64,000 nt of DNA, taken from the NCBI GenBank assembly GCA_000830315.1, contig CP010426.1, positions 588,663 to 652,662 of the forward strand. The letters run 5' to 3'. Below the pieces are notes generated by a model. That model was not told the DNA's origin. It worked only from the letters and a program-made list of their open reading frames with translations, and did not search any database. This stretch comes from an archaeon GW2011_AR20. Its GTDB lineage: Archaea; Nanobdellota; Nanobdellia; SCGC-AAA011-G17; GW2011-AR20. This document shows positions 1-64,000 of the stretch, in pieces. Each line of letters begins with the position of its first letter. Position 1 is the first letter of the stretch. The position numbers and the translations under genes are program-made.

Positions 1-1216
1 ATATTTATCAGGATTTTATAATACCTTAGAAGATAGGCATGTTTATGCCAAAATATGGTATGATGAAAGCAATGGGATGATTGGAAGAAAAGGCAAGCTT
101 GCTAGGGTAATTTACATGACCAATATAGGAACAATTCCGGACGAGACTTTTATCACAGTTAAAGTCGGGGAGCAGGTTATTGGTTATCTAGACGAAAATT
201 TTTTAGAGAGAATGAAGCACGGGGATGTGTTTAATTTAGGCGGACAAACTTATGAATTTAATTTTTCCCGCGGAATGGTTGCCCAGGCCAAAGCTTCTCC
301 TGGAAGACCTCCAACCATACCAAATTGGGTTTCAGAAATGCTGCCGTTAAGCTTTGATTTAGCCATGGAAATCGGAAAATTTCGCAGATTAATGGAGGAA
401 AAGTTCAAGAATAAAACAAAAAAGGAAATCCTCGAATTCATTGATTCTTATTTATATGTTGATAAAAATGCTTCTTTAGCAATTTATAATTATTTTAACG
501 AGCAGTATTTATATCTAAAGGAAATTCCGAATGACAAGAAGATATTGATTGAGCATTACAATGAAGATAACAAAAAATACGTTATTTTTCATACATTATT
601 CGGGAGAAGGGTAAATGACTGCTTATCCCGCGCTTTAGGGTATGCAATCGGAAAACTGCAGCACAAGGATGTTGAAATTGGAATCAATGACAATGGTTTT
701 TACTTAAGTTATGAGGGAAGCGTTCAGGTTGTCCAGACTTTTAAGTTATTAAAATCTGAAAAAATAAGAGAGCTGTTGGAGAGGGCAATAGAAAACTCTG
801 AAATATTAAAAAGAAGATTTAGGCATTGTGCAACCCGCTCATTAATGATATTAAGGGAATATAAAGGAATGAAGAAAAGAGTTGGAAGACAGCAAGTTTC
901 TTCTATGTTATTAATAAGTGCATTAAAAAGGATAAGCAATGATTTTTCCATCTTAAAAGAAGCTAAAAGAGAAGTTCTTGAGGATTTGATGGATGTTGAA
1001 AATACAACCAAGATATTAAAGAGGATTGAGAATGAGGAAATTAAATTAAAGGAAGTTCATACCACAATACCAAGCCCGTTTGCATTCAATATTGTCTTGC
1101 AGGGTTATCTTGATATATTAAAAATAGAGGATAAAATTAAATTCTTGAGGAATATGCATACCTTGATATTGGCTAAAATCGGGAAGGAGCATGAAATAGA
1201 ATATGAAAATTCATGA
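1..1216 (+). CDS. Lhr-like (Lhr-Core) ATP-dependent helicase, C-terminal part. The 5' end is truncated by the window edge.
   Basis: Frame 2 is open from nt 2 to the stop at 1216, so the gene begins upstream. I know the Lhr-Core + MPE pairing, and here a metallophosphoesterase follows with overlapping stop/start. The C-terminal domain has the character of Lhr winged-helix/domain-4 regions (inference). Confidence 0.55.
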   Translation, partial: YLSGFYNTLEDRHVYAKIWYDESNGMIGRKGKLARVIYMTNIGTIPDETFITVKVGEQVIGYLDENFLERMKHGDVFNLGGQTYEFNFSRGMVAQAKASPGRPPTIPNWVSEMLPLSFDLAMEIGKFRRLMEEKFKNKTKKEILEFIDSYLYVDKNASLAIYNYFNEQYLYLKEIPNDKKILIEHYNEDNKKYVIFHTLFGRRVNDCLSRALGYAIGKLQHKDVEIGINDNGFYLSYEGSVQVVQTFKLLKSEKIRELLERAIENSEILKRRFRHCATRSLMILREYKGMKKRVGRQQVSSMLLISALKRISNDFSILKEAKREVLEDLMDVENTTKILKRIENEEIKLKEVHTTIPSPFAFNIVLQGYLDILKIEDKIKFLRNMHTLILAKIGKEHEIEYENS

Positions 1217-1925
1217 TAATATTGAAATGATTGATTTAGGATTATATTTAAAGAATTATAAGACTTTAATTATTTCAGATTTGCATATTGGTTTAGAGGA
1301 AAGCTTGAATAAAAGAGGGGTTTTAATTCCGAGATTCCAGTTTGAGGATTTTTTGAATAAATTAAAATTAATATTTAATAAGGTTAAGGTTGATAGGGTG
1401 ATATTGAATGGTGATTTAAAGCATGAATTCGGTGAAATTTCCCAGCAAGAACAGAAAAATATATTAAGATTATTTGATTTTTTAAATGATAAAGAAGTTA
1501 TAATCATCAAGGGAAATCATGATCCAATTTTATTTCCAATAGCTGAAAAAAGAAATATGAAATTAGTTGAAAGTTATAATTTAGATGATATAACTATTTT
1601 GCATGGGGATAAGATACTGGTTAATTTGGGTAAAATATTGATTATAGGACATGAACATCCTGCTATCTTATTAAAAAAAGGAATCAGGACGGAAAAATAC
1701 TCCTGTTTTTTGAAAGGGAAATGGAAAAATAAAACATTAATTGTAATACCCTCATTTAATTTATTGACGCATGGAACAGATGTTTTGGATATTCTAAGTG
1801 AAAGATTACTCAGCCCTTTTTTAGATAATATTGATAATTACGAGGTTTTTATAGTAGAACCGAATGAAAAAGAAATATCAAAAACTTTATATTTCGGTAA
1901 AATTAAAGATATAAGGAAACTATGA
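1203..1925 (+). CDS. Calcineurin-like metallophosphoesterase (MPE partner of Lhr)
   Basis: The motifs DLHIG, GDLKHEFG and GNHD are the metallophosphoesterase signature motifs I-III. It is translationally coupled to the upstream helicase. Confidence 0.7.
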   Translation: MKIHDNIEMIDLGLYLKNYKTLIISDLHIGLEESLNKRGVLIPRFQFEDFLNKLKLIFNKVKVDRVILNGDLKHEFGEISQQEQKNILRLFDFLNDKEVIIIKGNHDPILFPIAEKRNMKLVESYNLDDITILHGDKILVNLGKILIIGHEHPAILLKKGIRTEKYSCFLKGKWKNKTLIVIPSFNLLTHGTDVLDILSERLLSPFLDNIDNYEVFIVEPNEKEISKTLYFGKIKDIRKL

Positions 1926-2257
1926 AACAAGTTATTTTAGTAAGAAAAGATTTGAAATTATCTAGGGGAAAGTTGGCTAGTCAATGCTCGCATGCAAGCG
2001 TTGAAGCTGTTTTAAAAAGTGATAAAGAGAAAATAAATGAATGGAGAAAATTTTCCAAGAAAGTCGTATTAAAGGTCAGGGATGAAAAAGAATTGCTTGA
2101 TCTTAAAAAGCTGGCAGATAGAGAGAAATTAGTTACGGCCTTAATAAAGGATGCTGGCAGAACAGAGATTAAACCAGGAACAATAACATGTCTGGCTATT
2201 GGCCCGGACGAAGATAAAAAAATAGACAAAATTACAGGAAAATTAAAAATACTTTAA
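1922..2257 (+). CDS. pth2: Peptidyl-tRNA hydrolase, archaeal type (Pth2)
   Basis: 111 aa, a typical Pth2 length and composition (KLSRGKLASQCSHAS...GPDED). It overlaps the stop of the MPE gene. Confidence 0.8.
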   Translation: MKQVILVRKDLKLSRGKLASQCSHASVEAVLKSDKEKINEWRKFSKKVVLKVRDEKELLDLKKLADREKLVTALIKDAGRTEIKPGTITCLAIGPDEDKKIDKITGKLKIL

Positions 2258-2258
2258 A

Positions 2259-2543
2259 ATGACCCACGAGATATTAGAGAAATTGGAAGAAAGATTAACT
2301 AATTTGGGGGATAAATGCGTTGATGGCAAAGACCATGAATTAGCACCGTTTGTTTATTATGGCAAAAAAAGTGATTTTGAAGATGTTTGCAATAAATGCG
2401 GCGGTTTTAAAATAAATCCAAAAGGCATTTACTCAAACACTGGTTTGCTGCACTATATTGACTCTGATAGATATGAAACTTTGTTAAAATATTCTAATTG
2501 TATAAAAGAAAAAAATGGGATGGATAAAAGAAAAAATCTATAG
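2259..2543 (+). CDS. Hypothetical small protein with a possible zinc ribbon (C-x2-C ... C)
   Basis: 94-aa ORF containing CNKCGG and other Cys residues. No family recognised. Confidence 0.35.
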   Translation: MTHEILEKLEERLTNLGDKCVDGKDHELAPFVYYGKKSDFEDVCNKCGGFKINPKGIYSNTGLLHYIDSDRYETLLKYSNCIKEKNGMDKRKNL

Positions 2544-2943
2544 GTTTTTGGAACTAGACAAGTTTGTTTATGATGAGATATTTATAAGCAGGAGCGTCAT
2601 TTACAGGATAATTGAGTTTGCCAATTCAAATTACCCAAAAGAATTTGTCGCTTTTTTAAAAGGCAAAATTTTAAATAAGAGATTAATAATAAATGACTTG
2701 GTTTATCAGCATTTTAAAGCAGGCTTTCATTCTGCAAGCGTTAACAAGCAATTGCCTCTGGGAAGAGAAATTTTTGGAACAATTCACAGCCATCCGGGCT
2801 ACAGCAATGGGCCGAGTTATCAGGATTTGCTGTTTTTTAATGACAATGGCACCTTACATTTAATTATTTGCAAGCCTTTTAATCTAAATTCAATAAGGGC
2901 TTATAATGCACTAGGAAAGGAGATAAATTTTAAAGTTTATTAA
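2515..2943 (+). CDS. JAMM/MPN+ family metalloprotease
   Basis: A perfect JAMM motif, HSHPGYSNGPSYQD (H-x-H-x7-S-x2-D), with an upstream conserved Glu (EFVAF). Confidence 0.75.
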   Translation: MGWIKEKIYRFLELDKFVYDEIFISRSVIYRIIEFANSNYPKEFVAFLKGKILNKRLIINDLVYQHFKAGFHSASVNKQLPLGREIFGTIHSHPGYSNGPSYQDLLFFNDNGTLHLIICKPFNLNSIRAYNALGKEINFKVY

Positions 2944-2995
2944 AAAACCACGAACGACAGCTTTATAAATATTAAATTTTATCAATCAAAACTTA

Positions 2996-3109
2996 GGACG
3001 ACCATAGTGGCTTGGATACACCCGATCCCATTCGAACTCGGAAGTTAAGCAAGCCTACGTTCCTGGTTGTACTGCACTCGGTTGTGGGAAGCCAGGAAAG
3101 TTGTCCGCC
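2996..3109 (+). rRNA. rrf: 5S ribosomal RNA
   Basis: GC-rich island of about 114 nt containing the conserved 5S core CCCGATCCCATTCGAACTCGGAAGTTAAGC. The terminal helix GGACGAC / GTTGTCC pairs. It lies in an intergenic region. Confidence 0.8.
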
Positions 3110-3138
3110 TTTATTCTTACCTTCCCGATAAATGAGAA

Positions 3139-3164
3139 AGTCACTAATTTAAGTCACTAATTTC
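3139..3164. repeat. Tandem 13-nt direct repeat (AGTCACTAATTT[A/C] x2) just downstream of the 5S rRNA
   Basis: Read directly from the sequence. It lies between the 5S 3' end and the 3' end of the convergent helicase gene, and could be a terminator-region element. Confidence 0.4.
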
Positions 3165-3278
3165 TATGATTTGACCTCCATATCTTTAATTTTCTTAATA
3201 TTATAAAGATATACTTATATTTTAGCTTTAAAATAAATAGTTATTTTTTGCTTTATTTTTAATTACATAAAATTTGTT

Positions 3279-4478
3279 TTATCTAAACCTTCTCCTATGA
3301 AAATCATTTCTTCTCTGTGACCTATTATCTCTTCTGAAATTTCTATTCTCGCTTCTTTCAACCCTGACCATCTGCACTTTGGGAAATTCAGGCAATTTTA
3401 ATTTTTTAACTATTAGGCTTCTGTCCTCCAAAACCCTTCTGAAATTATCATAATCTAATTCGCACAATAAAGAAATAACTTTTCCTTCATTTCCTGCCCT
3501 CGCAGTTCTTCCAATCCTGTGTATGTACTCATTTGAAGTTTTTGGAATATCATAATTAATAATATGAGTTACATTTTTAATATCCAAGCCGCGCGCAGCA
3601 ACATCGCTTGCAATCAAAACATCTGCTTTGCTGCCATGGAACATATCTATGGCCTGCTTTCTTCTGTTTTGGCTCATTCCGCCATGTAATTTTAAAGCTT
3701 TAATCCCGTTCGTGTATAAGTTTTTTGAAAGTATATCAACCATTCTTCTGGTTGCACAAAATATAATTGTTAACCCTTTTTCGTGTTTTAATAAATAAGC
3801 CAACAAAGAAAATTTATCTCTTGAAGGAACATCGTAATAATGCTGCACAAGCTTGCCTTCGTCAACATAAGACTTGACTTTTATCAACTCCGGGTTTTTC
3901 ATATAATTCTTTACAATATGGTGCACCTGGGATGAAATTGTAGCGCTAAAAAGCAGGGTTTGTCTGTTTTGCTTTAAATATGAGATTATTTTTTTTACGT
4001 CATCTATGAAGCCCATTTCAAACATTTTGTCTGCTTCATCCAAGACAAGAATATTAACCTTGTTTAAGATAATTGTTCTTCTCTGAATATGATCAAGAAT
4101 TCTTCCAGGCGTTCCGACAACGATTTCAGTATGTCTTAAACTATCTATCTGCGGATTAATTGAAACACCCCCGTAAACAGAAGTGATATTCATTTTCTTG
4201 TATTTTGAGAATTTATGCATCTCATTTGTAACCTGCACGCATAATTCCCTTGTTGGAACCAGGATTAGAACTTGAATTCCCTGCCCGTGTATTGTTTTTT
4301 CAATTATAGGAAGACCGAACACAGCAGTTTTTCCAGATCCGGTGCGGGACTGTGCAATTACGTCTTTTCCTTCCTGTATTTTTGGAATGCTTTTTTTTTG
4401 AATATCTGTCCATTCGGTAAATCCCAAATCATCTACAGCCTGGGCTATCTCCTGCTGCAAATGTATTCCTGTTATCAT
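3279..4478 (-). CDS. DEAD-box ATP-dependent RNA helicase
   Basis: Q-motif GFxxxTxIQ, Walker A SRTGSGKT, DEAD box (VLDEADKM), SAT, and HRIGRTARAG motif VI. Confidence 0.9.
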   Translation of the reverse strand: MITGIHLQQEIAQAVDDLGFTEWTDIQKKSIPKIQEGKDVIAQSRTGSGKTAVFGLPIIEKTIHGQGIQVLILVPTRELCVQVTNEMHKFSKYKKMNITSVYGGVSINPQIDSLRHTEIVVGTPGRILDHIQRRTIILNKVNILVLDEADKMFEMGFIDDVKKIISYLKQNRQTLLFSATISSQVHHIVKNYMKNPELIKVKSYVDEGKLVQHYYDVPSRDKFSLLAYLLKHEKGLTIIFCATRRMVDILSKNLYTNGIKALKLHGGMSQNRRKQAIDMFHGSKADVLIASDVAARGLDIKNVTHIINYDIPKTSNEYIHRIGRTARAGNEGKVISLLCELDYDNFRRVLEDRSLIVKKLKLPEFPKVQMVRVERSENRNFRRDNRSQRRNDFHRRRFR

Positions 4479-4516
4479 AATATAATTTCAGAAATTTGAT
4501 TTATAAAGCTTTGTTA

Positions 4517-5104
4517 TTATAATTTCTCAATATAACCTCTGCATTTTGAATTAAACAATTTTTCAAGAGTTTCAATGTCATTTTTGCAGTGTTCTTTTAT
4601 TTTTTCTAAATTATTTTCTTTCCACAGCCTTTCAACATCTTTTCCAGTAATCCCTTCATCAATAAATTCAATATTATTTAATTTGGCCAGAACTTTCAGG
4701 TTCGGATTTGTAAAAACATTCTGGGAAAATATGATCATAGTATCAAGATGATTGCTTTTAAGCATATTCCAGTGGTTTAAATTAATCTCCTTGCTTACCC
4801 TGAGGTTATTTATCATGCTTCTTATAATTATAAAAGGAATATCGAATTTGTAGCCATTATGAGTGACAATTACAGAATTGTTTGTTTTCATGAAATCCCA
4901 GAATTGAGTTAAAATCTCTTTCTCATCTCCAGTTAATAGCCTGACTTCATTATTATATTTCAATCCTATGACAATTATTCTGCTATAATGGGGATTTAAG
5001 CTTCTTGCAGCGTCAGTCAATTTTTTATCCATCAGGTATCTCATTATGAATTCGTCATTTATTTCTAATGGTACTGTTTCAATATCCAAAAACAAATATT
5101 CCAT
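4517..5104 (-). CDS. RNase H-fold 3'-5' exonuclease-like protein (DEDD type, PolB-exonuclease-like)
   Basis: The N-terminal FLDIETV acidic motif and a later HNGYKFD motif resemble DEDDy exonuclease motifs I/II. Confidence 0.5.
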   Translation of the reverse strand: MEYLFLDIETVPLEINDEFIMRYLMDKKLTDAARSLNPHYSRIIVIGLKYNNEVRLLTGDEKEILTQFWDFMKTNNSVIVTHNGYKFDIPFIIIRSMINNLRVSKEINLNHWNMLKSNHLDTMIIFSQNVFTNPNLKVLAKLNNIEFIDEGITGKDVERLWKENNLEKIKEHCKNDIETLEKLFNSKCRGYIEKL

Positions 5105-5154
5105 GGCAATATTAATCTAATAAGGTATATAAACCTTACATTATTTCCAGTTCT

Positions 5155-5544
5155 ATGGCTGATAAAACAGAGGAAGTTTGGAAAAAGAAATTAAGCAAGG
5201 AGCAATATCATGTTTTGAGGGAGAAAGGGACTGAAATGCCTTTTACAGGAAAGCTGCTTTTTAATAAAGATAAAGGGGTTTATACTTGTACAGCGTGCGG
5301 AAATGAGATTTTCTCTTCAGATGCAAAATTTGAATCAGGAACAGGCTGGCCCAGTTTCTTTCGCCCGATTTCAAAAGATGCTGTAGAAAAAAAGATAGAT
5401 GCAAGCAATGGAATTATAAGAACAGAGATAATATGCAGGAAATGCAAATCTCATCTCGGGCATGTTTTTGACGACGGTCCAAAACCAACTGGATTAAGAT
5501 ATTGCCTGAATTCTGTTTGTTTAGATTTTAAAAAGAAAAAATGA
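5155..5544 (+). CDS. msrB: Peptide-methionine (R)-S-oxide reductase MsrB
   Basis: Two CxxC pairs (CTAC..., CRKC) and the RYC active-site signature near the C-terminus (GLRYCLNS). 129 aa. Confidence 0.85.
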
Positions 5545-5639
5545 AAAATACTGAAAAAGCAGGAAAATTTTATCCTGTCGAACATCTAATCTTTTGTAAT
5601 GCTAAAAGGCATTTAAAATAATATTTATATTTCAATCCA

Positions 5640-6218
5640 CTATTTTTTATGAATTTTTCTTCTGGAGAAAGCGTGTCTTTTTTCAACGATGTAATTAAGA
5701 ACTATCGAAGCAGAAGAACTAAGATTCATGCTTTCAATAATTCCATACATGGGAATTTGGATACAGAAATCGCAGGCTTCCAAAGCTTCCTGTGACAAAC
5801 CACGTGTCTCATTGCCGAACCATATCGCCAAATGGTGTTGTGTATACTTTCCCTCAAAAAGAGGAATATTCTTTTTACCTAACGGATGTGGAGATGTTCC
5901 TACATTTATAAATTTCTTTTTAGCCAAGTGTTGCAAGCATTCAGCTGTAGAAGAAAATTTCCTTAAATATAGCCATTTGATTCCAGAGGAACTTAAGCTA
6001 ACTAATTTGGGATTATCGCGCATACTTTGCCAATTTTTTGGAAGTTTTAATCTACCCTCATCAATTAAATACACTTTGCCTACACCTAATGCTTCAGCTG
6101 TTCGAACTATTCCCATCAAATTGTTGATGAATTTAGGTTTTTCAACAACACAAACCAATGTCCTTGATCTAAAAACTGAAGCTTTGTTAGCCCTTTCTCT
6201 TAAAGTTATTCGTGACAT
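5640..6218 (-). CDS. SpoU/TrmH-family RNA 2'-O-methyltransferase
   Basis: C-terminal SpoU motifs (FGNETRGLS, IPMYG.IESMNLSSSASIVLY). GC content is noticeably higher than in neighbouring genes. Confidence 0.8.
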   Translation of the reverse strand: MSRITLRERANKASVFRSRTLVCVVEKPKFINNLMGIVRTAEALGVGKVYLIDEGRLKLPKNWQSMRDNPKLVSLSSSGIKWLYLRKFSSTAECLQHLAKKKFINVGTSPHPLGKKNIPLFEGKYTQHHLAIWFGNETRGLSQEALEACDFCIQIPMYGIIESMNLSSSASIVLNYIVEKRHAFSRRKIHKK

Positions 6219-6285
6219 TTTAATCTCCTTATAATTAATAGCTATATTATTTTATAAATATTTAGTATCTTATTAGAATAAACTA

Positions 6286-6405
6286 TGCTCCGTCCGGGAT
6301 TTGAACCCGGGTCTCGGCCTTTCTTCTCTTTGCTTTATTTTGCTGAAGCTTTTTTTTAAAACTTCCTCGAAAGGGCCGAATCCTTGGCCGCTAGACTAAC
6401 GGAGC
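6286..6405 (-). tRNA. tRNA-Glu (anticodon UUC) with an intron of about 45 nt after position 37
   Basis: Manual fold. Acceptor GCTCCGT/ACGGAGC, anticodon stem CGGCC/GGCCG, loop CTTTCG, T-arm CCGGG-TTCAAAT-CCCGG, discriminator A. Confidence 0.75.
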
Positions 6406-6409
6406 AATG

Positions 6410-6515
6410 TGGGCCTGAGCGGATTTGAACCGCCGACCACGCGTGCTCTTAGCTTACTAATGCACCTGGCATCGTCATATAAGACGCGTGCTCTACCAGG
6501 CTAAGCTACAGGCCC
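6410..6515 (-). tRNA. tRNA-Ile-like with anticodon UAU and an intron of about 32 nt
   Basis: Acceptor GGGCCTG/CAGGCCC, Ile-like D-arm GTAGCTTAGCCTGGTAGAGC, anticodon stem CGCGT/ACGCG, loop CTTATA followed by the intron. The loop nucleotides CTTA pair with TAAG at the intron 3' end, which is a canonical h' helix. It lies 4 nt from tRNA-Glu. Confidence 0.65.
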
Positions 6516-6595
6516 TTGAATAAAAAGCTTTAAGCCAGATATTTAAACCTTACTAAAAAGAAAGATTTTTATTAACATGAAATAGCAATTTATTA

Positions 6596-9136
6596 ATGCA
6601 ATTTTATAAGCTTGATAAAAAAGAGGTATTTAAATTCCTAGATTCTGATGAAGAAGGATTAACGAATCAAGAATCTAACTTAAGATTAGGAAAATATGGC
6701 TTAAATGAATTACAAGCCAAGAAGGAAAACAGGGCATTAAAGATTTTATTTTCCCAATTAAATAGCTTTGTTGTTTATATCTTAATTGCTGCGATGCTTA
6801 TCTCTTTCTTTGTAAGGGAATATTTAGATGGAATTGTTATCTGTGCGATTATAATACTAAACACCCTGCTTGGATTTTTCCAGGAATACAAGGCAGAAAG
6901 GGCAATTCAGGCATTAAAAAAACTTGAAACGAGTAAATGCCTGGTTGTAAGGGATAAAAAGCACATTATGATTGAGAGCAAATTTCTTGTTCCCGGCGAT
7001 ATAATTCTCCTAGAAGAAGGAAATAAAGTTCCAAGTGATTGTTATTTATTAGAGGCTTACGATGTAAAGGCAGACGAGAGCATTTTGACAGGTGAAAGTG
7101 TTCCTGTAAAAAAATTTGCCAATAAAATAGATCATGATGCCCAGATAGCGGACCAGAGCAATATGCTGTTCTCAAGCACCACTGTCGTAAGCGGCAAGGC
7201 AAAAGCAATTGTTGTCAAAACAGCAATGGAAACCGAAGTGGGCAAGATAGCAAATATCATACAGGAGGATAAAGAAAAAGCAACACCTTTGCAGAAGAAA
7301 TTAGCCTCTCTTGGAAAAACTCTTGGTATAGCCGTAATAATTATTGCATTAATAATTTTGTTTACCGGTTTATTGGAAGGGGAAGATTTAGGCAGCATGT
7401 TGTTGATAGCAATAAGCCTGGCTGTTGCGGCTGTTCCAGAAGGACTCCCGGCAGTTGTAACAATTTCCCTTGCTCTTGGCGTGCAAAGAATGGTCAAAAA
7501 AAATGTTTTGGTTAGGAAATTAAGTTCTGTTGAAACTTTAGGAAGCACAACCATAATTTGCTCTGATAAAACAGGAACCCTTACACAAAATAAAATGACG
7601 GTTACGAAAATGTTTTTAGACAATAAAGTTCTTGACATAAGCGAGAATTCAAAGAACAAGGACTTATTGTTGAAAATTATGGTTAACTGCAATGATGCTA
7701 AATTGCCTGATATAGGGGATCCAACTGAATTGGCGTTATTAAGAATAGAACCAAAAACCCCTGTTTATGCAAGAATAGATGAAATCCCGTTTAACTCTGA
7801 AAGAAAGTATATGATAACACACCACAAATTTGATAATAAGGTAATGACGTTTTCTAAATTTGCGCCTGAGAAAATTCTTGAGTTATGCTCTTATATTAAT
7901 GTTAATGGAAAGATAACAAAATTTACCAACGAGAAAAAAGCACATATCCTAAAAATTAACGAGGATTTGGCAAAACAAGCCTTGCGTTTGCTTGGATGTG
8001 CTTATTCCGACGGGAAAAAAACAAAAGATTTGATTTTTGTTGGCTTGGTTGGCATGATTGATCCGCCGAGGCCAGAAATTAAGAATTCTATTGAGATATG
8101 CAAAAGAGCAGGCATAAAATCCGTGATGATAACAGGGGATCATAAGATTACAGCACAGGCCATTGCAAGGCAGATAGGTTTAGATGATAGGGCATTAACC
8201 GGCCAGGAATTAGAAGAACTATCTGATGAAAGGCTTGAGCAGATTGTTAATGACATAAGCATATATGCAAGGGTAAATCCCGAGCATAAAGTCAGGATAT
8301 TAAATGCATTAAAGAAAAAGGGAAACATTGTTGCAATGACCGGAGACGGAATAAATGATGCACCTGCTTTGAAGAAATCAGACATTGGTGTGGCAATAGG
8401 AAGCGGAACAGATGTTGCCAAGGAAGCTTCTGACATGGTCTTGCTGGATAATAATTTTCATTCAATCACATTGGCAGTTGAAGAAGGAAGGGGGATATAT
8501 GACAATATTAAAAGATTTGTCAATTACCTATTATCAAGTAATTTCGGGGAGGTGTTAATTTTATTTGCCGCCATATTGATCGGATTTAAGGATGAACTTG
8601 GGGGAATAGCCCTGCCTCTGGGAGCATTGGAATTATTGTGGATAAATTTGGTTACAGACGGCTTGCCTGCATTGGCTTTGGGCGTTGATGCCATAACAAT
8701 AGAGTTAATGTCAAGAAAGCCAAGAAAGCCGAAGGAAAACATTATTTCAAAGACAATGACGTTTAACATAATTGCAACATCATTAATAATGGCTTTAATT
8801 GTCTTGTTTTTATTTAACAAGTTTTTATCCCAGGGTTTATTAAAGGCGCAGACAATTGCATTTACCACCATCGTGATTTTGGAAATGGCGCGTGTATTAA
8901 TAATACGCAGGGAGTATAAATTAAATTTATTTTCGAATAAATGGTTAATCTTGGCCATAATGAGCTCAATCACCCTCCAGTTGGTTGTGATTTATACGCC
9001 TTTGAACAAAATATTTGAAACAGTTCCATTAACCTTGATTGAATTGGGATATATCGGGGCAGCTGCACTGGCAATGTTTGTTTTTGGTGCAATAGCAAAT
9101 TATATAATAAGAAACTTTACCAAGGAAATGGACTAA
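6596..9136 (+). CDS. P-type cation-transporting ATPase (type IIA, Ca2+-ATPase-like)
   Basis: Phosphorylation motif ICSDKTGTLT, hinge TGDGINDAPAL, TGES motif, and about 10 predicted TM segments. 846 aa. Confidence 0.9.
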   Translation: MQFYKLDKKEVFKFLDSDEEGLTNQESNLRLGKYGLNELQAKKENRALKILFSQLNSFVVYILIAAMLISFFVREYLDGIVICAIIILNTLLGFFQEYKAERAIQALKKLETSKCLVVRDKKHIMIESKFLVPGDIILLEEGNKVPSDCYLLEAYDVKADESILTGESVPVKKFANKIDHDAQIADQSNMLFSSTTVVSGKAKAIVVKTAMETEVGKIANIIQEDKEKATPLQKKLASLGKTLGIAVIIIALIILFTGLLEGEDLGSMLLIAISLAVAAVPEGLPAVVTISLALGVQRMVKKNVLVRKLSSVETLGSTTIICSDKTGTLTQNKMTVTKMFLDNKVLDISENSKNKDLLLKIMVNCNDAKLPDIGDPTELALLRIEPKTPVYARIDEIPFNSERKYMITHHKFDNKVMTFSKFAPEKILELCSYINVNGKITKFTNEKKAHILKINEDLAKQALRLLGCAYSDGKKTKDLIFVGLVGMIDPPRPEIKNSIEICKRAGIKSVMITGDHKITAQAIARQIGLDDRALTGQELEELSDERLEQIVNDISIYARVNPEHKVRILNALKKKGNIVAMTGDGINDAPALKKSDIGVAIGSGTDVAKEASDMVLLDNNFHSITLAVEEGRGIYDNIKRFVNYLLSSNFGEVLILFAAILIGFKDELGGIALPLGALELLWINLVTDGLPALALGVDAITIELMSRKPRKPKENIISKTMTFNIIATSLIMALIVLFLFNKFLSQGLLKAQTIAFTTIVILEMARVLIIRREYKLNLFSNKWLILAIMSSITLQLVVIYTPLNKIFETVPLTLIELGYIGAAALAMFVFGAIANYIIRNFTKEMD

Positions 9137-9137
9137 A

Positions 9138-9569
9138 ATGAAAAAAGTCAATATAATAATATTCTTCTGCATTTTGGCAATGCTTACTTCTTTATATTTG
9201 ATTTATGTTCATTATTCAATCACAAGCTCATTCTGCGATATTTCTAACGCAGTTTCCTGTGACATTGTGAACAAAAGCCCTTATTCTGAATTATTCGGGA
9301 TTCCAGTGTCGTTTTTATCTTTCCTGATGTTTAGTTTTATATTATTAATTTCAGTTTATATTAAACAAGATAGAGAGTTTTCCGGCTTTAACAGGAAAGA
9401 ATTGATAAATATAATATTTTATTTGATGGTTTTCAGTTTATTGTTTGCCCTCTATCTGGTTTATATAGAATTGTTTGTTCTTTATTCAACCTGCATATTA
9501 TGCGTTTTACTTGATATAATAATTATAATTATTTTTATTATGGTAATTAAATTAAGAAAAACAGATTAA
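9138..9569 (+). CDS. Vitamin K epoxide reductase (VKOR) family membrane protein
   Basis: Four-TM protein with a loop Cys pair (FCDISNAVSCD) and a CxxC (CILC) at the start of the last TM. The start lies 2 nt after the ATPase stop. Confidence 0.7.
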   Translation: MKKVNIIIFFCILAMLTSLYLIYVHYSITSSFCDISNAVSCDIVNKSPYSELFGIPVSFLSFLMFSFILLISVYIKQDREFSGFNRKELINIIFYLMVFSLLFALYLVYIELFVLYSTCILCVLLDIIIIIIFIMVIKLRKTD

Positions 9570-9682
9570 TATGTGATAAAAATTAAATTTTTAGTTTTAA
9601 AATAATTTCTTTTTTTACTATTTACTTTATAATAGTTATAATAATCGGTTAGTTTTAAATACTTTAAAATCGCCTTTGTTTT

Positions 9683-10066
9683 ATGGCCTTGATGCCTATC
9701 GAAATCATTGCGTTTATTTTTATTGTAGTTGCTTTGTTAAAAATAGTTGTTGTAATCTTTAATAAAAAAATCTGGTATGCCAATGTGGTTAAACCAGTGT
9801 ATGGCAATCCTGAAATAAGCACGTTTGTCTTCATTCTCTTGGTATTAATTATTTTTTATTATGTTTTGAAAGATTTAATGCTTAAGGAGGTAATTGCAGT
9901 AATTGCATTGACAAGCATTTTGATGGCACTGGGATTTTTGCAATACCAGAAAGAATTGATGCCTCTGATTAATAGGATTTATAGCAAGAATCTTACCACA
10001 TGGCAGTGGATTTATATTGTTTTTTGGGTGTTTTTGCTTATCCTGGCGCTGTATGAAATATTCTAA
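9683..10066 (+). CDS. Hypothetical membrane protein
   Basis: 127-aa ORF with 3-4 hydrophobic segments. No motif recognised. Confidence 0.4.
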   Translation: MALMPIEIIAFIFIVVALLKIVVVIFNKKIWYANVVKPVYGNPEISTFVFILLVLIIFYYVLKDLMLKEVIAVIALTSILMALGFLQYQKELMPLINRIYSKNLTTWQWIYIVFWVFLLILALYEIF

Positions 10067-10081
10067 CAATAAATTTATATA

Positions 10082-11767
10082 ATGCCCTTTCTTCGTAATT
10101 ATATGGATGCATTCAAGCAGCATATTGTAAAATTACTTAAAAAAAATACCCAAATAAATGAGGACGAAATTTCTACGTTGTTGGAGGTTCCACCAAATCC
10201 AAATTTTGGGGACTATTCTTTTCCATGTTTCCTGCTTGCACAAAATTTAAAGCAAAACCCAGTTGAAGTTGCAAGTAATTTGAGCAAGTATTTTCTTAAA
10301 GATGAATTTATTTCAAGAGTAGAGTGCAAGGGGGCTTATCTCAATTTTTTCATTAACCAGGCCAAATTAAATGAGGTTACTGTGAAAGAAATCTTAAAAC
10401 TAAAAGAAAGATACGGAAGCATGCATCTTAAAGGGAAAAGGGCATTAATAGAGCATACATCAATAAATCCGAATGCAGAACCCCATGTTGGACGGGCGAG
10501 AAACGCGTTTATCGGGGACGCAATTGTAAGATTAATAAGGTTCAATGGATATAAGACAGAGGTTCATTATTATATTAATGACATCGGAAAGCAGATAGCC
10601 ATGCTGGTTTTGGCTGCAAATGGAAAAAAGCCGAAATTTCATGAATTAATTGATTTGTACATTGAAATAAACAAAAAAATAGAGAAAAACCCAGAAATTG
10701 AAAAGAAAGTCTTTGAATTATTAAATAAGCTTGAAAAGGGAAATAAAAAAGTAAAGAAGCAGTTTAATGACATTGTTAAAATATGTGTTGAAGGACAAAA
10801 CGAAATACTAAATGATCTGGGAATTAAATACGACTTCTTTGATTACGAAAGCAAGTACTTATTCAACAAAGACTGCGAGAACTTGCTGAAGGAATTAGTT
10901 AACACAAAAAAACTATTTACAGACAATGAGCAAAGGCAGGTTCTGGATTTGCGCGAATCTTTGGGAGAAGAGCAGGGATTTTTTGTCTTAACAAGGGCAG
11001 ACGGAACCTCTTTGTATGGATTAAGGGATTTGGCTTATACAATTTACAAGATTAAAAAGGCAAAAGACAGGAATATAGTTGTTCTTGGTGAAGATCAAAA
11101 ATTATACTTTACCCAATTAAGAGCCGCATTGAAATTGTTAAATTACAGGGCGCCTGAAATTGTTCATTATTCTTTTGTTTTATTGCAGGAAGGTAAAATG
11201 TCTACAAGAAAAGGCAATGTTGTTCTATTAAGCGAATTTATGAATGAAGCAGAGAAAAAGGCCCGGGGTGAACTGGATAAAAGAAAAAACCAAGATAAGA
11301 GATTAGCCAAGATAATTGGTTATGGGGCTTTGAAATACTCAGTATTAAAAAATTCTCCTGAAAAAAACGTGATATTTGACTGGGATCAGGCTCTGACGTT
11401 TGACGGAGAAAGTTCCCCATATATACAATACTCATATGCAAGGGCAAGTTCAATATTAAAGAAAGTCAAGATGGATAAAAAGTTTAAATTTGACTTATTA
11501 AATAATAAATATGAGATTGAATTAGTTAAATTATTAAGTAATTTTCCAGGCGTGATTAATAAAGCATCGAGAGATTTAAAGCCAAATTACATTGCGAATT
11601 ATTCATATGACCTTGCCCAGAAATTCAATGAATTTTATCATAATTGTCCTGTGATTAAGGAGAGCGGAGAATTAAGGAATACAAGATTAGCTCTGGTTTT
11701 GGCCTTTACTTATGTTATTCAAACTTCTTTGAATTTACTTGGAATAGAAGCTCCTGAAAAAATGTAG
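10082..11767 (+). CDS. argS: Arginyl-tRNA synthetase
   Basis: Class I HIGH-like motif (PNAEPHVGRARNAFIGD). The length (561 aa) and C-terminal DALR-like region fit ArgRS. Confidence 0.88.
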   Translation: MPFLRNYMDAFKQHIVKLLKKNTQINEDEISTLLEVPPNPNFGDYSFPCFLLAQNLKQNPVEVASNLSKYFLKDEFISRVECKGAYLNFFINQAKLNEVTVKEILKLKERYGSMHLKGKRALIEHTSINPNAEPHVGRARNAFIGDAIVRLIRFNGYKTEVHYYINDIGKQIAMLVLAANGKKPKFHELIDLYIEINKKIEKNPEIEKKVFELLNKLEKGNKKVKKQFNDIVKICVEGQNEILNDLGIKYDFFDYESKYLFNKDCENLLKELVNTKKLFTDNEQRQVLDLRESLGEEQGFFVLTRADGTSLYGLRDLAYTIYKIKKAKDRNIVVLGEDQKLYFTQLRAALKLLNYRAPEIVHYSFVLLQEGKMSTRKGNVVLLSEFMNEAEKKARGELDKRKNQDKRLAKIIGYGALKYSVLKNSPEKNVIFDWDQALTFDGESSPYIQYSYARASSILKKVKMDKKFKFDLLNNKYEIELVKLLSNFPGVINKASRDLKPNYIANYSYDLAQKFNEFYHNCPVIKESGELRNTRLALVLAFTYVIQTSLNLLGIEAPEKM

Positions 11768-11802
11768 AAAAGTTTAAAATCATTAAAGATTATAAATAAG
11801 AT

Positions 11803-11961
11803 ATGCCAAAAATACTTGAAGGAAAATCTGTTTTATGTTCTTTTGGTATTCATAAATGGAGTAATATAAAAATGCATATGATTGAAAGTTCTAATGTATG
11901 GGATAAGGAAAAATATTGTTTAAAATGTGGTAAATATAAAAGGTGGAGTGTTCTAAGATAA
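11803..11961 (+). CDS. Small Cys/His-rich protein (52 aa), possibly zinc-binding
   Basis: Unlisted short ORF MPKILEGKSVLCSFGIHKW...CLKCGKYKRW. Its stop abuts the next gene's ATG. Confidence 0.3.
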   Translation: MPKILEGKSVLCSFGIHKWSNIKMHMIESSNVWDKEKYCLKCGKYKRWSVLR

Positions 11962-11962
11962 A

Positions 11963-13240
11963 ATGAGTATCCTCTGTGAATATAAAAGTTGTGAAAGAAT
12001 AGTAACTTTACCTCATAAATGTAAATTTTGTCATAAGATTTATTGTAGTAATCATCTATTGCCGGAAGACCATAGTTGTCAAGAATTACTAGGGATTAAA
12101 AGCACCCCTCCACTTTACAGATATCCATTGAAACCAGATGAATCAAAATCACGACAACCCAATTCAGTTAAAATAAAAAAATCCGAAATTCCAAAGAGAA
12201 TAGAAAAATTTAAGTTTTTTTTAAGATCCAATTATTACAAACTTAAAAACCTGAGTTTAAGAAGAAACCATAATAAATATTCTAATTGGGGTTCTTTTTT
12301 TATGAATGTATTGTGGTTATCCTTAATTTCTTTATTATTTGCTATATTCTATTCGAATGCAGAACAATTAAACAGCATAAAAATATTATTTGTACCTCTG
12401 GGTTTAATTTTATTAATTATTTTTGGAGTAGTATGGATAAAATTTCTATTTAAACTCTTAAAAAAGATAAAATATTGGTTTATCGGAGAACGAAATATTG
12501 TCAGATATATTGTATTAATTTTATTAATTATTCTTGCTTGGTATGGTTATGAGAATAGAGACACAATTTTTAATCCATTAATAAGTTCTTATGAATCTAT
12601 TAATTTTACTGAGATAATACCTATAGATTCGAGTATATCTGATAATGATTATAAAACAACAAATTCTAATTCAAATGAGAATATTAATCAAATAAAACAA
12701 GATGTAGAAAATATATTTAAGAACGAACCAGAAAGGAAAGAGGAATGCAAACAAGGTCTTGATTATGTTAATATAGTAAGAAAAAGTTATGGAAAAACTA
12801 CTTTAGAATGGGATGATAATTTATATGATTTAGCAGTATATCGGGCAAAAGATATGTATGATAGAAAATACTTTGATCACACAACCCCCGATGGAGAATG
12901 TACAAAAGATTTTAAAGCTCAATACGGTTTATCTGAATATAGTATTGCAGAAAATATAGGAGCACAAACTTGGAATAGTGATTATTCTATAGGAAATATT
13001 GCTTATGTAGATACTATAAATGTTAAAGAACAGATAGATATTTGGTTGAGTAGTAGGGGGCATAGATATAACCTACTTTATGATGAACATATTAAAGGAG
13101 CAATTGGTTGTTATTATGGGGTATGTGTATTTTTAGGAGCAAATATAAATCCTTACGGCTTGGGTGCTGGAGAGTGCACAACTGGAGAACAAGGTTTAGC
13201 ATATTGGCAAACAGCTGAACAAGCTCAAGGAGAAGTTTAA
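11963..13240 (+). CDS. Membrane-anchored protein with an N-terminal AN1-type zinc finger and a C-terminal CAP/SCP/PR1-like domain
   Basis: C-x4-C-x9-C-x2-C-x4-C-x2-H-x5-H-x-C at residues 5-39. Two TM helices in the middle. The C-terminus carries CAP-like motifs (GHRYNLL, HIKGAIGCYYG). Confidence 0.55.
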   Translation: MSILCEYKSCERIVTLPHKCKFCHKIYCSNHLLPEDHSCQELLGIKSTPPLYRYPLKPDESKSRQPNSVKIKKSEIPKRIEKFKFFLRSNYYKLKNLSLRRNHNKYSNWGSFFMNVLWLSLISLLFAIFYSNAEQLNSIKILFVPLGLILLIIFGVVWIKFLFKLLKKIKYWFIGERNIVRYIVLILLIILAWYGYENRDTIFNPLISSYESINFTEIIPIDSSISDNDYKTTNSNSNENINQIKQDVENIFKNEPERKEECKQGLDYVNIVRKSYGKTTLEWDDNLYDLAVYRAKDMYDRKYFDHTTPDGECTKDFKAQYGLSEYSIAENIGAQTWNSDYSIGNIAYVDTINVKEQIDIWLSSRGHRYNLLYDEHIKGAIGCYYGVCVFLGANINPYGLGAGECTTGEQGLAYWQTAEQAQGEV

Positions 13241-13305
13241 TAAATGTTAAATTTAAATTCTATCTCATTAGTAAAACATTTAAACTTAGTTCTTAATTTA
13301 ATTCT

Positions 13306-14502
13306 ATGATAATTTCAGTATGCGGAAAACCCAGTGTAGGAAAATCAACTTTCTTTAAAGCAGCTACATTAGCAGAGGTTGAAATAGCCCCGCATCCATT
13401 TACAACAATTAAATCGCAGGAAGGAATTGCATTTGTCAAGATTCCATGTGCAGATAAAGACTTTAATGTTCAATGTAATCCAAGATATGGCTATTGCATA
13501 AACCATAATCGTTTTGTTCCAATAAAATTATTTGATATCCCTGGTTTAATAGAAAATGCCCATTTAGGAGAAGGGTTGGGACTGGAATTTTTAAATGATA
13601 TAAGAGAAGCAGATGCATTAATACATATCATTGATATTTCAGGAAGTACAGATGAAAAAGGAAACCAAGTTCCTCCTTTAAGCCATGATCCAGCAAAGGA
13701 TGTTAAATTTTTGGAAAATGAGCTCGATTACTGGTATTTAAGCGTATTAAAAAAAGGCTGGGAAAAATTCGTCAGAAACCTAAAACAGGAAAATTTGAAT
13801 ATTAAGCAGGCACTGGCAAAACAATTATCGGGGTTAAAAGTAACAGAAGAGATTGTTGAAAGTTCTATTAAAAAATTGAAATTATTGCATCACCCAAGTG
13901 AATGGAGCGAAGATGATCTATTTAATTTAGCAAAGGAATTAAGAAAGATTACAAAGCCAATGATAATTGCAGCTAATAAAATAGATGTAGAAGGAAGCGA
14001 GTTATATTTAGATAAATTAAAAGGAGAATTTCCAGAATATAAAATAATTCCATGTTCTGCAGACTCAGAAATCGCATTGAGGGAAGCTGCAAAACATAAT
14101 TTAATTAAATATGTTCCAGGAGAAAAGGATTTTGAAATTATAGACGAAGATAAACTAACATTAAACCAGTTAAAAGCATTAAGTTATATTAAGGATAATG
14201 TTTTAGAGAAATATGGAACTACAGGTATTCAGGATGTATTAAATTATGCTGTCTTTGAATTATTGAAATATGTTGCAGTATTTCCCGGGGGATTAAACAA
14301 GTTACAGGATTCAGAAGGAAGAGTATTGCCGGATTGTTTTTTGCTTCCTGAAAACTCAACCGCTCTGGATTTTGCATTTAAGCTACATACAGACATCGGA
14401 AATAGTTTTGTTAAGGCGATAAATGTTAGGACAAAGCAAGCCATTGGCAAAGAACATTTGTTAAAGAATTTAGATGTTATTGAGATTAAAACCAGCAAAT
14501 AG
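13306..14502 (+). CDS. Obg-family GTPase (YchF/Ygr210-like) with a C-terminal TGS domain
   Basis: G1 GKPSVGKST, G3 DIPGL, G4 NKID. C-terminal TGS-like segment (YVAVFPGG). Confidence 0.75.
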   Translation: MIISVCGKPSVGKSTFFKAATLAEVEIAPHPFTTIKSQEGIAFVKIPCADKDFNVQCNPRYGYCINHNRFVPIKLFDIPGLIENAHLGEGLGLEFLNDIREADALIHIIDISGSTDEKGNQVPPLSHDPAKDVKFLENELDYWYLSVLKKGWEKFVRNLKQENLNIKQALAKQLSGLKVTEEIVESSIKKLKLLHHPSEWSEDDLFNLAKELRKITKPMIIAANKIDVEGSELYLDKLKGEFPEYKIIPCSADSEIALREAAKHNLIKYVPGEKDFEIIDEDKLTLNQLKALSYIKDNVLEKYGTTGIQDVLNYAVFELLKYVAVFPGGLNKLQDSEGRVLPDCFLLPENSTALDFAFKLHTDIGNSFVKAINVRTKQAIGKEHLLKNLDVIEIKTSK

Positions 14503-14559
14503 TATTAATTCTAAAATTGTAACAAAATACTTATATATAAATAAGATTAGTTAATATTC

Positions 14560-15261
14560 ATGGAAATTATACTGAATAAAAAGCCGAAAAATCCGAGACT
14601 TATAGAAGGATTTCCGGGATTTGGGTTTGTCAGCACAATTACCACTGAATTTTTAATAGAGCATTTAAACGCCAAACAAATAGGAAGAATAGAAAGCAAT
14701 CATATCATGCCGATGGTTGCAATGCATAATTCAAAATTGGTTGATCCGTTAGGAATTTTCTACGATCCTGCGCATAATCTTGTGATATTTCATGCAATAA
14801 CAAATGTGGCTGGATTAGAATGGGAATTGGCCGAAAAATTAAATGCCTTGGCAAAGGAATTAAAGGTTAAGGAGGTTATTAGCATAGAAGGAGTTGCCAG
14901 CAATAGCGAGGACCCAAGGGCTTTTTTCTACAGCAACATAAGCAAATCAACGGAGTTATTAAAGAAAATCAAGATAGAACCATTGAAAGAAGGAATAATA
15001 ATGGGCGTTACAGGAGCATTATTATTGAAATCAAAACTTCCGATGAGTGCTATTTTTGTCGAAACACATTCGCAATTGCCTGATTCAAGGGCTGCTGCAA
15101 AGGTAATCGAAGTTCTTGATAAATATCTTAATTTGAAAGTTGACTACAAACCATTACTTGAGAAAGCAGAGCAATTTGAATCTAAATTGAAAACACTGAT
15201 GCAGCAGAAAAACAAGGCAGAAGAAGAAAAAGACAAAAAAGAGCTCAGTTATTTTGGATGA
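14560..15261 (+). CDS. PAC2-family proteasome assembly chaperone-like protein
   Basis: The N-terminal EGFPGFGFVS motif is typical of archaeal PAC2/PbaA-like proteins. The C-terminal tail is acidic/Lys-rich. Confidence 0.55.
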   Translation: MEIILNKKPKNPRLIEGFPGFGFVSTITTEFLIEHLNAKQIGRIESNHIMPMVAMHNSKLVDPLGIFYDPAHNLVIFHAITNVAGLEWELAEKLNALAKELKVKEVISIEGVASNSEDPRAFFYSNISKSTELLKKIKIEPLKEGIIMGVTGALLLKSKLPMSAIFVETHSQLPDSRAAAKVIEVLDKYLNLKVDYKPLLEKAEQFESKLKTLMQQKNKAEEEKDKKELSYFG

Positions 15262-15583
15262 AATGGATTTAAGCAGAAAGAAATGTGTTGCATGCGAAGG
15301 CTGGATGAAGCCAATGCCTATGTTCTTAGTTAAAAAATACTTAAAAAAAGTTAAAAATTGGAAATTAAAAAAAAGAAAATTATACAAGGAATTTAAATTT
15401 AGGGATTTCAAAACAACATTAAAGTTTGTTAATAAAATCGGGTCAATAGCAGAGAAGGAAGGCCATCATCCAGATATTTATTTTACATGGGGCAAGTGCA
15501 GCATTGAGCTTTACACCCATGCTATAAAAGGATTAAGCGAGAATGATTTTATCTTGGCAGCCAAAATTAATAAGATTAAATAA
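15254..15583 (+). CDS. Pterin-4a-carbinolamine dehydratase (PCD/DCoH)
   Basis: The EGHHPDI...W signature of the PCD family. 109 aa. Confidence 0.8.
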   Translation: MDEMDLSRKKCVACEGWMKPMPMFLVKKYLKKVKNWKLKKRKLYKEFKFRDFKTTLKFVNKIGSIAEKEGHHPDIYFTWGKCSIELYTHAIKGLSENDFILAAKINKIK

Positions 15584-15584
15584 T

Positions 15585-16139
15585 TTATTTCTTAGAGTTC
15601 CTTAATAATCTGGCAGCAATAACCGCACTTATTAAATGGAATGCAGCCATAATGATGAATAACAGCTTAAAGCCAAAATAGCTTACAATCATTCCTCCTA
15701 AAAATGCCGCAATCGAGATAGCCAATCCTGTTCCCATGTTCCAATAGCTCCATTCGCTGCTTTCTTTTCCCTTATCCAATGCCAATGAATAAAGGGCTTC
15801 CCATGCAGGCGCTACTATCGCAACACCAATTCCCATCAAAATTTGCACTAAATATAAATGCAATGCTCTTTGAACAAATAAGAATAATAAATTACCAATT
15901 ATGAGGATTAAATACCCGATAAAGACTGTTTCTTCTTTATTAAATTTCGTATCTTCTAATTTGCCAATGAATGTTGTAAGCAATGCGAACACAGCTGTAT
16001 AAATTGCAAATGAAATGCTCGCAACCATGACATTTCCCCCGATATTCTGCACAAACAATGCATAAATTGGCCCAAGTAAGCCAGAAGAAAAATTACCGAA
16101 GACACTTGCATACAATAATAGCTTTAATTTGATATTCAT
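15585..16139 (-). CDS. MFS-like six-TM membrane protein (half-size, possibly truncated transporter)
   Basis: 184 aa, six hydrophobic segments, MFS-like composition. Confidence 0.4.
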   Translation of the reverse strand: MNIKLKLLLYASVFGNFSSGLLGPIYALFVQNIGGNVMVASISFAIYTAVFALLTTFIGKLEDTKFNKEETVFIGYLILIIGNLLFLFVQRALHLYLVQILMGIGVAIVAPAWEALYSLALDKGKESSEWSYWNMGTGLAISIAAFLGGMIVSYFGFKLLFIIMAAFHLISAVIAARLLRNSKK

Positions 16140-16242
16140 TCAATATTTATACAAAGTTTTCATTTAAATAAATTACCATAACATAATTATCATTTTAAAG
16201 TGATACATAAACTATTTATAACGTGCTAATAGTTTAATTCTG

Positions 16243-18831
16243 ATGAAAACCAAAGAGCATAAACCCGGCATGGAGTTGGTTAAAAAATATGAAAAAAGAC
16301 TTCAGTTAATAAGGGATGAGAGCTCTAAAATTATTGTCGGCCAGGAGCAGGTGATTAATTCTTTATTGCGCGCTTTATTATGCGATGGTCATGTTTTACT
16401 TGAGGGAATCCCAGGAATTGCAAAGACGTTAATCGTACGTACGTTAGCTAAAGTTACAGGATGCGATTACTCAAGAATACAGTTTACAGCTGATTTACTG
16501 CCGACAGATCTGGTTGGATTAACAACTTATATCAAGGAAAAAAATGAATTTCGGGTAAACAAGGGTCCTGTATTTGCAAATTTTGTAATAGCAGATGAAA
16601 TAAACAGGAGTCCTCCAAAATGCGTTTTAGGGGATACAGAAATTTTAACAGCGAACGGGTCTTTAATTAATATTGAGAACATATTCAGCGAATATAGGGG
16701 AGATTTAGCTTCAAGGGAAGATAATGAAGAATTTTACACCTTAAATAAAGAGATTTATATAATGTCTTTTGACCCCAAAGATAAGAAAATAAAACCTAAA
16801 AAAGTTAAATATCTTTATAGACAATTAACCAACCAGCCTTATTATGAAATTATATTAAAATCCGGCAGAAGCATTAAAACCTCGAATATACACCCTTTCT
16901 TTAGTATAAAAGACGGATATATTTATAATTTGAGGGCTAATGAGTTAAAAATTAATGATTGCGTTTTGACTCCAAAAAACATTAGATTGGAAACTAATGA
17001 TAAGATAGAGTATAACGAGGGGGTGATGAAAGAGGTTAAGGTTGCCAAAGAAGAAATTTTTAAAAGGCAGAAGCTATACAATGAAGTTCAAAAATTAAAG
17101 AATAAAAAAATAAATTATATAAAGAATACCCTCGGTTTAGATAACAAATATGCTAATCTAGCTAAGTCATACCTTAAAAGAAAACCCAAGTACATTGATA
17201 TGAAAACAGATGAAAACTCTTTTATAATGTTGCCAAAAAATTATGGTGTTATAAATAAAATTAATATGCCTTCAGAAACTAATAAAGAGCTCATGCACTT
17301 CTTTGCTTTATTGATTTCAGAGGGAAATCAAAAAAATGGAAAATTTTATTTGTCGATGAGGGATAAAAATTTAGTTGAGTATTTTATAAAATTATTAAAA
17401 GAATTATTTAATATAAATACAAGATATTACATCGACAAAAGAAATGGCCAGTATAGGGTATCCTTAAGTTCCAAGCCATTAGAGAAATTAATTTATGCAA
17501 TGAATTATAAAATTAATTCAAATGCCAAAAATAAAGATATTCCAAATTTTATCATGAAAGCGAGTAATGAAAATGTTAAGGAATTTTTAAAAATGTATTA
17601 TGAAGGTGATGGCGGTGTTAGCAGGGATTGCGTAAAAGTCACAAGCAAAAGCAAAATGGTAGCAAATAAACTTAGCTATTTATTGCTAAGATTTGGTTTA
17701 ATAGCCAGAATAAGTTATGAATACAGCAAAAACAATGAAGGGTTTGGTGATTATTATTATAACCTGAGGTTTTACGGGAATGACTTAAATCTTTTTAGAG
17801 AAAAAATGGGGTTTATTTCTGAGGATAAAAATAGCAAACTAGAACAATGCTGCGGGAATGTATCCCTAAATAAAAATGATACTATCCCATTTATCCATTC
17901 TAAAATAAGAGAATTGAGAAAAAATAATAATATTACACATAGAGAATTTTATGAAGCAACTAGAATGCATGCTCATAATATTGAAAATCCTAATAACAGA
18001 TTTGGAATAAGTAGGTATTCTCTAAATTTAATTTGTAATTCATTAAATGGTTTTGAAGAGATTAAGGAAATTATTTTGGGAGATTTTTACTGTGATTATG
18101 TTAAATCAATTAATATCATCTATCCGGAAAAAGATTATTACTTATATGACTTTACAATTGAAGATACACATTCTTTTGTAGCGGGTTTTGGAGGAATAAT
18201 TTCACATAATACCCAATCAGCTTTATTAGAGGCAATGCAGGAACGCCAGGTAACTATTGGAACTAAAACTTATCCTTTGCCTGATCCATTTTTTGTCATG
18301 GCAACTCAGAATCCCATTGAAAGCTCAGGTGTTTACCCGTTGCCAGAAGCTCAGATTGACAGGTTTTTATTCAAGACAAAAATTGTTTATCCAAAACTGA
18401 ATGAAGAAAATGAAATTCTTAAGAAAAATATAACATTGCAGAGATTTGAAGAGATTAAACTAGAGAAAGTGACAAATCAAAACGAATTGATTCAGATGCA
18501 GGACTTCGTAAAGAAGATTTACTTGAGCAAGGAAGTTGAGAATTATGTCATCAGATTAGTTGATGCTACAAGAAATCCGGGCAAATATAAGATTAATTCT
18601 GGTAAATATATTGAATGGGGTGCATCTCCAAGAGGAAGCATTGGCTTGTATATAGCGGGAAAGGCAGAAGCATTAATTCAGGGAAGCAATTTTGTTACCC
18701 CCGTTAATATTAAAACTGTTGCGCATGATGTTTTGCGCCACAGGTTATTACTGAATTATGAAGGGCAGGCTGAGAACATAAAAACAGATGATATCATAAC
18801 CGAAGTTTTGGAAAAAGTTCCTATTCCTTAA
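16243..18831 (+). CDS. MoxR-family AAA+ ATPase interrupted by a 530-aa intein
   Basis: Extein: Walker A GIPGIAKT, Walker B/sensor block ADEINRSPPK | TQSALLEAMQE. This block is contiguous in uninterrupted MoxR proteins. Confidence 0.9.
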   Translation: MKTKEHKPGMELVKKYEKRLQLIRDESSKIIVGQEQVINSLLRALLCDGHVLLEGIPGIAKTLIVRTLAKVTGCDYSRIQFTADLLPTDLVGLTTYIKEKNEFRVNKGPVFANFVIADEINRSPPKCVLGDTEILTANGSLINIENIFSEYRGDLASREDNEEFYTLNKEIYIMSFDPKDKKIKPKKVKYLYRQLTNQPYYEIILKSGRSIKTSNIHPFFSIKDGYIYNLRANELKINDCVLTPKNIRLETNDKIEYNEGVMKEVKVAKEEIFKRQKLYNEVQKLKNKKINYIKNTLGLDNKYANLAKSYLKRKPKYIDMKTDENSFIMLPKNYGVINKINMPSETNKELMHFFALLISEGNQKNGKFYLSMRDKNLVEYFIKLLKELFNINTRYYIDKRNGQYRVSLSSKPLEKLIYAMNYKINSNAKNKDIPNFIMKASNENVKEFLKMYYEGDGGVSRDCVKVTSKSKMVANKLSYLLLRFGLIARISYEYSKNNEGFGDYYYNLRFYGNDLNLFREKMGFISEDKNSKLEQCCGNVSLNKNDTIPFIHSKIRELRKNNNITHREFYEATRMHAHNIENPNNRFGISRYSLNLICNSLNGFEEIKEIILGDFYCDYVKSINIIYPEKDYYLYDFTIEDTHSFVAGFGGIISHNTQSALLEAMQERQVTIGTKTYPLPDPFFVMATQNPIESSGVYPLPEAQIDRFLFKTKIVYPKLNEENEILKKNITLQRFEEIKLEKVTNQNELIQMQDFVKKIYLSKEVENYVIRLVDATRNPGKYKINSGKYIEWGASPRGSIGLYIAGKAEALIQGSNFVTPVNIKTVAHDVLRHRLLLNYEGQAENIKTDDIITEVLEKVPIP
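16621..18210 (+). other. Intein with a LAGLIDADG homing endonuclease domain inside moxR
   Basis: Begins with Cys (CVLGDTEI), ends in SHN followed by Thr +1. Internal motifs FALLISEGN and YYEGDGG. The flanking extein sequence is seamless. Confidence 0.8.
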
Positions 18832-18832
18832 A

Positions 18833-19726
18833 ATGCCCAAGAAATTCTTCAAAGTTGATTTAGTGCCTGCATTAAGAAGGCTTGAGATGCTTTCTAAGAG
18901 TTTAACTACATCAAGGGTTGTAGGTGCTTACAGGAGCGTTTTTAAGGGGAAGGGTCTGGAGTTTAGCGGTTATCGCGAGTATACTTCAGAAGACGACGCT
19001 AACTTAATTGACTGGAAAGCTAGTGCAAGAACAAATGAAATCCTGCTTAAGGAATACAGTGAAGAGCGTGAGATAGATGTTTTTTTCCTGATTGATTCAA
19101 GCTCGAATATGCTGTTCGGAAGCACGCAGAAGTTAAAGGCAGAATATATAATTGAGTTAACAGCATCGTTAAGTCATGCTATTTTAGAAGCCGGAGACAA
19201 TGTTGGAATGGCACTTTATACAGACAAGGCCAAGTCACCTTTAATCCCTTCTCGTGGAAAAACTCAATTCTATCAAATTTCAAAAGTTTTACTCAATGTA
19301 GAAAATTACGGCGGCAATTTTGATTTGAAAGATGCGGCCAAATTTATTTTCAATTACCTGAAGAAGAACGCAGTTATAATTATAATTTCTGATCTTCTTG
19401 GCTGGAAAGATGAATGGGAAGATGTAATGGAAACATTAAATACAAGATTTGATGTTATCTGCATAATGGTCCGCGACCCCAGGGATAAGACCTTGCCGGT
19501 TGATGTCGGAGAAGTTGTGATTCAGGATCCTAAAACAGGCAAGACATTATTAATTGAGCCAGAATTAATCAAGCATTCTTACGAAAGTATAGTTAAGGAA
19601 CAGGAGGAAAAAATTAAAAAAACTTTATTTAAGGCAAATGTGGACTTTGTTGATATTACAACAGACGAATCTTTTGTTAAACCAATATTAAACTTATTCT
19701 TGAGGAGAGCGAAAAGATGGCGTTAA
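18833..19726 (+). CDS. DUF58-family protein (MoxR-associated)
   Basis: Signature GYREYTSEDDANLIDWKASAR. Adjacent to moxR with a 1-nt spacer. Confidence 0.85.
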   Translation: MPKKFFKVDLVPALRRLEMLSKSLTTSRVVGAYRSVFKGKGLEFSGYREYTSEDDANLIDWKASARTNEILLKEYSEEREIDVFFLIDSSSNMLFGSTQKLKAEYIIELTASLSHAILEAGDNVGMALYTDKAKSPLIPSRGKTQFYQISKVLLNVENYGGNFDLKDAAKFIFNYLKKNAVIIIISDLLGWKDEWEDVMETLNTRFDVICIMVRDPRDKTLPVDVGEVVIQDPKTGKTLLIEPELIKHSYESIVKEQEEKIKKTLFKANVDFVDITTDESFVKPILNLFLRRAKRWR

Positions 19727-20646
19727 CATTCACTGATCCAGAATACTTGTGGTTTTTATTAGTTATCCCATTGCTTGTAATTGCACATTTTGCCAGTTTA
19801 AGATCAACAAAAAGAAAGGCATTGAAATTTGCCAACTTCGAGGCCATAGAAAGGGTAACTGGGGGGGAGATCTTATCAAAGAACCTAAGCTTATTAATTA
19901 TTAGGCTGACGATTGTTGTTTTGTTTGTATTAGCTTTGTCTGGCACAACTTACTGGTACTCTGGCCCAGGAAGCGATTTTGATTTTGTATTGGCAATAGA
20001 TGCCTCGAGCAGCATGCTTTCAGCTGATTTCACCCCAAACAGAATAGAAGCTGCTAAAATAAGGGCAGAAGAATTTATTGATTTGATTTCTCCAAGCAGC
20101 AAAGTAGGAGTGTTAAGTTTTGCAGGTACGTCAATAATAGAACAGAGGCCAACAGAGAGTTTTTCAGAAGTTAAAAAGGCCATAAGAAATATTGAAGCAA
20201 GGAACATTGGGGGAACAGATATCGGGGAAGCGATTGTTACGAGTTCTAATTTATTTACAAATCCTGAAAGGGCAGGGGTAATTGTTTTATTGACAGACGG
20301 GCAGAGCAATGTTGGAGTAAAATTACAGGATGCCTTGGATTACATCAGAGACAAATCAGTCATAATTTACAGCATTGGAATTGCTACTGAAGCAGGGGGC
20401 AGTTATCTTGGAAATGTTTCCCTGAAGCTGGATGAGGAAAATTTAAGGTTAATTGCAGAGAATACAGAAGGAAAATACTTCATAGCAAAGGATGTGCAAT
20501 CTCTGCGTGAAACATACGAGCAAATTGCCAAAATTACAGAGACAAGAATTAAAAGAGAATTGTCCTTAACCTTCTTCGTTATTTCTTTGGTTTTAGTTTT
20601 GATAGAGTGGGTAATGATAAACACGAAATACAGAACAATACCTTAA
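19717..20646 (+). CDS. von Willebrand factor A domain protein, BatA-like
   Basis: N-terminal TM pair, MIDAS motif (DASSSM ... GGTDIGEAI ... TDG), C-terminal TM. Overlaps the DUF58 stop. Confidence 0.8.
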   Translation: MALTFTDPEYLWFLLVIPLLVIAHFASLRSTKRKALKFANFEAIERVTGGEILSKNLSLLIIRLTIVVLFVLALSGTTYWYSGPGSDFDFVLAIDASSSMLSADFTPNRIEAAKIRAEEFIDLISPSSKVGVLSFAGTSIIEQRPTESFSEVKKAIRNIEARNIGGTDIGEAIVTSSNLFTNPERAGVIVLLTDGQSNVGVKLQDALDYIRDKSVIIYSIGIATEAGGSYLGNVSLKLDEENLRLIAENTEGKYFIAKDVQSLRETYEQIAKITETRIKRELSLTFFVISLVLVLIEWVMINTKYRTIP

Positions 20647-20710
20647 CACCCTATATGAAGTAAGGTATAGAAAGGTTTAAATTCTAACTATTCTTATTAG
20701 TTTAAGAGAA

Positions 20711-21103
20711 ATGAAAAAAATAATCTTAATTTTATTTTTAGTTGGTGTGTTAGTTCTGTTAGGATGTACATCAAATAAAAACTCTTTTGTAAATGAACAA
20801 ACTGAATGTGAATCTAGGGGGGGTGTTTGGAATAAATACTTGCTGCCTTCTGGCGAACTTTTAGATAAACCTTTTTGTACACTTCTTTTTTTAGATTATG
20901 GTAAAAAATGTACTGATTCTAGCCAATGTATTGGAAATTGTGAACCACCAAATGAATTTTTAAACAGAGAAGGTGGCAATTGGGTAACTCTTTATAGAGA
21001 AAATGTATCTGGAACTTGTTCTAAATTTACTAAAGGTTGTGAAAGCTATCAAATTATAAATGGAGTTCTGGATTTGGAGTCACAAGCTGTTTGTGTTGTC
21101 TAA
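20711..21103 (+). CDS. Cys-rich secreted lipoprotein, hypothetical
   Basis: Signal peptide with lipobox LLGC, and 9 Cys in the mature part. Confidence 0.45.
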   Translation: MKKIILILFLVGVLVLLGCTSNKNSFVNEQTECESRGGVWNKYLLPSGELLDKPFCTLLFLDYGKKCTDSSQCIGNCEPPNEFLNREGGNWVTLYRENVSGTCSKFTKGCESYQIINGVLDLESQAVCVV

Positions 21104-21179
21104 AATATACCTTACTTTGTATAACATAACTTAGAACAATAAACAAAATATTTAAATAGGTTATAATTATTATAATAAT

Positions 21180-21389
21180 ATGGCAAAGAAATTTACTGTT
21201 GTTGTTGAAGAAGGAGAAGATGGTTATTTAATTTCCGATGTAGTTGAACTTCCAGGATGTCATACTCAGGCTAAAAATTATGACGAGTTAATGAAAAGGA
21301 CTAAAGAAGCAATATCATTATATTTAGAGGTTAAAAAGCCACTTGAAATTAGAAACAAATTTCTTAGTTTACAGCAACTTGAGGTTTAA
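21180..21389 (+). CDS. hicB: HicB-like antitoxin (UPF0150)
   Basis: 69 aa, resembling the HicB N-terminal domain (EEGEDGYLISDVVELPGCHTQ). Directly upstream of hicA. Confidence 0.65.
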   Translation: MAKKFTVVVEEGEDGYLISDVVELPGCHTQAKNYDELMKRTKEAISLYLEVKKPLEIRNKFLSLQQLEV

Positions 21390-21391
21390 TA

Positions 21392-21619
21392 ATGTCAAAA
21401 GTGCCACTTCTTACGGCAAGAGAAGTTGCTAAAATTTTAGAAAGATTAGGTTTTGTATTCAAAAGACAAAAAGGAAGTCATATGTTTTTTGAACACCCCG
21501 ATGGTAGAACCACTGTAATTCCAAATCATCCTAGCGAAAAAATTGATAGAGGCTTGCTAAATAAAATAATAAAACACGATTTACAAATAAATAGAGAAGA
21601 ATTTCTTAAACATTTATAA
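21392..21619 (+). CDS. hicA: HicA toxin (YcfA-like mRNA interferase)
   Basis: The motifs KILERLGF...KRQKGSHMFFEHP match the HicA consensus. Confidence 0.75.
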   Translation: MSKVPLLTAREVAKILERLGFVFKRQKGSHMFFEHPDGRTTVIPNHPSEKIDRGLLNKIIKHDLQINREEFLKHL

Positions 21620-21682
21620 TTTTAATACTATATCTTATGGTGTGATATAAAGAACAATACCTTAATCTTATGAATTTTTTGT

Positions 21683-22645
21683 TTATCCTATAATCTTTCC
21701 AGTGTGGCTTTCAACTGCGGGTAATTGCGGAGGCATGACTTTTCCATAGAATACTCGGATAGTATTCTCATTGATTTTCAAGACAGAGGGATCATATACA
21801 CTATCTTCTTGGAAAACTGCTATTGGTTCGCCGAATTCAATTCCATCAGACGATTCCATATGATAAATTCCTTTGGGAACTTTAGCAAATCTTTCATCTA
21901 TAGAAGCTACAAAAAGTACATATTTGTCAGCGATTCTGATTAATGCTGGATCAACCAGATTTGGAACTCTTATTCCTGTTTCTTTTACAAAGTTAAGACC
22001 ATCAGAAGATATGGCTGATCCAATTCCATGCTGCATTTCTGCTCCTGTTACATAATATATTCTTACTCGGCCATCGGGAAGGATTATTGCATCGGGAACA
22101 GAAGCCCAACCATTATCACCATTTGTCTCTGAATCTATTCTGAGTCCTTCTTTTTGGAAAGTCAAACCACCCGAAGAAATTGCAGAATAAATTTTGTGTA
22201 TAGACTGCCCCGGTCCCGGGTTCTGGCTATCCGCACCCTTATAGTACATTCTTGTTTTCCCATCTGGAAGATCTACGACAGTTGGATCGCAAACATTAGA
22301 TTCAAATCCTGTTCCTGGAGAGATTCTAACTCCTGGCTCTTTTACAAAATTAAGACCGTCATTGGAAATCGCAGACAATATTCCTTTGCTATTGCAATAG
22401 TACAAGCGAACCTTTTCATCCTTCAAACGATGGACAAAAGGAACAGATCCATCTTCAATTCTTGAGTTATCATCTTTCTCCCAAGAAAGAGACAATTTTT
22501 TTGCAACCGGTTCTACTTGCATATTTTTGACATTGGAGAGTGCATCTTGAGATGGGAATTCTTTTTCAGATGGTGTTCTAGGAGTGCAAGATATAACAAA
22601 AACTACAAAAAACAGAAGAATAATTGTATATATTTTGGTTCTCAT
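21683..22645 (-). CDS. Secreted beta-propeller protein (glycoside hydrolase GH32/43/130-like or sialidase-like repeats)
   Basis: Signal peptide. Repeated SAIS.DGLxFxKE.G.R and YYK/YYV blade motifs occur three times. The gene is GC-richer than its surroundings. Confidence 0.4.
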   Translation of the reverse strand: MRTKIYTIILLFFVVFVISCTPRTPSEKEFPSQDALSNVKNMQVEPVAKKLSLSWEKDDNSRIEDGSVPFVHRLKDEKVRLYYCNSKGILSAISNDGLNFVKEPGVRISPGTGFESNVCDPTVVDLPDGKTRMYYKGADSQNPGPGQSIHKIYSAISSGGLTFQKEGLRIDSETNGDNGWASVPDAIILPDGRVRIYYVTGAEMQHGIGSAISSDGLNFVKETGIRVPNLVDPALIRIADKYVLFVASIDERFAKVPKGIYHMESSDGIEFGEPIAVFQEDSVYDPSVLKINENTIRVFYGKVMPPQLPAVESHTGKIIG

Positions 22646-22656
22646 TATTCTACACC

Positions 22657-24204
22657 TTAATTTAATTTGTCATGAGTAATTTTTCCAGACTCAAGTTCCA
22701 TTAGCTTGTTATAAAGTTCATTTCTTTCTTTCTGCAATATCCTTATCTGCTTTGGCTGTCTTTTAATTTCTTTGGATTTAACCTCTTTATGCTCAATCTC
22801 AACCTTGGGTTGTTTATAAATGAAATCAAATTTTTTATTGTAATTGTCAACTAGATTGATTGTTTTTTGCTTTAATTCTGGTTTGGTTATTTTGCCGCCA
22901 ATAACGCTCCCAAATCTTTCCAAGTCCTGTTTAAAATTATTATTAATCTTGGCTTCTTCCTTAGTCAAGAAATGACTTAATTTTCTTTCTTCATGCTTTA
23001 ATTTATGGGAAAATTCCTTTAATCTTGTGGAAGCAAGCAATTCCTCCCTTTTAATGAAATTGTTTAACGTGTTTAACAAGCCAATGCTTTTTCTAGAAAT
23101 ATGCTTTCCTTGATGCTTCATCTCAATTAAGCTTTTTGAAATGTCCAAAAATGTTTTTTCATGAATTCTCTTATGCAAAATTCTATTATGGAGATCCATT
23201 AAATTATCCATGATTTCTTTTTCTTCCTGTATCGGCAGTTTATAATATGCCAATAATGCCCGGGCATAATAACGTTTTGCAATTAAAGGATTTCTTTCTA
23301 TAATCATTTTACCCCTATTAATCAGTTTTAGTATCCTGAACTTCTGAATTTTAGTAGACAAATTTCTAAACAATGAAAATCTAGGCTTCTTTTCTACTTC
23401 AAATTCCTCCAGATTCGGAATTTCAATCTTCTTTATTTCCAGGGGTTTAACTTCAACATGCTCTTTCTTTCTGAATAAACTGAAAAATTTAGCAAATATA
23501 TTTTTTTCAGGCTCTAATTTTACAGGAACTGCTTTAACCGGAACCTTGATTTTTGTTTCCTTAACTTCAACATATTCTTTTTTCCCGAATAATGTTAAAA
23601 AGTTCTCTTTAACCCTTTCCCAGAACCTTAATTCGTGTTTAATCTTTTTGACTTTGCTTTCTGACAATAGATCTCCGAATTCCTTAAATAATAATTTAAC
23701 CTGGGAAGAATCTAATACTGCCCCGGAGTATCTCAATAAGGAAAGTTTTTCAGCTAATTTTACATCTTTTATATGCCCTTTAACTAATTCATTTAATTCA
23801 GCAAACGCAAATTCATGCTTAATTCCGAATTTGTCCTTGAAGAATTCTTTTGCAATTTCATTTAGCTCATTAAACGCCTGTTCATTATTTATTTTATGCA
23901 GGTTTTCCCTTAGTATGCTGAATTTATTCCGATAATCAAACATCTTGATTTCTTTAACAGCTGAACTTTTTTCATGATGTTTTTTAAACTTAATCTTGCC
24001 AATGTCTATTTTTGGCAGCTTAAATTTTCCGATATTATCCTTTAAGATTAATCCTAAAAAAAACAAGACCATTATGGCCATCAAAAATATCGGGGCTACT
24101 AAGATTAAGGAATATGTGTTGCCGAATAATGTTACCTCGGTCTGTGCATATGCTGTTTTTAAATTAAATAATAATGCTAAGGTCAGAATAACCCCTTTTT
24201 TCAT
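22657..24204 (-). CDS. Membrane-anchored Lys/Glu-rich coiled-coil protein, hypothetical
   Basis: N-terminal signal/TM followed by a long charged region with internal repeats (FGKKEYVEVKE / FRKKEHVEVKP). Confidence 0.5.
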   Translation of the reverse strand: MKKGVILTLALLFNLKTAYAQTEVTLFGNTYSLILVAPIFLMAIMVLFFLGLILKDNIGKFKLPKIDIGKIKFKKHHEKSSAVKEIKMFDYRNKFSILRENLHKINNEQAFNELNEIAKEFFKDKFGIKHEFAFAELNELVKGHIKDVKLAEKLSLLRYSGAVLDSSQVKLLFKEFGDLLSESKVKKIKHELRFWERVKENFLTLFGKKEYVEVKETKIKVPVKAVPVKLEPEKNIFAKFFSLFRKKEHVEVKPLEIKKIEIPNLEEFEVEKKPRFSLFRNLSTKIQKFRILKLINRGKMIIERNPLIAKRYYARALLAYYKLPIQEEKEIMDNLMDLHNRILHKRIHEKTFLDISKSLIEMKHQGKHISRKSIGLLNTLNNFIKREELLASTRLKEFSHKLKHEERKLSHFLTKEEAKINNNFKQDLERFGSVIGGKITKPELKQKTINLVDNYNKKFDFIYKQPKVEIEHKEVKSKEIKRQPKQIRILQKERNELYNKLMELESGKITHDKLN

Positions 24205-24295
24205 TATAAACTCGATGTAATTATAGTATAAAAATCTTATGTTACACTACAAAGAATAAAAAGAAAAAATTAGAAATATCAAAAACTTAACGTTT

Positions 24296-25171
24296 TTAAG
24301 CGGTTTCAATTAGCTTTTTCCTAGTTTCATAACTCTGTGCTGCTCTTTCTAAGGCATTTTTTCTTATTGAAGCTATTAAAGAGTCATTTTTAGCAATTTC
24401 TTCTAAATTCAAGCCTGAAAAATTTTTTGCGAAATGCATCCGACCAGCGCCACACGAGTCAGGCAAGATACCGCTCCCAGTAGACAGACTAGACCTATCG
24501 CGGACGAGCCCACGAAGACCGCTTCTTGTAGTATATAAATTTCTATCCCCTTCTTTATCTAATTCATATGGGAATCCTGTTTTTAACAATCCAGGGTCTT
24601 TAGAGCTGAATTTTCCGTCGCCTTTGCTTAATACAGGAACTTGAGTTACTATTGTTAATCCGTCTTTATTAAAATCTAACCTTAAGCCATATTCATAATC
24701 ATCGTCCTTGACAACATCCATTAGTCCTTCAACAACAAATGGAACTTCCAAATCTATGTTTAAAAAATAAGATTTAACCTGATCTCTAAGATGCTGCCAT
24801 GATTTTGGATTAATTGCTCTTTGCGGATAATTTGTAAATCCGGAGTCTTCATAGGTGTTATTAACATCTTCTAATTTACCTTTGCTTAAGAATAACTCGC
24901 TTATAAACTGGGTCATCGGAATAATATCTTCATTGCTTAATTCCCTAATAATATTAGACAAAGCTGTTTTATAAAAGAAATTGCAGCCTTTAATATCCCC
25001 CTGTTTAGCCTTAAAATCTAATTCTGGAATTATAACAGCTGTTCCTTGGTATCTTTCCCTAAGTAATTTCAAAGCATCCCTTGTTAAATTATAATCGTAT
25101 CTGGCTAAAAATATGGTCGGGTTTTTCTCTATTAATTCAGTCTCTAAAATGTCGTTGTACTTTGCTTTCAT
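24296..25171 (-). CDS. Uncharacterized protein, paralog A of a two-member family (the other copy is at 53920..54786)
   Basis: Clear similarity to ORF 53920..54786 (TYED.G...P...NP..W..LR.QVKS.F, PFV..GLM.VVK, G..L..KTGFP). Contains a GC-rich segment of about 100 nt near its 3' end. Confidence 0.6.
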   Translation of the reverse strand: MKAKYNDILETELIEKNPTIFLARYDYNLTRDALKLLRERYQGTAVIIPELDFKAKQGDIKGCNFFYKTALSNIIRELSNEDIIPMTQFISELFLSKGKLEDVNNTYEDSGFTNYPQRAINPKSWQHLRDQVKSYFLNIDLEVPFVVEGLMDVVKDDDYEYGLRLDFNKDGLTIVTQVPVLSKGDGKFSSKDPGLLKTGFPYELDKEGDRNLYTTRSGLRGLVRDRSSLSTGSGILPDSCGAGRMHFAKNFSGLNLEEIAKNDSLIASIRKNALERAAQSYETRKKLIETA

Positions 25172-25301
25172 TTTGATATCTGAATGAAGGAAATTAACAA
25201 TTATATAAAGCTTTCCGTATTATATTACTTTCAAGTGATTATAAGATAACTAGCAAATTTTTACACAAATATTAATAATCTTTTCTAACTTGTAATATAA
25301 C

Positions 25302-26483
25302 ATGAAATTTGCCCATTTAGCAGACTGCCATGTTGGAGGATGGAGGGAAGACAAGTTAAAAGAATTAAGCATCAAGGCTTTTGAGGAAGCTGTTAATATC
25401 TGCATCAAGGAGAATACGGCCTTTGTCTTAATTTCAGGAGATTTATTTAATACCAGTTTGCCTAATTTAGATATAATAAAAAGAACAGCCGAAGCACTTG
25501 ACAGGTTAAGGCAGAATGACATTTCATGCTATATAATTCCTGGAAGCCATGATTTTTCTCCTTCTGGAAAAACAATGCTTGATGTTCTAGAAAAAGCCGG
25601 TTTAATGGAAAATGTCATGAAATTTAATAATAACAAATTAGAGTTCACATTAGACAAGACCAACACAAAAATTACAGGAATTTTTGGATTAAGGCAGGGT
25701 TTAGACAGGAAATATTACGAAAACTTGGACAAAGAAAGTTTAGCAAAGGAACAGGGATTCAAGATATTCATGTTTCATGCCACATTAGACGAATTTAAGC
25801 CAAAAGACCAGGAGCTGGTTTTTGGACAAAGTTACCAGGATTTACCTAAAAATTTTAATTATTATGCAGGAGGACATACCCATATTGTATTCAATGAATT
25901 TAAGGACGGATACGGGTTAATCGCTTATCCGGGTCCATTATTTCCGAATTCTTTCAAGGAGTTAGAGGAGTTAAAGGCAGGGGGATTTTATATCCTTGAT
26001 GAAAAGCTTAATCTTAGAAGAGAAGAGATAAAATTAAAGGATGTTGAATCATTTTTTATTGATTCAAACAACAAAACCCCCGAGGAAATAGAAAAGGAAT
26101 TAAAAAATATAAAAAATACAGAAGATAAAATTGTTTTGATAAGGATAGAGGGTGTTTTAAAGACTGGAAAACCGAGCGAGATTGATTTTAAGGAAATTTT
26201 TGACAGTTATAAGGCATACATTGTTTTAAAAAATACAAATAAATTAAAGAGCCTGGAGTTTGAGGGTTATGAAACAAAGCACGGGGATATTGAGGAAGTT
26301 GAATCTATAATCATAAAAGAAAATTTGAGCAAGATTAATACTGTGTTTAACCAGGAAGAAATTGCCAAGCAATTAATGCATTCTTTAAATCTTGAAAAAG
26401 ATGAAGGCGAGAGAAACATTGATTTTGACATGAGGTTAACAAGGGATATAATGAATATCTTTGATCTGGAAAATGTTGATTAA
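25302..26483 (+). CDS. mre11: Mre11 double-strand-break repair nuclease
   Basis: Phosphoesterase motifs (HLADCH, GDLF, GSHD) and archaeal Mre11 length. Overlaps the rad50 start. Confidence 0.9.
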   Translation: MKFAHLADCHVGGWREDKLKELSIKAFEEAVNICIKENTAFVLISGDLFNTSLPNLDIIKRTAEALDRLRQNDISCYIIPGSHDFSPSGKTMLDVLEKAGLMENVMKFNNNKLEFTLDKTNTKITGIFGLRQGLDRKYYENLDKESLAKEQGFKIFMFHATLDEFKPKDQELVFGQSYQDLPKNFNYYAGGHTHIVFNEFKDGYGLIAYPGPLFPNSFKELEELKAGGFYILDEKLNLRREEIKLKDVESFFIDSNNKTPEEIEKELKNIKNTEDKIVLIRIEGVLKTGKPSEIDFKEIFDSYKAYIVLKNTNKLKSLEFEGYETKHGDIEEVESIIIKENLSKINTVFNQEEIAKQLMHSLNLEKDEGERNIDFDMRLTRDIMNIFDLENVD

Positions 26484-28527
26484 AAAAATTAAACTGGAGA
26501 ATATAAGAAGTTATGTTAATGAGGAGATTGACTTGCCTCTTGGATCAACTTTATTAGCCGGTGATATCGGAAGCGGGAAGAGCAGCATTTTATTGGCGGT
26601 AGATTTTGCATTATTTGGAATAAGACAGGGAGAGTTATCGGGAAACGCCTTATTGAGAAACGGCACAAATGAAGGGCTGGTTGAGCTGCATTTTGAATTA
26701 GAGAATAATAATGTTGTAATACAAAGAAGATTGAAAAGGACCCAAAATTCTGTTGTGCAGGATTCTGGCTATATAATCATGAACAATGAGAGGCAGGATA
26801 AAAGTGCAATTGAATTAAAGCAGGACATTCTTAACTTGTTGAATTATCCAAAGGAATTGCTCACGAAACACAAATCATTAATTTACAGGTATACTGTTTA
26901 TACTCCTCAAGAGGAAATGAAGAGCATTTTGCTTGGCGAGAAAGATGCCAGGTTAGATACATTAAGAAAAGTTTTTGACATTGATAAATATAAAAGGATT
27001 AAGGAGAATACGAAGATATTTATTGCAAATTTAAAGCAAAAACGAAGGGAACTTGAAGGAAAAATTTATGATTTGGAGGATAAGAAGAAGCTTGTTCAAA
27101 GTAAAATCATGGAATTTTCCGAGATTGATTTGCAATTAAAAGAATTAATTCCAAGAATAACTCAGATAAGCAAATTAGTTGATGAAAAAAGAAAAGAGAT
27201 TAAATTGTTAGAGGAGAACATTAAAAAATTAAATGAGTTAAAGAAGGAATTTGAATTAAGCAGGTTTAAGCTTGAAAATGCACAGGCCTCATTTGACAAG
27301 AATGAATCTGAGTTAAAGAATCTGGACTTAAAAATTCAGAAATTGGAGAAGGAAACCAAAGATGTTAAAATTGATATTGACGAATTAAATGAAAAAATTG
27401 ATGATTTCAATGAAATTATTCCTAAGAATAAGCTGGAACTAGAAGCAGTAAACAAAAAAATAAGTGAGTTAGAAACAAGAAAGTTAACTGCGATGGATAT
27501 TATTTCAAAGGTAATGAAAATAGACAAATGTCCTTTGTGCCAGCAGAATGTAACACATGAACACAAAGATAATATTTCCGAGGATGAAACAAAGAAGATA
27601 AATGAATATGAGAATGAATTAAATGAAAATAACCGGAAAAAAGCTTTATTGAAAGATAAGATTAAGCAGTTAGAAGCCGATTTTGAGATATTAAGGGAGC
27701 AGAAAAGCAATTATGAATTAAATAAATTGAAATTAGATGATTTAAATGATAAGAAATCAAAAAAAGAATTCTTATTAAAAGAACAACTGGAAATAAATGA
27801 GGATATTTCAGAAATTAAAGACAAGATTGGATTGCTTGAAACTGAAATCAATGAATTCAGGGACTTAAATTACGACGAGAAAAAGATTGAGTTAGATGAT
27901 TTATTAAAAAGAGAAAGGGATTTAGAGATTGAAAGGGCATCTTATCTTGCAAATATCCAAGAATTAAATAAAAGCGTTGAGGAACTGGGCATAGAAATAA
28001 CATTGAAGATGCAGACTAAAAAAAACATCGGCAGGATAAATGATGTACAATTCTGGCTCGAAGAATATTTTGCCAATGTTGTTGATTTAATTGAAAAACA
28101 AATTATGCTTAAAGTGCATCGCGATTTTAATGGCTTATTTGAAAAATGGTTTAATATGCTGATGGAGAATGAGAATTTTAATGTAAGATTGGATGATGAA
28201 TTCTCTCCCCTGATACAGCAGAATGGCCATGACATAGATTATTTGTATTTATCAGGAGGGGAAAAAACAGCTATTGCATTGGCTTACAGGCTTGCATTGA
28301 ACCAGGTTATTAATAATTTGATGACATCAATCAAGACAAGGGATTTATTGATATTGGATGAACCGACAGACGGTTTTTCAGATGAGCAGTTAGACAGGGT
28401 AAGGAATGTTTTAAGCGAGTTAAACTTGAAACAGTTGATTTTAGTAAGCCATGAGCAGAAAATAGAAAGCTTTGTTGATAATGTAATAAGATTGAATAAG
28501 GAGCAGCATATTACAAAAATAATTTAA
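26461..28527 (+). CDS. rad50: Rad50 ATPase (SMC-like)
   Basis: Walker A GDIGSGKSS, a long coiled coil with a zinc hook CPLCQ, signature LSGGEK, and D-loop LDEPTDGF. Confidence 0.85.
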   Translation: MIWKMLIKKIKLENIRSYVNEEIDLPLGSTLLAGDIGSGKSSILLAVDFALFGIRQGELSGNALLRNGTNEGLVELHFELENNNVVIQRRLKRTQNSVVQDSGYIIMNNERQDKSAIELKQDILNLLNYPKELLTKHKSLIYRYTVYTPQEEMKSILLGEKDARLDTLRKVFDIDKYKRIKENTKIFIANLKQKRRELEGKIYDLEDKKKLVQSKIMEFSEIDLQLKELIPRITQISKLVDEKRKEIKLLEENIKKLNELKKEFELSRFKLENAQASFDKNESELKNLDLKIQKLEKETKDVKIDIDELNEKIDDFNEIIPKNKLELEAVNKKISELETRKLTAMDIISKVMKIDKCPLCQQNVTHEHKDNISEDETKKINEYENELNENNRKKALLKDKIKQLEADFEILREQKSNYELNKLKLDDLNDKKSKKEFLLKEQLEINEDISEIKDKIGLLETEINEFRDLNYDEKKIELDDLLKRERDLEIERASYLANIQELNKSVEELGIEITLKMQTKKNIGRINDVQFWLEEYFANVVDLIEKQIMLKVHRDFNGLFEKWFNMLMENENFNVRLDDEFSPLIQQNGHDIDYLYLSGGEKTAIALAYRLALNQVINNLMTSIKTRDLLILDEPTDGFSDEQLDRVRNVLSELNLKQLILVSHEQKIESFVDNVIRLNKEQHITKII

Positions 28528-28564
28528 AAGACAGGTTTATTAATTTTTCTTTATCATAAATTTT

Positions 28565-28954
28565 ATGTATAAGCAAGTTTTAGAAGAATTTTATAGGAAT
28601 GATAAAAATTTATTATCTAAAGTTATAGATATGGATAAAATTAATTATATTAGGTTTATTGTTTATAATAATAAAGAAGAAGATCCTGCTCTTAATATTA
28701 TGCCTAATAATAGTCCTGGAACATTAGAAACAATGTTAGATATGATTAATTTTATTGGTAAGAAAATTGACCCAAGTCTGGTATTATCTGATATCAGAAA
28801 ATCTAAAAGTTATAAAGACGGAATAGACCTTGTGTTTACAACAAGATCTAAAGATGTTGTTGGTATGAGCAACGCTATCGGAGTTGCTGGCGTTGCTATT
28901 TCTAATTATTTAAAAAGAATTAGAGAAAAATTTAATCTGGAATCATACTTATAG
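28565..28954 (+). CDS. Hypothetical protein
   Basis: 129-aa ORF downstream of rad50. No motif recognised. Confidence 0.35.
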   Translation: MYKQVLEEFYRNDKNLLSKVIDMDKINYIRFIVYNNKEEDPALNIMPNNSPGTLETMLDMINFIGKKIDPSLVLSDIRKSKSYKDGIDLVFTTRSKDVVGMSNAIGVAGVAISNYLKRIREKFNLESYL

Positions 28955-29414
28955 CCTGCTTAATATTAATATTCTCCTTTAAAACCAAATTTTTGATTTC
29001 ATCTGTATTTAAGTTAGAATATTTATTCTCGATTTTATTTAATAATGGTTTGATGCTTTTATAGGCTAATATTGCAGAGATTAAGGCATCGTTTTCATGC
29101 TTATTATTAATTTCAATATTTCTCTTCTTCAGGAATTTTTTTACCAATCTTGATTTGTGCTTGCTCTGCAAATCAGTTTGTGGCTTGAATACTTTGGCGC
29201 CTAAACCAGATGCAATTTTCTCGACGAAATTAGGAACTTTTTTTACATCGGTTCCAATCAAGACTGGTTTTCCGAATTTAAACACATTATTTGTTATTTT
29301 GCTTGCATCAAGTTTCTTGCTGGATTTAACTTCGAGAATATTTCCGTTTAAATCAAGAACAGCATAGCTTTTGGTTGTACCCGGGTCTATGCCGATTATA
29401 GTTAATTTATCCAT
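28932..29414 (-). CDS. RNase H-fold nuclease, RuvC/YqgF-like
   Basis: N-terminal IIGIDPGTTKSYAVLD, the typical first acidic motif of RuvC/YqgF-fold nucleases. Confidence 0.45.
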   Translation of the reverse strand: MDKLTIIGIDPGTTKSYAVLDLNGNILEVKSSKKLDASKITNNVFKFGKPVLIGTDVKKVPNFVEKIASGLGAKVFKPQTDLQSKHKSRLVKKFLKKRNIEINNKHENDALISAILAYKSIKPLLNKIENKYSNLNTDEIKNLVLKENINIKQAISMIPD

Positions 29415-29458
29415 CTAAAAGTTAATTATATAAAGCTCATTTAAATATTTTTCTTTAT

Positions 29459-29545
29459 GGGGCTATGGTCTAGCTTGGCTATGATATACGCTTAGGGACA
29501 AAAGCTGAAAAGCGTATGACCCCAGTTCAAATCTGGGTAGCCCCA
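29459..29545 (+). tRNA. Intron-containing tRNA of unresolved isotype (Val-like D-arm). Anticodon is GAA if the 13-nt intron lies after position 33, or AGG if it is canonical 37/38.
   Basis: Acceptor GGGGCTA/TAGCCCC + A. D-arm GTCT-AGCTTGGCTA-TGAT. Eight-bp continuous helix ATACGCTT/AAGCGTAT around a 15-nt loop. T-arm CCCAG-TTCAAAT-CTGGG. Confidence 0.55.
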
Positions 29546-29559
29546 TTCAATAACAAAAT

Positions 29560-30453
29560 TTATTTTCTTATCTTGGCAACAAAAAATCCCTCTGTGTCAT
29601 TATCCTGTGGCCAGATTCTCAGGCATTTTTTAATCTCTTCATTATAATTTTTCTCTTCATACTCTAAAATTACAGGGCTTTTTTTAATATCCAGATCAAT
29701 TTTTTCTAATTTTGCATCCCTGTTTTTTAATAAGAAATCAATGACTTCCTCATTTTCTTCAGGATCAACAGAGCACGTGGAATAAACTAAAACACAATCG
29801 TCATTTAAAGAATCAAATGAATTTAATATTAATCTTTTCTGGTCATTCGCTAATTTCCTAATCATATTATTGTTCCATATCTTTAATGTCATTAATGACT
29901 TGCGTATAGCGCCTGTGCCAGAACAAGGAGCATCTAATAATATCTTGTCAAATTTTATGTTCTTAAAATTAGTCCTTAATGTTATAATTGTGTTTAATAT
30001 ACCGCATCTCTGCAGGTTAATGCTTAGTGCTTTTAATCTGTCATATTTAATGTCATTTGCCACAATAATTCCTTTATTATTCATCATAGCAGCCATTTGG
30101 GTTGTCTTGCTTCCTGGCGCAGCTGCTAAATCAAGAATTAATTCATTTTCCCGAGGGTTTAAAACAACCGGAGGAATCATTGAAGCTGCTTCCTGAACAT
30201 AAAAATACCCTAAACTATGCTCTGGTAAATTTCCCAAATCTGTCCTTGGTCCCTTTATCCAAAACCCTTCTTTGCACCAGGGAACTTGCCTAAAGTTATA
30301 ATTATTTAATTTCTCTTTTAATTCTTTTACAGATATTTTTAAGGTATTAACGCGGATGCTTTTATTTAAGGGCTTAACGCAATATTCACAGAATCTGTTA
30401 ATGTCTGTAAACTTAGAATACTTCTCTAAAAATTTCTCTTTGAATTTATACAT
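29560..30453 (-). CDS. NOL1/NOP2/Sun-family RNA cytosine-C5 methyltransferase
   Basis: SAM motif DLAAAPGSKT, catalytic motifs LDAPCSGTG and YSTCS. Confidence 0.85.
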   Translation of the reverse strand: MYKFKEKFLEKYSKFTDINRFCEYCVKPLNKSIRVNTLKISVKELKEKLNNYNFRQVPWCKEGFWIKGPRTDLGNLPEHSLGYFYVQEAASMIPPVVLNPRENELILDLAAAPGSKTTQMAAMMNNKGIIVANDIKYDRLKALSINLQRCGILNTIITLRTNFKNIKFDKILLDAPCSGTGAIRKSLMTLKIWNNNMIRKLANDQKRLILNSFDSLNDDCVLVYSTCSVDPEENEEVIDFLLKNRDAKLEKIDLDIKKSPVILEYEEKNYNEEIKKCLRIWPQDNDTEGFFVAKIRK

Positions 30454-30470
30454 AAAAAAGAAAAAAGAAA

Positions 30471-30854
30471 TTACTTCTTAAAAGCTTTTTGCAAAGAGAG
30501 TTTTCCTGCCCCTAAGAAAGCTAAAGTGACTAATCCTGCCAATAACGTTAATGGGAATTCATATCCTCCCTGCCCAGTAAATCCGTTTTTTAAATGCACG
30601 AGTAATATAGCTACGACCATGTTTATTATTAATATCACGCTTGCAACTTTCACAATTAATCCTAAGATTAGTGCAAGTCCTCCAAATAATTCAATTATTC
30701 CAACCAGATATGCAAAAAATCCAGATAAAGGAATTCCAATGTTTGAGAAAAAACTGGTTGTTCCATCAATTCCTCCAAATAGCTTTAAGTAACCATGAAC
30801 TAAAAATACTAATCCAAGAACTAATCTCAATGGTAAACCAGCATATTCTTTCAA
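30471..30854 (-). CDS. DoxX-family membrane protein
   Basis: Four-TM, 127-aa protein with the typical DoxX start (LRLVLGLVFLVHG). Confidence 0.65.
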   Translation of the reverse strand: MKEYAGLPLRLVLGLVFLVHGYLKLFGGIDGTTSFFSNIGIPLSGFFAYLVGIIELFGGLALILGLIVKVASVILIINMVVAILLVHLKNGFTGQGGYEFPLTLLAGLVTLAFLGAGKLSLQKAFKK

Positions 30855-30910
30855 TATTCCACCCGATAATGTTTGTATATCTTATAGTATTTATATTTTA
30901 TGTTTTAAAG

Positions 30911-31018
30911 TGCAGTAGCCGGGATTTGAACCCGGGTCGATGCCTTTTTGCTTTTGATTAAACTTTTTCTCAAAAGTTTATTGGCAAGGCACCATACTAA
31001 CCACTATACTACTACTGC
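30911..31018 (-). tRNA. tRNA-Gly (anticodon GCC) with an intron of about 36 nt
   Basis: Acceptor GCAGTAG/CTACTGC + A, anticodon stem GTGCC/GGCAT, loop TTGCCA | intron, T-arm CCGGG-TTCAAAT-CCCGG. Confidence 0.7.
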
Positions 31019-31055
31019 ATATGATAAAAGAGAAAATAACTTTATTTAAGCTTTA

Positions 31056-31649
31056 TTATTTAACAATACTCTCTAAACTCTTCCCATTGGTTTTTGGCGG
31101 AACTTCTGGAAGTAATACAGCTGCAGCAATAACTGTTGTCCATAAACCATTTTTATCACCTTCAGCAGACTGCGTAATATTATATGTTCTAACTATCTTT
31201 TCAGACATTTTAAATTGTTTTTCACGTTCATTCCAAGCCTGATTTGGGTCAAATTCTAAACCAAGAGTTGTAGCAAGCATTGTCGCTGCTAAATCCTCTG
31301 CATATTCTCCTGCTTTTTCATCAGTTTCTCCAAAAGGATGATGCTCTGATAAATAACCATATTGTGTTTTGTCTGCAGGTTGTGCTACTCCCAAAGAGGC
31401 TGCAACTAATCTATTTGGCTCGTTTGTAGCATTTCTAGCCATTACACAAAAAGCAATTGAACCTGGCGGGATGTATCTTATACCTTCTTCCTTATTTATT
31501 TTCTTGCAACCAGGCGGATAAATACTAGAAACAGTAACAATATTATATTTCTCAATGCCAGCATCTCTTAATGCAAGTTCAAAAGATTGTAAATAATCTT
31601 TATGCCTTCCTACACCTTTCGTAAAGAATATTGCTTCAGGAACAAACAT
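31056..31649 (-). CDS. pdaD: Pyruvoyl-dependent arginine decarboxylase
   Basis: N-terminal FFTKGVG...SF..AL.DAGI...N...VSSI matches the PdaD proenzyme consensus around the Ser-Ser cleavage site. Confidence 0.8.
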
Positions 31650-31719
31650 TTTTGTAAATTTTTTGAGAAATTTTAATCAATTTATTAGTTTAAAAGCCTT
31701 TTTATTTTTGCAAAATTAG

Positions 31720-31792
31720 TGGGCCTGCCAGGACTCGAACCTGGGACCTTCACGGTGTAAACGTGACGTTATAGCCGCTAAACTACAAGCCC
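31720..31792 (-). tRNA. tRNA-Val (anticodon UAC), no intron
   Basis: Acceptor GGGCTTG/CAGGCCC + A, anticodon stem TCACG/CGTGA, loop TTTACAC, T-arm CCAGG-TTCGAGT-CCTGG. Confidence 0.8.
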
Positions 31793-31877
31793 TTAAATTT
31801 TATTCATTATTTGCGGTATTTAAAATTTGTGATTAAAATTCTTCACTCTAAATTTTATTATATGGTTTAAATTTATC

Positions 31878-32314
31878 CTATAATTTTAATTGATGCTTTT
31901 TCCTTTTCAATTTTAAATGCAAACGATAAATACGCATTCTCAAATTTCCATACTTATTATATACCCGCCCCAAAATAGATAGAATTATAACTAAAATAAA
32001 TGGAATTATAAGAATGTAAGCTATATATTTTGCTATTGGTTTTAAAGAAATTTGATAATAAACATAGGAAATAACAGAAATTATCAAAAGAGTTATATGC
32101 CCTCCTTGACCATCAAAAGCCAACATATCTGCAATTGTATCTTAGAAATATCGTTATTTAGTTTATTATTATCTATATGGTGAACTTGATACTCTGAAAA
32201 TCTTAATGGATATTTCTGCCTATTTTTTTGATAAATATATTTATATGCTATCTGCCTATGAACAAGATTATTATTCTCATCTTTTAAATACCCATTTTTA
32301 TCTACATAAACCAT
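31878..32314 (-). pseudogene. HNH-endonuclease-domain gene apparently split by a frameshift (HNH part at 32093..32314, hydrophobic tail at 31878..32126)
   Basis: The HNH motif VHHID.NKLNN is followed by an ORF break. An overlapping second-frame ORF continues with GGH and TM-like residues. Confidence 0.35.
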
Positions 32315-32442
32315 ATCTATAATAAAGAGTAGTAAGTTTATATACTTTCACTACATAACCATAAATTACGATTAAATAAAGTTTAGATAGAGTTCTACTT
32401 TTGATTAAAAACATTTAAATAAACTTGAATATTAAATATTTT

Positions 32443-32574
32443 ATGAAATACTGCCCCAAATGTAAAAGCCCGGATATAGTCCCGGCATTGGCAGGTTTTC
32501 TCAATTCTTACAAATGCAAAAAATGCGGATACATAGGAAACTTGGTGATTGAAGTTGAATCAGACCATAAATGA
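32443..32574 (+). CDS. Small zinc-ribbon protein (43 aa)
   Basis: Unlisted ORF MKYCPKCKSPD...YKCKKCGY with two CxxC pairs. Confidence 0.35.
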   Translation: MKYCPKCKSPDIVPALAGFLNSYKCKKCGYIGNLVIEVESDHK

Positions 32575-33175
32575 AATATTAAAATTTTTATCAAAAAGCA
32601 CCGGATTTTTCTTGATTAACATAGCTGTAATCTTAATTTTATTCGCGTTCTTTGCAAATTCCACCATTAAGAATGTTGATGTGCTGGAGAATGAGCTAAA
32701 TCTTTATTTTCAGCAGCCCGCGAATCAGACTTCTTTAGAAAATGTCCAGGAACCCCCAAGATTGTTTGATGTCGAAACAGTTAAAGGCTATATTATCATG
32801 TCATCATTCATTGCATCATTTCTATTTTTAATAGGATTTATGTTTGTTTATCTGTCAAGTTTGAGCTTCTTAGCCTCATTTTACAAGATAAGCATACATC
32901 TTACAGTTAACAATTTCCTGGCCGCATTATATTTTAATCTCATCCCAGATATTGTTAATAAAATTTTAGTTCACCCATCTTTTCAGCAGATTACGAACGG
33001 GATACCAGAAGAATTTGTACAGGAAATAACAAGAATTATCTTGGAATGGATTAAAATCCCTGTTTTTGTCACGGTTAAACTCACGATTACCCTGGGAATA
33101 ATATTTTTAATTATCTCGGTGACATTATATTTCATGAAAAAGAAAGCTTTAAAAGAAGAAAAGAAGAATAAATAA
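32549..33175 (+). CDS. Hypothetical membrane protein
   Basis: 208 aa, with 4-5 hydrophobic segments. Confidence 0.4.
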   Translation: MKLNQTINEILKFLSKSTGFFLINIAVILILFAFFANSTIKNVDVLENELNLYFQQPANQTSLENVQEPPRLFDVETVKGYIIMSSFIASFLFLIGFMFVYLSSLSFLASFYKISIHLTVNNFLAALYFNLIPDIVNKILVHPSFQQITNGIPEEFVQEITRIILEWIKIPVFVTVKLTITLGIIFLIISVTLYFMKKKALKEEKKNK

Positions 33176-33177
33176 TT

Positions 33178-34908
33178 ATGGATAAGCAGGTAAAAATTCC
33201 GGATGAGTTAAAGAAGAAATTTGAGCAATTAAAGATTAAGCTTGATAAATTCAAGAAAAGAGTTCTAAAGGAATTTAATGAATATATAATTGGAATTACG
33301 TTGCTTCCTCCAAAAGAAGACAACAAAGAAGCAATTAATGTTCTTGTCTTGGTTGACGATTCTGACAGCAAGAAAATGTCCAAATTCGAGTTAAAGGACA
33401 AATTAAGCAATATAATCCATAAATTTGCAGAGGAAATCGATAAAAATCTTAATGTTGAAACTTTAATTTTATCTGAGCTAAAGGAAAACTGCTTTGACGG
33501 AAAATATGAAATCCTGCAGTTAATTGCAATGAGCGCGCCAGTTTATGATCCAAAGGAGATGCTTGCAGCCATAAAAATAGCAGAAGTGCATAAGTCCATG
33601 GTGTTAAAGAAATTTGAAAAATACATCATGAGTTATGTTGCAGCAGGATCATTGTTTAGGGGGGATAAGAAAGCCAATGATATTGATGTTTTTATTATTG
33701 TTGATGATACAGATGTTAAAAGAATGTCCCGCTATGAACTAAAGGAGAGGTTAAGGTATATTATTATAGAGCAGGGTTACCAGGCCAAGGAGTTAACAGG
33801 TGTAAATAAAGACTTTCATGTCCAGACTTATATTTTAACTGATTTCTGGGATTCTGTAAAAGACGCAAATCCTGTAATATTCACGTTTTTAAGAGACGGT
33901 GTTCCTTTATTTGACAGGGGGGTATTTATGCCATGGAGATTGTTACTGCAGATGGGAAGAATAAAGCCAAGTCCAGAAGCAATTGATATGCAGATGGATA
34001 TCGGGGCTAAGCTGCTTGACAGGGTAAAAGGAAAATTATTAAGTGTTGTAGCAGAGGATATTTATTATGCTGCCCTAAATCCGGCCCAGGCTGCTTTAAT
34101 GCTTTACGGGGTTAATCCTCCAACACCCCTTGAAACCATTGAATTAATGAGGGAGATTCTTGTTAATAAGGAAAAATTAATCGAGGAAAAGCATGTTAAA
34201 TTCCTTGAAAAAGTAAGAAATTATTACAAGGACATTGAGCATGGAAAAATCAAGGAGGTAAGTGGCAGGGAAATTGATGAATTAGTAAAAGAAACCAAAG
34301 AATATTTAGAAAGAATAAAGAAACTATTTGTACAATTGGAGAAGAGAAAAGAAAGCGAAAGCATTCTTGATATATATAATGCATGTATTGCCGTAACAAG
34401 GGACTTATTCACGGTATTAAATATAAAAGAAGAATCAAGTTTAGAAAATACACTAAAAAAAGTCGTTGATTCAGGCGAATTGCCAAGAAAGTTCCTGGAT
34501 GTTCTGAAGAGGGTTATTAAAGCAAGGGACAGCAAGCTAAGCAAAGCAGAAAATGAAAAAATAAGAAGGGAAGCACGCTCGTATATTAAAAACGCCTTGG
34601 AGTTCATACAGAGAAAAAGAGGATTTGAAAAAGAAAGAAGCAAGGTCAAATTCAAGTACGGGGAGAAAGAAGGAGAACTTTATTTGCTTGATAAAAAAAT
34701 TTTCTTAATCAAGGATATAAAAGAAAAGGAAATAATGAAGACTAATTTAAATGAAAATGGTTCTTTTGGAAACCTAAGCAAAAGCTCGCAGGAAGAATTA
34801 GAGGAAGAACTAAAAAACATAAAGGCGCATGACATTTATCTTAAGGAAAAAACAGTTAATTCTTTAAAGCAACTTATTGGAAAAGACGTAGAAATTCTAG
34901 TCGGATAA
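33178..34908 (+). CDS. Protein with two tandem minimal nucleotidyltransferase-fold domains and a helical, HEPN-like, Lys/Glu-rich C-terminal half
   Basis: Repeated ...VLVLVDDSDSKKMSKFELK... and GSLFRGD..NDIDVFIIVDDTDVKRMSRYELK (GS...D.D pol-beta-type motif). Confidence 0.5.
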   Translation: MDKQVKIPDELKKKFEQLKIKLDKFKKRVLKEFNEYIIGITLLPPKEDNKEAINVLVLVDDSDSKKMSKFELKDKLSNIIHKFAEEIDKNLNVETLILSELKENCFDGKYEILQLIAMSAPVYDPKEMLAAIKIAEVHKSMVLKKFEKYIMSYVAAGSLFRGDKKANDIDVFIIVDDTDVKRMSRYELKERLRYIIIEQGYQAKELTGVNKDFHVQTYILTDFWDSVKDANPVIFTFLRDGVPLFDRGVFMPWRLLLQMGRIKPSPEAIDMQMDIGAKLLDRVKGKLLSVVAEDIYYAALNPAQAALMLYGVNPPTPLETIELMREILVNKEKLIEEKHVKFLEKVRNYYKDIEHGKIKEVSGREIDELVKETKEYLERIKKLFVQLEKRKESESILDIYNACIAVTRDLFTVLNIKEESSLENTLKKVVDSGELPRKFLDVLKRVIKARDSKLSKAENEKIRREARSYIKNALEFIQRKRGFEKERSKVKFKYGEKEGELYLLDKKIFLIKDIKEKEIMKTNLNENGSFGNLSKSSQEELEEELKNIKAHDIYLKEKTVNSLKQLIGKDVEILVG

Positions 34909-35166
34909 AGGCTTTAATGACTCTAATTTTCTAACTATATCCTTTTCGCCATTCAGATCCCCGTTTAGGGTATGCAATTGTACTTCTGTTAAGTCTTCTG
35001 CCCCGAAACCATGATAGATATGAATTAAGATGTTGTCATCTAATTTATAACCTACAAGCTTTTTTCTATGCATTTTCATATCTGTGGTTTTTTCTATATC
35101 ATCATACTCGTTAATTATCTTCTGAATCTGGCTTACTTTATCCCCTTGAAATCTGTATTCTATCAT
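34897..35166 (-). CDS. Hypothetical protein
   Basis: 89-aa ORF. No motif. Confidence 0.3.
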   Translation of the reverse strand: MIEYRFQGDKVSQIQKIINEYDDIEKTTDMKMHRKKLVGYKLDDNILIHIYHGFGAEDLTEVQLHTLNGDLNGEKDIVRKLESLKPLSD

Positions 35167-35216
35167 AAAATAATCATGTTAGAAAGATTTTTAAATGCTT
35201 TACTTAACTAAGTTTT

Positions 35217-35474
35217 ATGGAAGCTGTAATATCTAATTTTCGCAGTGGAAGGCATAATCAAGTCACTAATCAGATGATACTGCTGATTGATGGAATAGAT
35301 AAGAAAGAGAAAACAAAGGATTTAATGGGAAAAAAAGTAACCTGGAAATCGCCAAAAGGAAAGGAATTAAGGGGAGAAATAATAAGGGCTCACGGCAATA
35401 AAGGGGCTGTAAGGGCAAGATTTGAAACAGGAATGCCCGGACAATCAATAGGAACAAAAGTTATAATAAAATAA
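35217..35474 (+). CDS. rpl35ae: Ribosomal protein L35Ae (eL33)
   Basis: 85 aa, conserved GK.V...SP.GK.L.G...R.HGN.G.VRA.F. Confidence 0.8.
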   Translation: MEAVISNFRSGRHNQVTNQMILLIDGIDKKEKTKDLMGKKVTWKSPKGKELRGEIIRAHGNKGAVRARFETGMPGQSIGTKVIIK

Positions 35475-35655
35475 TTCTATTTTTTAATTTTATAAAAATA
35501 AATGGTTAGATTTAATTTATTTAAGTAAAAAGACTTGATTATCCTTTTTCAAAAGTCTCTGGAAACCACGTTCTAGCATTATTAATTATACGGTTTCCAA
35601 TTGATTTTCTAGCATCTTTTTCATTCTTTGAAAACCCATTAAGAATGGTTGTGGT

Positions 35656-35988
35656 ATGGTTAAAGGTGTAGAGCATATAAGAAACGCTGGAATTTCTAAA
35701 AAGGATAACAATAATATGATAGAACGTTATCATAATGAATTTAGAGAGTTTGAAAAGATTAGAAGGAATTTCAAAAGAGTAAAAACTTTAGAGGAATGGA
35801 ATGATAATTATAGATTATACCACAACTACATTAAACAACATATGGCTTTAAATAATTTAACACCTTCACAATCAGCTAACATTAAGTTACCTTTAGAAAA
35901 TAACAGATGGTTAAGTTTATTGAAATTAAGCTTAAATCAACCGAATGTGACAAAAGAACAAGAAGTTAAGAAATCAACCGAAGATTAG
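35656..35988 (+). mobile_element. Relic of a DDE transposase/integrase (C-terminal fragment only)
   Basis: 110-aa ORF ending ...ERYHNEFREFEK..R.FK......NYI.QHMALNNLTPSQ, the typical C-terminus of an IS6/rve-type DDE core. No N-terminal catalytic region and no inverted repeats were found. Confidence 0.45.
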
Positions 35989-36039
35989 ACAGCTCATTAA
36001 TTAGTAAACTTTATAAATCAAATTTAAACTTCTTTAAAC

Positions 36040-36561
36040 ATGGCAGGTTTAAGAAAAGGACATTGTTACAGTAAATTAACAAGAGCGTATACAAGATATT
36101 CCAGGGTGAAGGCTAAAAATTACATTAAAACAATTCCAACAAGCAAAGTAGTAAGATTTAACATGGGTGATCAGGCAAGAAATTTTGAGTATGAAATCGC
36201 ATTAATAAGCAATAAAGATCACCAGATAAGGCACAATGCTTTAGAGTCAAGCAGGCAGTTAATCAACAGAAGATTATACGAGAAATTAGGGCCAAAAGGC
36301 TATTTTTTAAAATTGAAAATCTATCCTTACCAGGTTTTGAGAGAGAATAAAATGCTTGGCGGTGCACATGCAGACAGATTGCAGACAGGAATGGCACATT
36401 CATTTGGCAAGCCAGTCGGATTAGCAGCAAGAGCACAAAAAGGGAAAGAAGTTTTCATCGCGAAAGTTGATAAGAATGGCTTGGATATTGCAAAAGAAGC
36501 ATTAACCTTAGCAAAACCAAGAATGCCGGGCAAATACCTTGTTAACGTCAAAAAATTATGA
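36040..36561 (+). CDS. rpl10e: Ribosomal protein L10e (uL16)
   Basis: The N-terminus MAGLRKGHCYSKLTRAYTRYSRVK is diagnostic of L10e. 173 aa. Confidence 0.9.
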   Translation: MAGLRKGHCYSKLTRAYTRYSRVKAKNYIKTIPTSKVVRFNMGDQARNFEYEIALISNKDHQIRHNALESSRQLINRRLYEKLGPKGYFLKLKIYPYQVLRENKMLGGAHADRLQTGMAHSFGKPVGLAARAQKGKEVFIAKVDKNGLDIAKEALTLAKPRMPGKYLVNVKKL

Positions 36562-36567
36562 TTTATA

Positions 36568-36978
36568 TTAATTAATTTTATTAACCAATTTTAAAAATGT
36601 TTTAACATCCCTGCTTAACCCTTTGCTTATTGTAGCATACATAATTTTATCATCAACATCGCCATACTGATGGGCAATTATGTTGCGCATACCTTTCATG
36701 TTTCTTAATTTATTGGCTAAATCGATATTTATTATTTTTTCATTTTCGAGTATATTAAATGCCTCATAATCCTGTTCTGGAATTTGTAAATTTTTTTCTT
36801 TGATTACAAGAATAGCAAGATCAAATGTTGCTTCTGCTATTTTTTCAAAATATCTCTCACACGCCGCCTTGGTCTTAAAATCTTTCTCATATTCATTAAA
36901 AGTTTTTGATTTAATCTTAGACAATTGTTTAAGATATATTGTAATATCCTGAATTTTATCTTTAATGCGCTTGTTCAT
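36568..36978 (-). CDS. hepT: HepT-like HEPN toxin (DUF86)
   Basis: Rx4-6H motif RNIIAHQY. 136 aa. Overlaps the upstream MNT gene. Confidence 0.75.
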   Translation of the reverse strand: MNKRIKDKIQDITIYLKQLSKIKSKTFNEYEKDFKTKAACERYFEKIAEATFDLAILVIKEKNLQIPEQDYEAFNILENEKIINIDLANKLRNMKGMRNIIAHQYGDVDDKIMYATISKGLSRDVKTFLKLVNKIN

Positions 36979-37546
36979 ATAACACCTTTCCTTTATTTGA
37001 AATCTCCCTCTTTATCTTACCTTGGAGGATATTATATACTTGTATATCGGTCTTTTCATTTATTTTACCCATGACCTCTTTTCTGAAATTGGTGGCTTCT
37101 TCTTCACTTATTTTATTGAATTCAACAGCAACATCAATATCCGAATTTAAATTTAGCTTATTTTCTGCAGCAGATCCAAACAAAATTATTTTTTTAACAC
37201 GTGAAAATAATCTATTTTGAAATATAACTTCTTTGGCTTCTTCTAATATTTTTTTTATTTCTGCCCCCTTTTTAAGGTCAAATTCCAGGCTAAATTTTGA
37301 TAATTCTTTTATTGCTTCTAGTTTCTTTCTTATGTCTCTAGACAACCTGGTTCTCTCTGATTCTTTTAATGGAACTCCCAGAAGTTGTTTTTTGATAATA
37401 ACTAGCTCCTTCTTACCAAAAATTCTTCTCAAATTCGTGTTTTTATCAATTATATTTAATAGGCTCATTTTATCACCATTCTGATAATAATTATCATAAT
37501 CCTGATAATATATAAACTTTTCGGTTTTTCCATCATTCCCAGCCAA
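36962..37546 (-). CDS. mnt: MNT-type nucleotidyltransferase antitoxin with a long N-terminal extension
   Basis: C-terminal ILFGSAAENKLNLNSDIDVAVEF (GS...DxD). A 110-aa charged extension lies upstream. Confidence 0.7.
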   Translation of the reverse strand: MAGNDGKTEKFIYYQDYDNYYQNGDKMSLLNIIDKNTNLRRIFGKKELVIIKKQLLGVPLKESERTRLSRDIRKKLEAIKELSKFSLEFDLKKGAEIKKILEEAKEVIFQNRLFSRVKKIILFGSAAENKLNLNSDIDVAVEFNKISEEEATNFRKEVMGKINEKTDIQVYNILQGKIKREISNKGKVLYEQAH

Positions 37547-38174
37547 ACTCCCCTTTTAGCGGTACAAAAATAAAATTTCCTAAAACTTTTTTTTCTAATT
37601 TTCTTCCTCTTTTAATGCCTTTAACCATTTCCTGTCCTAAAACCCCTCCGACAGGTGCAATAATTATTCCATTGTTTTTTAATTGTCTTATTAATGGCTC
37701 TGGAAAATCAGGGCAAGCCGCATTTATCAGAATTTTATCATAGGGAGAATATTCTTTAATTCCTAAACTTCCGTCTGCATATAAGACCTTAACGTTTTTT
37801 ACTTTAGCTTTAATTAAATTCTGCTCTGCTTTTAATGCTAAACCTGAAATTATTTCTGTTGTATAAACTCTTGTTTTAGTTATTTCTGAGATTAAAGCAG
37901 CTGAATAGCCGGAGCCTGTTCCGATTTCCAAAACCTTTTCCTTTTTCTTAAGCCCCAATTCCTGCAGCATAAATGCTATTGTATACGGCTGGGAAATTGT
38001 CTGGTTATTTCCAATCTGCAAAGGCATGTCCTCATAGGAATAATTTTCTAATTGCTTTGGAACAAATAAATGCCTGGGAATTTTCAGCATTGCTTTTAAT
38101 ACATTTTTATCTTTGATACCATAATTCTTAATAACTTTAATCATTGATTTTTTCTTTTCCAGAAACTTATCCAT
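37533..38174 (-). CDS. pcm: Protein-L-isoaspartate O-methyltransferase
   Basis: SAM motif VLEIGTGSGYSAALI and typical PIMT length. Confidence 0.85.
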   Translation of the reverse strand: MDKFLEKKKSMIKVIKNYGIKDKNVLKAMLKIPRHLFVPKQLENYSYEDMPLQIGNNQTISQPYTIAFMLQELGLKKKEKVLEIGTGSGYSAALISEITKTRVYTTEIISGLALKAEQNLIKAKVKNVKVLYADGSLGIKEYSPYDKILINAACPDFPEPLIRQLKNNGIIIAPVGGVLGQEMVKGIKRGRKLEKKVLGNFIFVPLKGEFGWE

Positions 38175-38201
38175 AAATTTAGCAAGGTTTATTAATATAA
38201 A

Positions 38202-38804
38202 ATGTTTTCTAGTTATATGGGCTTTAAAGAAGAGGATGCTGTTAAAACAATTGGAGATTTATTGAATTATAATGATATGTCTAAGATTAGGGCTATCTTA
38301 AACGGCATAAATCCAAATATTTTTTCAAATTCTGACGTGAAATCAAAATTCAAGGAAGTCCTAGTTAATATGTACAATGCAGAAGATTTAGGTTATTTAA
38401 AGGAGCTGTTAAATGATTTTCTCAGGACTTATAACCAGTATAAAGGAGTTTTTCACTTTGGTTTTTGCTCAGAGGAATTTAGAAATAAATTTAAGAGAAG
38501 CGATTTTAACAATCCATTTGAGCTTAACCGTTTTAGGGAGATAATAGCAAAGATAGTTGAATATGGAAAAAATTACCCTAAAGAAACTCTTGGTGAATTT
38601 TTTATCAGTCCGAGGGGAAGAGAGAAACACAGAATAGCGTGGTTTGTTAAGGAAGATATGGTTTATTTTTGCGAGCCATTTCATCATGACAAGGAATATG
38701 ATAAATTTTGCAATGAAGCGAGTAAAAGAAAAATCTTAAAGGGTAATTACCACAATTGGAATTATGTTGAAGAATTTATGCCTTTAAATTTAAAAGCAGC
38801 ATAA
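38202..38804 (+). CDS. Protein with a C-terminal RelE/ParE-like toxin fold and a 120-aa N-terminal extension
   Basis: The C-terminus LGEFFISPRGREKHRIAWFVKEDMVYFCEPFHHDKEY fits the RelE/ParE core (R.G.YRI.Y...D..V.....H..Y). Confidence 0.4.
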   Translation: MFSSYMGFKEEDAVKTIGDLLNYNDMSKIRAILNGINPNIFSNSDVKSKFKEVLVNMYNAEDLGYLKELLNDFLRTYNQYKGVFHFGFCSEEFRNKFKRSDFNNPFELNRFREIIAKIVEYGKNYPKETLGEFFISPRGREKHRIAWFVKEDMVYFCEPFHHDKEYDKFCNEASKRKILKGNYHNWNYVEEFMPLNLKAA

Positions 38805-39250
38805 TTAAACAGTTCTTCTAATGTTGTTTGGTTATTTACAATTCTCTTTTCATATTTTACACTTCCTCTCAGTACACCTTGTTTATGGCTCAATATTTTA
38901 TTATAATCTGTTTTAACTGCTGATAAAAATTCATTATCGGTTCTATTTAAATCACTAAATGTTCTTTTAAAATAATTAACATCAGAAGTAAAGTAAATTA
39001 CTTTTGTAAATCCTAGTTCTGGTTTATAGTATACAGAAAATGATTCAAAATCCAATGCGTTATCTGAATAGTTTCTTGATAAAGTTACTGATTTGAAACC
39101 ATAGTTATTTGACAACACCAAATCTATGTCTTGCAAGCCTGTTTTTTCTTTAGAATCTATTCTAACAATTCTTAAATTGAAATCTTTGGACAATTTATTA
39201 GCTAAACCTTCTAAATCTATTTCGCTTTCAGTTTGAATTTCTTGTTGCAT
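38762..39250 (-). CDS. Hypothetical protein (last gene of the minus-strand operon)
   Basis: 162-aa ORF. No motif. Confidence 0.4.
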   Translation of the reverse strand: MQQEIQTESEIDLEGLANKLSKDFNLRIVRIDSKEKTGLQDIDLVLSNNYGFKSVTLSRNYSDNALDFESFSVYYKPELGFTKVIYFTSDVNYFKRTFSDLNRTDNEFLSAVKTDYNKILSHKQGVLRGSVKYEKRIVNNQTTLEELFNYAAFKFKGINSST

Positions 39251-39341
39251 TTTAATTTTCCTTTAATTTATTCTATCTTTATATTTTAATGAGATGTATT
39301 TTTTGAATGTTCTAAATCCATTTTATTTTTAATAAAAATAA

Positions 39342-40910
39342 TTATAATTTGCCTTTTATATCAAGTCTTAATTGTCTTTGTGAGTTATAATATATATCCG
39401 ATGCTATTTCCTTTGTTTTCAAAATTATATCTTCCACGCTTGGTCTTTCTTCTGTTTCTCTTGTCAATAGAGTTTTAGCTGCGGCAAAACCAACTTCCTT
39501 TGACATTATATCTAACAAATAGTCCGCTCTCTCAAATTCATCTTTATTTTTAAAATACTTTTCATAATCTGAATGGTTGGTGTTTACTTTTATGACCTTG
39601 CCAACTAATTTACTTCTCAACTTAGCTTCGCTTAAACCAAAACCTTCGAAATCTGGTATGAATGGAAAAACTTTTCTAGCTCCGCTTCCGCCTCCTGATT
39701 TTACTCTAGTTGGCTTTTTTATGCCTTCTTCGTCTGTTTTTTCCTGCGTCTCAACTATCTTTCTTGGACCAGACACCCTAAATAAGTTTCCCAATCCCAA
39801 ATCCCTATACACTTTATCAATTACTTGGACAACCTTGTCTGCAAGATCATAACTGCTTCTATCTTTTCTAACAGTATTTTTTTTAATTTGCACTTCTAAT
39901 GATTCACCAATTTCGTACATTTTAGGCAACCACAAATTCAAATTATTGTTAAACTCAAATGCATTTCTCGGAGCATTTAATGTTAAGAAATCATCATCTA
40001 CAAAACCTTCTAATTTACCAGAATTCCATGGTTCCTTGCCTAAAAACTCCAATGAGGCAATATCTCCGTTTACTTTTACTCCTTTATGATATACCCTGAC
40101 TTTGCCATCACTTATTTCCGGGTTTAATGTTATATGGAAATCAATTCTTCCAGTTCCTACAGTACCATCTTTTAATTTTACCCCTTCAACACTTAAATAA
40201 TCATCTTCATTCAATAAAACCTCTCCATCAAAACTTAATGGTTCTGGTTTTGCGAATCTTGTTTTTCCATCTCTGCTTAAATAACCAATGCTCATATCAA
40301 TACTGCCTTTTTTTAGTATTGGTGTATAAACCTCGCTCATTAATGATTCTAATTTTGATAAGAAAAAGTTTCTGCTCATTATTTCCTGATCAATATCTTC
40401 TAAATAAACGATAGTTCCTATTGATAATTTCGAAACTAAACTTTTTATGGCCTCGGGCACATTATTAAGATGTTCTGGATTTACAGTATTGAGGCGATAA
40501 TTTAATGCAGGATCTGCTTCAAGCAAATTTAGCAATGAGGATTCCTCGTCATTTCTTGATATAAAGATTAATTTATTCGCCTTTAGTCTTAAGTATGCTA
40601 AGTTACCTATGCCTTTTTCACCCTTCTGGGTTTTAGCAAATTCTTTTGCAGATTCGCCCACTAATGAAAAAGATTCTTTTAATCTGCCATAACTTATTCC
40701 AACACCGTTATCATAAACAGATACCCATCTTTGTGTCGGATTTACTGTTATATTGACCAAACCATTACTTATACCTCTTTCATCAATAGCATCTACAGCA
40801 TTTGTTGTATATTCCTTAAATGCTTCACCAGCTGTTGAATATAAGGATCCTAATAGCTGAATAATATGCTCGGCTTTTCTAGTTGAAAGACCAATTCTAC
40901 CTGTAATCAT
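39342..40910 (-). CDS. GHKL-superfamily ATPase (MutL/Hsp90/MORC-like Bergerat fold)
   Basis: N-box EYTTNAVDAID, G1 VYDNGVGIS, G2 KGEKGIGNLA. 522 aa. Its start overlaps the stop of the upstream gene. Confidence 0.7.
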   Translation of the reverse strand: MITGRIGLSTRKAEHIIQLLGSLYSTAGEAFKEYTTNAVDAIDERGISNGLVNITVNPTQRWVSVYDNGVGISYGRLKESFSLVGESAKEFAKTQKGEKGIGNLAYLRLKANKLIFISRNDEESSLLNLLEADPALNYRLNTVNPEHLNNVPEAIKSLVSKLSIGTIVYLEDIDQEIMSRNFFLSKLESLMSEVYTPILKKGSIDMSIGYLSRDGKTRFAKPEPLSFDGEVLLNEDDYLSVEGVKLKDGTVGTGRIDFHITLNPEISDGKVRVYHKGVKVNGDIASLEFLGKEPWNSGKLEGFVDDDFLTLNAPRNAFEFNNNLNLWLPKMYEIGESLEVQIKKNTVRKDRSSYDLADKVVQVIDKVYRDLGLGNLFRVSGPRKIVETQEKTDEEGIKKPTRVKSGGGSGARKVFPFIPDFEGFGLSEAKLRSKLVGKVIKVNTNHSDYEKYFKNKDEFERADYLLDIMSKEVGFAAAKTLLTRETEERPSVEDIILKTKEIASDIYYNSQRQLRLDIKGKL

Positions 40911-41515
40911 TTTCTTCTCCTTGGTCTATAGTCTGCCATTAAAATCCATGATTTGAATCTATCATTATCAAACATTGCGTTTAATGCACTTATTAAGTAA
41001 CCAACATCTTCTTTCTTCAAGCTCTTTGTGATTGTTTTTGTTAAAGCCTCAACTTTGTCCGGATTTTCCCTGTAATATTGTGATAGTAAAACAACTTGAT
41101 CTATTGATGTATTTACTGAATTAGAAAGCATTTTGGCCCTTTCTTCAGCGCTTGGCTCGTATCCTGAACCATCAAGATTTCTTGCCAATTCATCTAATTT
41201 ATGTAGTTCTGAAAGTAATTGTGTTAAATTAAGCTTACCTTGTTCAATAGAGTTCTGTGTTGCTTTAAGCATAAGGCTGGCTGGTTGAATATACGCTTTT
41301 TTAATGGATTCTAATCCCGTGAATGTATATAAGGCATCAATATATTTTTGATTGGATATCCCAGCAGTTTTTCCATTAATTTGATCTCCAAAAGTAGTTC
41401 TTGGTATTTTAACACCTGTTTTTTCTTCTAATTTCTCCAAAAAGTTTTTGGTACTAGGATACTTACTTAAAATATATCCTTTTAAATCATCATTCCATTT
41501 TCTATCGTCTGTCAT
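40907..41515 (-). CDS. Hypothetical protein (possible N-terminal HTH)
   Basis: 202 aa. Translationally coupled to the GHKL ATPase. Confidence 0.45.
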   Translation of the reverse strand: MTDDRKWNDDLKGYILSKYPSTKNFLEKLEEKTGVKIPRTTFGDQINGKTAGISNQKYIDALYTFTGLESIKKAYIQPASLMLKATQNSIEQGKLNLTQLLSELHKLDELARNLDGSGYEPSAEERAKMLSNSVNTSIDQVVLLSQYYRENPDKVEALTKTITKSLKKEDVGYLISALNAMFDNDRFKSWILMADYRPRRRK

Positions 41516-41573
41516 AATGGTTCAATATTTTTATGCGTTTATAAATCTTTCGTTTATTATTACTTTAAAGTGG

Positions 41574-42962
41574 TTATCTTTTTAACCTAAACCCAAAGGC
41601 AATCATGCTATGGACGCTATCACTATATCTTTCCAAAAATAATTTCTCTAAATCAAAATTGAATTTTTTAGCATATTCAGACAATAATTCAGATGCCAGT
41701 TTATACTGGTTTGTTGTAATATATCCTTTGATGCCATTTCCTCTTGATTTAATTACCCTTATTCTTTCCAAAGCAGTATCATTTAAAGTCATGAATATAA
41801 GCGAATTATTTTCCAGCATGTTTTTTTCAAATAAATGTTTTATAGCTTCTTCCTTATCAAAGGACCATCCCCCTTCATAATCCAAATTTAATAAATTGAA
41901 TTTTATGTTCTTGTATCTTTTATCCCTTAATGCGTCTAATAATTCTCCTTTATAAACATTTAAACCATTAAATATCTCTCCTCCTTTAATCAGGTCATTA
42001 TTACTGATTATTGACTGCATAATATTGGCTCTTTTCTCATCCCTTTCTGGAATCAGGCTTTCTTCCTGCAGTAAATTATTGAACGCAACAAAGGACATAT
42101 AACTTATAAAATTATTTCCTTCTAAACCCAAGTATTTTATTTTTTTGCTTTCTAAATATTCCAATAAAGAATTTATTTCTTTCTCCCTGATTCTCTGCTT
42201 TTCCTTGCCACTATAAACTTTTAATCCCAATATGCTCTTAGTTGCAATGGCTTCTAGTGTGCTTAGTTCCTGTTCAACAAATTCTTTGCTCAAAACTCCA
42301 TTTCTTTTCAGATATTCTTTTATTGTTTCTTCACTTAGCCTGAATTTTCTTCCTATTCTTGCAATATTGCCGTGATCTTTCCACTCTTCATATATCTTTT
42401 TTACCAAAACACCTTTATACCTAACTTTATCTTTTTTATTAAAAATAATTTTAGGTTTGCTGATTGTATGCATCATATTTTGATAGTTTGGTAAATCAAC
42501 ATCACCATAAATCAGGCCGTAATTATGCGTTAATTTTTCCCATAAATCCGGAGTTAATTCATTTTTAATTAAGTCAAGTATTTTCTCAAGATTTTTTCTC
42601 TTAATCGGCAAAATTACTTCTTTTTCTCTCCCCAATAAGACATCTAGGCTGTATGAATCTACAAGATTATTCTCAATAAACACATTATTTCTTACCAATA
42701 ATTTGCTTAATTCAAATATGTCTAAGTTATTTGATACAGCAAAACTCTTTAAATCTGTCTTTTGACTATTATTTCTATGTTTTTTCTTGCCAGAATCAAT
42801 GCTATTCTTAGCGTCGCTTAATTCCATAATTAATTCATCTTTTGTATGCTTAAAACCAGCATTCTTAAATTGCTTAATTACATCATTAATGCTCTTATTT
42901 CTAGCTAAAAAGTAAATTAGATAGAGTCTTTCTTCTGGCAGAAAATCCGGTTCGTTTGTCAT
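41574..42962 (-). CDS. Hypothetical protein with an internal HTH-like segment
   Basis: 462 aa. IARIGRKFRLSEETIKEYLKRNG resembles a sigma/wHTH helix-turn-helix. Confidence 0.45.
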   Translation of the reverse strand: MTNEPDFLPEERLYLIYFLARNKSINDVIKQFKNAGFKHTKDELIMELSDAKNSIDSGKKKHRNNSQKTDLKSFAVSNNLDIFELSKLLVRNNVFIENNLVDSYSLDVLLGREKEVILPIKRKNLEKILDLIKNELTPDLWEKLTHNYGLIYGDVDLPNYQNMMHTISKPKIIFNKKDKVRYKGVLVKKIYEEWKDHGNIARIGRKFRLSEETIKEYLKRNGVLSKEFVEQELSTLEAIATKSILGLKVYSGKEKQRIREKEINSLLEYLESKKIKYLGLEGNNFISYMSFVAFNNLLQEESLIPERDEKRANIMQSIISNNDLIKGGEIFNGLNVYKGELLDALRDKRYKNIKFNLLNLDYEGGWSFDKEEAIKHLFEKNMLENNSLIFMTLNDTALERIRVIKSRGNGIKGYITTNQYKLASELLSEYAKKFNFDLEKLFLERYSDSVHSMIAFGFRLKR

Positions 42963-42979
42963 TTTAAAAAATAAAAAAC

Positions 42980-44269
42980 TTATCGATATGGAACCCAGGA
43001 ATTACCGGTGTACATGTGGGTATAGATAAAATTCCTTATAGTTGGCAATTGATATTTCCCTTTCTTATTTAATTTTAAAATGCCTTCAGAAGTTAATTTA
43101 GTCATTGAATCATTGTCTAAATTTAACATGCCCTGTAATTCTTCACGAACAATTCCTTTCTTTAATTTTCTTTTCTTTGCTTCAATCTTGTACAACAAAC
43201 TCATCCTGTACAAGTGATTTTCAAATTCTTTTACAGGAACTAAATAAGTGTCTTTGCTTTCAATTATGTTTATCCTGTTTCTGGCTTTTAAATCAGATAC
43301 TCTGGATACATAATTGTGCAGTGAAATATCTTTTCCAGTAAGCTTTTGTTCAAGATCTTTCCACAACTTTGCAGCATCTCTGATTGAATAGCCTTGTTTC
43401 TTAGTCAAGTTTTCGTCAATTTTGTCTGCATCATAATATCTTTCACCTTCTCTAACTTCTGGTTTAACGACCCCTTTCTTTACAAGCCATGCAAGGCTTG
43501 CAGGATTTATACTGTATTTGCTATAAATTTCCTTAGGAGTGTAGAATTTTTTTTTGCTGATTTCGTGTTTGAACAAGTAACCTCCTTTATCATCATATAA
43601 GCTGAATCTGACATTCGCTTTCTTTAATCTGTCTAAATCTAGTTCGCTTTGGTTTTCAAATAACAGCCCCTTAAGATTTTGTAAGGATTTTTTAGCTTTC
43701 TCGGTCTCTTTATTTGGTTTTGCTGCTATTATTATCAAGCCATCCTTTTCTGTGCTTGAAATATCATCCAAAGTTAAATTAGCATCTTTTAATTTTTGAA
43801 CTTGTTCATTAAACCAAATGCCTACTGCTCCATATAGATCATAAGACAAGTTTTTTTGTTGTGGCACCCTATCTTCGCCATAAACAGGCAATACAAAAAC
43901 CAATGAATCATCTAAGCTAATTGCTCCTTGAACTTCTAAATCAGTTTTTACCCTGCCAAGGTTGGAGTCAAGGTTTTCATAACTTTTAATTTTGTTTTTA
44001 GCATTTTCATAAGCTGCTTTAATTGCTTTAGGAACTCTTTTCTTTTTTTCTACAAATCTTACAACATCAATATCGTCTTTGTTTTCTACTTTTAACCTAT
44101 TATACGTTTCTACAGCTTCTTCCAGAGGACTTATTTTTTCCAGCTCTTGCACTGCTAAAGCCCTTTCTCTAAGTAAATCTGCACCTCTTCTAACAGAGTG
44201 CATTATCGCGTCTTTTAATTCAACCAAAGACCTTTGTTCTGTTTTTCTTATGATATCTGAGATGCTCAT
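42980..44269 (-). CDS. Hypothetical Lys/Glu-rich protein
   Basis: 429 aa, no recognised family. Overlaps the upstream ORF by 4 nt. Confidence 0.45.
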   Translation of the reverse strand: MSISDIIRKTEQRSLVELKDAIMHSVRRGADLLRERALAVQELEKISPLEEAVETYNRLKVENKDDIDVVRFVEKKKRVPKAIKAAYENAKNKIKSYENLDSNLGRVKTDLEVQGAISLDDSLVFVLPVYGEDRVPQQKNLSYDLYGAVGIWFNEQVQKLKDANLTLDDISSTEKDGLIIIAAKPNKETEKAKKSLQNLKGLLFENQSELDLDRLKKANVRFSLYDDKGGYLFKHEISKKKFYTPKEIYSKYSINPASLAWLVKKGVVKPEVREGERYYDADKIDENLTKKQGYSIRDAAKLWKDLEQKLTGKDISLHNYVSRVSDLKARNRINIIESKDTYLVPVKEFENHLYRMSLLYKIEAKKRKLKKGIVREELQGMLNLDNDSMTKLTSEGILKLNKKGKYQLPTIRNFIYTHMYTGNSWVPYR

Positions 44270-44646
44270 TTTGATTCTCCGAAGCCGTTATATTGTGAAT
44301 AGCTAACAAGCTGTTTTGATAGTGAATTCCTTTCAGAATATAATAAGTTTAATTTTTCTCTTACCTCATCTTTTTCTGATTCTGCTTTTAGTTCTTTTTC
44401 ATATCTTGATACTTCAGTGTTTATTTCATCCAATCTCCTTTTTGTATCATCATGCTTAAACCTATTAACTGCGATTTTATCATTTTGCGGGATATCTTCA
44501 ATTGTTACTAAGCCTTCTAATTTGTCCTCGCTTAAGCTAAAATCTTTTATATCTAAACCAATTTTTATGGCCTTATTTGTTAATCTAAATAAATCTATAT
44601 GATACCTTAGTGCAATATCCCTTAAATCTATATTTCTTTTAGTCAT
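44266..44646 (-). CDS. Hypothetical protein
   Basis: 126 aa, charged and helical. Confidence 0.4.
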   Translation of the reverse strand: MTKRNIDLRDIALRYHIDLFRLTNKAIKIGLDIKDFSLSEDKLEGLVTIEDIPQNDKIAVNRFKHDDTKRRLDEINTEVSRYEKELKAESEKDEVREKLNLLYSERNSLSKQLVSYSQYNGFGESK

Positions 44647-44713
44647 TTTAGCTCAGTTTATCCTATAAAATCCTGTTTTATAAATCTTTCGGTTTGTAAC
44701 TACTTTAAAGTTA

Positions 44714-45022
44714 TTATTTTAATTTGAAACCCAAATATTTCTCAATTAAGAGGAATCTTGATACACTATAACCTCCACTATAATGCCATACTCCCCTGTC
44801 TTTATCTCCAAAATAATATACTTTCTCAGCAATAGTTCCCGGGTATGGGCATATTTCTATTTTTTGAAGTTCCCTATCTAAATCAAAAGTTAATTTATAT
44901 TCAAATTTTTTAGTTTTCCAGCTTATTATGTCATTTTTTTCAAATGAATTTTTTAGTCTAGCAAACTCTCTTCCATACATTTCTAATGCTTTCAATGTTT
45001 TTTCTAATTTTGATTGTGTCAT
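44714..45022 (-). CDS. Hypothetical protein
   Basis: 102 aa. Confidence 0.4.
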   Translation of the reverse strand: MTQSKLEKTLKALEMYGREFARLKNSFEKNDIISWKTKKFEYKLTFDLDRELQKIEICPYPGTIAEKVYYFGDKDRGVWHYSGGYSVSRFLLIEKYLGFKLK

Positions 45023-45029
45023 TTTAATC

Positions 45030-45560
45030 CTATTTTTTAATTATGGAAGTTGCAATATCAGCGAGAGTTTCTTCTCCACCACATTCTGATCTGATAAATT
45101 TAATACCTAGTTTTCTAGCATGTTCTATTTTTTTATCAATATCACATCCGCATCCAACTAAAGTTAATTTACTGGAATGATCTTTTCCTAGTCTATGAAC
45201 TAAGCCCAATGAAGTTTCTAACCCATATCTTCCACAATAAACTATTATTTCAGAGAAACTATCGCTCGGTTCAGATCCAAACAAATCATAAAATTTACTT
45301 GAAACTACACCCGCTGAATATTCTCCTGCTTGATAAGTTTCAGATTGTGAATGATAAGCTACAGGACTATAATGACCTTCTCCTCTAAAGATGATTAATT
45401 TACCATCTCCAAAGATTCCTTCTCCAAATCCTTTTACATCTCTGTAAGTAAGTATTAAACTCAATGGTTTTTTTAATTGTGATTTATCGATTTTCATTTT
45501 CTTTCTCCTTTCATATCCAATCTTATGTTGAATCATGAATATATTACTATAAAGTAACAC
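45030..45560 (-). CDS. Hypothetical protein (first gene of the operon)
   Basis: 176 aa. A Gly-rich N-terminal half (GFGEGIFGDG, GEGHY) and C-terminal LVGCGCD...SECGGE. No family recognised. Confidence 0.4.
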   Translation of the reverse strand: MLLYSNIFMIQHKIGYERRKKMKIDKSQLKKPLSLILTYRDVKGFGEGIFGDGKLIIFRGEGHYSPVAYHSQSETYQAGEYSAGVVSSKFYDLFGSEPSDSFSEIIVYCGRYGLETSLGLVHRLGKDHSSKLTLVGCGCDIDKKIEHARKLGIKFIRSECGGEETLADIATSIIKK

Positions 45561-45714
45561 TTATATAAAAAGATATTCCTAAAATAATGAAAAATATTAC
45601 AATAAAAACCGAAATATTTATAAATAATGGAAATATATTCCATTTTAGGTATAAATAACTACAAAAACAAAAGATTTAAATATTTGAACATATTAAACGT
45701 AATAAACATAATTT
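45561..45714. promoter_or_regulatory. AT-rich divergent promoter region between the operon (minus strand) and vapB (plus strand)
   Basis: 154-nt intergenic region, over 80% AT, with multiple TATA-like elements (TTTATAAATA, TATATAAAAA). Confidence 0.3.
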
Positions 45715-45954
45715 ATGGAGGTAAACAAAATGGTAAGTATTACGTTAGCTGTTCCAGAAGAATTAAAGAAAGAGATGGATAAACATCCTGAATTGAATTG
45801 GAGTGAAGTAGCTAGATCAGCTATAAGGGAAAAGTTAGTTGTCTTAAATAAATTAAACAAAATCTTGGCAAAAAGCAAGTTTACAGCAGAAGATGCTTTA
45901 GAATTAGGAAGAAAAGTAAATAAAGCCGTATCTAAAAAATATTTGGGGGAATGA
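45715..45954 (+). CDS. VapB-like antitoxin (small DNA-binding protein)
   Basis: 79 aa. Lies immediately upstream of the PIN gene (4-nt spacer). Confidence 0.5.
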   Translation: MEVNKMVSITLAVPEELKKEMDKHPELNWSEVARSAIREKLVVLNKLNKILAKSKFTAEDALELGRKVNKAVSKKYLGE

Positions 45955-45958
45955 AATA

Positions 45959-46363
45959 TTGGATATCGTCGTAGACGCAAACATATTATTTTCTGCATTA
46001 ATTAAAGATGATCATATAAGAGGGCTTTTGTTATTTATTAAGCACAAAATTTATGTTCCTGAATTTATTTTGGACGAAATAAATAAATATAAAGAAGAGA
46101 TTATTAAAAGGGGAAATATCTCGGAAGAAGAATTTAAGGAAGTGTTTAATGAAATTCTTGAGAATTCAAAGATTAATATTGTTCCTAAGGAAGATTTTGA
46201 GAGTTATATAGGAAAAGCTAGAGAAATTTCTCCAGATTTAAAAGATATTCATTATTTTGCATTAGCTTTAAAATTAAATTGTCCGATTTGTAGCGATGAT
46301 AAAGATTTTAAAAGACAAGACAAAGTAAAGATATTGAAGACTTCAGAAGTTGATATTTATTAA
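45959..46363 (+). CDS. PIN-domain VapC-like toxin
   Basis: IVVDANILFSAL first acidic motif and a distal SDDKDF. Confidence 0.7.
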   Translation: MDIVVDANILFSALIKDDHIRGLLLFIKHKIYVPEFILDEINKYKEEIIKRGNISEEEFKEVFNEILENSKINIVPKEDFESYIGKAREISPDLKDIHYFALALKLNCPICSDDKDFKRQDKVKILKTSEVDIY

Positions 46364-46366
46364 AAA

Positions 46367-46813
46367 ATGAAACTAGACAAAAAAGATCTAAAAATACTTG
46401 AAATATTAAAAGAAAATAGCAAATTAACAACTAGCCAGATTTATAAAAAAACAAATATTCCAATAACAACAGTTCACAATAGAATCAAGAAATTAGAAAA
46501 TCTAGGCATTATAAGGAGTTATACTTTAAAATTAGACTATAATAAATTAGGAAAACCAATAACAGGATTTATTTTAGTTACAATTAATTATATTCTGCCA
46601 GATGGAACAAAGATTAAGCAGGAACATGTTGCTCAAGAAATAAGCAAGCTAGAGGGTGTAGAGGAGGTTAACATTATGACGGGCGCAACAGACATATTAA
46701 TTAAAGTTAGAGTCTCAAGCATAGAAGAATTAAACGAATTTGTTATAAAGAAATTAAGAAATATTAATGGTGTAGATAAAACTCAGACAATGATTACATT
46801 AAGTAGTTATTAA
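46367..46813 (+). CDS. Lrp/AsnC-family transcriptional regulator
   Basis: N-terminal HTH (DLKILEILKENSKLTTSQIYKKTNIPITTVHNRIKKLENLGII) plus a RAM domain. Confidence 0.85.
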   Translation: MKLDKKDLKILEILKENSKLTTSQIYKKTNIPITTVHNRIKKLENLGIIRSYTLKLDYNKLGKPITGFILVTINYILPDGTKIKQEHVAQEISKLEGVEEVNIMTGATDILIKVRVSSIEELNEFVIKKLRNINGVDKTQTMITLSSY

Positions 46814-46948
46814 TAACCTATTTATACAATTAAATAACAATTTTGTAATGTAAAGATTTTATGGTTTTCAGAAACGAGCAATGAAGATAAGAAGATATGG
46901 GCTGAAGCAAAAGAGAATATTTAAATAGTAATCAAAAATTTTATTAGT

Positions 46949-47380
46949 ATGGCTTTTTGGGACAAATGGTTTAAACCTTCGGAAGAAGAGCAGAATAAAA
47001 TAAAATTACGCGCAAAAATTCAGGGATTAATTAAAATTTGTAATTCTTTAATTGAAGATTTGCATGCCAAGCTTAATCAAAATAAAGATAAGGCAACACA
47101 GGCATCAATAAAGAAAGTTAGAAGCCAGATTCAGGAATCTTTGGGGCATTTGGAAGGCGCTGATAAATCCTTAAATGAGTTAAATGTTGAATTAACAATA
47201 GAAGAGCTGGAAGAAGCTGATAAGGATATTAACTCTAAAAATTTGAGCGATAGCGCAATACACTATCTAGTATCTCAGGTTAAGATATTATCAAAAAAAT
47301 ACTTAAGTGATATAAGCTATATAAGAACAAATATAGACAACCTGATAAGGGTAGATTTGCCGGGTTTTAAGCTAAAATGA
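46949..47380 (+). CDS. Hypothetical coiled-coil protein
   Basis: 143 aa. Overlaps the start of the next gene. Confidence 0.4.
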   Translation: MAFWDKWFKPSEEEQNKIKLRAKIQGLIKICNSLIEDLHAKLNQNKDKATQASIKKVRSQIQESLGHLEGADKSLNELNVELTIEELEEADKDINSKNLSDSAIHYLVSQVKILSKKYLSDISYIRTNIDNLIRVDLPGFKLK

Positions 47381-47673
47381 ATTTCAATGAAAAGGTTTAT
47401 AATTTATGCAGGAAAATTCCAAAAGGAAAGATTTCTACATACAAAGGAGTTGCACATGCTTTAAATTCTAAAGCTTACAGGGCAGTTGGAAATGCATTAA
47501 ATAAAAACCCTTATGCTCCGGAAGTTCCATGTCATAGAATTGTTGGAAGCTCTGGAAATTTAGTTGGATTTGCTTCTGGATTAAGAAATAAAGCAAGATT
47601 ATTGAGAAAAGAAGGTATTGAAATAAAAAATAATAAGGTTTTGAATTTTGAGGATGTATTATATAAATTTTAA
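47377..47673 (+). CDS. ogt: Methylated-DNA-protein-cysteine methyltransferase (Ogt/MGMT catalytic domain only)
   Basis: Active site VPCHRIV and HTH YKGVAHAL. 98 aa. Confidence 0.8.
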   Translation: MNFNEKVYNLCRKIPKGKISTYKGVAHALNSKAYRAVGNALNKNPYAPEVPCHRIVGSSGNLVGFASGLRNKARLLRKEGIEIKNNKVLNFEDVLYKF

Positions 47674-47734
47674 CAAAAAGCTTTATAAATTTTTATATCT
47701 TACAAATATTAAGGGAAAAAGGGGATAAAGTTCT

Positions 47735-48745
47735 ATGATAGAAAAAAAAGTGAAGGATATAAACAAAGAAGTTGGTTTATTAAAGAAAGAGCTAAATGTC
47801 CTGAAGCGTAATTTTAGAAAGAAGTTTAACCTGATCATAAATGAATTGCAGAAATTTGGCTATGATTATGAAATTATCTTAGAACCGGAGAATCAAGAAC
47901 TGGATTCGCATGAATATTATCCAAGCTTAATTGAAAAGATTATTCCAAAGAAATCATTCAAGGATGTTATATTAAATGAGGATATAAAATCACAGTTGAA
48001 CATGGCTCTGTCGCAGATAAAAAATCACAATAAGTTAATGAATGAATGGAAACTAAGCAATATTCAGGATGGAAATGCATTATCAATGATATTCTCAGGA
48101 CCTTCTGGAACAGGAAAAACATTGACTGCAGAAGCATTGGCGAAGGAATTAAAAAACAAGCTTTACATCGTGCGTTATTCAAACTTGGTTGACAGTTTTA
48201 TTGGGGAAACTGGAAAAAACATTGTCAAGGTTTTTGAAATTGCAAAGAAAAACAAGGCAATATTATTCTTTGATGAAGCAGATGCAATTGCCTCAAGCAG
48301 AACAAACATCTTTTCCTCGACGGATTCGGAAACAAATCTAACGAAAAACGTTTTATTGAAGGAATTGGAAAAGTTTGATGGCATTGTTATATTCGCAACT
48401 AATTTGGCAAGCAATTTTGACAAGGCGTTTGAAAGAAGAATTAATCTTCATATAAACTTTAAAATGCCGAACATTGATGAAAGAGAGCAGATCTGGAAAT
48501 TATTGAGCAAGGCACTGCCTTTAAATAAAGATGTTAATTTCAATGATATAGCAAAAGAATTTGAATTTTCAGGGGGACATATCAAAAATTCTGTTATCAA
48601 TGCAGCAAGGTTAGCAATTTCAAATAACTCGGATGATATAAAGAAAGAGCATTTTGTCAAGGCAGCCAGATTAGTCAGAGAAGGGCGAAATATTCTGCAG
48701 CAGTTTGAAGACGAGAATAAAGATAAATTAAATTATTTGGGATAA
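47735..48745 (+). CDS. AAA-family ATPase (single AAA domain)
   Basis: Walker A GPSGTGKT, Walker B ILFFDEAD, and sensor/arginine-finger region. Confidence 0.8.
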   Translation: MIEKKVKDINKEVGLLKKELNVLKRNFRKKFNLIINELQKFGYDYEIILEPENQELDSHEYYPSLIEKIIPKKSFKDVILNEDIKSQLNMALSQIKNHNKLMNEWKLSNIQDGNALSMIFSGPSGTGKTLTAEALAKELKNKLYIVRYSNLVDSFIGETGKNIVKVFEIAKKNKAILFFDEADAIASSRTNIFSSTDSETNLTKNVLLKELEKFDGIVIFATNLASNFDKAFERRINLHINFKMPNIDEREQIWKLLSKALPLNKDVNFNDIAKEFEFSGGHIKNSVINAARLAISNNSDDIKKEHFVKAARLVREGRNILQQFEDENKDKLNYLG

Positions 48746-50388
48746 ATTATTCCAAACAAGTCTGTTAAATTTAATTCTAATGCGCTTACAGGCACTTCTA
48801 AATTCCAATTTTCTAAAACCGAGGGATGTATTTCCCCGATATAAGCAATATTTTTTCCATTTAAAGAAACTCTTCCAGCCCTTCCAGAAATAAATGAATT
48901 ATGTTCAATTTCTTTAATATCATATTTTAAATCTAAGCTCGAAAACAATGAATCAAGGATTTGCTTTATCTGTGTGAAATCTGCTTTATTATGGCATACT
49001 GCTATTGCCAATCTCTCTTGCTCGATTACACCCGTTTCAGAATTGCCTTTTTTAAAGATATTTCCGATTTCAAATATATTCTGGGGATATTCATTATGCT
49101 TGTTCTTGCTTAATATTTCTAACAAATTAGGAATTATCCAAGATCTTAAAGCATCATAACCTTGAGATAAAGAATTAGCTAAAGAAACAGTCTCTTGCTC
49201 ATTTAAATTCATCTTATTATATAAATTATTTTTGTTTGTTAAATTATAATTTCTAACTTCAATTAAATTTAATCCTATTAATATATCAATTATTTTTTCT
49301 TTAAATTCATAATATTTATCTTCTTTTGCAATTGTAGCTATATTTGGGATTGTTTCTGTAAACTTATCATATCCATAAGCAATTGCAATATCCTCGACTA
49401 AATCAATTTCATGTAAGATGTCTGCCCTGTAAGCTGGGATTAAAACCTTTTTATCCTTATAGCCATAACCCATTTTCTCTAATAACTTTTTAACATCATT
49501 TTCTTTTAAATCTAAGCCAAGAATTTTATTGGCATAATTAATATTTATCCTCATTTCTTCTGGTTCTAAATTTGGAGTAATCTCTTTTTTATTTCCATAT
49601 GTTAATTCATTTTCATATATTATTCCATTTAAATCGGCCAATGCACAAACAATAATATTCAGGCATTTCTTTAACACTTTTAAATCAAAGCCAGAACATT
49701 CAACAAAAACATCTTTTGTCTTTTCTGCAACCCTGCCAACTTTTTCAGAATTTATAATTGGTGGCATTGATAAAATATTATTGTTGGCATCAATAAATAA
49801 AGGATAAACCTTAGCATCTTTTAATAAATGCCCATATTCTTTTCCAGTAGAATGTTTTTCTAATATTTCATTAGCACTTATTTCATTATTTGAATCAAGA
49901 GGCTGGAATTTAATTTCATTTGGAGATTTAGCCAAAAATCTTATTGGAAATTTTATTTTTTCTAAAGGGTAAATTCCTATAGCTACTTTCTTCCTGTTTC
50001 TTCCATAAGTAATATGTAATTTTTCCTGCAATTGAATAATTTCCTTAATTCTTGCTTCATTCAAATTTAAATTTTTAACAACAGCGCAGACAGTATAAGG
50101 ACGAACTTGTTTTACAGAATCTTCAATAATTATCTTATAATCTGATTTTTCTGTTTTATATCTTTTTAATCCTAGTTTATGTTCTATAAGTTGTGCTAAT
50201 GAACGCGCTAATCCCGCTTCACTTAGCAAATCCGGCCTGTTTGGAAATATTTCAACAATTATTTCTTCATCTGTAATTTCATCTAAATCTGTCCCCAGAG
50301 ATGTTATTTTCTCTTTTAATTCTTCTAAACTTAATTTTTTTCCAATTAAATTTTCAACTTCCTTCCTGTTCAGATTTACTGTTGGCAT
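48733..50388 (-). CDS. pheT: Phenylalanyl-tRNA synthetase beta subunit (archaeal type)
   Basis: 551 aa. N-terminal B1-like and B3/B4 region, with the archaeal PheT pattern (FPNRPDLLSEAGLARSL). Confidence 0.85.
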   Translation of the reverse strand: MPTVNLNRKEVENLIGKKLSLEELKEKITSLGTDLDEITDEEIIVEIFPNRPDLLSEAGLARSLAQLIEHKLGLKRYKTEKSDYKIIIEDSVKQVRPYTVCAVVKNLNLNEARIKEIIQLQEKLHITYGRNRKKVAIGIYPLEKIKFPIRFLAKSPNEIKFQPLDSNNEISANEILEKHSTGKEYGHLLKDAKVYPLFIDANNNILSMPPIINSEKVGRVAEKTKDVFVECSGFDLKVLKKCLNIIVCALADLNGIIYENELTYGNKKEITPNLEPEEMRININYANKILGLDLKENDVKKLLEKMGYGYKDKKVLIPAYRADILHEIDLVEDIAIAYGYDKFTETIPNIATIAKEDKYYEFKEKIIDILIGLNLIEVRNYNLTNKNNLYNKMNLNEQETVSLANSLSQGYDALRSWIIPNLLEILSKNKHNEYPQNIFEIGNIFKKGNSETGVIEQERLAIAVCHNKADFTQIKQILDSLFSSLDLKYDIKEIEHNSFISGRAGRVSLNGKNIAYIGEIHPSVLENWNLEVPVSALELNLTDLFGIIYPK

Positions 50389-50389
50389 T

Positions 50390-52081
50390 TTATTTCATCC
50401 ATAATCTCATTTCTCTTAATTGTTTTAAATCATTTTTATACAATTCACGAATATCTGTAATTTTGTAGTATTCCAAAATGCCCCTTTCTAAACCCTGGCC
50501 AAAAGCCAATACAGGAACATTAATTCCTAATAAAGGCTTAACAACTTCTGGTCTAAACATACCGGCCCCGCCCAATTCAATCCATTTATTTCTTTCAGGA
50601 ATATAAGCGATACAATCAACCGACATTTCAGTATAAGGGTAATAAGAAGGCCTGAACTTAACTTTATCAATCCCTAATTTATTATAATACTCCCTTAAAT
50701 AACCAAGTAAATTTTTAAAATTAACACTCTCATCTATAATAATGCCTTCAATTTGATGTAACTCAAACAAATGAGCCCAATCAATTGCTTCATTTCTAAA
50801 TATTTTGCCAACAGAAAAAAACTTGGCTGGCAACTCCTCTTTCCTTAAAGCAGCAATTGTTCTTGCACTCAATACAGTAGTATGGGTTCTTAAAACTAAT
50901 TTTTTAGCTTCTTCCTCACTCCATTTATAATTCCAACCAGAACTTCCAGTTGTCCATCCATTTTCATGAACAGCTTTAACTCTTTTAACAATCTCGCTAT
51001 TAGGCAATTTTCCTTTGCCATTAATAAAAAAAGTATCTTGCATTTCTCTCGCTGGATGATCTTGCGGAACGAACAGCGCATCAAAATTCCAAAAGCTAGT
51101 TTGTACTAAATTTCCAGTCATTTCTTTAAACCCCAGTTCAAGCCATATTTTTCTTATGTAATTAATGGCTTCATTGACAAAATGTCTTCTTCCAGGATAA
51201 ATTCTTGGTATTTCTGATTGAATATTAAATCTCCTGAATGTCTTGTTTTTCCAGGATTTTTTTAACAGCATTTCCTGGTTCAATGATTCAATTAAATTGG
51301 TTTTTAGCTTATGATTAATTAATTCTTTTCCTAAATCAGTTAACCCAGCATAAATTGTTTTTTTAACATCTGTTTTAATTATTTCTTTTCTTGATCCGAG
51401 CTCATTGTAAATTAATTTATCTTCTTTGTTTAATTTTAACAATTCTAACGGTAATTTTTTTAAGAATAATTCTTCTTTGCTTTTTTCTCTCAATAATTTA
51501 TTTCCTTCATCTGTAACTGTAATTTCCTTTTTAAAATTAATCGCATTTAATCTCTTTAGTTTTCCGATAGAAACATTAATTTCATCCTGATTCAGGTGTT
51601 TCCTCAAGTTTTCTAGATTATTCGGAAGTAATTTTAGAAATTGTTTTTCGGGAAATCCTTTTTTTAGGTAAATTAACCCGTTCTTATCTAAATTTATGAT
51701 TTCCTTTTCTTCTTTGTTTATCTTAATTAAATTTTTAGCCTCTAACCAGCCCAATGCACGTAAGACTTCTATTTGCTGTAATCTTGATATTTCAGCTATC
51801 TTGCTTAATTCATTCTCTTCTTTTAATATTGGAAATACTTTTCTTTCTGATGGTGTAAGGCTTTCAATCAATTTCTCTTTTTCTGACTTTTCTTTAGGGG
51901 CATGAAGTTCATTCAAGAATTCCTGCTTGATTTCTTCCAGGTTCTTAGGCAGTTCTTTTCCTAGATATCTGCTTTTTTTGAGAAATTTGTTACTTTGCCT
52001 TATTGTATGAAATAAATACCAATAATCCTGGCCTTTAATATTGACTTTTTTAACATAAGCCATAAAATAATTAATTACCAC
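50390..52081 (-). CDS. pheS: Phenylalanyl-tRNA synthetase alpha subunit (archaeal long form)
   Basis: Class II motifs (FVPQDHPAREMQDTFF, GLERGIL). 563 aa. Abuts pheT. Confidence 0.9.
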   Translation of the reverse strand: MVINYFMAYVKKVNIKGQDYWYLFHTIRQSNKFLKKSRYLGKELPKNLEEIKQEFLNELHAPKEKSEKEKLIESLTPSERKVFPILKEENELSKIAEISRLQQIEVLRALGWLEAKNLIKINKEEKEIINLDKNGLIYLKKGFPEKQFLKLLPNNLENLRKHLNQDEINVSIGKLKRLNAINFKKEITVTDEGNKLLREKSKEELFLKKLPLELLKLNKEDKLIYNELGSRKEIIKTDVKKTIYAGLTDLGKELINHKLKTNLIESLNQEMLLKKSWKNKTFRRFNIQSEIPRIYPGRRHFVNEAINYIRKIWLELGFKEMTGNLVQTSFWNFDALFVPQDHPAREMQDTFFINGKGKLPNSEIVKRVKAVHENGWTTGSSGWNYKWSEEEAKKLVLRTHTTVLSARTIAALRKEELPAKFFSVGKIFRNEAIDWAHLFELHQIEGIIIDESVNFKNLLGYLREYYNKLGIDKVKFRPSYYPYTEMSVDCIAYIPERNKWIELGGAGMFRPEVVKPLLGINVPVLAFGQGLERGILEYYKITDIRELYKNDLKQLREMRLWMK

Positions 52082-52159
52082 TTATTTATAAATCTTTCTA
52101 TTAATTACCACGATATTACATACCACAAATATAAAGAATCTAATAGTTAATTACCACAA

Positions 52160-52513
52160 TTAAGCCACTTTTTGTTCTAAACGTTGCACTTTTTTATAAT
52201 CAAAAATATCTTGTTCTATTTCATCAGCTTTAGGCCCCATAATGAAAATATTAACTAAACCACTATCATGCCTTTCTAATTTTACTTCATTTTTCAAGCC
52301 ACGATAAGTGTGGGATACTATCTTATGAAAATCCTTAATAAAATGTAAACCAAATCTTCCAAGTAAATAAACACTTGATTGAATAATTTTATGAATAGTA
52401 CTCAAGTCCTCTTTTGTTAATGTGTTCAATGAGAAGGTTATGCGATTATTATAATTTCCAGTTAACAAACTTGTCTTTTCATTCTCATATTGTATTTCGC
52501 CGTAGGATTTCAT
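52160..52513 (-). CDS. Hypothetical protein
   Basis: 117-aa ORF downstream of the GC-tailed ORF. Confidence 0.35.
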   Translation of the reverse strand: MKSYGEIQYENEKTSLLTGNYNNRITFSLNTLTKEDLSTIHKIIQSSVYLLGRFGLHFIKDFHKIVSHTYRGLKNEVKLERHDSGLVNIFIMGPKADEIEQDIFDYKKVQRLEQKVA

Positions 52514-52518
52514 TTTTT

Positions 52519-53130
52519 TTAAACTTCAAAATTTTTGCGCGATTCACGCACCCCGAGACCCCCATTCGAGTAAAAGGGACTCCCCCTACAGTTGAGGTAA
52601 GCCCAGTCCGAGCCAGCGACGAACCTCGCGACACGACCATCTATTGGTGAAAAATAAAAGATTTCCTTACCTCGCAATTTTGTAACTAATCCATCTTCAT
52701 TAATATGCTTAAAACTAGTCCAACCACCCATCATCAAAGGTTTAATTTCTTTGATAGAAGTTGGACTTATTTTATCATTAATAACCTTAAATCCAGATTC
52801 CATGTACCACTTTTCATCATATTTAAAAAATCTATTTCCGAAATATTCAGCCCTCCAAGGAGTCCTTCGATCAATCATTTCATCAAGTAAACCTTGTTTT
52901 TCTAAAGTGCTTACTAAACTGCCTTTTCCATCATAAGTTTTTTTTCTTGAATCTAATAAATCTCTTAAATCTAAAAAATCCCTAATCTCACACATATCTC
53001 CTTTTCTTTCAGCTAATTTTCTTATTTGTTCTTCCCAATCATGCTTGTACAGAACTCTATTTTTAGCCGAATATAAATTAGAATCCCTATCTTTTATTAA
53101 AATATAATCTGCTGGATTTATTTCTGCCAT
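52519..53130 (-). CDS. Hypothetical protein whose last roughly 40 codons are encoded by a sharply GC-rich segment (52519..52640)
   Basis: The ORF is open through the GC island. Codon usage in the tail (cgt, gtc, gcg, ggc, tcg, ctc, ggg, ccc) is alien to the rest of the genome. The tail peptide resembles the C-terminal module of the 24296/53920 paralogs. Confidence 0.45.
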   Translation of the reverse strand: MAEINPADYILIKDRDSNLYSAKNRVLYKHDWEEQIRKLAERKGDMCEIRDFLDLRDLLDSRKKTYDGKGSLVSTLEKQGLLDEMIDRRTPWRAEYFGNRFFKYDEKWYMESGFKVINDKISPTSIKEIKPLMMGGWTSFKHINEDGLVTKLRGKEIFYFSPIDGRVARFVAGSDWAYLNCRGSPFYSNGGLGVRESRKNFEV

Positions 53131-53131
53131 T

Positions 53132-53923
53132 TTACTTTAAACTTTCCCAGGTTAAATTAAACATCTGCTCTAGTGCTGAAGCAAAATAGCTTGTATCTAC
53201 CCATACTCCTGTATCATAACTTTCATGAACCTTGTCATCTTCCATCATCATGAACAGCAATTCCTTTCCATCTACAACGCAGAATCTTGCATTCACCTTG
53301 TCTATATTCCTGACATCTGCATATTTTCTTAATATTTCAACAGTATCCTTATTATCCTTTGTAATGGGGGCAGCTATTCTTACCTTAACATTCTTGAATT
53401 TCTTTAATAATGGAACCAGAATTTCAGATTTTCTCTGCAATCCTTTTGCTGTGGTCATTATTGTAACACTTTTCTGGGCTTTTCTCATCATATCCTCTAA
53501 TAAATCATAAACTTTGCTTCTTCCTTTTAATGCCCCTGATAAATCACTTGGGTCAACTTTCTTAATGCCCTGGTCATGCAATAATTGTAACTCGCGATAT
53601 AATTCTGTTTTTCTTACATCTTCAAGCATCTTAACCTGCTCTTCTGCCTTTCTTGACAATTGTGACTTAACCCTTCTAAGAATTTCCTCGGGTTTAACAG
53701 CCATATACTTTATTGGCTTTCCTAATTTCATTATGATAAAGCCTTTCTTTTCTAGACTTTCTAGAACATCATAGCTTCTTGATCTAGGAACATTGCTAAT
53801 TTCGGATAATTCTCCAGCTGCACTTACACCCCTGCTTAATAATGCCGTCCAGATTTTTACCTCATATTCATTTAAATCAAATGCGCTTCTTAATTTTTTT
53901 AAAAAATCTTCTTTGACTATCAT
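53132..53923 (-). CDS. TrmB-family transcriptional regulator
   Basis: N-terminal TrmB wHTH (LNEYEVKIWTALLSRGVSAAGELSEISNVPRSRSYDVLESLEKKGF) plus a C-terminal TrmB domain. Confidence 0.8.
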   Translation of the reverse strand: MIVKEDFLKKLRSAFDLNEYEVKIWTALLSRGVSAAGELSEISNVPRSRSYDVLESLEKKGFIIMKLGKPIKYMAVKPEEILRRVKSQLSRKAEEQVKMLEDVRKTELYRELQLLHDQGIKKVDPSDLSGALKGRSKVYDLLEDMMRKAQKSVTIMTTAKGLQRKSEILVPLLKKFKNVKVRIAAPITKDNKDTVEILRKYADVRNIDKVNARFCVVDGKELLFMMMEDDKVHESYDTGVWVDTSYFASALEQMFNLTWESLK

Positions 53924-54786
53924 ATTATTCTCCTTAACTTAATATTTCTGACTTGTTTAACAGCTAATTCATATTGTTGTTGTAATTCTTTTTCTTTTTT
54001 TAATCTTTCCTGCTCTAGTTTAGCAACTCGTTCATCGAGACTTCCACTGGAAAAATTTCGTACGACGTTCACCCTGCCATTGACATTCGAGCCAGCCAAG
54101 TTCTCGCCCCTGGCATTGAGGCTCAAGTTCCCGTACCGATAGAACCCGAAGACGCCATTATTGTTGTCTACATATAAAGTTCTGTTTCCTCTTCCTAACT
54201 TGCTTGGAAATCCTGTCTTCTGTAAACCCTTGTCACTGGAATCAAATTTGCCTGTTTTTCTATTTAAAATTGGAACATTATAAACTTCTGTTAATTCATC
54301 TGCATTTAATCCTAGACCATTTTCATAAGTTGAATTTTTAACAACATTCATTAATCCAGTTATTACAAATGGTTTGCTTAATTTAACATTAGGAAAATCA
54401 CTTTTAACCTGCTCCCTTAAGTTTTCCCATAAGTTGGGGTTAACTCCTTCTTTTGGATAAACTATTAATCCCAAATCTTCGTAAGTTGAAGTCGGATCTG
54501 TTAAAGTATCATTTGCTAAAGCAATTTCACTTTCTCTGGCGTTTATTGGATGAACATTTTCTCCTGTAATTTGTCTGTAAGCATTTACAACTGCATTTCT
54601 AAAATAAATATTGCTTCCTCTTACAGGACCTTGAGATTTGATATCTAAAGTAACTAAAGCTGCTTTTGTATCCTTATAATCTGTCAATACTTTCTTAACA
54701 GCTTCTCTTCCAGCTTCATCGTATTGCAATTGAAATATCTGAGGAACATCTACTTTAATTATCGGTTGCCCTTGTGTTGATTTCAT
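53920..54786 (-). CDS. Uncharacterized protein, paralog B of the family at 24296..25171
   Basis: Shares multiple conserved blocks with paralog A. Contains a 110-nt GC-rich segment (about 54058..54170) near its 3' end. Overlaps the trmB start. Confidence 0.6.
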   Translation of the reverse strand: MKSTQGQPIIKVDVPQIFQLQYDEAGREAVKKVLTDYKDTKAALVTLDIKSQGPVRGSNIYFRNAVVNAYRQITGENVHPINARESEIALANDTLTDPTSTYEDLGLIVYPKEGVNPNLWENLREQVKSDFPNVKLSKPFVITGLMNVVKNSTYENGLGLNADELTEVYNVPILNRKTGKFDSSDKGLQKTGFPSKLGRGNRTLYVDNNNGVFGFYRYGNLSLNARGENLAGSNVNGRVNVVRNFSSGSLDERVAKLEQERLKKEKELQQQYELAVKQVRNIKLRRII

Positions 54787-54864
54787 TTTAACTCGAGTAA
54801 ATTAGAAGTAAGTTAGTATTTATAAAGCTTTCGTTTTATGCGCACTTTAAAGTAGTTACATTTA

Positions 54865-55995
54865 TTAAAATTTTAGAACAAATTTCTCAACCAATTTTCC
54901 GGCTTTTCTTCTCTTTTCCTGGTGTTTTTTCAGAAATTTGTTTAATTTCTCTATTAAGATTTGCTTTAGCTCGGATGTTAATAAACTGCCTGATTTATAA
55001 TCATCATAAATTTTTTTTAGTTTTTCATCATTGTCTTCAAAATAAGTCAGCCATTGATAACTTACATCCACGTCCGGATTTCCGCCTTTTTTTCTGTGTT
55101 CTTCAATTGTGCTTCTGCCGCCGGAAAAGGCATATTTCCTGATTTTAGTTTCAATTTCTTTTTCTGAATCTGTGGTTAATATGGAAAGATTATCTTCAGA
55201 ACTTGACATTTTTCCTTCCATGCCTGTTAAGGGAGGCATGAATTTGGAATGAAGGATTGCTGGTTTATGATAACCAAGTTTTTCAACTACATCCCTGCTT
55301 ATTCTAAAATGAACGTCCTGGTCAATTGCCAGAGGAATCAGGCACGGCCTGTTTTCTTTTCTTAGAATATTTGGCAGAAACACAGGAACAGTCTGCATTG
55401 CAGTATAGAAAATGCTCCCTATATTATTTGAATCCGTAAATCCAAATGCTGCTTTAATTGTTGAGAAATTTATTTTTTTTGCTACCTTGATTGCCTCCGG
55501 GTACAGCAAGCCCGCGTGTTTTGTATCTATTAAAAAATGCGTGTTTTTCGGATTAAAGCCAAGTGCAATAACATCCAGCATGTTTTCATAAGTCCATTTC
55601 TGAATCTCATCATAACTCTTGCCTTTAAACAAAAACTTTTCATCGTCTGTGAATTGAAACCATAATTCTGTCTTAAATTTGTCCTGCAGCCATTTTGTAA
55701 ATGACCAAACAGATAAATGCCCTATGTGAATTGGGCCAGAAGGACCGCATCCCGTATATAAAAAGAATTTATTTCCTTTTTCATATTCGTCCAAGCACCA
55801 TTTCAAATCACGCTGGGCAAAGAATATTTTTCTTCTTAAATAAGGGTGCAGATCTTTTGTATATTTTTTTATCCTGCTTAAATCCTCATCGCTTATTTTA
55901 TTAACACCAAATTCTTTTATTAATTTATCATAGTCAATCTTGCCCCTGACTTCATAAGGACCAACACTAAATTCTCTTTTTTGCATATTTAACAA
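54865..55995 (-). CDS. trpS: Tryptophanyl-tRNA synthetase (archaeal/eukaryotic type)
   Basis: HIGH motif GPSGPIHIGH and KMSSS motif. Confidence 0.9.
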   Translation of the reverse strand: MLNMQKREFSVGPYEVRGKIDYDKLIKEFGVNKISDEDLSRIKKYTKDLHPYLRRKIFFAQRDLKWCLDEYEKGNKFFLYTGCGPSGPIHIGHLSVWSFTKWLQDKFKTELWFQFTDDEKFLFKGKSYDEIQKWTYENMLDVIALGFNPKNTHFLIDTKHAGLLYPEAIKVAKKINFSTIKAAFGFTDSNNIGSIFYTAMQTVPVFLPNILRKENRPCLIPLAIDQDVHFRISRDVVEKLGYHKPAILHSKFMPPLTGMEGKMSSSEDNLSILTTDSEKEIETKIRKYAFSGGRSTIEEHRKKGGNPDVDVSYQWLTYFEDNDEKLKKIYDDYKSGSLLTSELKQILIEKLNKFLKKHQEKRRKAGKLVEKFVLKF

Positions 55996-56016
55996 AAATT
56001 AAGTTAATATTTAAAT

Positions 56017-57585
56017 TTAACCACTAAACCATTTCTTTGTAAGCTCTCTTAATAAATAAACTGCTACAAGCAACAATGCAATATACCCTACCAAGGTATA
56101 AATCTGGGGCAAAACAGCGTCCAAGCCCTGGTTAAATAATAATATCTTTCTTAATGCAGTTTCTCCTTGTATGTATGGATTAAACTGCACAATATCACGC
56201 AAAGAGCCGGGCAGTGTTTCCAGAGGCAAGATTGTGTTTGAAAAGAACAATAATATTGCACCCAAAGATACAGAAGCGATGTTTGCTGTCTCGCCTGATT
56301 TGAATAAATAACCAATTAGCATTCCAAGGAGTATGAAAACGCTTCCAAGCAAAATTAATATGATAAATGCATTAAACAAAGCAACATCTGTCACAACTGT
56401 GTCTGTTATTCCAAACATAACAATGAATATTATGACTAATTGCACCAAAACAATCAGCACGCTTGAGATATAATTTCCCATGATAAATATGATATCCGGC
56501 GTCGGAGTAATAAAATTCCTGAAATATGCCTTGCTTTCTTTTTCCTGCACAATTGTAGTTGATGCAAGCAATAATCCTGCAAACAATAAAACTAGAACAA
56601 CTAAAGTCGGGAATGTATAATTCAAATTAGTTGATTCTGCGGCAACGGGCTTTATTTCAGTTGTCACAGGAGAAACAATTCTTGCAACATCCCTTATTTC
56701 AATTGAGTCAATATCAGCATTTATTTCCTTAATTGTTTTTTCCAAATCTTTCGTGTTCTTAATATCCTCATTTAATTTAGTTTTTACATTTAATAAAGAT
56801 CCTTGATTATCGTCGCGAAGACCTTTAACAGAGGCAACCAAAACAATATATTCATCTTCTATATTCTCGATCACATCTCTCAAATCCCTGTATTTGGCGG
56901 AATTTGGAACACATTCGCCGGTTTCTGAATCAACTGCACAATCATCCTTCTCCAGCACCTTAATCTCCTCATCAACCTCTGAGAAATTGCCTGTTGTATT
57001 CAAATTTAATGCGTTTAAATCATCTATGATATCATTTACAGAATTTCTTGATTCAGTCAATGAGGCAGACAGTGACGTCACTGAACCGGATTTTTCGGTT
57101 AATTTTGTATCGACGTTATTCAGGCTTGTTAATAGCCTGCTTGTCAATGCAGTGCTTAACTCTGTCGATTTTGTCGCAATTTTACTAGAGATCCTGTCTA
57201 AGATAATATAAACAAAATTAATTCTGGATTTATCAACATGAAATACAATTTTGTCATTTGTTTTTAAGCTTAGATCTGGCGGAAAAATCGTGCATACATG
57301 CACATCCCCTGATTTGATCATGTCAATACATCTTGCTTCACTATCAACTTTAATGACTTTGAACTGCTCGTCCTGCAGTTTCTCAACAATGGAATTGCTT
57401 AATTCGCTGTAACTGCCTGAATATGTTCCAACCTTTATATCAAATAACGAGCTTGTGTTAAATGCTAATCCGATTAATAACATTAAAGCTAAGGGTCCTA
57501 ATAAGACAATTAATGCAGAGCTCTTGCTCCTTATTAATAACTTAATATTTTTCTTTATTATCTCTAGTAACTTTGACATTCTCAA
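56017..57585 (-). CDS. ABC-2-type transporter permease with a large extracytoplasmic domain
   Basis: N-terminal TM, a roughly 280-aa soluble loop, and a C-terminal cluster of 5 TM segments. Downstream of the ABC ATPase. Confidence 0.65.
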   Translation of the reverse strand: MRMSKLLEIIKKNIKLLIRSKSSALIVLLGPLALMLLIGLAFNTSSLFDIKVGTYSGSYSELSNSIVEKLQDEQFKVIKVDSEARCIDMIKSGDVHVCTIFPPDLSLKTNDKIVFHVDKSRINFVYIILDRISSKIATKSTELSTALTSRLLTSLNNVDTKLTEKSGSVTSLSASLTESRNSVNDIIDDLNALNLNTTGNFSEVDEEIKVLEKDDCAVDSETGECVPNSAKYRDLRDVIENIEDEYIVLVASVKGLRDDNQGSLLNVKTKLNEDIKNTKDLEKTIKEINADIDSIEIRDVARIVSPVTTEIKPVAAESTNLNYTFPTLVVLVLLFAGLLLASTTIVQEKESKAYFRNFITPTPDIIFIMGNYISSVLIVLVQLVIIFIVMFGITDTVVTDVALFNAFIILILLGSVFILLGMLIGYLFKSGETANIASVSLGAILLFFSNTILPLETLPGSLRDIVQFNPYIQGETALRKILLFNQGLDAVLPQIYTLVGYIALLLVAVYLLRELTKKWFSG

Positions 57586-58552
57586 CCTCTTTTTTTACAT
57601 CCTTTGCTTCTAATTTTGTTAATTCCTCGAATAATTCAGTTAAACTCGGCTTGCCCACTCCAACGCTGATTATCTTTGTCTTGCCTTTTTTTGCCAGGCT
57701 AATCATGTTTTTCAATGCTTTTTCGTTTTTTTGTGTTGTGTAAATATAAATTTTGTTTCCCCTTATGGAATATTTCTTAACATCTTTTTTTCTTTTTAGT
57801 TTCTTGATTAAATGCGAATAATCCCTATCTTCTGTTTCCAGGCTGATTTCAGAGTATCTTGCATATTTATTTTTTAGTTCATTTATATTTCCAGAATCAA
57901 CCACTTTTTTCTTGTCTAAAATTGCTACGTCCCTGCAAATGTATTCAACTTCATCTAATAAATGAGAAGTAATAATTATTGTGATATCTTTTTCCCTGTT
58001 AATCTTATGCAACAAGTCTAAAATTTCATTTCTTAATGCAGGATCTAGATCCTCTGTTGGTTCGTCAAGAATTAAGACTTTTGGGTCATGTATTAACGCA
58101 CACGCAATATCTAAACGTTTTTGCATGCCAGAACTGAGTTTCCACGCAATTAGATCATGCGCATCCTCTAGTTCAACCAATCTTAATAACTCGGGAATTT
58201 TTTCTTTTAAAACATTTGTGGGAATATTATACATCTTTCCAAAGTACCATAAATTTTCATCTACTGTTAACTTGGGATAAAAGCTACCTTCCTGTGCTGC
58301 AAATCCAAACTGTTGCTGTATGCTCTGTAAATCCCTATGTATGTCTCGAGATTGAAATAGAATTTGTCCTTTATCCGGCTTCAAAAATCCAACCAGTAAG
58401 CTAAGAAGTGTTGTCTTTCCAGATCCTGATCTTCCGATGATTCCGAAGATATCCTTATACGGGATGCTTAGGCTTAAATTATCAAGGATTACTTTTGCGC
58501 CGAATGATTTGGTTATGTTTTCAAACTGTATAAAAGGTTGTTCAGCCATCAA
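57542..58552 (-). CDS. ABC transporter ATP-binding protein
   Basis: Walker A GRSGSGKT, signature LSSGMQKR, Walker B ILDEPT. Confidence 0.85.
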   Translation of the reverse strand: MMAEQPFIQFENITKSFGAKVILDNLSLSIPYKDIFGIIGRSGSGKTTLLSLLVGFLKPDKGQILFQSRDIHRDLQSIQQQFGFAAQEGSFYPKLTVDENLWYFGKMYNIPTNVLKEKIPELLRLVELEDAHDLIAWKLSSGMQKRLDIACALIHDPKVLILDEPTEDLDPALRNEILDLLHKINREKDITIIITSHLLDEVEYICRDVAILDKKKVVDSGNINELKNKYARYSEISLETEDRDYSHLIKKLKRKKDVKKYSIRGNKIYIYTTQKNEKALKNMISLAKKGKTKIISVGVGKPSLTELFEELTKLEAKDVKKEVENVKVTRDNKEKY

Positions 58553-58652
58553 TATACTTTAATCAAAAATCATATTTAAAGTTAATCTAGTTACTTTAAA
58601 GTGGGTATTAAGAATAAAAGTTAATTTTTTAAACAAATTAGTAATTAAGATA

Positions 58653-59501
58653 TTGATGAAACATACTTTATTCATAACAATTACATTGGCATTATTATTT
58701 TTGGCGTCTCACGCAATGGGCCTGGTTATAATCGATGAATATCTGCCAAAAACATTATCAACAGGAGAAATTGTTGAAAGAGAACTGCCTTTGAACATTG
58801 AAAGACCCGAGGTAAGGGAAGAAACTTCATTTATTCCAATATTTTTTATAATATTATTTGCAACAATAATCGCACTGCTGTTTATCAAATTCCAGTTATT
58901 CAAATTATGGAAACTCTGGTTTTTTATTTCAATAGCATTAACATTAATAATTGCGTTCTCTGCATTCATTAATCAGGTTTATGCAATCATTTTGGGAATT
59001 GTTCTGGCTTTAATGAAATTATTTAAGCCAAGCACAATAATGAACAATTTAATCGAGATATTCATTTACGGCGGATTAGCTGCCATATTTGTTCCAATAT
59101 TTAATCTGCTCTCAATAAGCATTTTGTTGATATTAATTTCAATATATGATGCCTATTCTGTCCTGAAAAGCAAGCACATGATCAAACTGGCTAAATTTCA
59201 GACAAAAGCAAAAGTATTTACTGGCTTGAGCATTCCATACCAATTTAAGAAAGAGAAAAGAAAGATTGAATTTACAACAGCCATTCTTGGAGGGGGCGAT
59301 ATTGGATTCACATTGTTTTTTTCAGGCGTAATCTTAAAAGAATTTAATTTGCTTGCTGCGTTAATAGTTTCATTCGTTACAATGCTTTCATTGCTTGTTT
59401 TATTGTTTTACGGAAAAAAAGGAAAATTCTATCCTGCAATGCCCATATTGACAATGGGATGTTTCTTAGGCTATTTGACAGTTAAATTTATATTATTTTA
59501 A
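58653..59501 (+). CDS. Presenilin/signal-peptide-peptidase-like intramembrane aspartyl protease (A22 family)
   Basis: Multi-TM protein with YD (ISIYDAYSV) and GxGD (LGGGDIGF) motifs in adjacent TM segments, and a PAL-like YPAMP near the C-terminus. Confidence 0.55.
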   Translation: MMKHTLFITITLALLFLASHAMGLVIIDEYLPKTLSTGEIVERELPLNIERPEVREETSFIPIFFIILFATIIALLFIKFQLFKLWKLWFFISIALTLIIAFSAFINQVYAIILGIVLALMKLFKPSTIMNNLIEIFIYGGLAAIFVPIFNLLSISILLILISIYDAYSVLKSKHMIKLAKFQTKAKVFTGLSIPYQFKKEKRKIEFTTAILGGGDIGFTLFFSGVILKEFNLLAALIVSFVTMLSLLVLLFYGKKGKFYPAMPILTMGCFLGYLTVKFILF

Positions 59502-59960
59502 AGTAGTAACAAAATTGAAAGATTTATAAACTAGTTAATTTAATGAATAATATGGTAAAAGACTTAAGATATGCTAAAGAAAGGAGAATTAAGGATATGA
59601 ATAGTAGAATAGAGTCTACTCAAGTAATTAATCCACTAACTGGTCAACCATATTTAGATGATAAATACCCTAAAGTAAGAAGACTTGAAGATCCTATTCA
59701 AACCCACCTTAGGATGATGTAAGAAAGAAATTCATCTGAAGAAAATCATAAACAAGGATTTTTAAAAAATCTTGCAGATGCGCTGCATTTTATTGATAGG
59801 GCTTTAGAATATAGAATAAAATTTCATATTTTTAAAATAAGCCCAACAAAAAAATAAGTGAGTTAGAAAGCAAGATTGAAAAAAACCCATATAACAATAT
59901 GATAGAGAATGATTATATTAAAAATAACCTATATAAAATATTAAATTAAAAATTAAATAA

Positions 59961-62900
59961 TTATCTTATTCTAATAGCTTCCAAATTCTTCGGGGCATTT
60001 GTCTCTATCCTGAACATCTTATGCAAATTACTTGCTAAATCAAGGCAATTAGAATTATCCCCATGCAATAAAATTATTCTTTTCGGTTTTGGATTTAAAT
60101 GCCTGACAAATGATATCAATCTTTCTCTCGTGCTATGTCCTGTAAATCCCCTGATGGCTGCAATCTCCATCTTCAGAGAAATCTGTTTTCCGTCCAAGTT
60201 GAATTCTTTTTCGCCTTCCATTACTCTTCTTCCTAAACTTCCCCTGCCCAGGTAACTTGAAAATATCAATGAGTTTTTTGGATTATCTGATAATTCCTTG
60301 AAATATTCTACTGATGCTCCTCCAACCAGCATTCCGGAAGTCGCTAGAATAATGCAGGGACCAGATTGAATAACTTCCTGCATCTCCTGCCTTGATCCGA
60401 CCCTTTTAAAAACTTCATTCAAGAACGGATTTTGGTCTTTATGAAAAACCATCTTTCTTATGTTTGAATTAAAGAAATCAGGATATGCTGTATGTATTGC
60501 TGTAATATCCCAAACTGTTCCCTGCACGTAAACCGGAATTTTATCAAGCATTCCATTCCTGATCATTTTATCAATTATGACCATTATTTCCTGAGCTCTT
60601 CCTGTTCCCAAGACAGGCATCAAAACCTTTCCCCCTCTTTCAATTGTTTTTTTGATTGTATCAACTAAAATATCTTCTGCCTCTCTTCTGCTGGGGTAAT
60701 TTTCATTGCTTCCGCCGTAAGTTGCTTCCATTATCATTGTCTCTAATCTTGAGAATCTTGTCATAGCCGCGCTTAATAAATTACTTGTCTCATAATTCAT
60801 GTCCCCTGTATAAAGAATATTATGCAGCCCGTTTCCAATATTCAAATGAACCATTGCGCTTCCCAATGTATGTCCTGCATCATAAAATGTAATTCTAATG
60901 TCGGGGGTAATGTCAGTAACCTCATCATATTCTAATGTTATGGAATGCTTGACCATCTCTTTTATATCTGCACTTCCAAAAATTACCTTGCGGTTTTCTT
61001 TCTGGCTTACACTTATGTAATCAAGTGCCATTAAAGCTGCTATATCAAGTCCAGGCTCTGTATAATACACCGGTCCTTTAAAACCCATTTTATACAAGTA
61101 AGGGACAAATGCAGAGTTATGAACAACAACCCCATTAGCTACGAAATTTTGATTAGGTTCTACTTCTATATCAACCAAATAAGGATAAGGATTTTCTTTT
61201 TTCTCTATTTTTGTAATCTTTTGCCATATAACAGGCATTTCAACTAATTTTTTTAATTTATTAATATTATCTTGAGTTTTTAAGATTTTTATTTCTATCA
61301 GTTCATTTAATTTCTTATTCATCATTTCATAATATTTATCTTTTATATCAAAAACTTCCCTATTTTGAACGATTCCATAAGTAGTTTCAATCATTTGAGC
61401 AATATCTTTTCTAGGTAAAGAAATAGATTTTCTTTTTTTAGATATAGAAGAATTATTTTTCTCTTTTAAGTAAGTTAATCTTTCTTCAAGAAGTTCAATT
61501 AATTTATTAATGGTATTTTTATCTGCATAACTATTTCCTTTTCTTCTATACCGATCTAATAAAGCCGCTGGAAAATCGCTTATTTTAAATTCTTTATGGA
61601 CTTTTCCTAAAAATCCCGCATCCATTAAAATTTCTTTTAATTTAATTGAGGAAATAGGAATTATTTCTTTTAAATTCGTATCTCTCAATTTATTAACCAA
61701 GTTTTCTAATTTTAATTTTTTATCAATATGATTAAATCCAATTAAATTATAATACCTTTTAATAGAGTATGAAGAAGCTATATTAACAACCTTGTTTTTA
61801 TAATTTATATTGGATAATATCCCTAGTGTTGATAACATATGTTGTAGTGTTTCTAAAATTTTTTCTTGAGACGATGAAATTGATATGCAATTGTTTACAG
61901 AGCCTTCTGCATCGGCAATTCCTCTTAAAAATGCCCTTATAATATTATTTGAGCTAAAGATAATCTTTTCTGAGATATCTCTTTTTTTATTTTTTCCTAA
62001 AATTCCCTTAAAATTATCTTCAAAAAACTTCACAATGCCCGCATTATTTATTTCAATTATATGAGCATTTTTAGATTTATCCGGATGGTGTTTTAAAATA
62101 GGATCATAATTGAATATATTTTTTATTATATTTTTATATTCTTTTAAACAATCTGTTGACTGGTCAGTTATCCTAAATGTTCTTTCGCTTGCTAGTCCGC
62201 CGTCTCCAGTCATATATCCGGCCACTTGAGCCAATTCTTCATTAATATATTTAGGATAAACTGTCTTATTTATATTATACTTAGCCGCAAAATCATTAAA
62301 ATCAATTCCATAGAATCCTAAAATCTCTTTTAAAGTATTAATGTAAATATGCTTGTTCTTATTTTCCAGGTCAGAAATCAAATTTGTATGTTTTTTCAAA
62401 TGACTTACAATATAATCTTGAGTCCAATTCCTCTCTTTTCTTATAATTTTTAGTTTTTCAACTGCTTCTTGAGGTAATTCCAATCTTTCAAAATATTCCG
62501 GTTCTTTAAGTTCAATTCTTTTAAACTCATTTTCCTGTCCCATGTAACAAGGAATAACCATTCCTTCTCTTAAATTTTCAGCAGTGACTTCTTTAATTTC
62601 TAAATCTTTATCAATAACAAAAAATTTATGGTTTCTAGAAGATCCAATTGTATAATAAGATGTTTTAATTTTATAAATTTCTTTATGCTTTGTATTTTTC
62701 TTATAATTACATTTACCAATAACTCTCTTTCCAGTCTTCCAATCAATTCCAATTAATTTATCCCCTACTTTTATATCATCTATGGGCTTTATAGTTCCAT
62801 TTTCCAAATAAACGGGTGTATTTGGTGGTAAACAATGGTCAGCGTGCGCATGCGTAACAATAATAGCATCTAATTTGTTAATGTCAAATTCAGGGGCGTC

Positions 62901-63566
62901 CAGCATTGGATAAGAATCCTCTGGGTTATCTGCAGCAACATCTACTCCGCAGTCAAGCAATATTCTTGATTCAGGCGTCTGCAATAACAGGCATGATCTT
63001 CCTACCTGCCTTCCTGCCCCAAGAAAACTGATTCTGATCCATTCGTCTTTTTTCTCGTTTGTCCATCCGCCGTAAATTCTTTCACCGACCTTATTCAGGA
63101 ATTTTTTTCTGTAATCATTATGCTCGTATAAAACATCCCTTATTTTGTCTGTGATCTGGGATTTAATCGGGGGAGTTCTCCTGACTAAAGGAATCCAGAA
63201 TGTTTTTCTCTTTATTTCTTTTAATATATCCCCTGATTTTCCAATAGCTAACCCGGGCTTGCTGGCTTCTATTATAACCTTGCTTCTTGAAATATCAAAT
63301 ATGACGTTCGCCAAGCCAGCTTCTTCAGGAATTAATTTTTTAATCTCATTTTCTGCTTTTTCCTCTTCCATTAATAAGCTTTCATGAGGCCTTAACTCAA
63401 TTCTTTTTTTAACAGCTTCTACAATTGTTTTAATAACCTCGGAATTGTCCAAGAAAAATTCCTTGCTCTTGGTATAAAGAATAATATTTGCTCCTTCAAA
63501 TCCAGATTCAACTATGTTTGCGTTCTCTGGTACATACTTTAATACTTCTTTCAAAATTTCATTCAT
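59961..63566 (-). CDS. aCPSF1/FttA (KH-KH-metallo-beta-lactamase-beta-CASP RNA endonuclease) interrupted by an intein of about 573 aa
   Basis: N-terminal KH domains. The MBL motif THAHADH is immediately followed by the intein. The C-extein carries the beta-CASP and MBL motifs (GHTLGSA, ATYGG, LLHGD). Confidence 0.9.
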   Translation of the reverse strand: MNEILKEVLKYVPENANIVESGFEGANIILYTKSKEFFLDNSEVIKTIVEAVKKRIELRPHESLLMEEEKAENEIKKLIPEEAGLANVIFDISRSKVIIEASKPGLAIGKSGDILKEIKRKTFWIPLVRRTPPIKSQITDKIRDVLYEHNDYRKKFLNKVGERIYGGWTNEKKDEWIRISFLGAGRQVGRSCLLLQTPESRILLDCGVDVAADNPEDSYPMLDAPEFDINKLDAIIVTHAHADHCLPPNTPVYLENGTIKPIDDIKVGDKLIGIDWKTGKRVIGKCNYKKNTKHKEIYKIKTSYYTIGSSRNHKFFVIDKDLEIKEVTAENLREGMVIPCYMGQENEFKRIELKEPEYFERLELPQEAVEKLKIIRKERNWTQDYIVSHLKKHTNLISDLENKNKHIYINTLKEILGFYGIDFNDFAAKYNINKTVYPKYINEELAQVAGYMTGDGGLASERTFRITDQSTDCLKEYKNIIKNIFNYDPILKHHPDKSKNAHIIEINNAGIVKFFEDNFKGILGKNKKRDISEKIIFSSNNIIRAFLRGIADAEGSVNNCISISSSQEKILETLQHMLSTLGILSNINYKNKVVNIASSYSIKRYYNLIGFNHIDKKLKLENLVNKLRDTNLKEIIPISSIKLKEILMDAGFLGKVHKEFKISDFPAALLDRYRRKGNSYADKNTINKLIELLEERLTYLKEKNNSSISKKRKSISLPRKDIAQMIETTYGIVQNREVFDIKDKYYEMMNKKLNELIEIKILKTQDNINKLKKLVEMPVIWQKITKIEKKENPYPYLVDIEVEPNQNFVANGVVVHNSAFVPYLYKMGFKGPVYYTEPGLDIAALMALDYISVSQKENRKVIFGSADIKEMVKHSITLEYDEVTDITPDIRITFYDAGHTLGSAMVHLNIGNGLHNILYTGDMNYETSNLLSAAMTRFSRLETMIMEATYGGSNENYPSRREAEDILVDTIKKTIERGGKVLMPVLGTGRAQEIMVIIDKMIRNGMLDKIPVYVQGTVWDITAIHTAYPDFFNSNIRKMVFHKDQNPFLNEVFKRVGSRQEMQEVIQSGPCIILATSGMLVGGASVEYFKELSDNPKNSLIFSSYLGRGSLGRRVMEGEKEFNLDGKQISLKMEIAAIRGFTGHSTRERLISFVRHLNPKPKRIILLHGDNSNCLDLASNLHKMFRIETNAPKNLEAIRIR
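61116..62834 (-). other. Intein with a LAGLIDADG-type homing endonuclease inside aCPSF1
   Basis: Starts with Cys right after HAHADH and ends in VVHN with Ser +1. Internal motifs VAGYMTGDGG and LRGIADAEGS. Coordinates are from frame arithmetic, +/-3 nt. Confidence 0.75.
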
Positions 63567-63587
63567 TTTATCTTAAAGAAAAAATAA

Positions 63588-64000
63588 CTATAATGTAAAT
63601 TTAATTTCCTTTTCCAATACTTTCTTAGCCCCGTCTTTTGTTATTGTCACGACATCATAACCTGAACCAGATGCAACGTCCCTTTGTAATGCTGAGTTTA
63701 ACGCCTTTAATGCTAATTTAACCCCATCATCCACATTAATATCCTTGTTATAACCAGACTCGAGAACTCCCATCGCAAATTCAGAGCCGGATCCTTCGCA
63801 GTAATATTCATCCTGCAATGATACGCTTCCATCCACGCCAATGTCATATAAATGATATCCTTTGTCATCTCTTCCAGCAAGCATGAATCCAACTATTCCT
63901 GGAATAGTACTAAACTTTCTGATATTTCCATAAACTAATGAGCCTACTAGATTAGCAACTTCTTTTGTGCTGGGCTTTTTACCCCTTCTTATTGTATCCA
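63588..64000 (-). CDS. psmB: Proteasome beta subunit. The N-terminal part is truncated by the window edge.
   Basis: C-terminal region AMGVLESGY...LALKALNSALQRDVASGSGYDVVTITKDG. The reading frame stays open to the window end. Confidence 0.75.
   Translation of the reverse strand, partial: DTIRRGKKPSTKEVANLVGSLVYGNIRKFSTIPGIVGFMLAGRDDKGYHLYDIGVDGSVSLQDEYYCEGSGSEFAMGVLESGYNKDINVDDGVKLALKALNSALQRDVASGSGYDVVTITKDGAKKVLEKEIKFTL

Follow-up and report, generated by a model that had tools for sequence, protein, structure and literature searches.

The stretch of DNA analyzed here (the window, 64,000 nucleotides from a Woesearchaeota-like DPANN archaeon) carries a gene of 1201 codons plus stop on the minus strand (59961..63566), as given by the list of open reading frames, the TIGR03675 model, and Pfam, with a predicted product of 137.7 kDa. 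This product passes the NCBIfam equivalog model for aCPSF1 (TIGR03675) with 822.5 bits against a cut-off of 580.2, and Pfam recognizes in it KH_TffA, KH_2, Lactamase_B, Beta-Casp, and RMMBL, corresponding to the KH-KH-MBL-βCASP-RMMBL architecture. By these profiles, the host protein is aCPSF1/FttA (arCOG00543). Directly upstream of it, also on the minus strand, the 3′ part of another gene from the list is found (63588..63884), which, read from its sequence, we take to be probably the proteasome β subunit (psmB), the gene that usually neighbors aCPSF1 in archaea. In the orthologous locus of a metagenome contig (L001), the same neighbor is a complete open reading frame of 210 residues (4616..5248) directly before the aCPSF1 gene. 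Regarding tRNAs, the counts given by ARAGORN (1) and Rfam (5) differ.

The aCPSF1 coding sequence is interrupted in frame by an element of 573 residues (precursor residues 245–817; 61116..62834, minus strand; 66.7 kDa, pI 9.3), delimited by family profiles, alignment, a structural model, and the junctions themselves. The N-extein (residues 1–244; 62835..63566, minus strand) contains both KH domains together with the initial part of the metallo-β-lactamase (MBL) domain, ending in motif 2, H239-A-H-A-D-H244. The C-extein (residues 818–1201 plus stop; 59961..61115, minus strand) starts at Ser+1 and contains the remainder of the MBL domain, the β-CASP domain, and RMMBL. Read in codons, the N-terminal junction is ACG CAT GCG CAC GCT GAC CAT / TGT TTA CCA (THAHADH/CLP) and the C-terminal one is GTT GTT CAT AAC / TCT GCA TTT (VVHN/SAF), the insertion point lying after His244 of the zinc-binding HxHxDH motif and before a conserved Ser. 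Thus, the interval proposed in the earlier note is exact to the base and its reading of both ends, a Cys directly after THAHADH and a VVHN end before SAFVPY, is borne out, as is its assignment of the host and of MBL motif 2; the strand, which it left unstated, is the minus strand, and the plus-strand translation of 61116..62834 is full of stops. Moreover, the two remaining coding-strand frames across the element contain 62 and 84 stops, and an open frame of 573 codons in DNA of 25.7% GC would be expected by chance with P ~5e-27.

Removal of the element leaves a protein of 628 residues with a predicted mass of 71.1 kDa, in which the peptide predicted at the ligated junction is THAHADHSAFVPYLYK. 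This spliced extein aligns end to end with aCPSF1 from M. thermautotrophicus (PDB code: 2ycb; E 4.8e-209), with no gap across the junction (ldaiivthahadhSafvpylykmg in the window and ldaviithahldhSgflpylyhyg in 2ycb), and is likewise gapless against FttA from T. kodakarensis (PDB code: 9bct) and against 3af5 and 2xr1, the flanks rebuilding a contiguous MBL domain. The Ser+1 is the native aCPSF1 residue at this position (HLDHS in 2ycb), and Ser or Cys occupies it in 56 of the 68 motif matches from related loci. Also, MBL motifs 1–4 and β-CASP motifs A–C are all intact in the spliced extein (7/7: LLDCG, HAHADH, DAGH, TGD, EATYG, GFTGH, and LLHGD). In the precursor, 573 residues stand between the zinc ligands D243 and H244 and the remainder of the MBL domain. 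In M. maripaludis, aCPSF1 is an essential protein, and mutating motif 2 (H243A/H246A) leaves it catalytically dead (PMC7515710). On both grounds, the earlier proposal that splicing would be obligatory for this presumably essential factor appears sound.

The element matches Pfam Intein_splicing with 75 bits (cut-off 35.8) and NCBIfam intein_Cterm with 24.8 bits (cut-off 15.6), and the match to NCBIfam intein_Nterm spans intein residues 1–73. The N-terminal half of Hint (residues 1 to ~100; 62535..62834, minus strand) is located by intein_Nterm and the β-strand pattern of the model, and the segment with blocks F and G (61116..61238, minus strand) by intein_Cterm and by alignment to the PabCDC21-1 and PhoCDC21-1 inteins. 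Block A corresponds to C1 (TGT), directly after D243 and H244 (GAC CAT), and block B to S66-R-N-H69, a TxxH with Ser in place of Thr. Block F is LVD555IEV..NQNFVANG, with Gln at the position of its second His (NQNF), and block G is VVH572N573, followed by Ser (TCT) as the +1 nucleophile. Both replacements, Gln for His in block F and Ser for Thr in block B, are known in working inteins. When 19–20 related inteins are aligned, C1, G13, H69, G206, G210, D211, G212, Y233, G305, D308, A309, L334, D555, H572, and N573 are invariant and E310 is conserved in at least 90%, in line with the intein-motif comparison that the earlier note had suggested. Judged by its residues, its boundaries, and its predicted Hint fold, the insert is a canonical class-1 intein, with the terminal splicing residues (C1, H572, N573, and Ser+1) all in place.

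Between Hint-N and the endonuclease, an XRE/Cro-type HTH domain (residues ~120–187; 62274..62477, minus strand) is recognized by Pfam HTH_19 and HTH_3 and by the helices of the model (122–134, 139–146, 152–159, 165–175, and 179–185). HTH_19 scores 32.9 bits with the isolated intein (cut-off 30.2), and HTH_3 reaches up to 49.5 bits in inteins from the same site of other aCPSF1 proteins. It is followed by a double-motif LAGLIDADG core (residues ~196–385; 61680..62249, minus strand), matched by Pfam LAGLIDADG_3 in two stretches (58.7 bits, cut-off 22.5), by Hom_end, and by Foldseek. The blocks singled out in the earlier note, VAGYMTGDGG and LRGIADAEGS, are those of motif 1 (VAGYMTGDGG, residues 204–213, catalytic acid D211) and motif 2 (FLRGIADAEGS, residues 302–312, catalytic acid E310). 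In the model, the order of secondary structure elements in residues 199–382 is that of the pseudo-dimeric α-β-β-α-β-β-α fold, with Foldseek matches to I-DmoI, I-Tsp061I, and the N-terminal domain of WhiA. With both catalytic acids in the sequence, the nested homing endonuclease is probably active.

The region after the endonuclease (residues ~386–532; 61239..61679, minus strand), defined by helices of the model and by a local HMM in the inteins of the same site, contains a weaker, second HTH-like stretch (residues ~464–495, KKRKSISLPRKDIAQMIETTYGIVQNREVF) and a long helix (500–532) that runs back into Hint. In P0005, P0007, P0028, P0137, and P0160, the local HMM, made from the first HTH, also matched a second stretch, at the corresponding position. 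In TliVMA and PI-TkoII, the "accessory domain" is located here (PMC8966425). By analogy with these accessory domains and with the DRR of PI-SceI, the HTH modules would bind DNA and aid the recognition of the homing site (PMC8966425).

The AF2 model of the intein (pLDDT 90.5, pTM 0.81), from whose alignment one row derived from a locus was left out, finds its best Foldseek matches in PI-PfuI (1.4e-17), TliVMA (4.8e-17), and PI-TkoII (7.9e-17), then in PI-SceI, I-DmoI, and mini-inteins. When PDB sequences were searched with just the intein as query, the matches were marginal at best (E 0.01 or weaker). The window also contains a second intein, in a MoxR-like ATPase; a recent duplication relating the two was rejected, as they are only 24% identical.

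At least 10 inteins occupy the same site in other aCPSF1 proteins (P0005, P0006, P0007, P0008, P0009, P0018, P0028, P0047, P0137, and P0160), in Woesearchaeota, Aenigmarchaeota, and Asgard sequences, and stand in public databases without intein annotation; examples are MBI2148584.1 (Woesearchaeota), MHA2172592.1 (Ca. Kariarchaeaceae, Asgard), MBI4018360.1 (Aenigmarchaeota), and the contig Ga0209515_10001710. These allelic inteins share the insertion point exactly (HxHxDH followed by C, and HN followed by S or C), are 25–78% identical to the one described here, and mostly have the HintN-HTH-LAGLIDADG-HintC layout. The HTH is kept in P0005, P0006, P0007, P0028, P0137, and P0160, whereas P0008 and P0047 are devoid of it. 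The intein of the window is nonetheless distinct in sequence, its closest complete relative being 78% identical, and the precursor itself was not found in a collection of 15 billion proteins. Neither this family nor the HTH domains nor the comparative evidence for mobility formed part of the earlier note. Open-access papers and bioRxiv yielded no description of an intein in aCPSF1/FttA (or in a β-CASP, CPSF, or metallo-β-lactamase protein), which is an absence of evidence. The element is of an ordinary selfish kind, its host protein and site being undescribed in the searchable literature.

The distribution of the intein among relatives is patchy. The comparison with aCPSF1 from other archaea, also suggested in the earlier note, covered the best 80 aCPSF1 loci of GTDB species, all of them contiguous genes of 628 residues free of inteins; intein-bearing alleles may occur among the roughly 355 further relatives, which bears on estimates of frequency and leaves the conclusion unchanged. 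They include the four closest orthologs (L002–L005; 85–88% extein identity). A scan of the GTDB species genomes for the intein gave no match, so neither the genome of the window nor its intein is among the species representatives. The contig L001 encodes an intact ortholog of 1201 residues whose intein, in the same position, is 78% identical, the exteins being 78–79% identical to those of the window. Another relative, P0001, a read-derived protein fragment (source SRR3989344, as for P0002), has an intein 99% identical over 295 residues and an N-extein only 74% identical; look-ups of the exact P0001 and P0002 sequences yielded no contig. Here, 3 differences fall in the first 23 residues of the intein and the remainder is near-identical, and the frame appears broken just before the second LAGLIDADG motif; the contrast between 99% and 74% could come in part from a chimeric assembly that switches inside the intein. 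L006 has no intein, although it belongs to the same other clade as L001 and P0001, and its empty site reads ...ACACATGCACATGCCGATCAT directly followed by ACTGCGTTTATTCC...

The extein sites that are diagnostic for the two clades place the window with clade A (52/59), and only four show the clade-B state (4/59). These four include sites 240 and 242, the diagnostic ones nearest to the insertion between 244 and 245. The state of the donor clade (clade B) at these sites suggests co-conversion, although selection for extein residues compatible with splicing could also explain it. Also, the composition of the intein departs from that of the extein (25.7% versus 37.2% GC, and 17% versus 34% GC3). Taken together, the patchy presence, the incongruence between intein and extein, and the junction signature make the intein look mobile. 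Among the viral contigs of IMG/VR, the intein alignment retrieved only distant LAGLIDADG relatives as partial matches (21–40% identity), and no viral vector is evident there.

The comparison between the window and L001 gives dN/dS values, all rough because dS is saturated (1.1–2.0), of 0.077 for the exteins, which indicates strong purifying selection, and 0.12 for the whole intein, with 0.02 for the segment of blocks F and G, 0.058 for the HTH region, 0.10 for the LAGLIDADG core, and 0.255 for the post-endonuclease region, the least constrained part.

Based on these data, the element is very probably a genuine class-1 intein, inserted in frame in the aCPSF1/FttA of this archaeon and containing a nested LAGLIDADG endonuclease that is probably active. 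The following steps are deduced from the conserved residues and from what is established about class-1 intein chemistry. The 137.7-kDa precursor would be translated with a split MBL domain and would be catalytically incompetent. Then, Cys1 would undergo an N-S acyl shift, helped by His69 of block B and Asp555 of block F, and the thioester would be attacked by Ser+1 to give a branched intermediate. Cyclization of Asn573, helped by His572, would free the 66.7-kDa intein, and an O-N shift would finally create the native peptide bond (...HAHADH-SAFVPY...) of an active 71.1-kDa FttA. At the DNA level, the free intein would behave as a selfish homing element. Its LAGLIDADG core (D211/E310) is expected to cleave an aCPSF1 allele free of the intein, across the point of insertion, with the XRE-type HTH and the post-endonuclease region as extra DNA-binding surfaces for target recognition. 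Recombinational repair from the intein-bearing copy would then insert the intein together with a few flanking codons.

The main alternative is an intein that still splices but whose endonuclease is inactive or decaying, a fixed passenger inherited vertically, late in the homing cycle and no longer mobile. The inteins of the window and L001 are about as divergent as their exteins, which fits a long co-residence; P0001 seems truncated or frameshifted before the second LAGLIDADG motif, the HTH has been lost in P0008 and P0047, and the post-endonuclease region is the least constrained. Nonetheless, D211 and E310 are both intact and conserved, and the dN/dS of the LAGLIDADG core and the HTH is low. 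Moreover, neither the four closest species-level relatives nor L006 have the element, and the near-identical intein within a divergent extein, along with the co-conversion-like junction, argues for movement. Loss of activity is an unlikely reading.

An intein acting as a conditional switch on the amount of active FttA (through Zn2+, redox state, or another signal), or, separately or together with this, a free intein serving as a DNA-binding regulator, is improbable. Circumstantially, Cys1 adjoins four zinc ligands (H239, H241, D243, and H244), Zn2+ inhibits several other inteins by binding at the splice junction, and the HTH is the most constrained part outside the splicing elements. In addition, the host regulates transcript 3′ ends globally (PMC7515710). 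However, an essential function adopted by the intein fits poorly with its patchy presence in near relatives. Inteins of unrelated hosts, such as aRF1 after GGQ, have this HintN-HTH-LAGLIDADG-HintC layout too, which means that the HTH travels with the element, and the HTH fits the role of an accessory domain in target recognition (PMC8966425). A metal or redox response of splicing is conceivable because Cys1 is fused directly to the zinc-ligand cluster H-A-H-A-D-H, and its most far-reaching version, in which such a response would gate the supply of active FttA and genome-wide termination in these archaea with reduced genomes while the excised double-HTH intein moonlights as a DNA-binding regulator, is highly improbable. 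Finally, a non-splicing insert (an assembly artifact, a pseudogenizing insertion, or a permanent domain of a non-functional aCPSF1 paralog) might be entertained given the probable origin of the sequence in a metagenome assembly and given that splicing is here a prediction, but it is effectively refuted by the comparative data, since the frame stays open over 573 codons, the Cys1 and HisAsn/Ser boundaries are exact, all splicing residues and the fold of solved inteins are present or predicted, the same architecture occurs independently in the L001 contig and in at least 10 database proteins from several phyla, and the exteins are under strong purifying selection with their catalytic motifs intact.

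With the preferred reading, a mobile class-1 intein, the general factor for terminating transcription in archaea joins the essential information-processing proteins invaded at a catalytic motif, here the zinc-binding HxHxDH, a site in keeping with the rule that the targets of homing endonucleases are the most conserved DNA available. No new mechanism is revealed by the FttA intein. In practical terms, proteins of ~1150–1220 residues annotated as "MBL fold metallo-hydrolase" or "RNase/XRE-family regulator" represent aCPSF1 with an intein and should be corrected. Also, a near-identical intein in divergent exteins with a short co-conversion signature would serve to mark recent exchange of DNA among uncultured DPANN lineages, and the HintN-HTH-LAGLIDADG-HTH-like-HintC layout, common to the aRF1 (GGQ) inteins, offers natural material for the hypothesis of retargeting by accessory domains.

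A comparison with known systems shows that PI-PfuI (PDB code: 1dq3), TliVMA/PhoVMA (PDB codes: 7qss/7qst), and PI-TkoII (PDB code: 2cw7), archaeal inteins associated with homing endonucleases, come closest in structure (Foldseek E 1e-17 to 1e-11). They have in common with the FttA intein a Hint domain split by a double-motif LAGLIDADG endonuclease and extra DNA-binding accessory domains that are partly HTH-like, the concept of accessory domains being taken from PMC8966425. However, they share only 12–17% sequence identity with it and reside in other hosts (RNR, V-ATPase, and DNA polymerase). Moreover, the FttA intein has a profile-detectable XRE/Cro HTH before the endonuclease, with its second, helical HTH-like region in the canonical accessory position after it, and with 573 residues it is larger than most of them. 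The closest non-allelic relatives are the inteins inserted after GGQ in aRF1 (P0012, P0015, P0017, P0019, and P0027; 22–34% identity, E 1e-34 to 1e-27), uncharacterized elements whose domains, the XRE HTH among them, follow the same order and which also interrupt a catalytic motif of an essential information-processing protein, although in a different host and homing site. MCM inteins have an HTH as well, but at another position. Finally, WhiA (Foldseek matches 8dy9_I and 3hyi) likewise has a LAGLIDADG fold joined to a DNA-binding HTH domain; in contrast to the FttA intein, it is a domesticated, catalytically inactive transcription factor without Hint, and its HTH is C-terminal.

The aCPSF1/FttA precursor is encoded as a single open reading frame of 1201 aa on the minus strand, from position 63566 down to 59961. 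Its THAHADH motif (aa 238-244) is followed directly by Cys245, which opens an insert whose last residues are VVHN, ending at aa 817, with SAFVPY coming next. The coordinates proposed for this intein in the earlier note, 61116-62834, are exact; the strand was unstated there, and the feature is on the minus strand, the plus-strand translation of this segment containing many stops. The junction DNA reads ACG CAT GCG CAC GCT GAC CAT / TGT TTA CCA on the N-terminal side and GTT GTT CAT AAC / TCT GCA TTT on the C-terminal side, which together with the translation bears out the element of about 573 aa and both of its described ends. The insert spans exactly 573 codons, an open frame with a chance probability of ~5e-27 at its composition (25.7% GC), the remaining two coding-strand frames containing 62 and 84 stops.

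The host was correctly recognized as aCPSF1/FttA, the whole protein scoring 822.5 bits against a cut-off of 580.2 with the NCBIfam equivalog model TIGR03675 and containing the Pfam domains KH_TffA, KH_2, Lactamase_B, Beta-Casp, and RMMBL. Removal of aa 245-817 gives a 628-aa protein that aligns end to end, gapless at the junction, with four solved structures, being those of M. thermautotrophicus aCPSF1 (PDB code: 2ycb; E 4.8e-209), T. kodakarensis FttA (9bct), P. horikoshii (3af5), and M. mazei (2xr1). The spliced sequence retains the complete set of MBL (1-4) and beta-CASP (A-C) motifs, and the residue native after motif 2 is Ser (HLDHS in 2ycb), the same as Ser+1. Therefore, the flanks rebuild a contiguous aCPSF1 MBL domain once the insert is taken out. 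M. maripaludis depends on its aCPSF1 for viability, and replacing two motif-2 histidines (H243A/H246A) abolishes catalysis (PMC7515710).

Regarding the insert itself, Pfam Intein_splicing matches residues 8-573 (75 bits) and LAGLIDADG_3 two stretches (58.7 bits), with further matches to Hom_end, Hint, and Hom_end_hint, and NCBIfam detects both the N-terminal and C-terminal splicing regions. Across the insert and 18-19 related inteins aligned to it, C1, G13, H69, G206, G210, D211, G212, Y233, G305, D308, A309, L334, D555, H572, and N573 are invariant and E310 is conserved at ≥90%. Among these positions are the residues used in class-1 splicing (Cys of block A, His of block B, Asp of block F, and His-Asn of block G) and the catalytic acid of each motif in a double-motif LAGLIDADG endonuclease (VAGYMTGD211G and LRGIADAE310G). 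There are two minor departures: block B reads SRNH, with Ser in place of Thr, and the second His of block F is a Gln. Moreover, the confident AlphaFold2 model built on the related-intein alignment (mean pLDDT 90.5, pTM 0.81, no segment below 50) has as top Foldseek PDB matches PI-PfuI (1.4e-17), the TliVMA intein (4.8e-17), PI-TkoII (7.9e-17), PhoVMA, and PI-SceI; next come two free-standing LAGLIDADG enzymes (I-Tsp061I and I-DmoI) and WhiA, and then many mini-inteins and Hedgehog Hint domains. Family models, conserved residues, and predicted fold thus agree on an intein with a LAGLIDADG homing-endonuclease domain, as the earlier note held, and alignment and model support a canonical element with class-1 splicing residues, the terminal and internal ones being present here and invariant in its relatives.

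Searching 1.84 billion representative proteins exhaustively with HMMER returned 1196 relatives at E ≤0.001. At least 10 of the top 150 are intein-bearing aCPSF1 proteins in which the insertion lies at the exact same point (HxHxDH/C...HN/S or C). Three have NCBI names, none mentioning an intein (0/3): MBI2148584.1 from Woesearchaeota ("MBL fold metallo-hydrolase"), MBI4018360.1 from Aenigmarchaeota ("MBL fold metallo-hydrolase, partial"), and MHA2172592.1 from Ca. Kariarchaeaceae, an Asgard lineage ("beta-CASP ribonuclease aCPSF1"; in IMG, [quoted passage not shown]). A full-text search of open-access papers and bioRxiv found no intein described in aCPSF1/FttA or any beta-CASP protein; host and site would then be undescribed in the searchable literature, with unannotated examples already in public databases. 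Also, P0134, a shorter beta-CASP/MBL protein (856 aa) of the representatives library, keeps an intact HxHxDH motif (HAHLDHSGAAP) and apparently has a related intein elsewhere, close to extein position ~509 (numbered as in the window).

The 80 best aCPSF1 loci of GTDB species genomes are all contiguous (80/80, ~628 aa), nearly all coming from MAGs labelled Woesearchaeota, Nanoarchaeota/Nanoarchaeia, or "archaeon", with many "uncultured Methanosarcinales" records of similar identity. Among them, the intein-free L002-L005 share 85-88% identity with the window extein. An intact 1201-aa orthologue with its intein at the identical site is found in the metagenome contig Ga0209515_10001710 (L001), the identity to the window being 78% for the intein and 78-79% for the exteins. 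The exteins fall into clade A (window and L002-L005) and clade B (L001, L006, and the database protein P0001, SRR3989344_1763294), and in both clades the intein is carried by some members only. The intein of P0001, a read-derived fragment known as protein that could be chimeric, is 99% identical to that of the window over 295 aa, and its clade-B N-extein only 74%. The base composition of the intein is also shifted strongly towards AT relative to the host gene (GC3 of 17% versus 34%). The two clades can be told apart at 59 extein positions; the window agrees with clade A at 52 of them and with clade B at 4, the latter including positions 240 and 242, the diagnostic sites closest to the insertion (THAHADH versus THPHT/VDH in its own clade). 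By a rough count the chance of such placement is ~0.004, and a clade-B donor leaving behind a short tract of co-conversion would produce this pattern. Distribution, incongruence, junction residues, and composition all point to a mobile element.

In 68 motif matches among intein-free alleles, the would-be +1 residue after HxHxDH is C in 32, S in 24, and T in 4, a few having A, M, I, or G, with Ala in L002, L005, L007, and L010. With Ala+1, splicing would be impossible without co-conversion of that codon, and therefore such alleles may be refractory to productive invasion. In P0001, around residues 540-560, the intein copy loses frame just ahead of LAGLIDADG motif 2 and terminates (...IIFSSKNIRNTTTYVINTRDIIQYKL versus ...IIFSSNNIIRAFLRGIADAEGS), which would be either a real deletion or frameshift, that is, endonuclease decay, or an assembly error.

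For splicing, DNA cleavage, and the HTH role we infer the following course, which explains the data best. The precursor MBL domain, split at the zinc site, would undergo the standard class-1 pathway, FttA nuclease activity would require prior splicing, and the LAGLIDADG enzyme would drive a standard homing cycle at the DNA level, the HTH modules offering further surfaces for DNA binding. Comparison of the window with L001 gave dN/dS values of 0.10 in the LAGLIDADG core, 0.058 in the HTH region, 0.02 in Hint-C, and 0.077 in the exteins, dS being saturated; within this limit, the low core value argues for purifying selection on the endonuclease. An intein that still splices with its endonuclease inactive is thus unlikely. 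Co-option as a conditional switch or regulator appears quite improbable, and an artefact or non-splicing insertion, set beside the long open frame and the rebuilt host, can practically be dismissed. The element indicates no new mechanism; its worth lies in annotation correction, in tracing gene flow between DPANN archaea, and in what it offers to the study of intein accessory domains.

A second intein of the window (530 aa, 16621-18210, plus strand), with a LAGLIDADG_3 domain, splits a MoxR-like AAA_3 ATPase gene (862 aa, 16243-18831, plus strand) at DEINRSPPK/CVLGDT and GIISHN/TQSALLEA; a recent duplication of the aCPSF1 intein was rejected, the mutual identity being only 24%. A presenilin/SPP-type membrane protease gene (58653-59501, plus strand) lies 460 bp downstream of aCPSF1, versus ~3.9 kb in L001 (region compared: 8875-13597), where the gap contains three extra ORFs, one of them presumably subtilisin-like. 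Rfam alone detects tRNAs at 6286-6405, 6410-6515, and 30911-31018 (minus strand) and 29459-29545 (plus strand); three of these four, missed by ARAGORN, are 106-120 nt long, and the long calls are probably intron-containing archaeal tRNA genes. The sole ARAGORN tRNA is a tRNA-Val (31719-31792). A 5S rRNA gene (2994-3109, plus strand) is isolated, no 16S/23S rRNA match being found elsewhere in the 64-kb window.

Finally, an XRE/Cro-type helix-turn-helix domain (HTH_19, 32.9 bits versus a 30.2 cut-off), modeled as five helices at residues 122-185, separates the N-terminal Hint half (intein aa 1-~100) from the endonuclease core (~196-385). The core is followed by a helical region (~386-532) that includes another HTH-like segment, weaker than the first, and a long helix back to the C-terminal Hint strands. 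The order HintN-HTH-LAGLIDADG-HintC is kept in most allelic aCPSF1 inteins and in those of the archaeal release factor aRF1, their nearest non-allelic relatives, and therefore the HTH is part of the mobile element, not of the host. The aRF1 inteins, directly behind the GGQ motif and with an XRE HTH in this layout, form a sizeable family in the representatives library (P0012, P0015, P0017, P0019, P0027, P0042, and P0074). The extra modules are of the same kind as the accessory domains of TliVMA and PI-TkoII, some HTH-like, that were proposed to modulate target recognition (PMC8966425). Related MCM inteins have the HTH behind the endonuclease, the aCPSF1 intein having its XRE HTH ahead of it.
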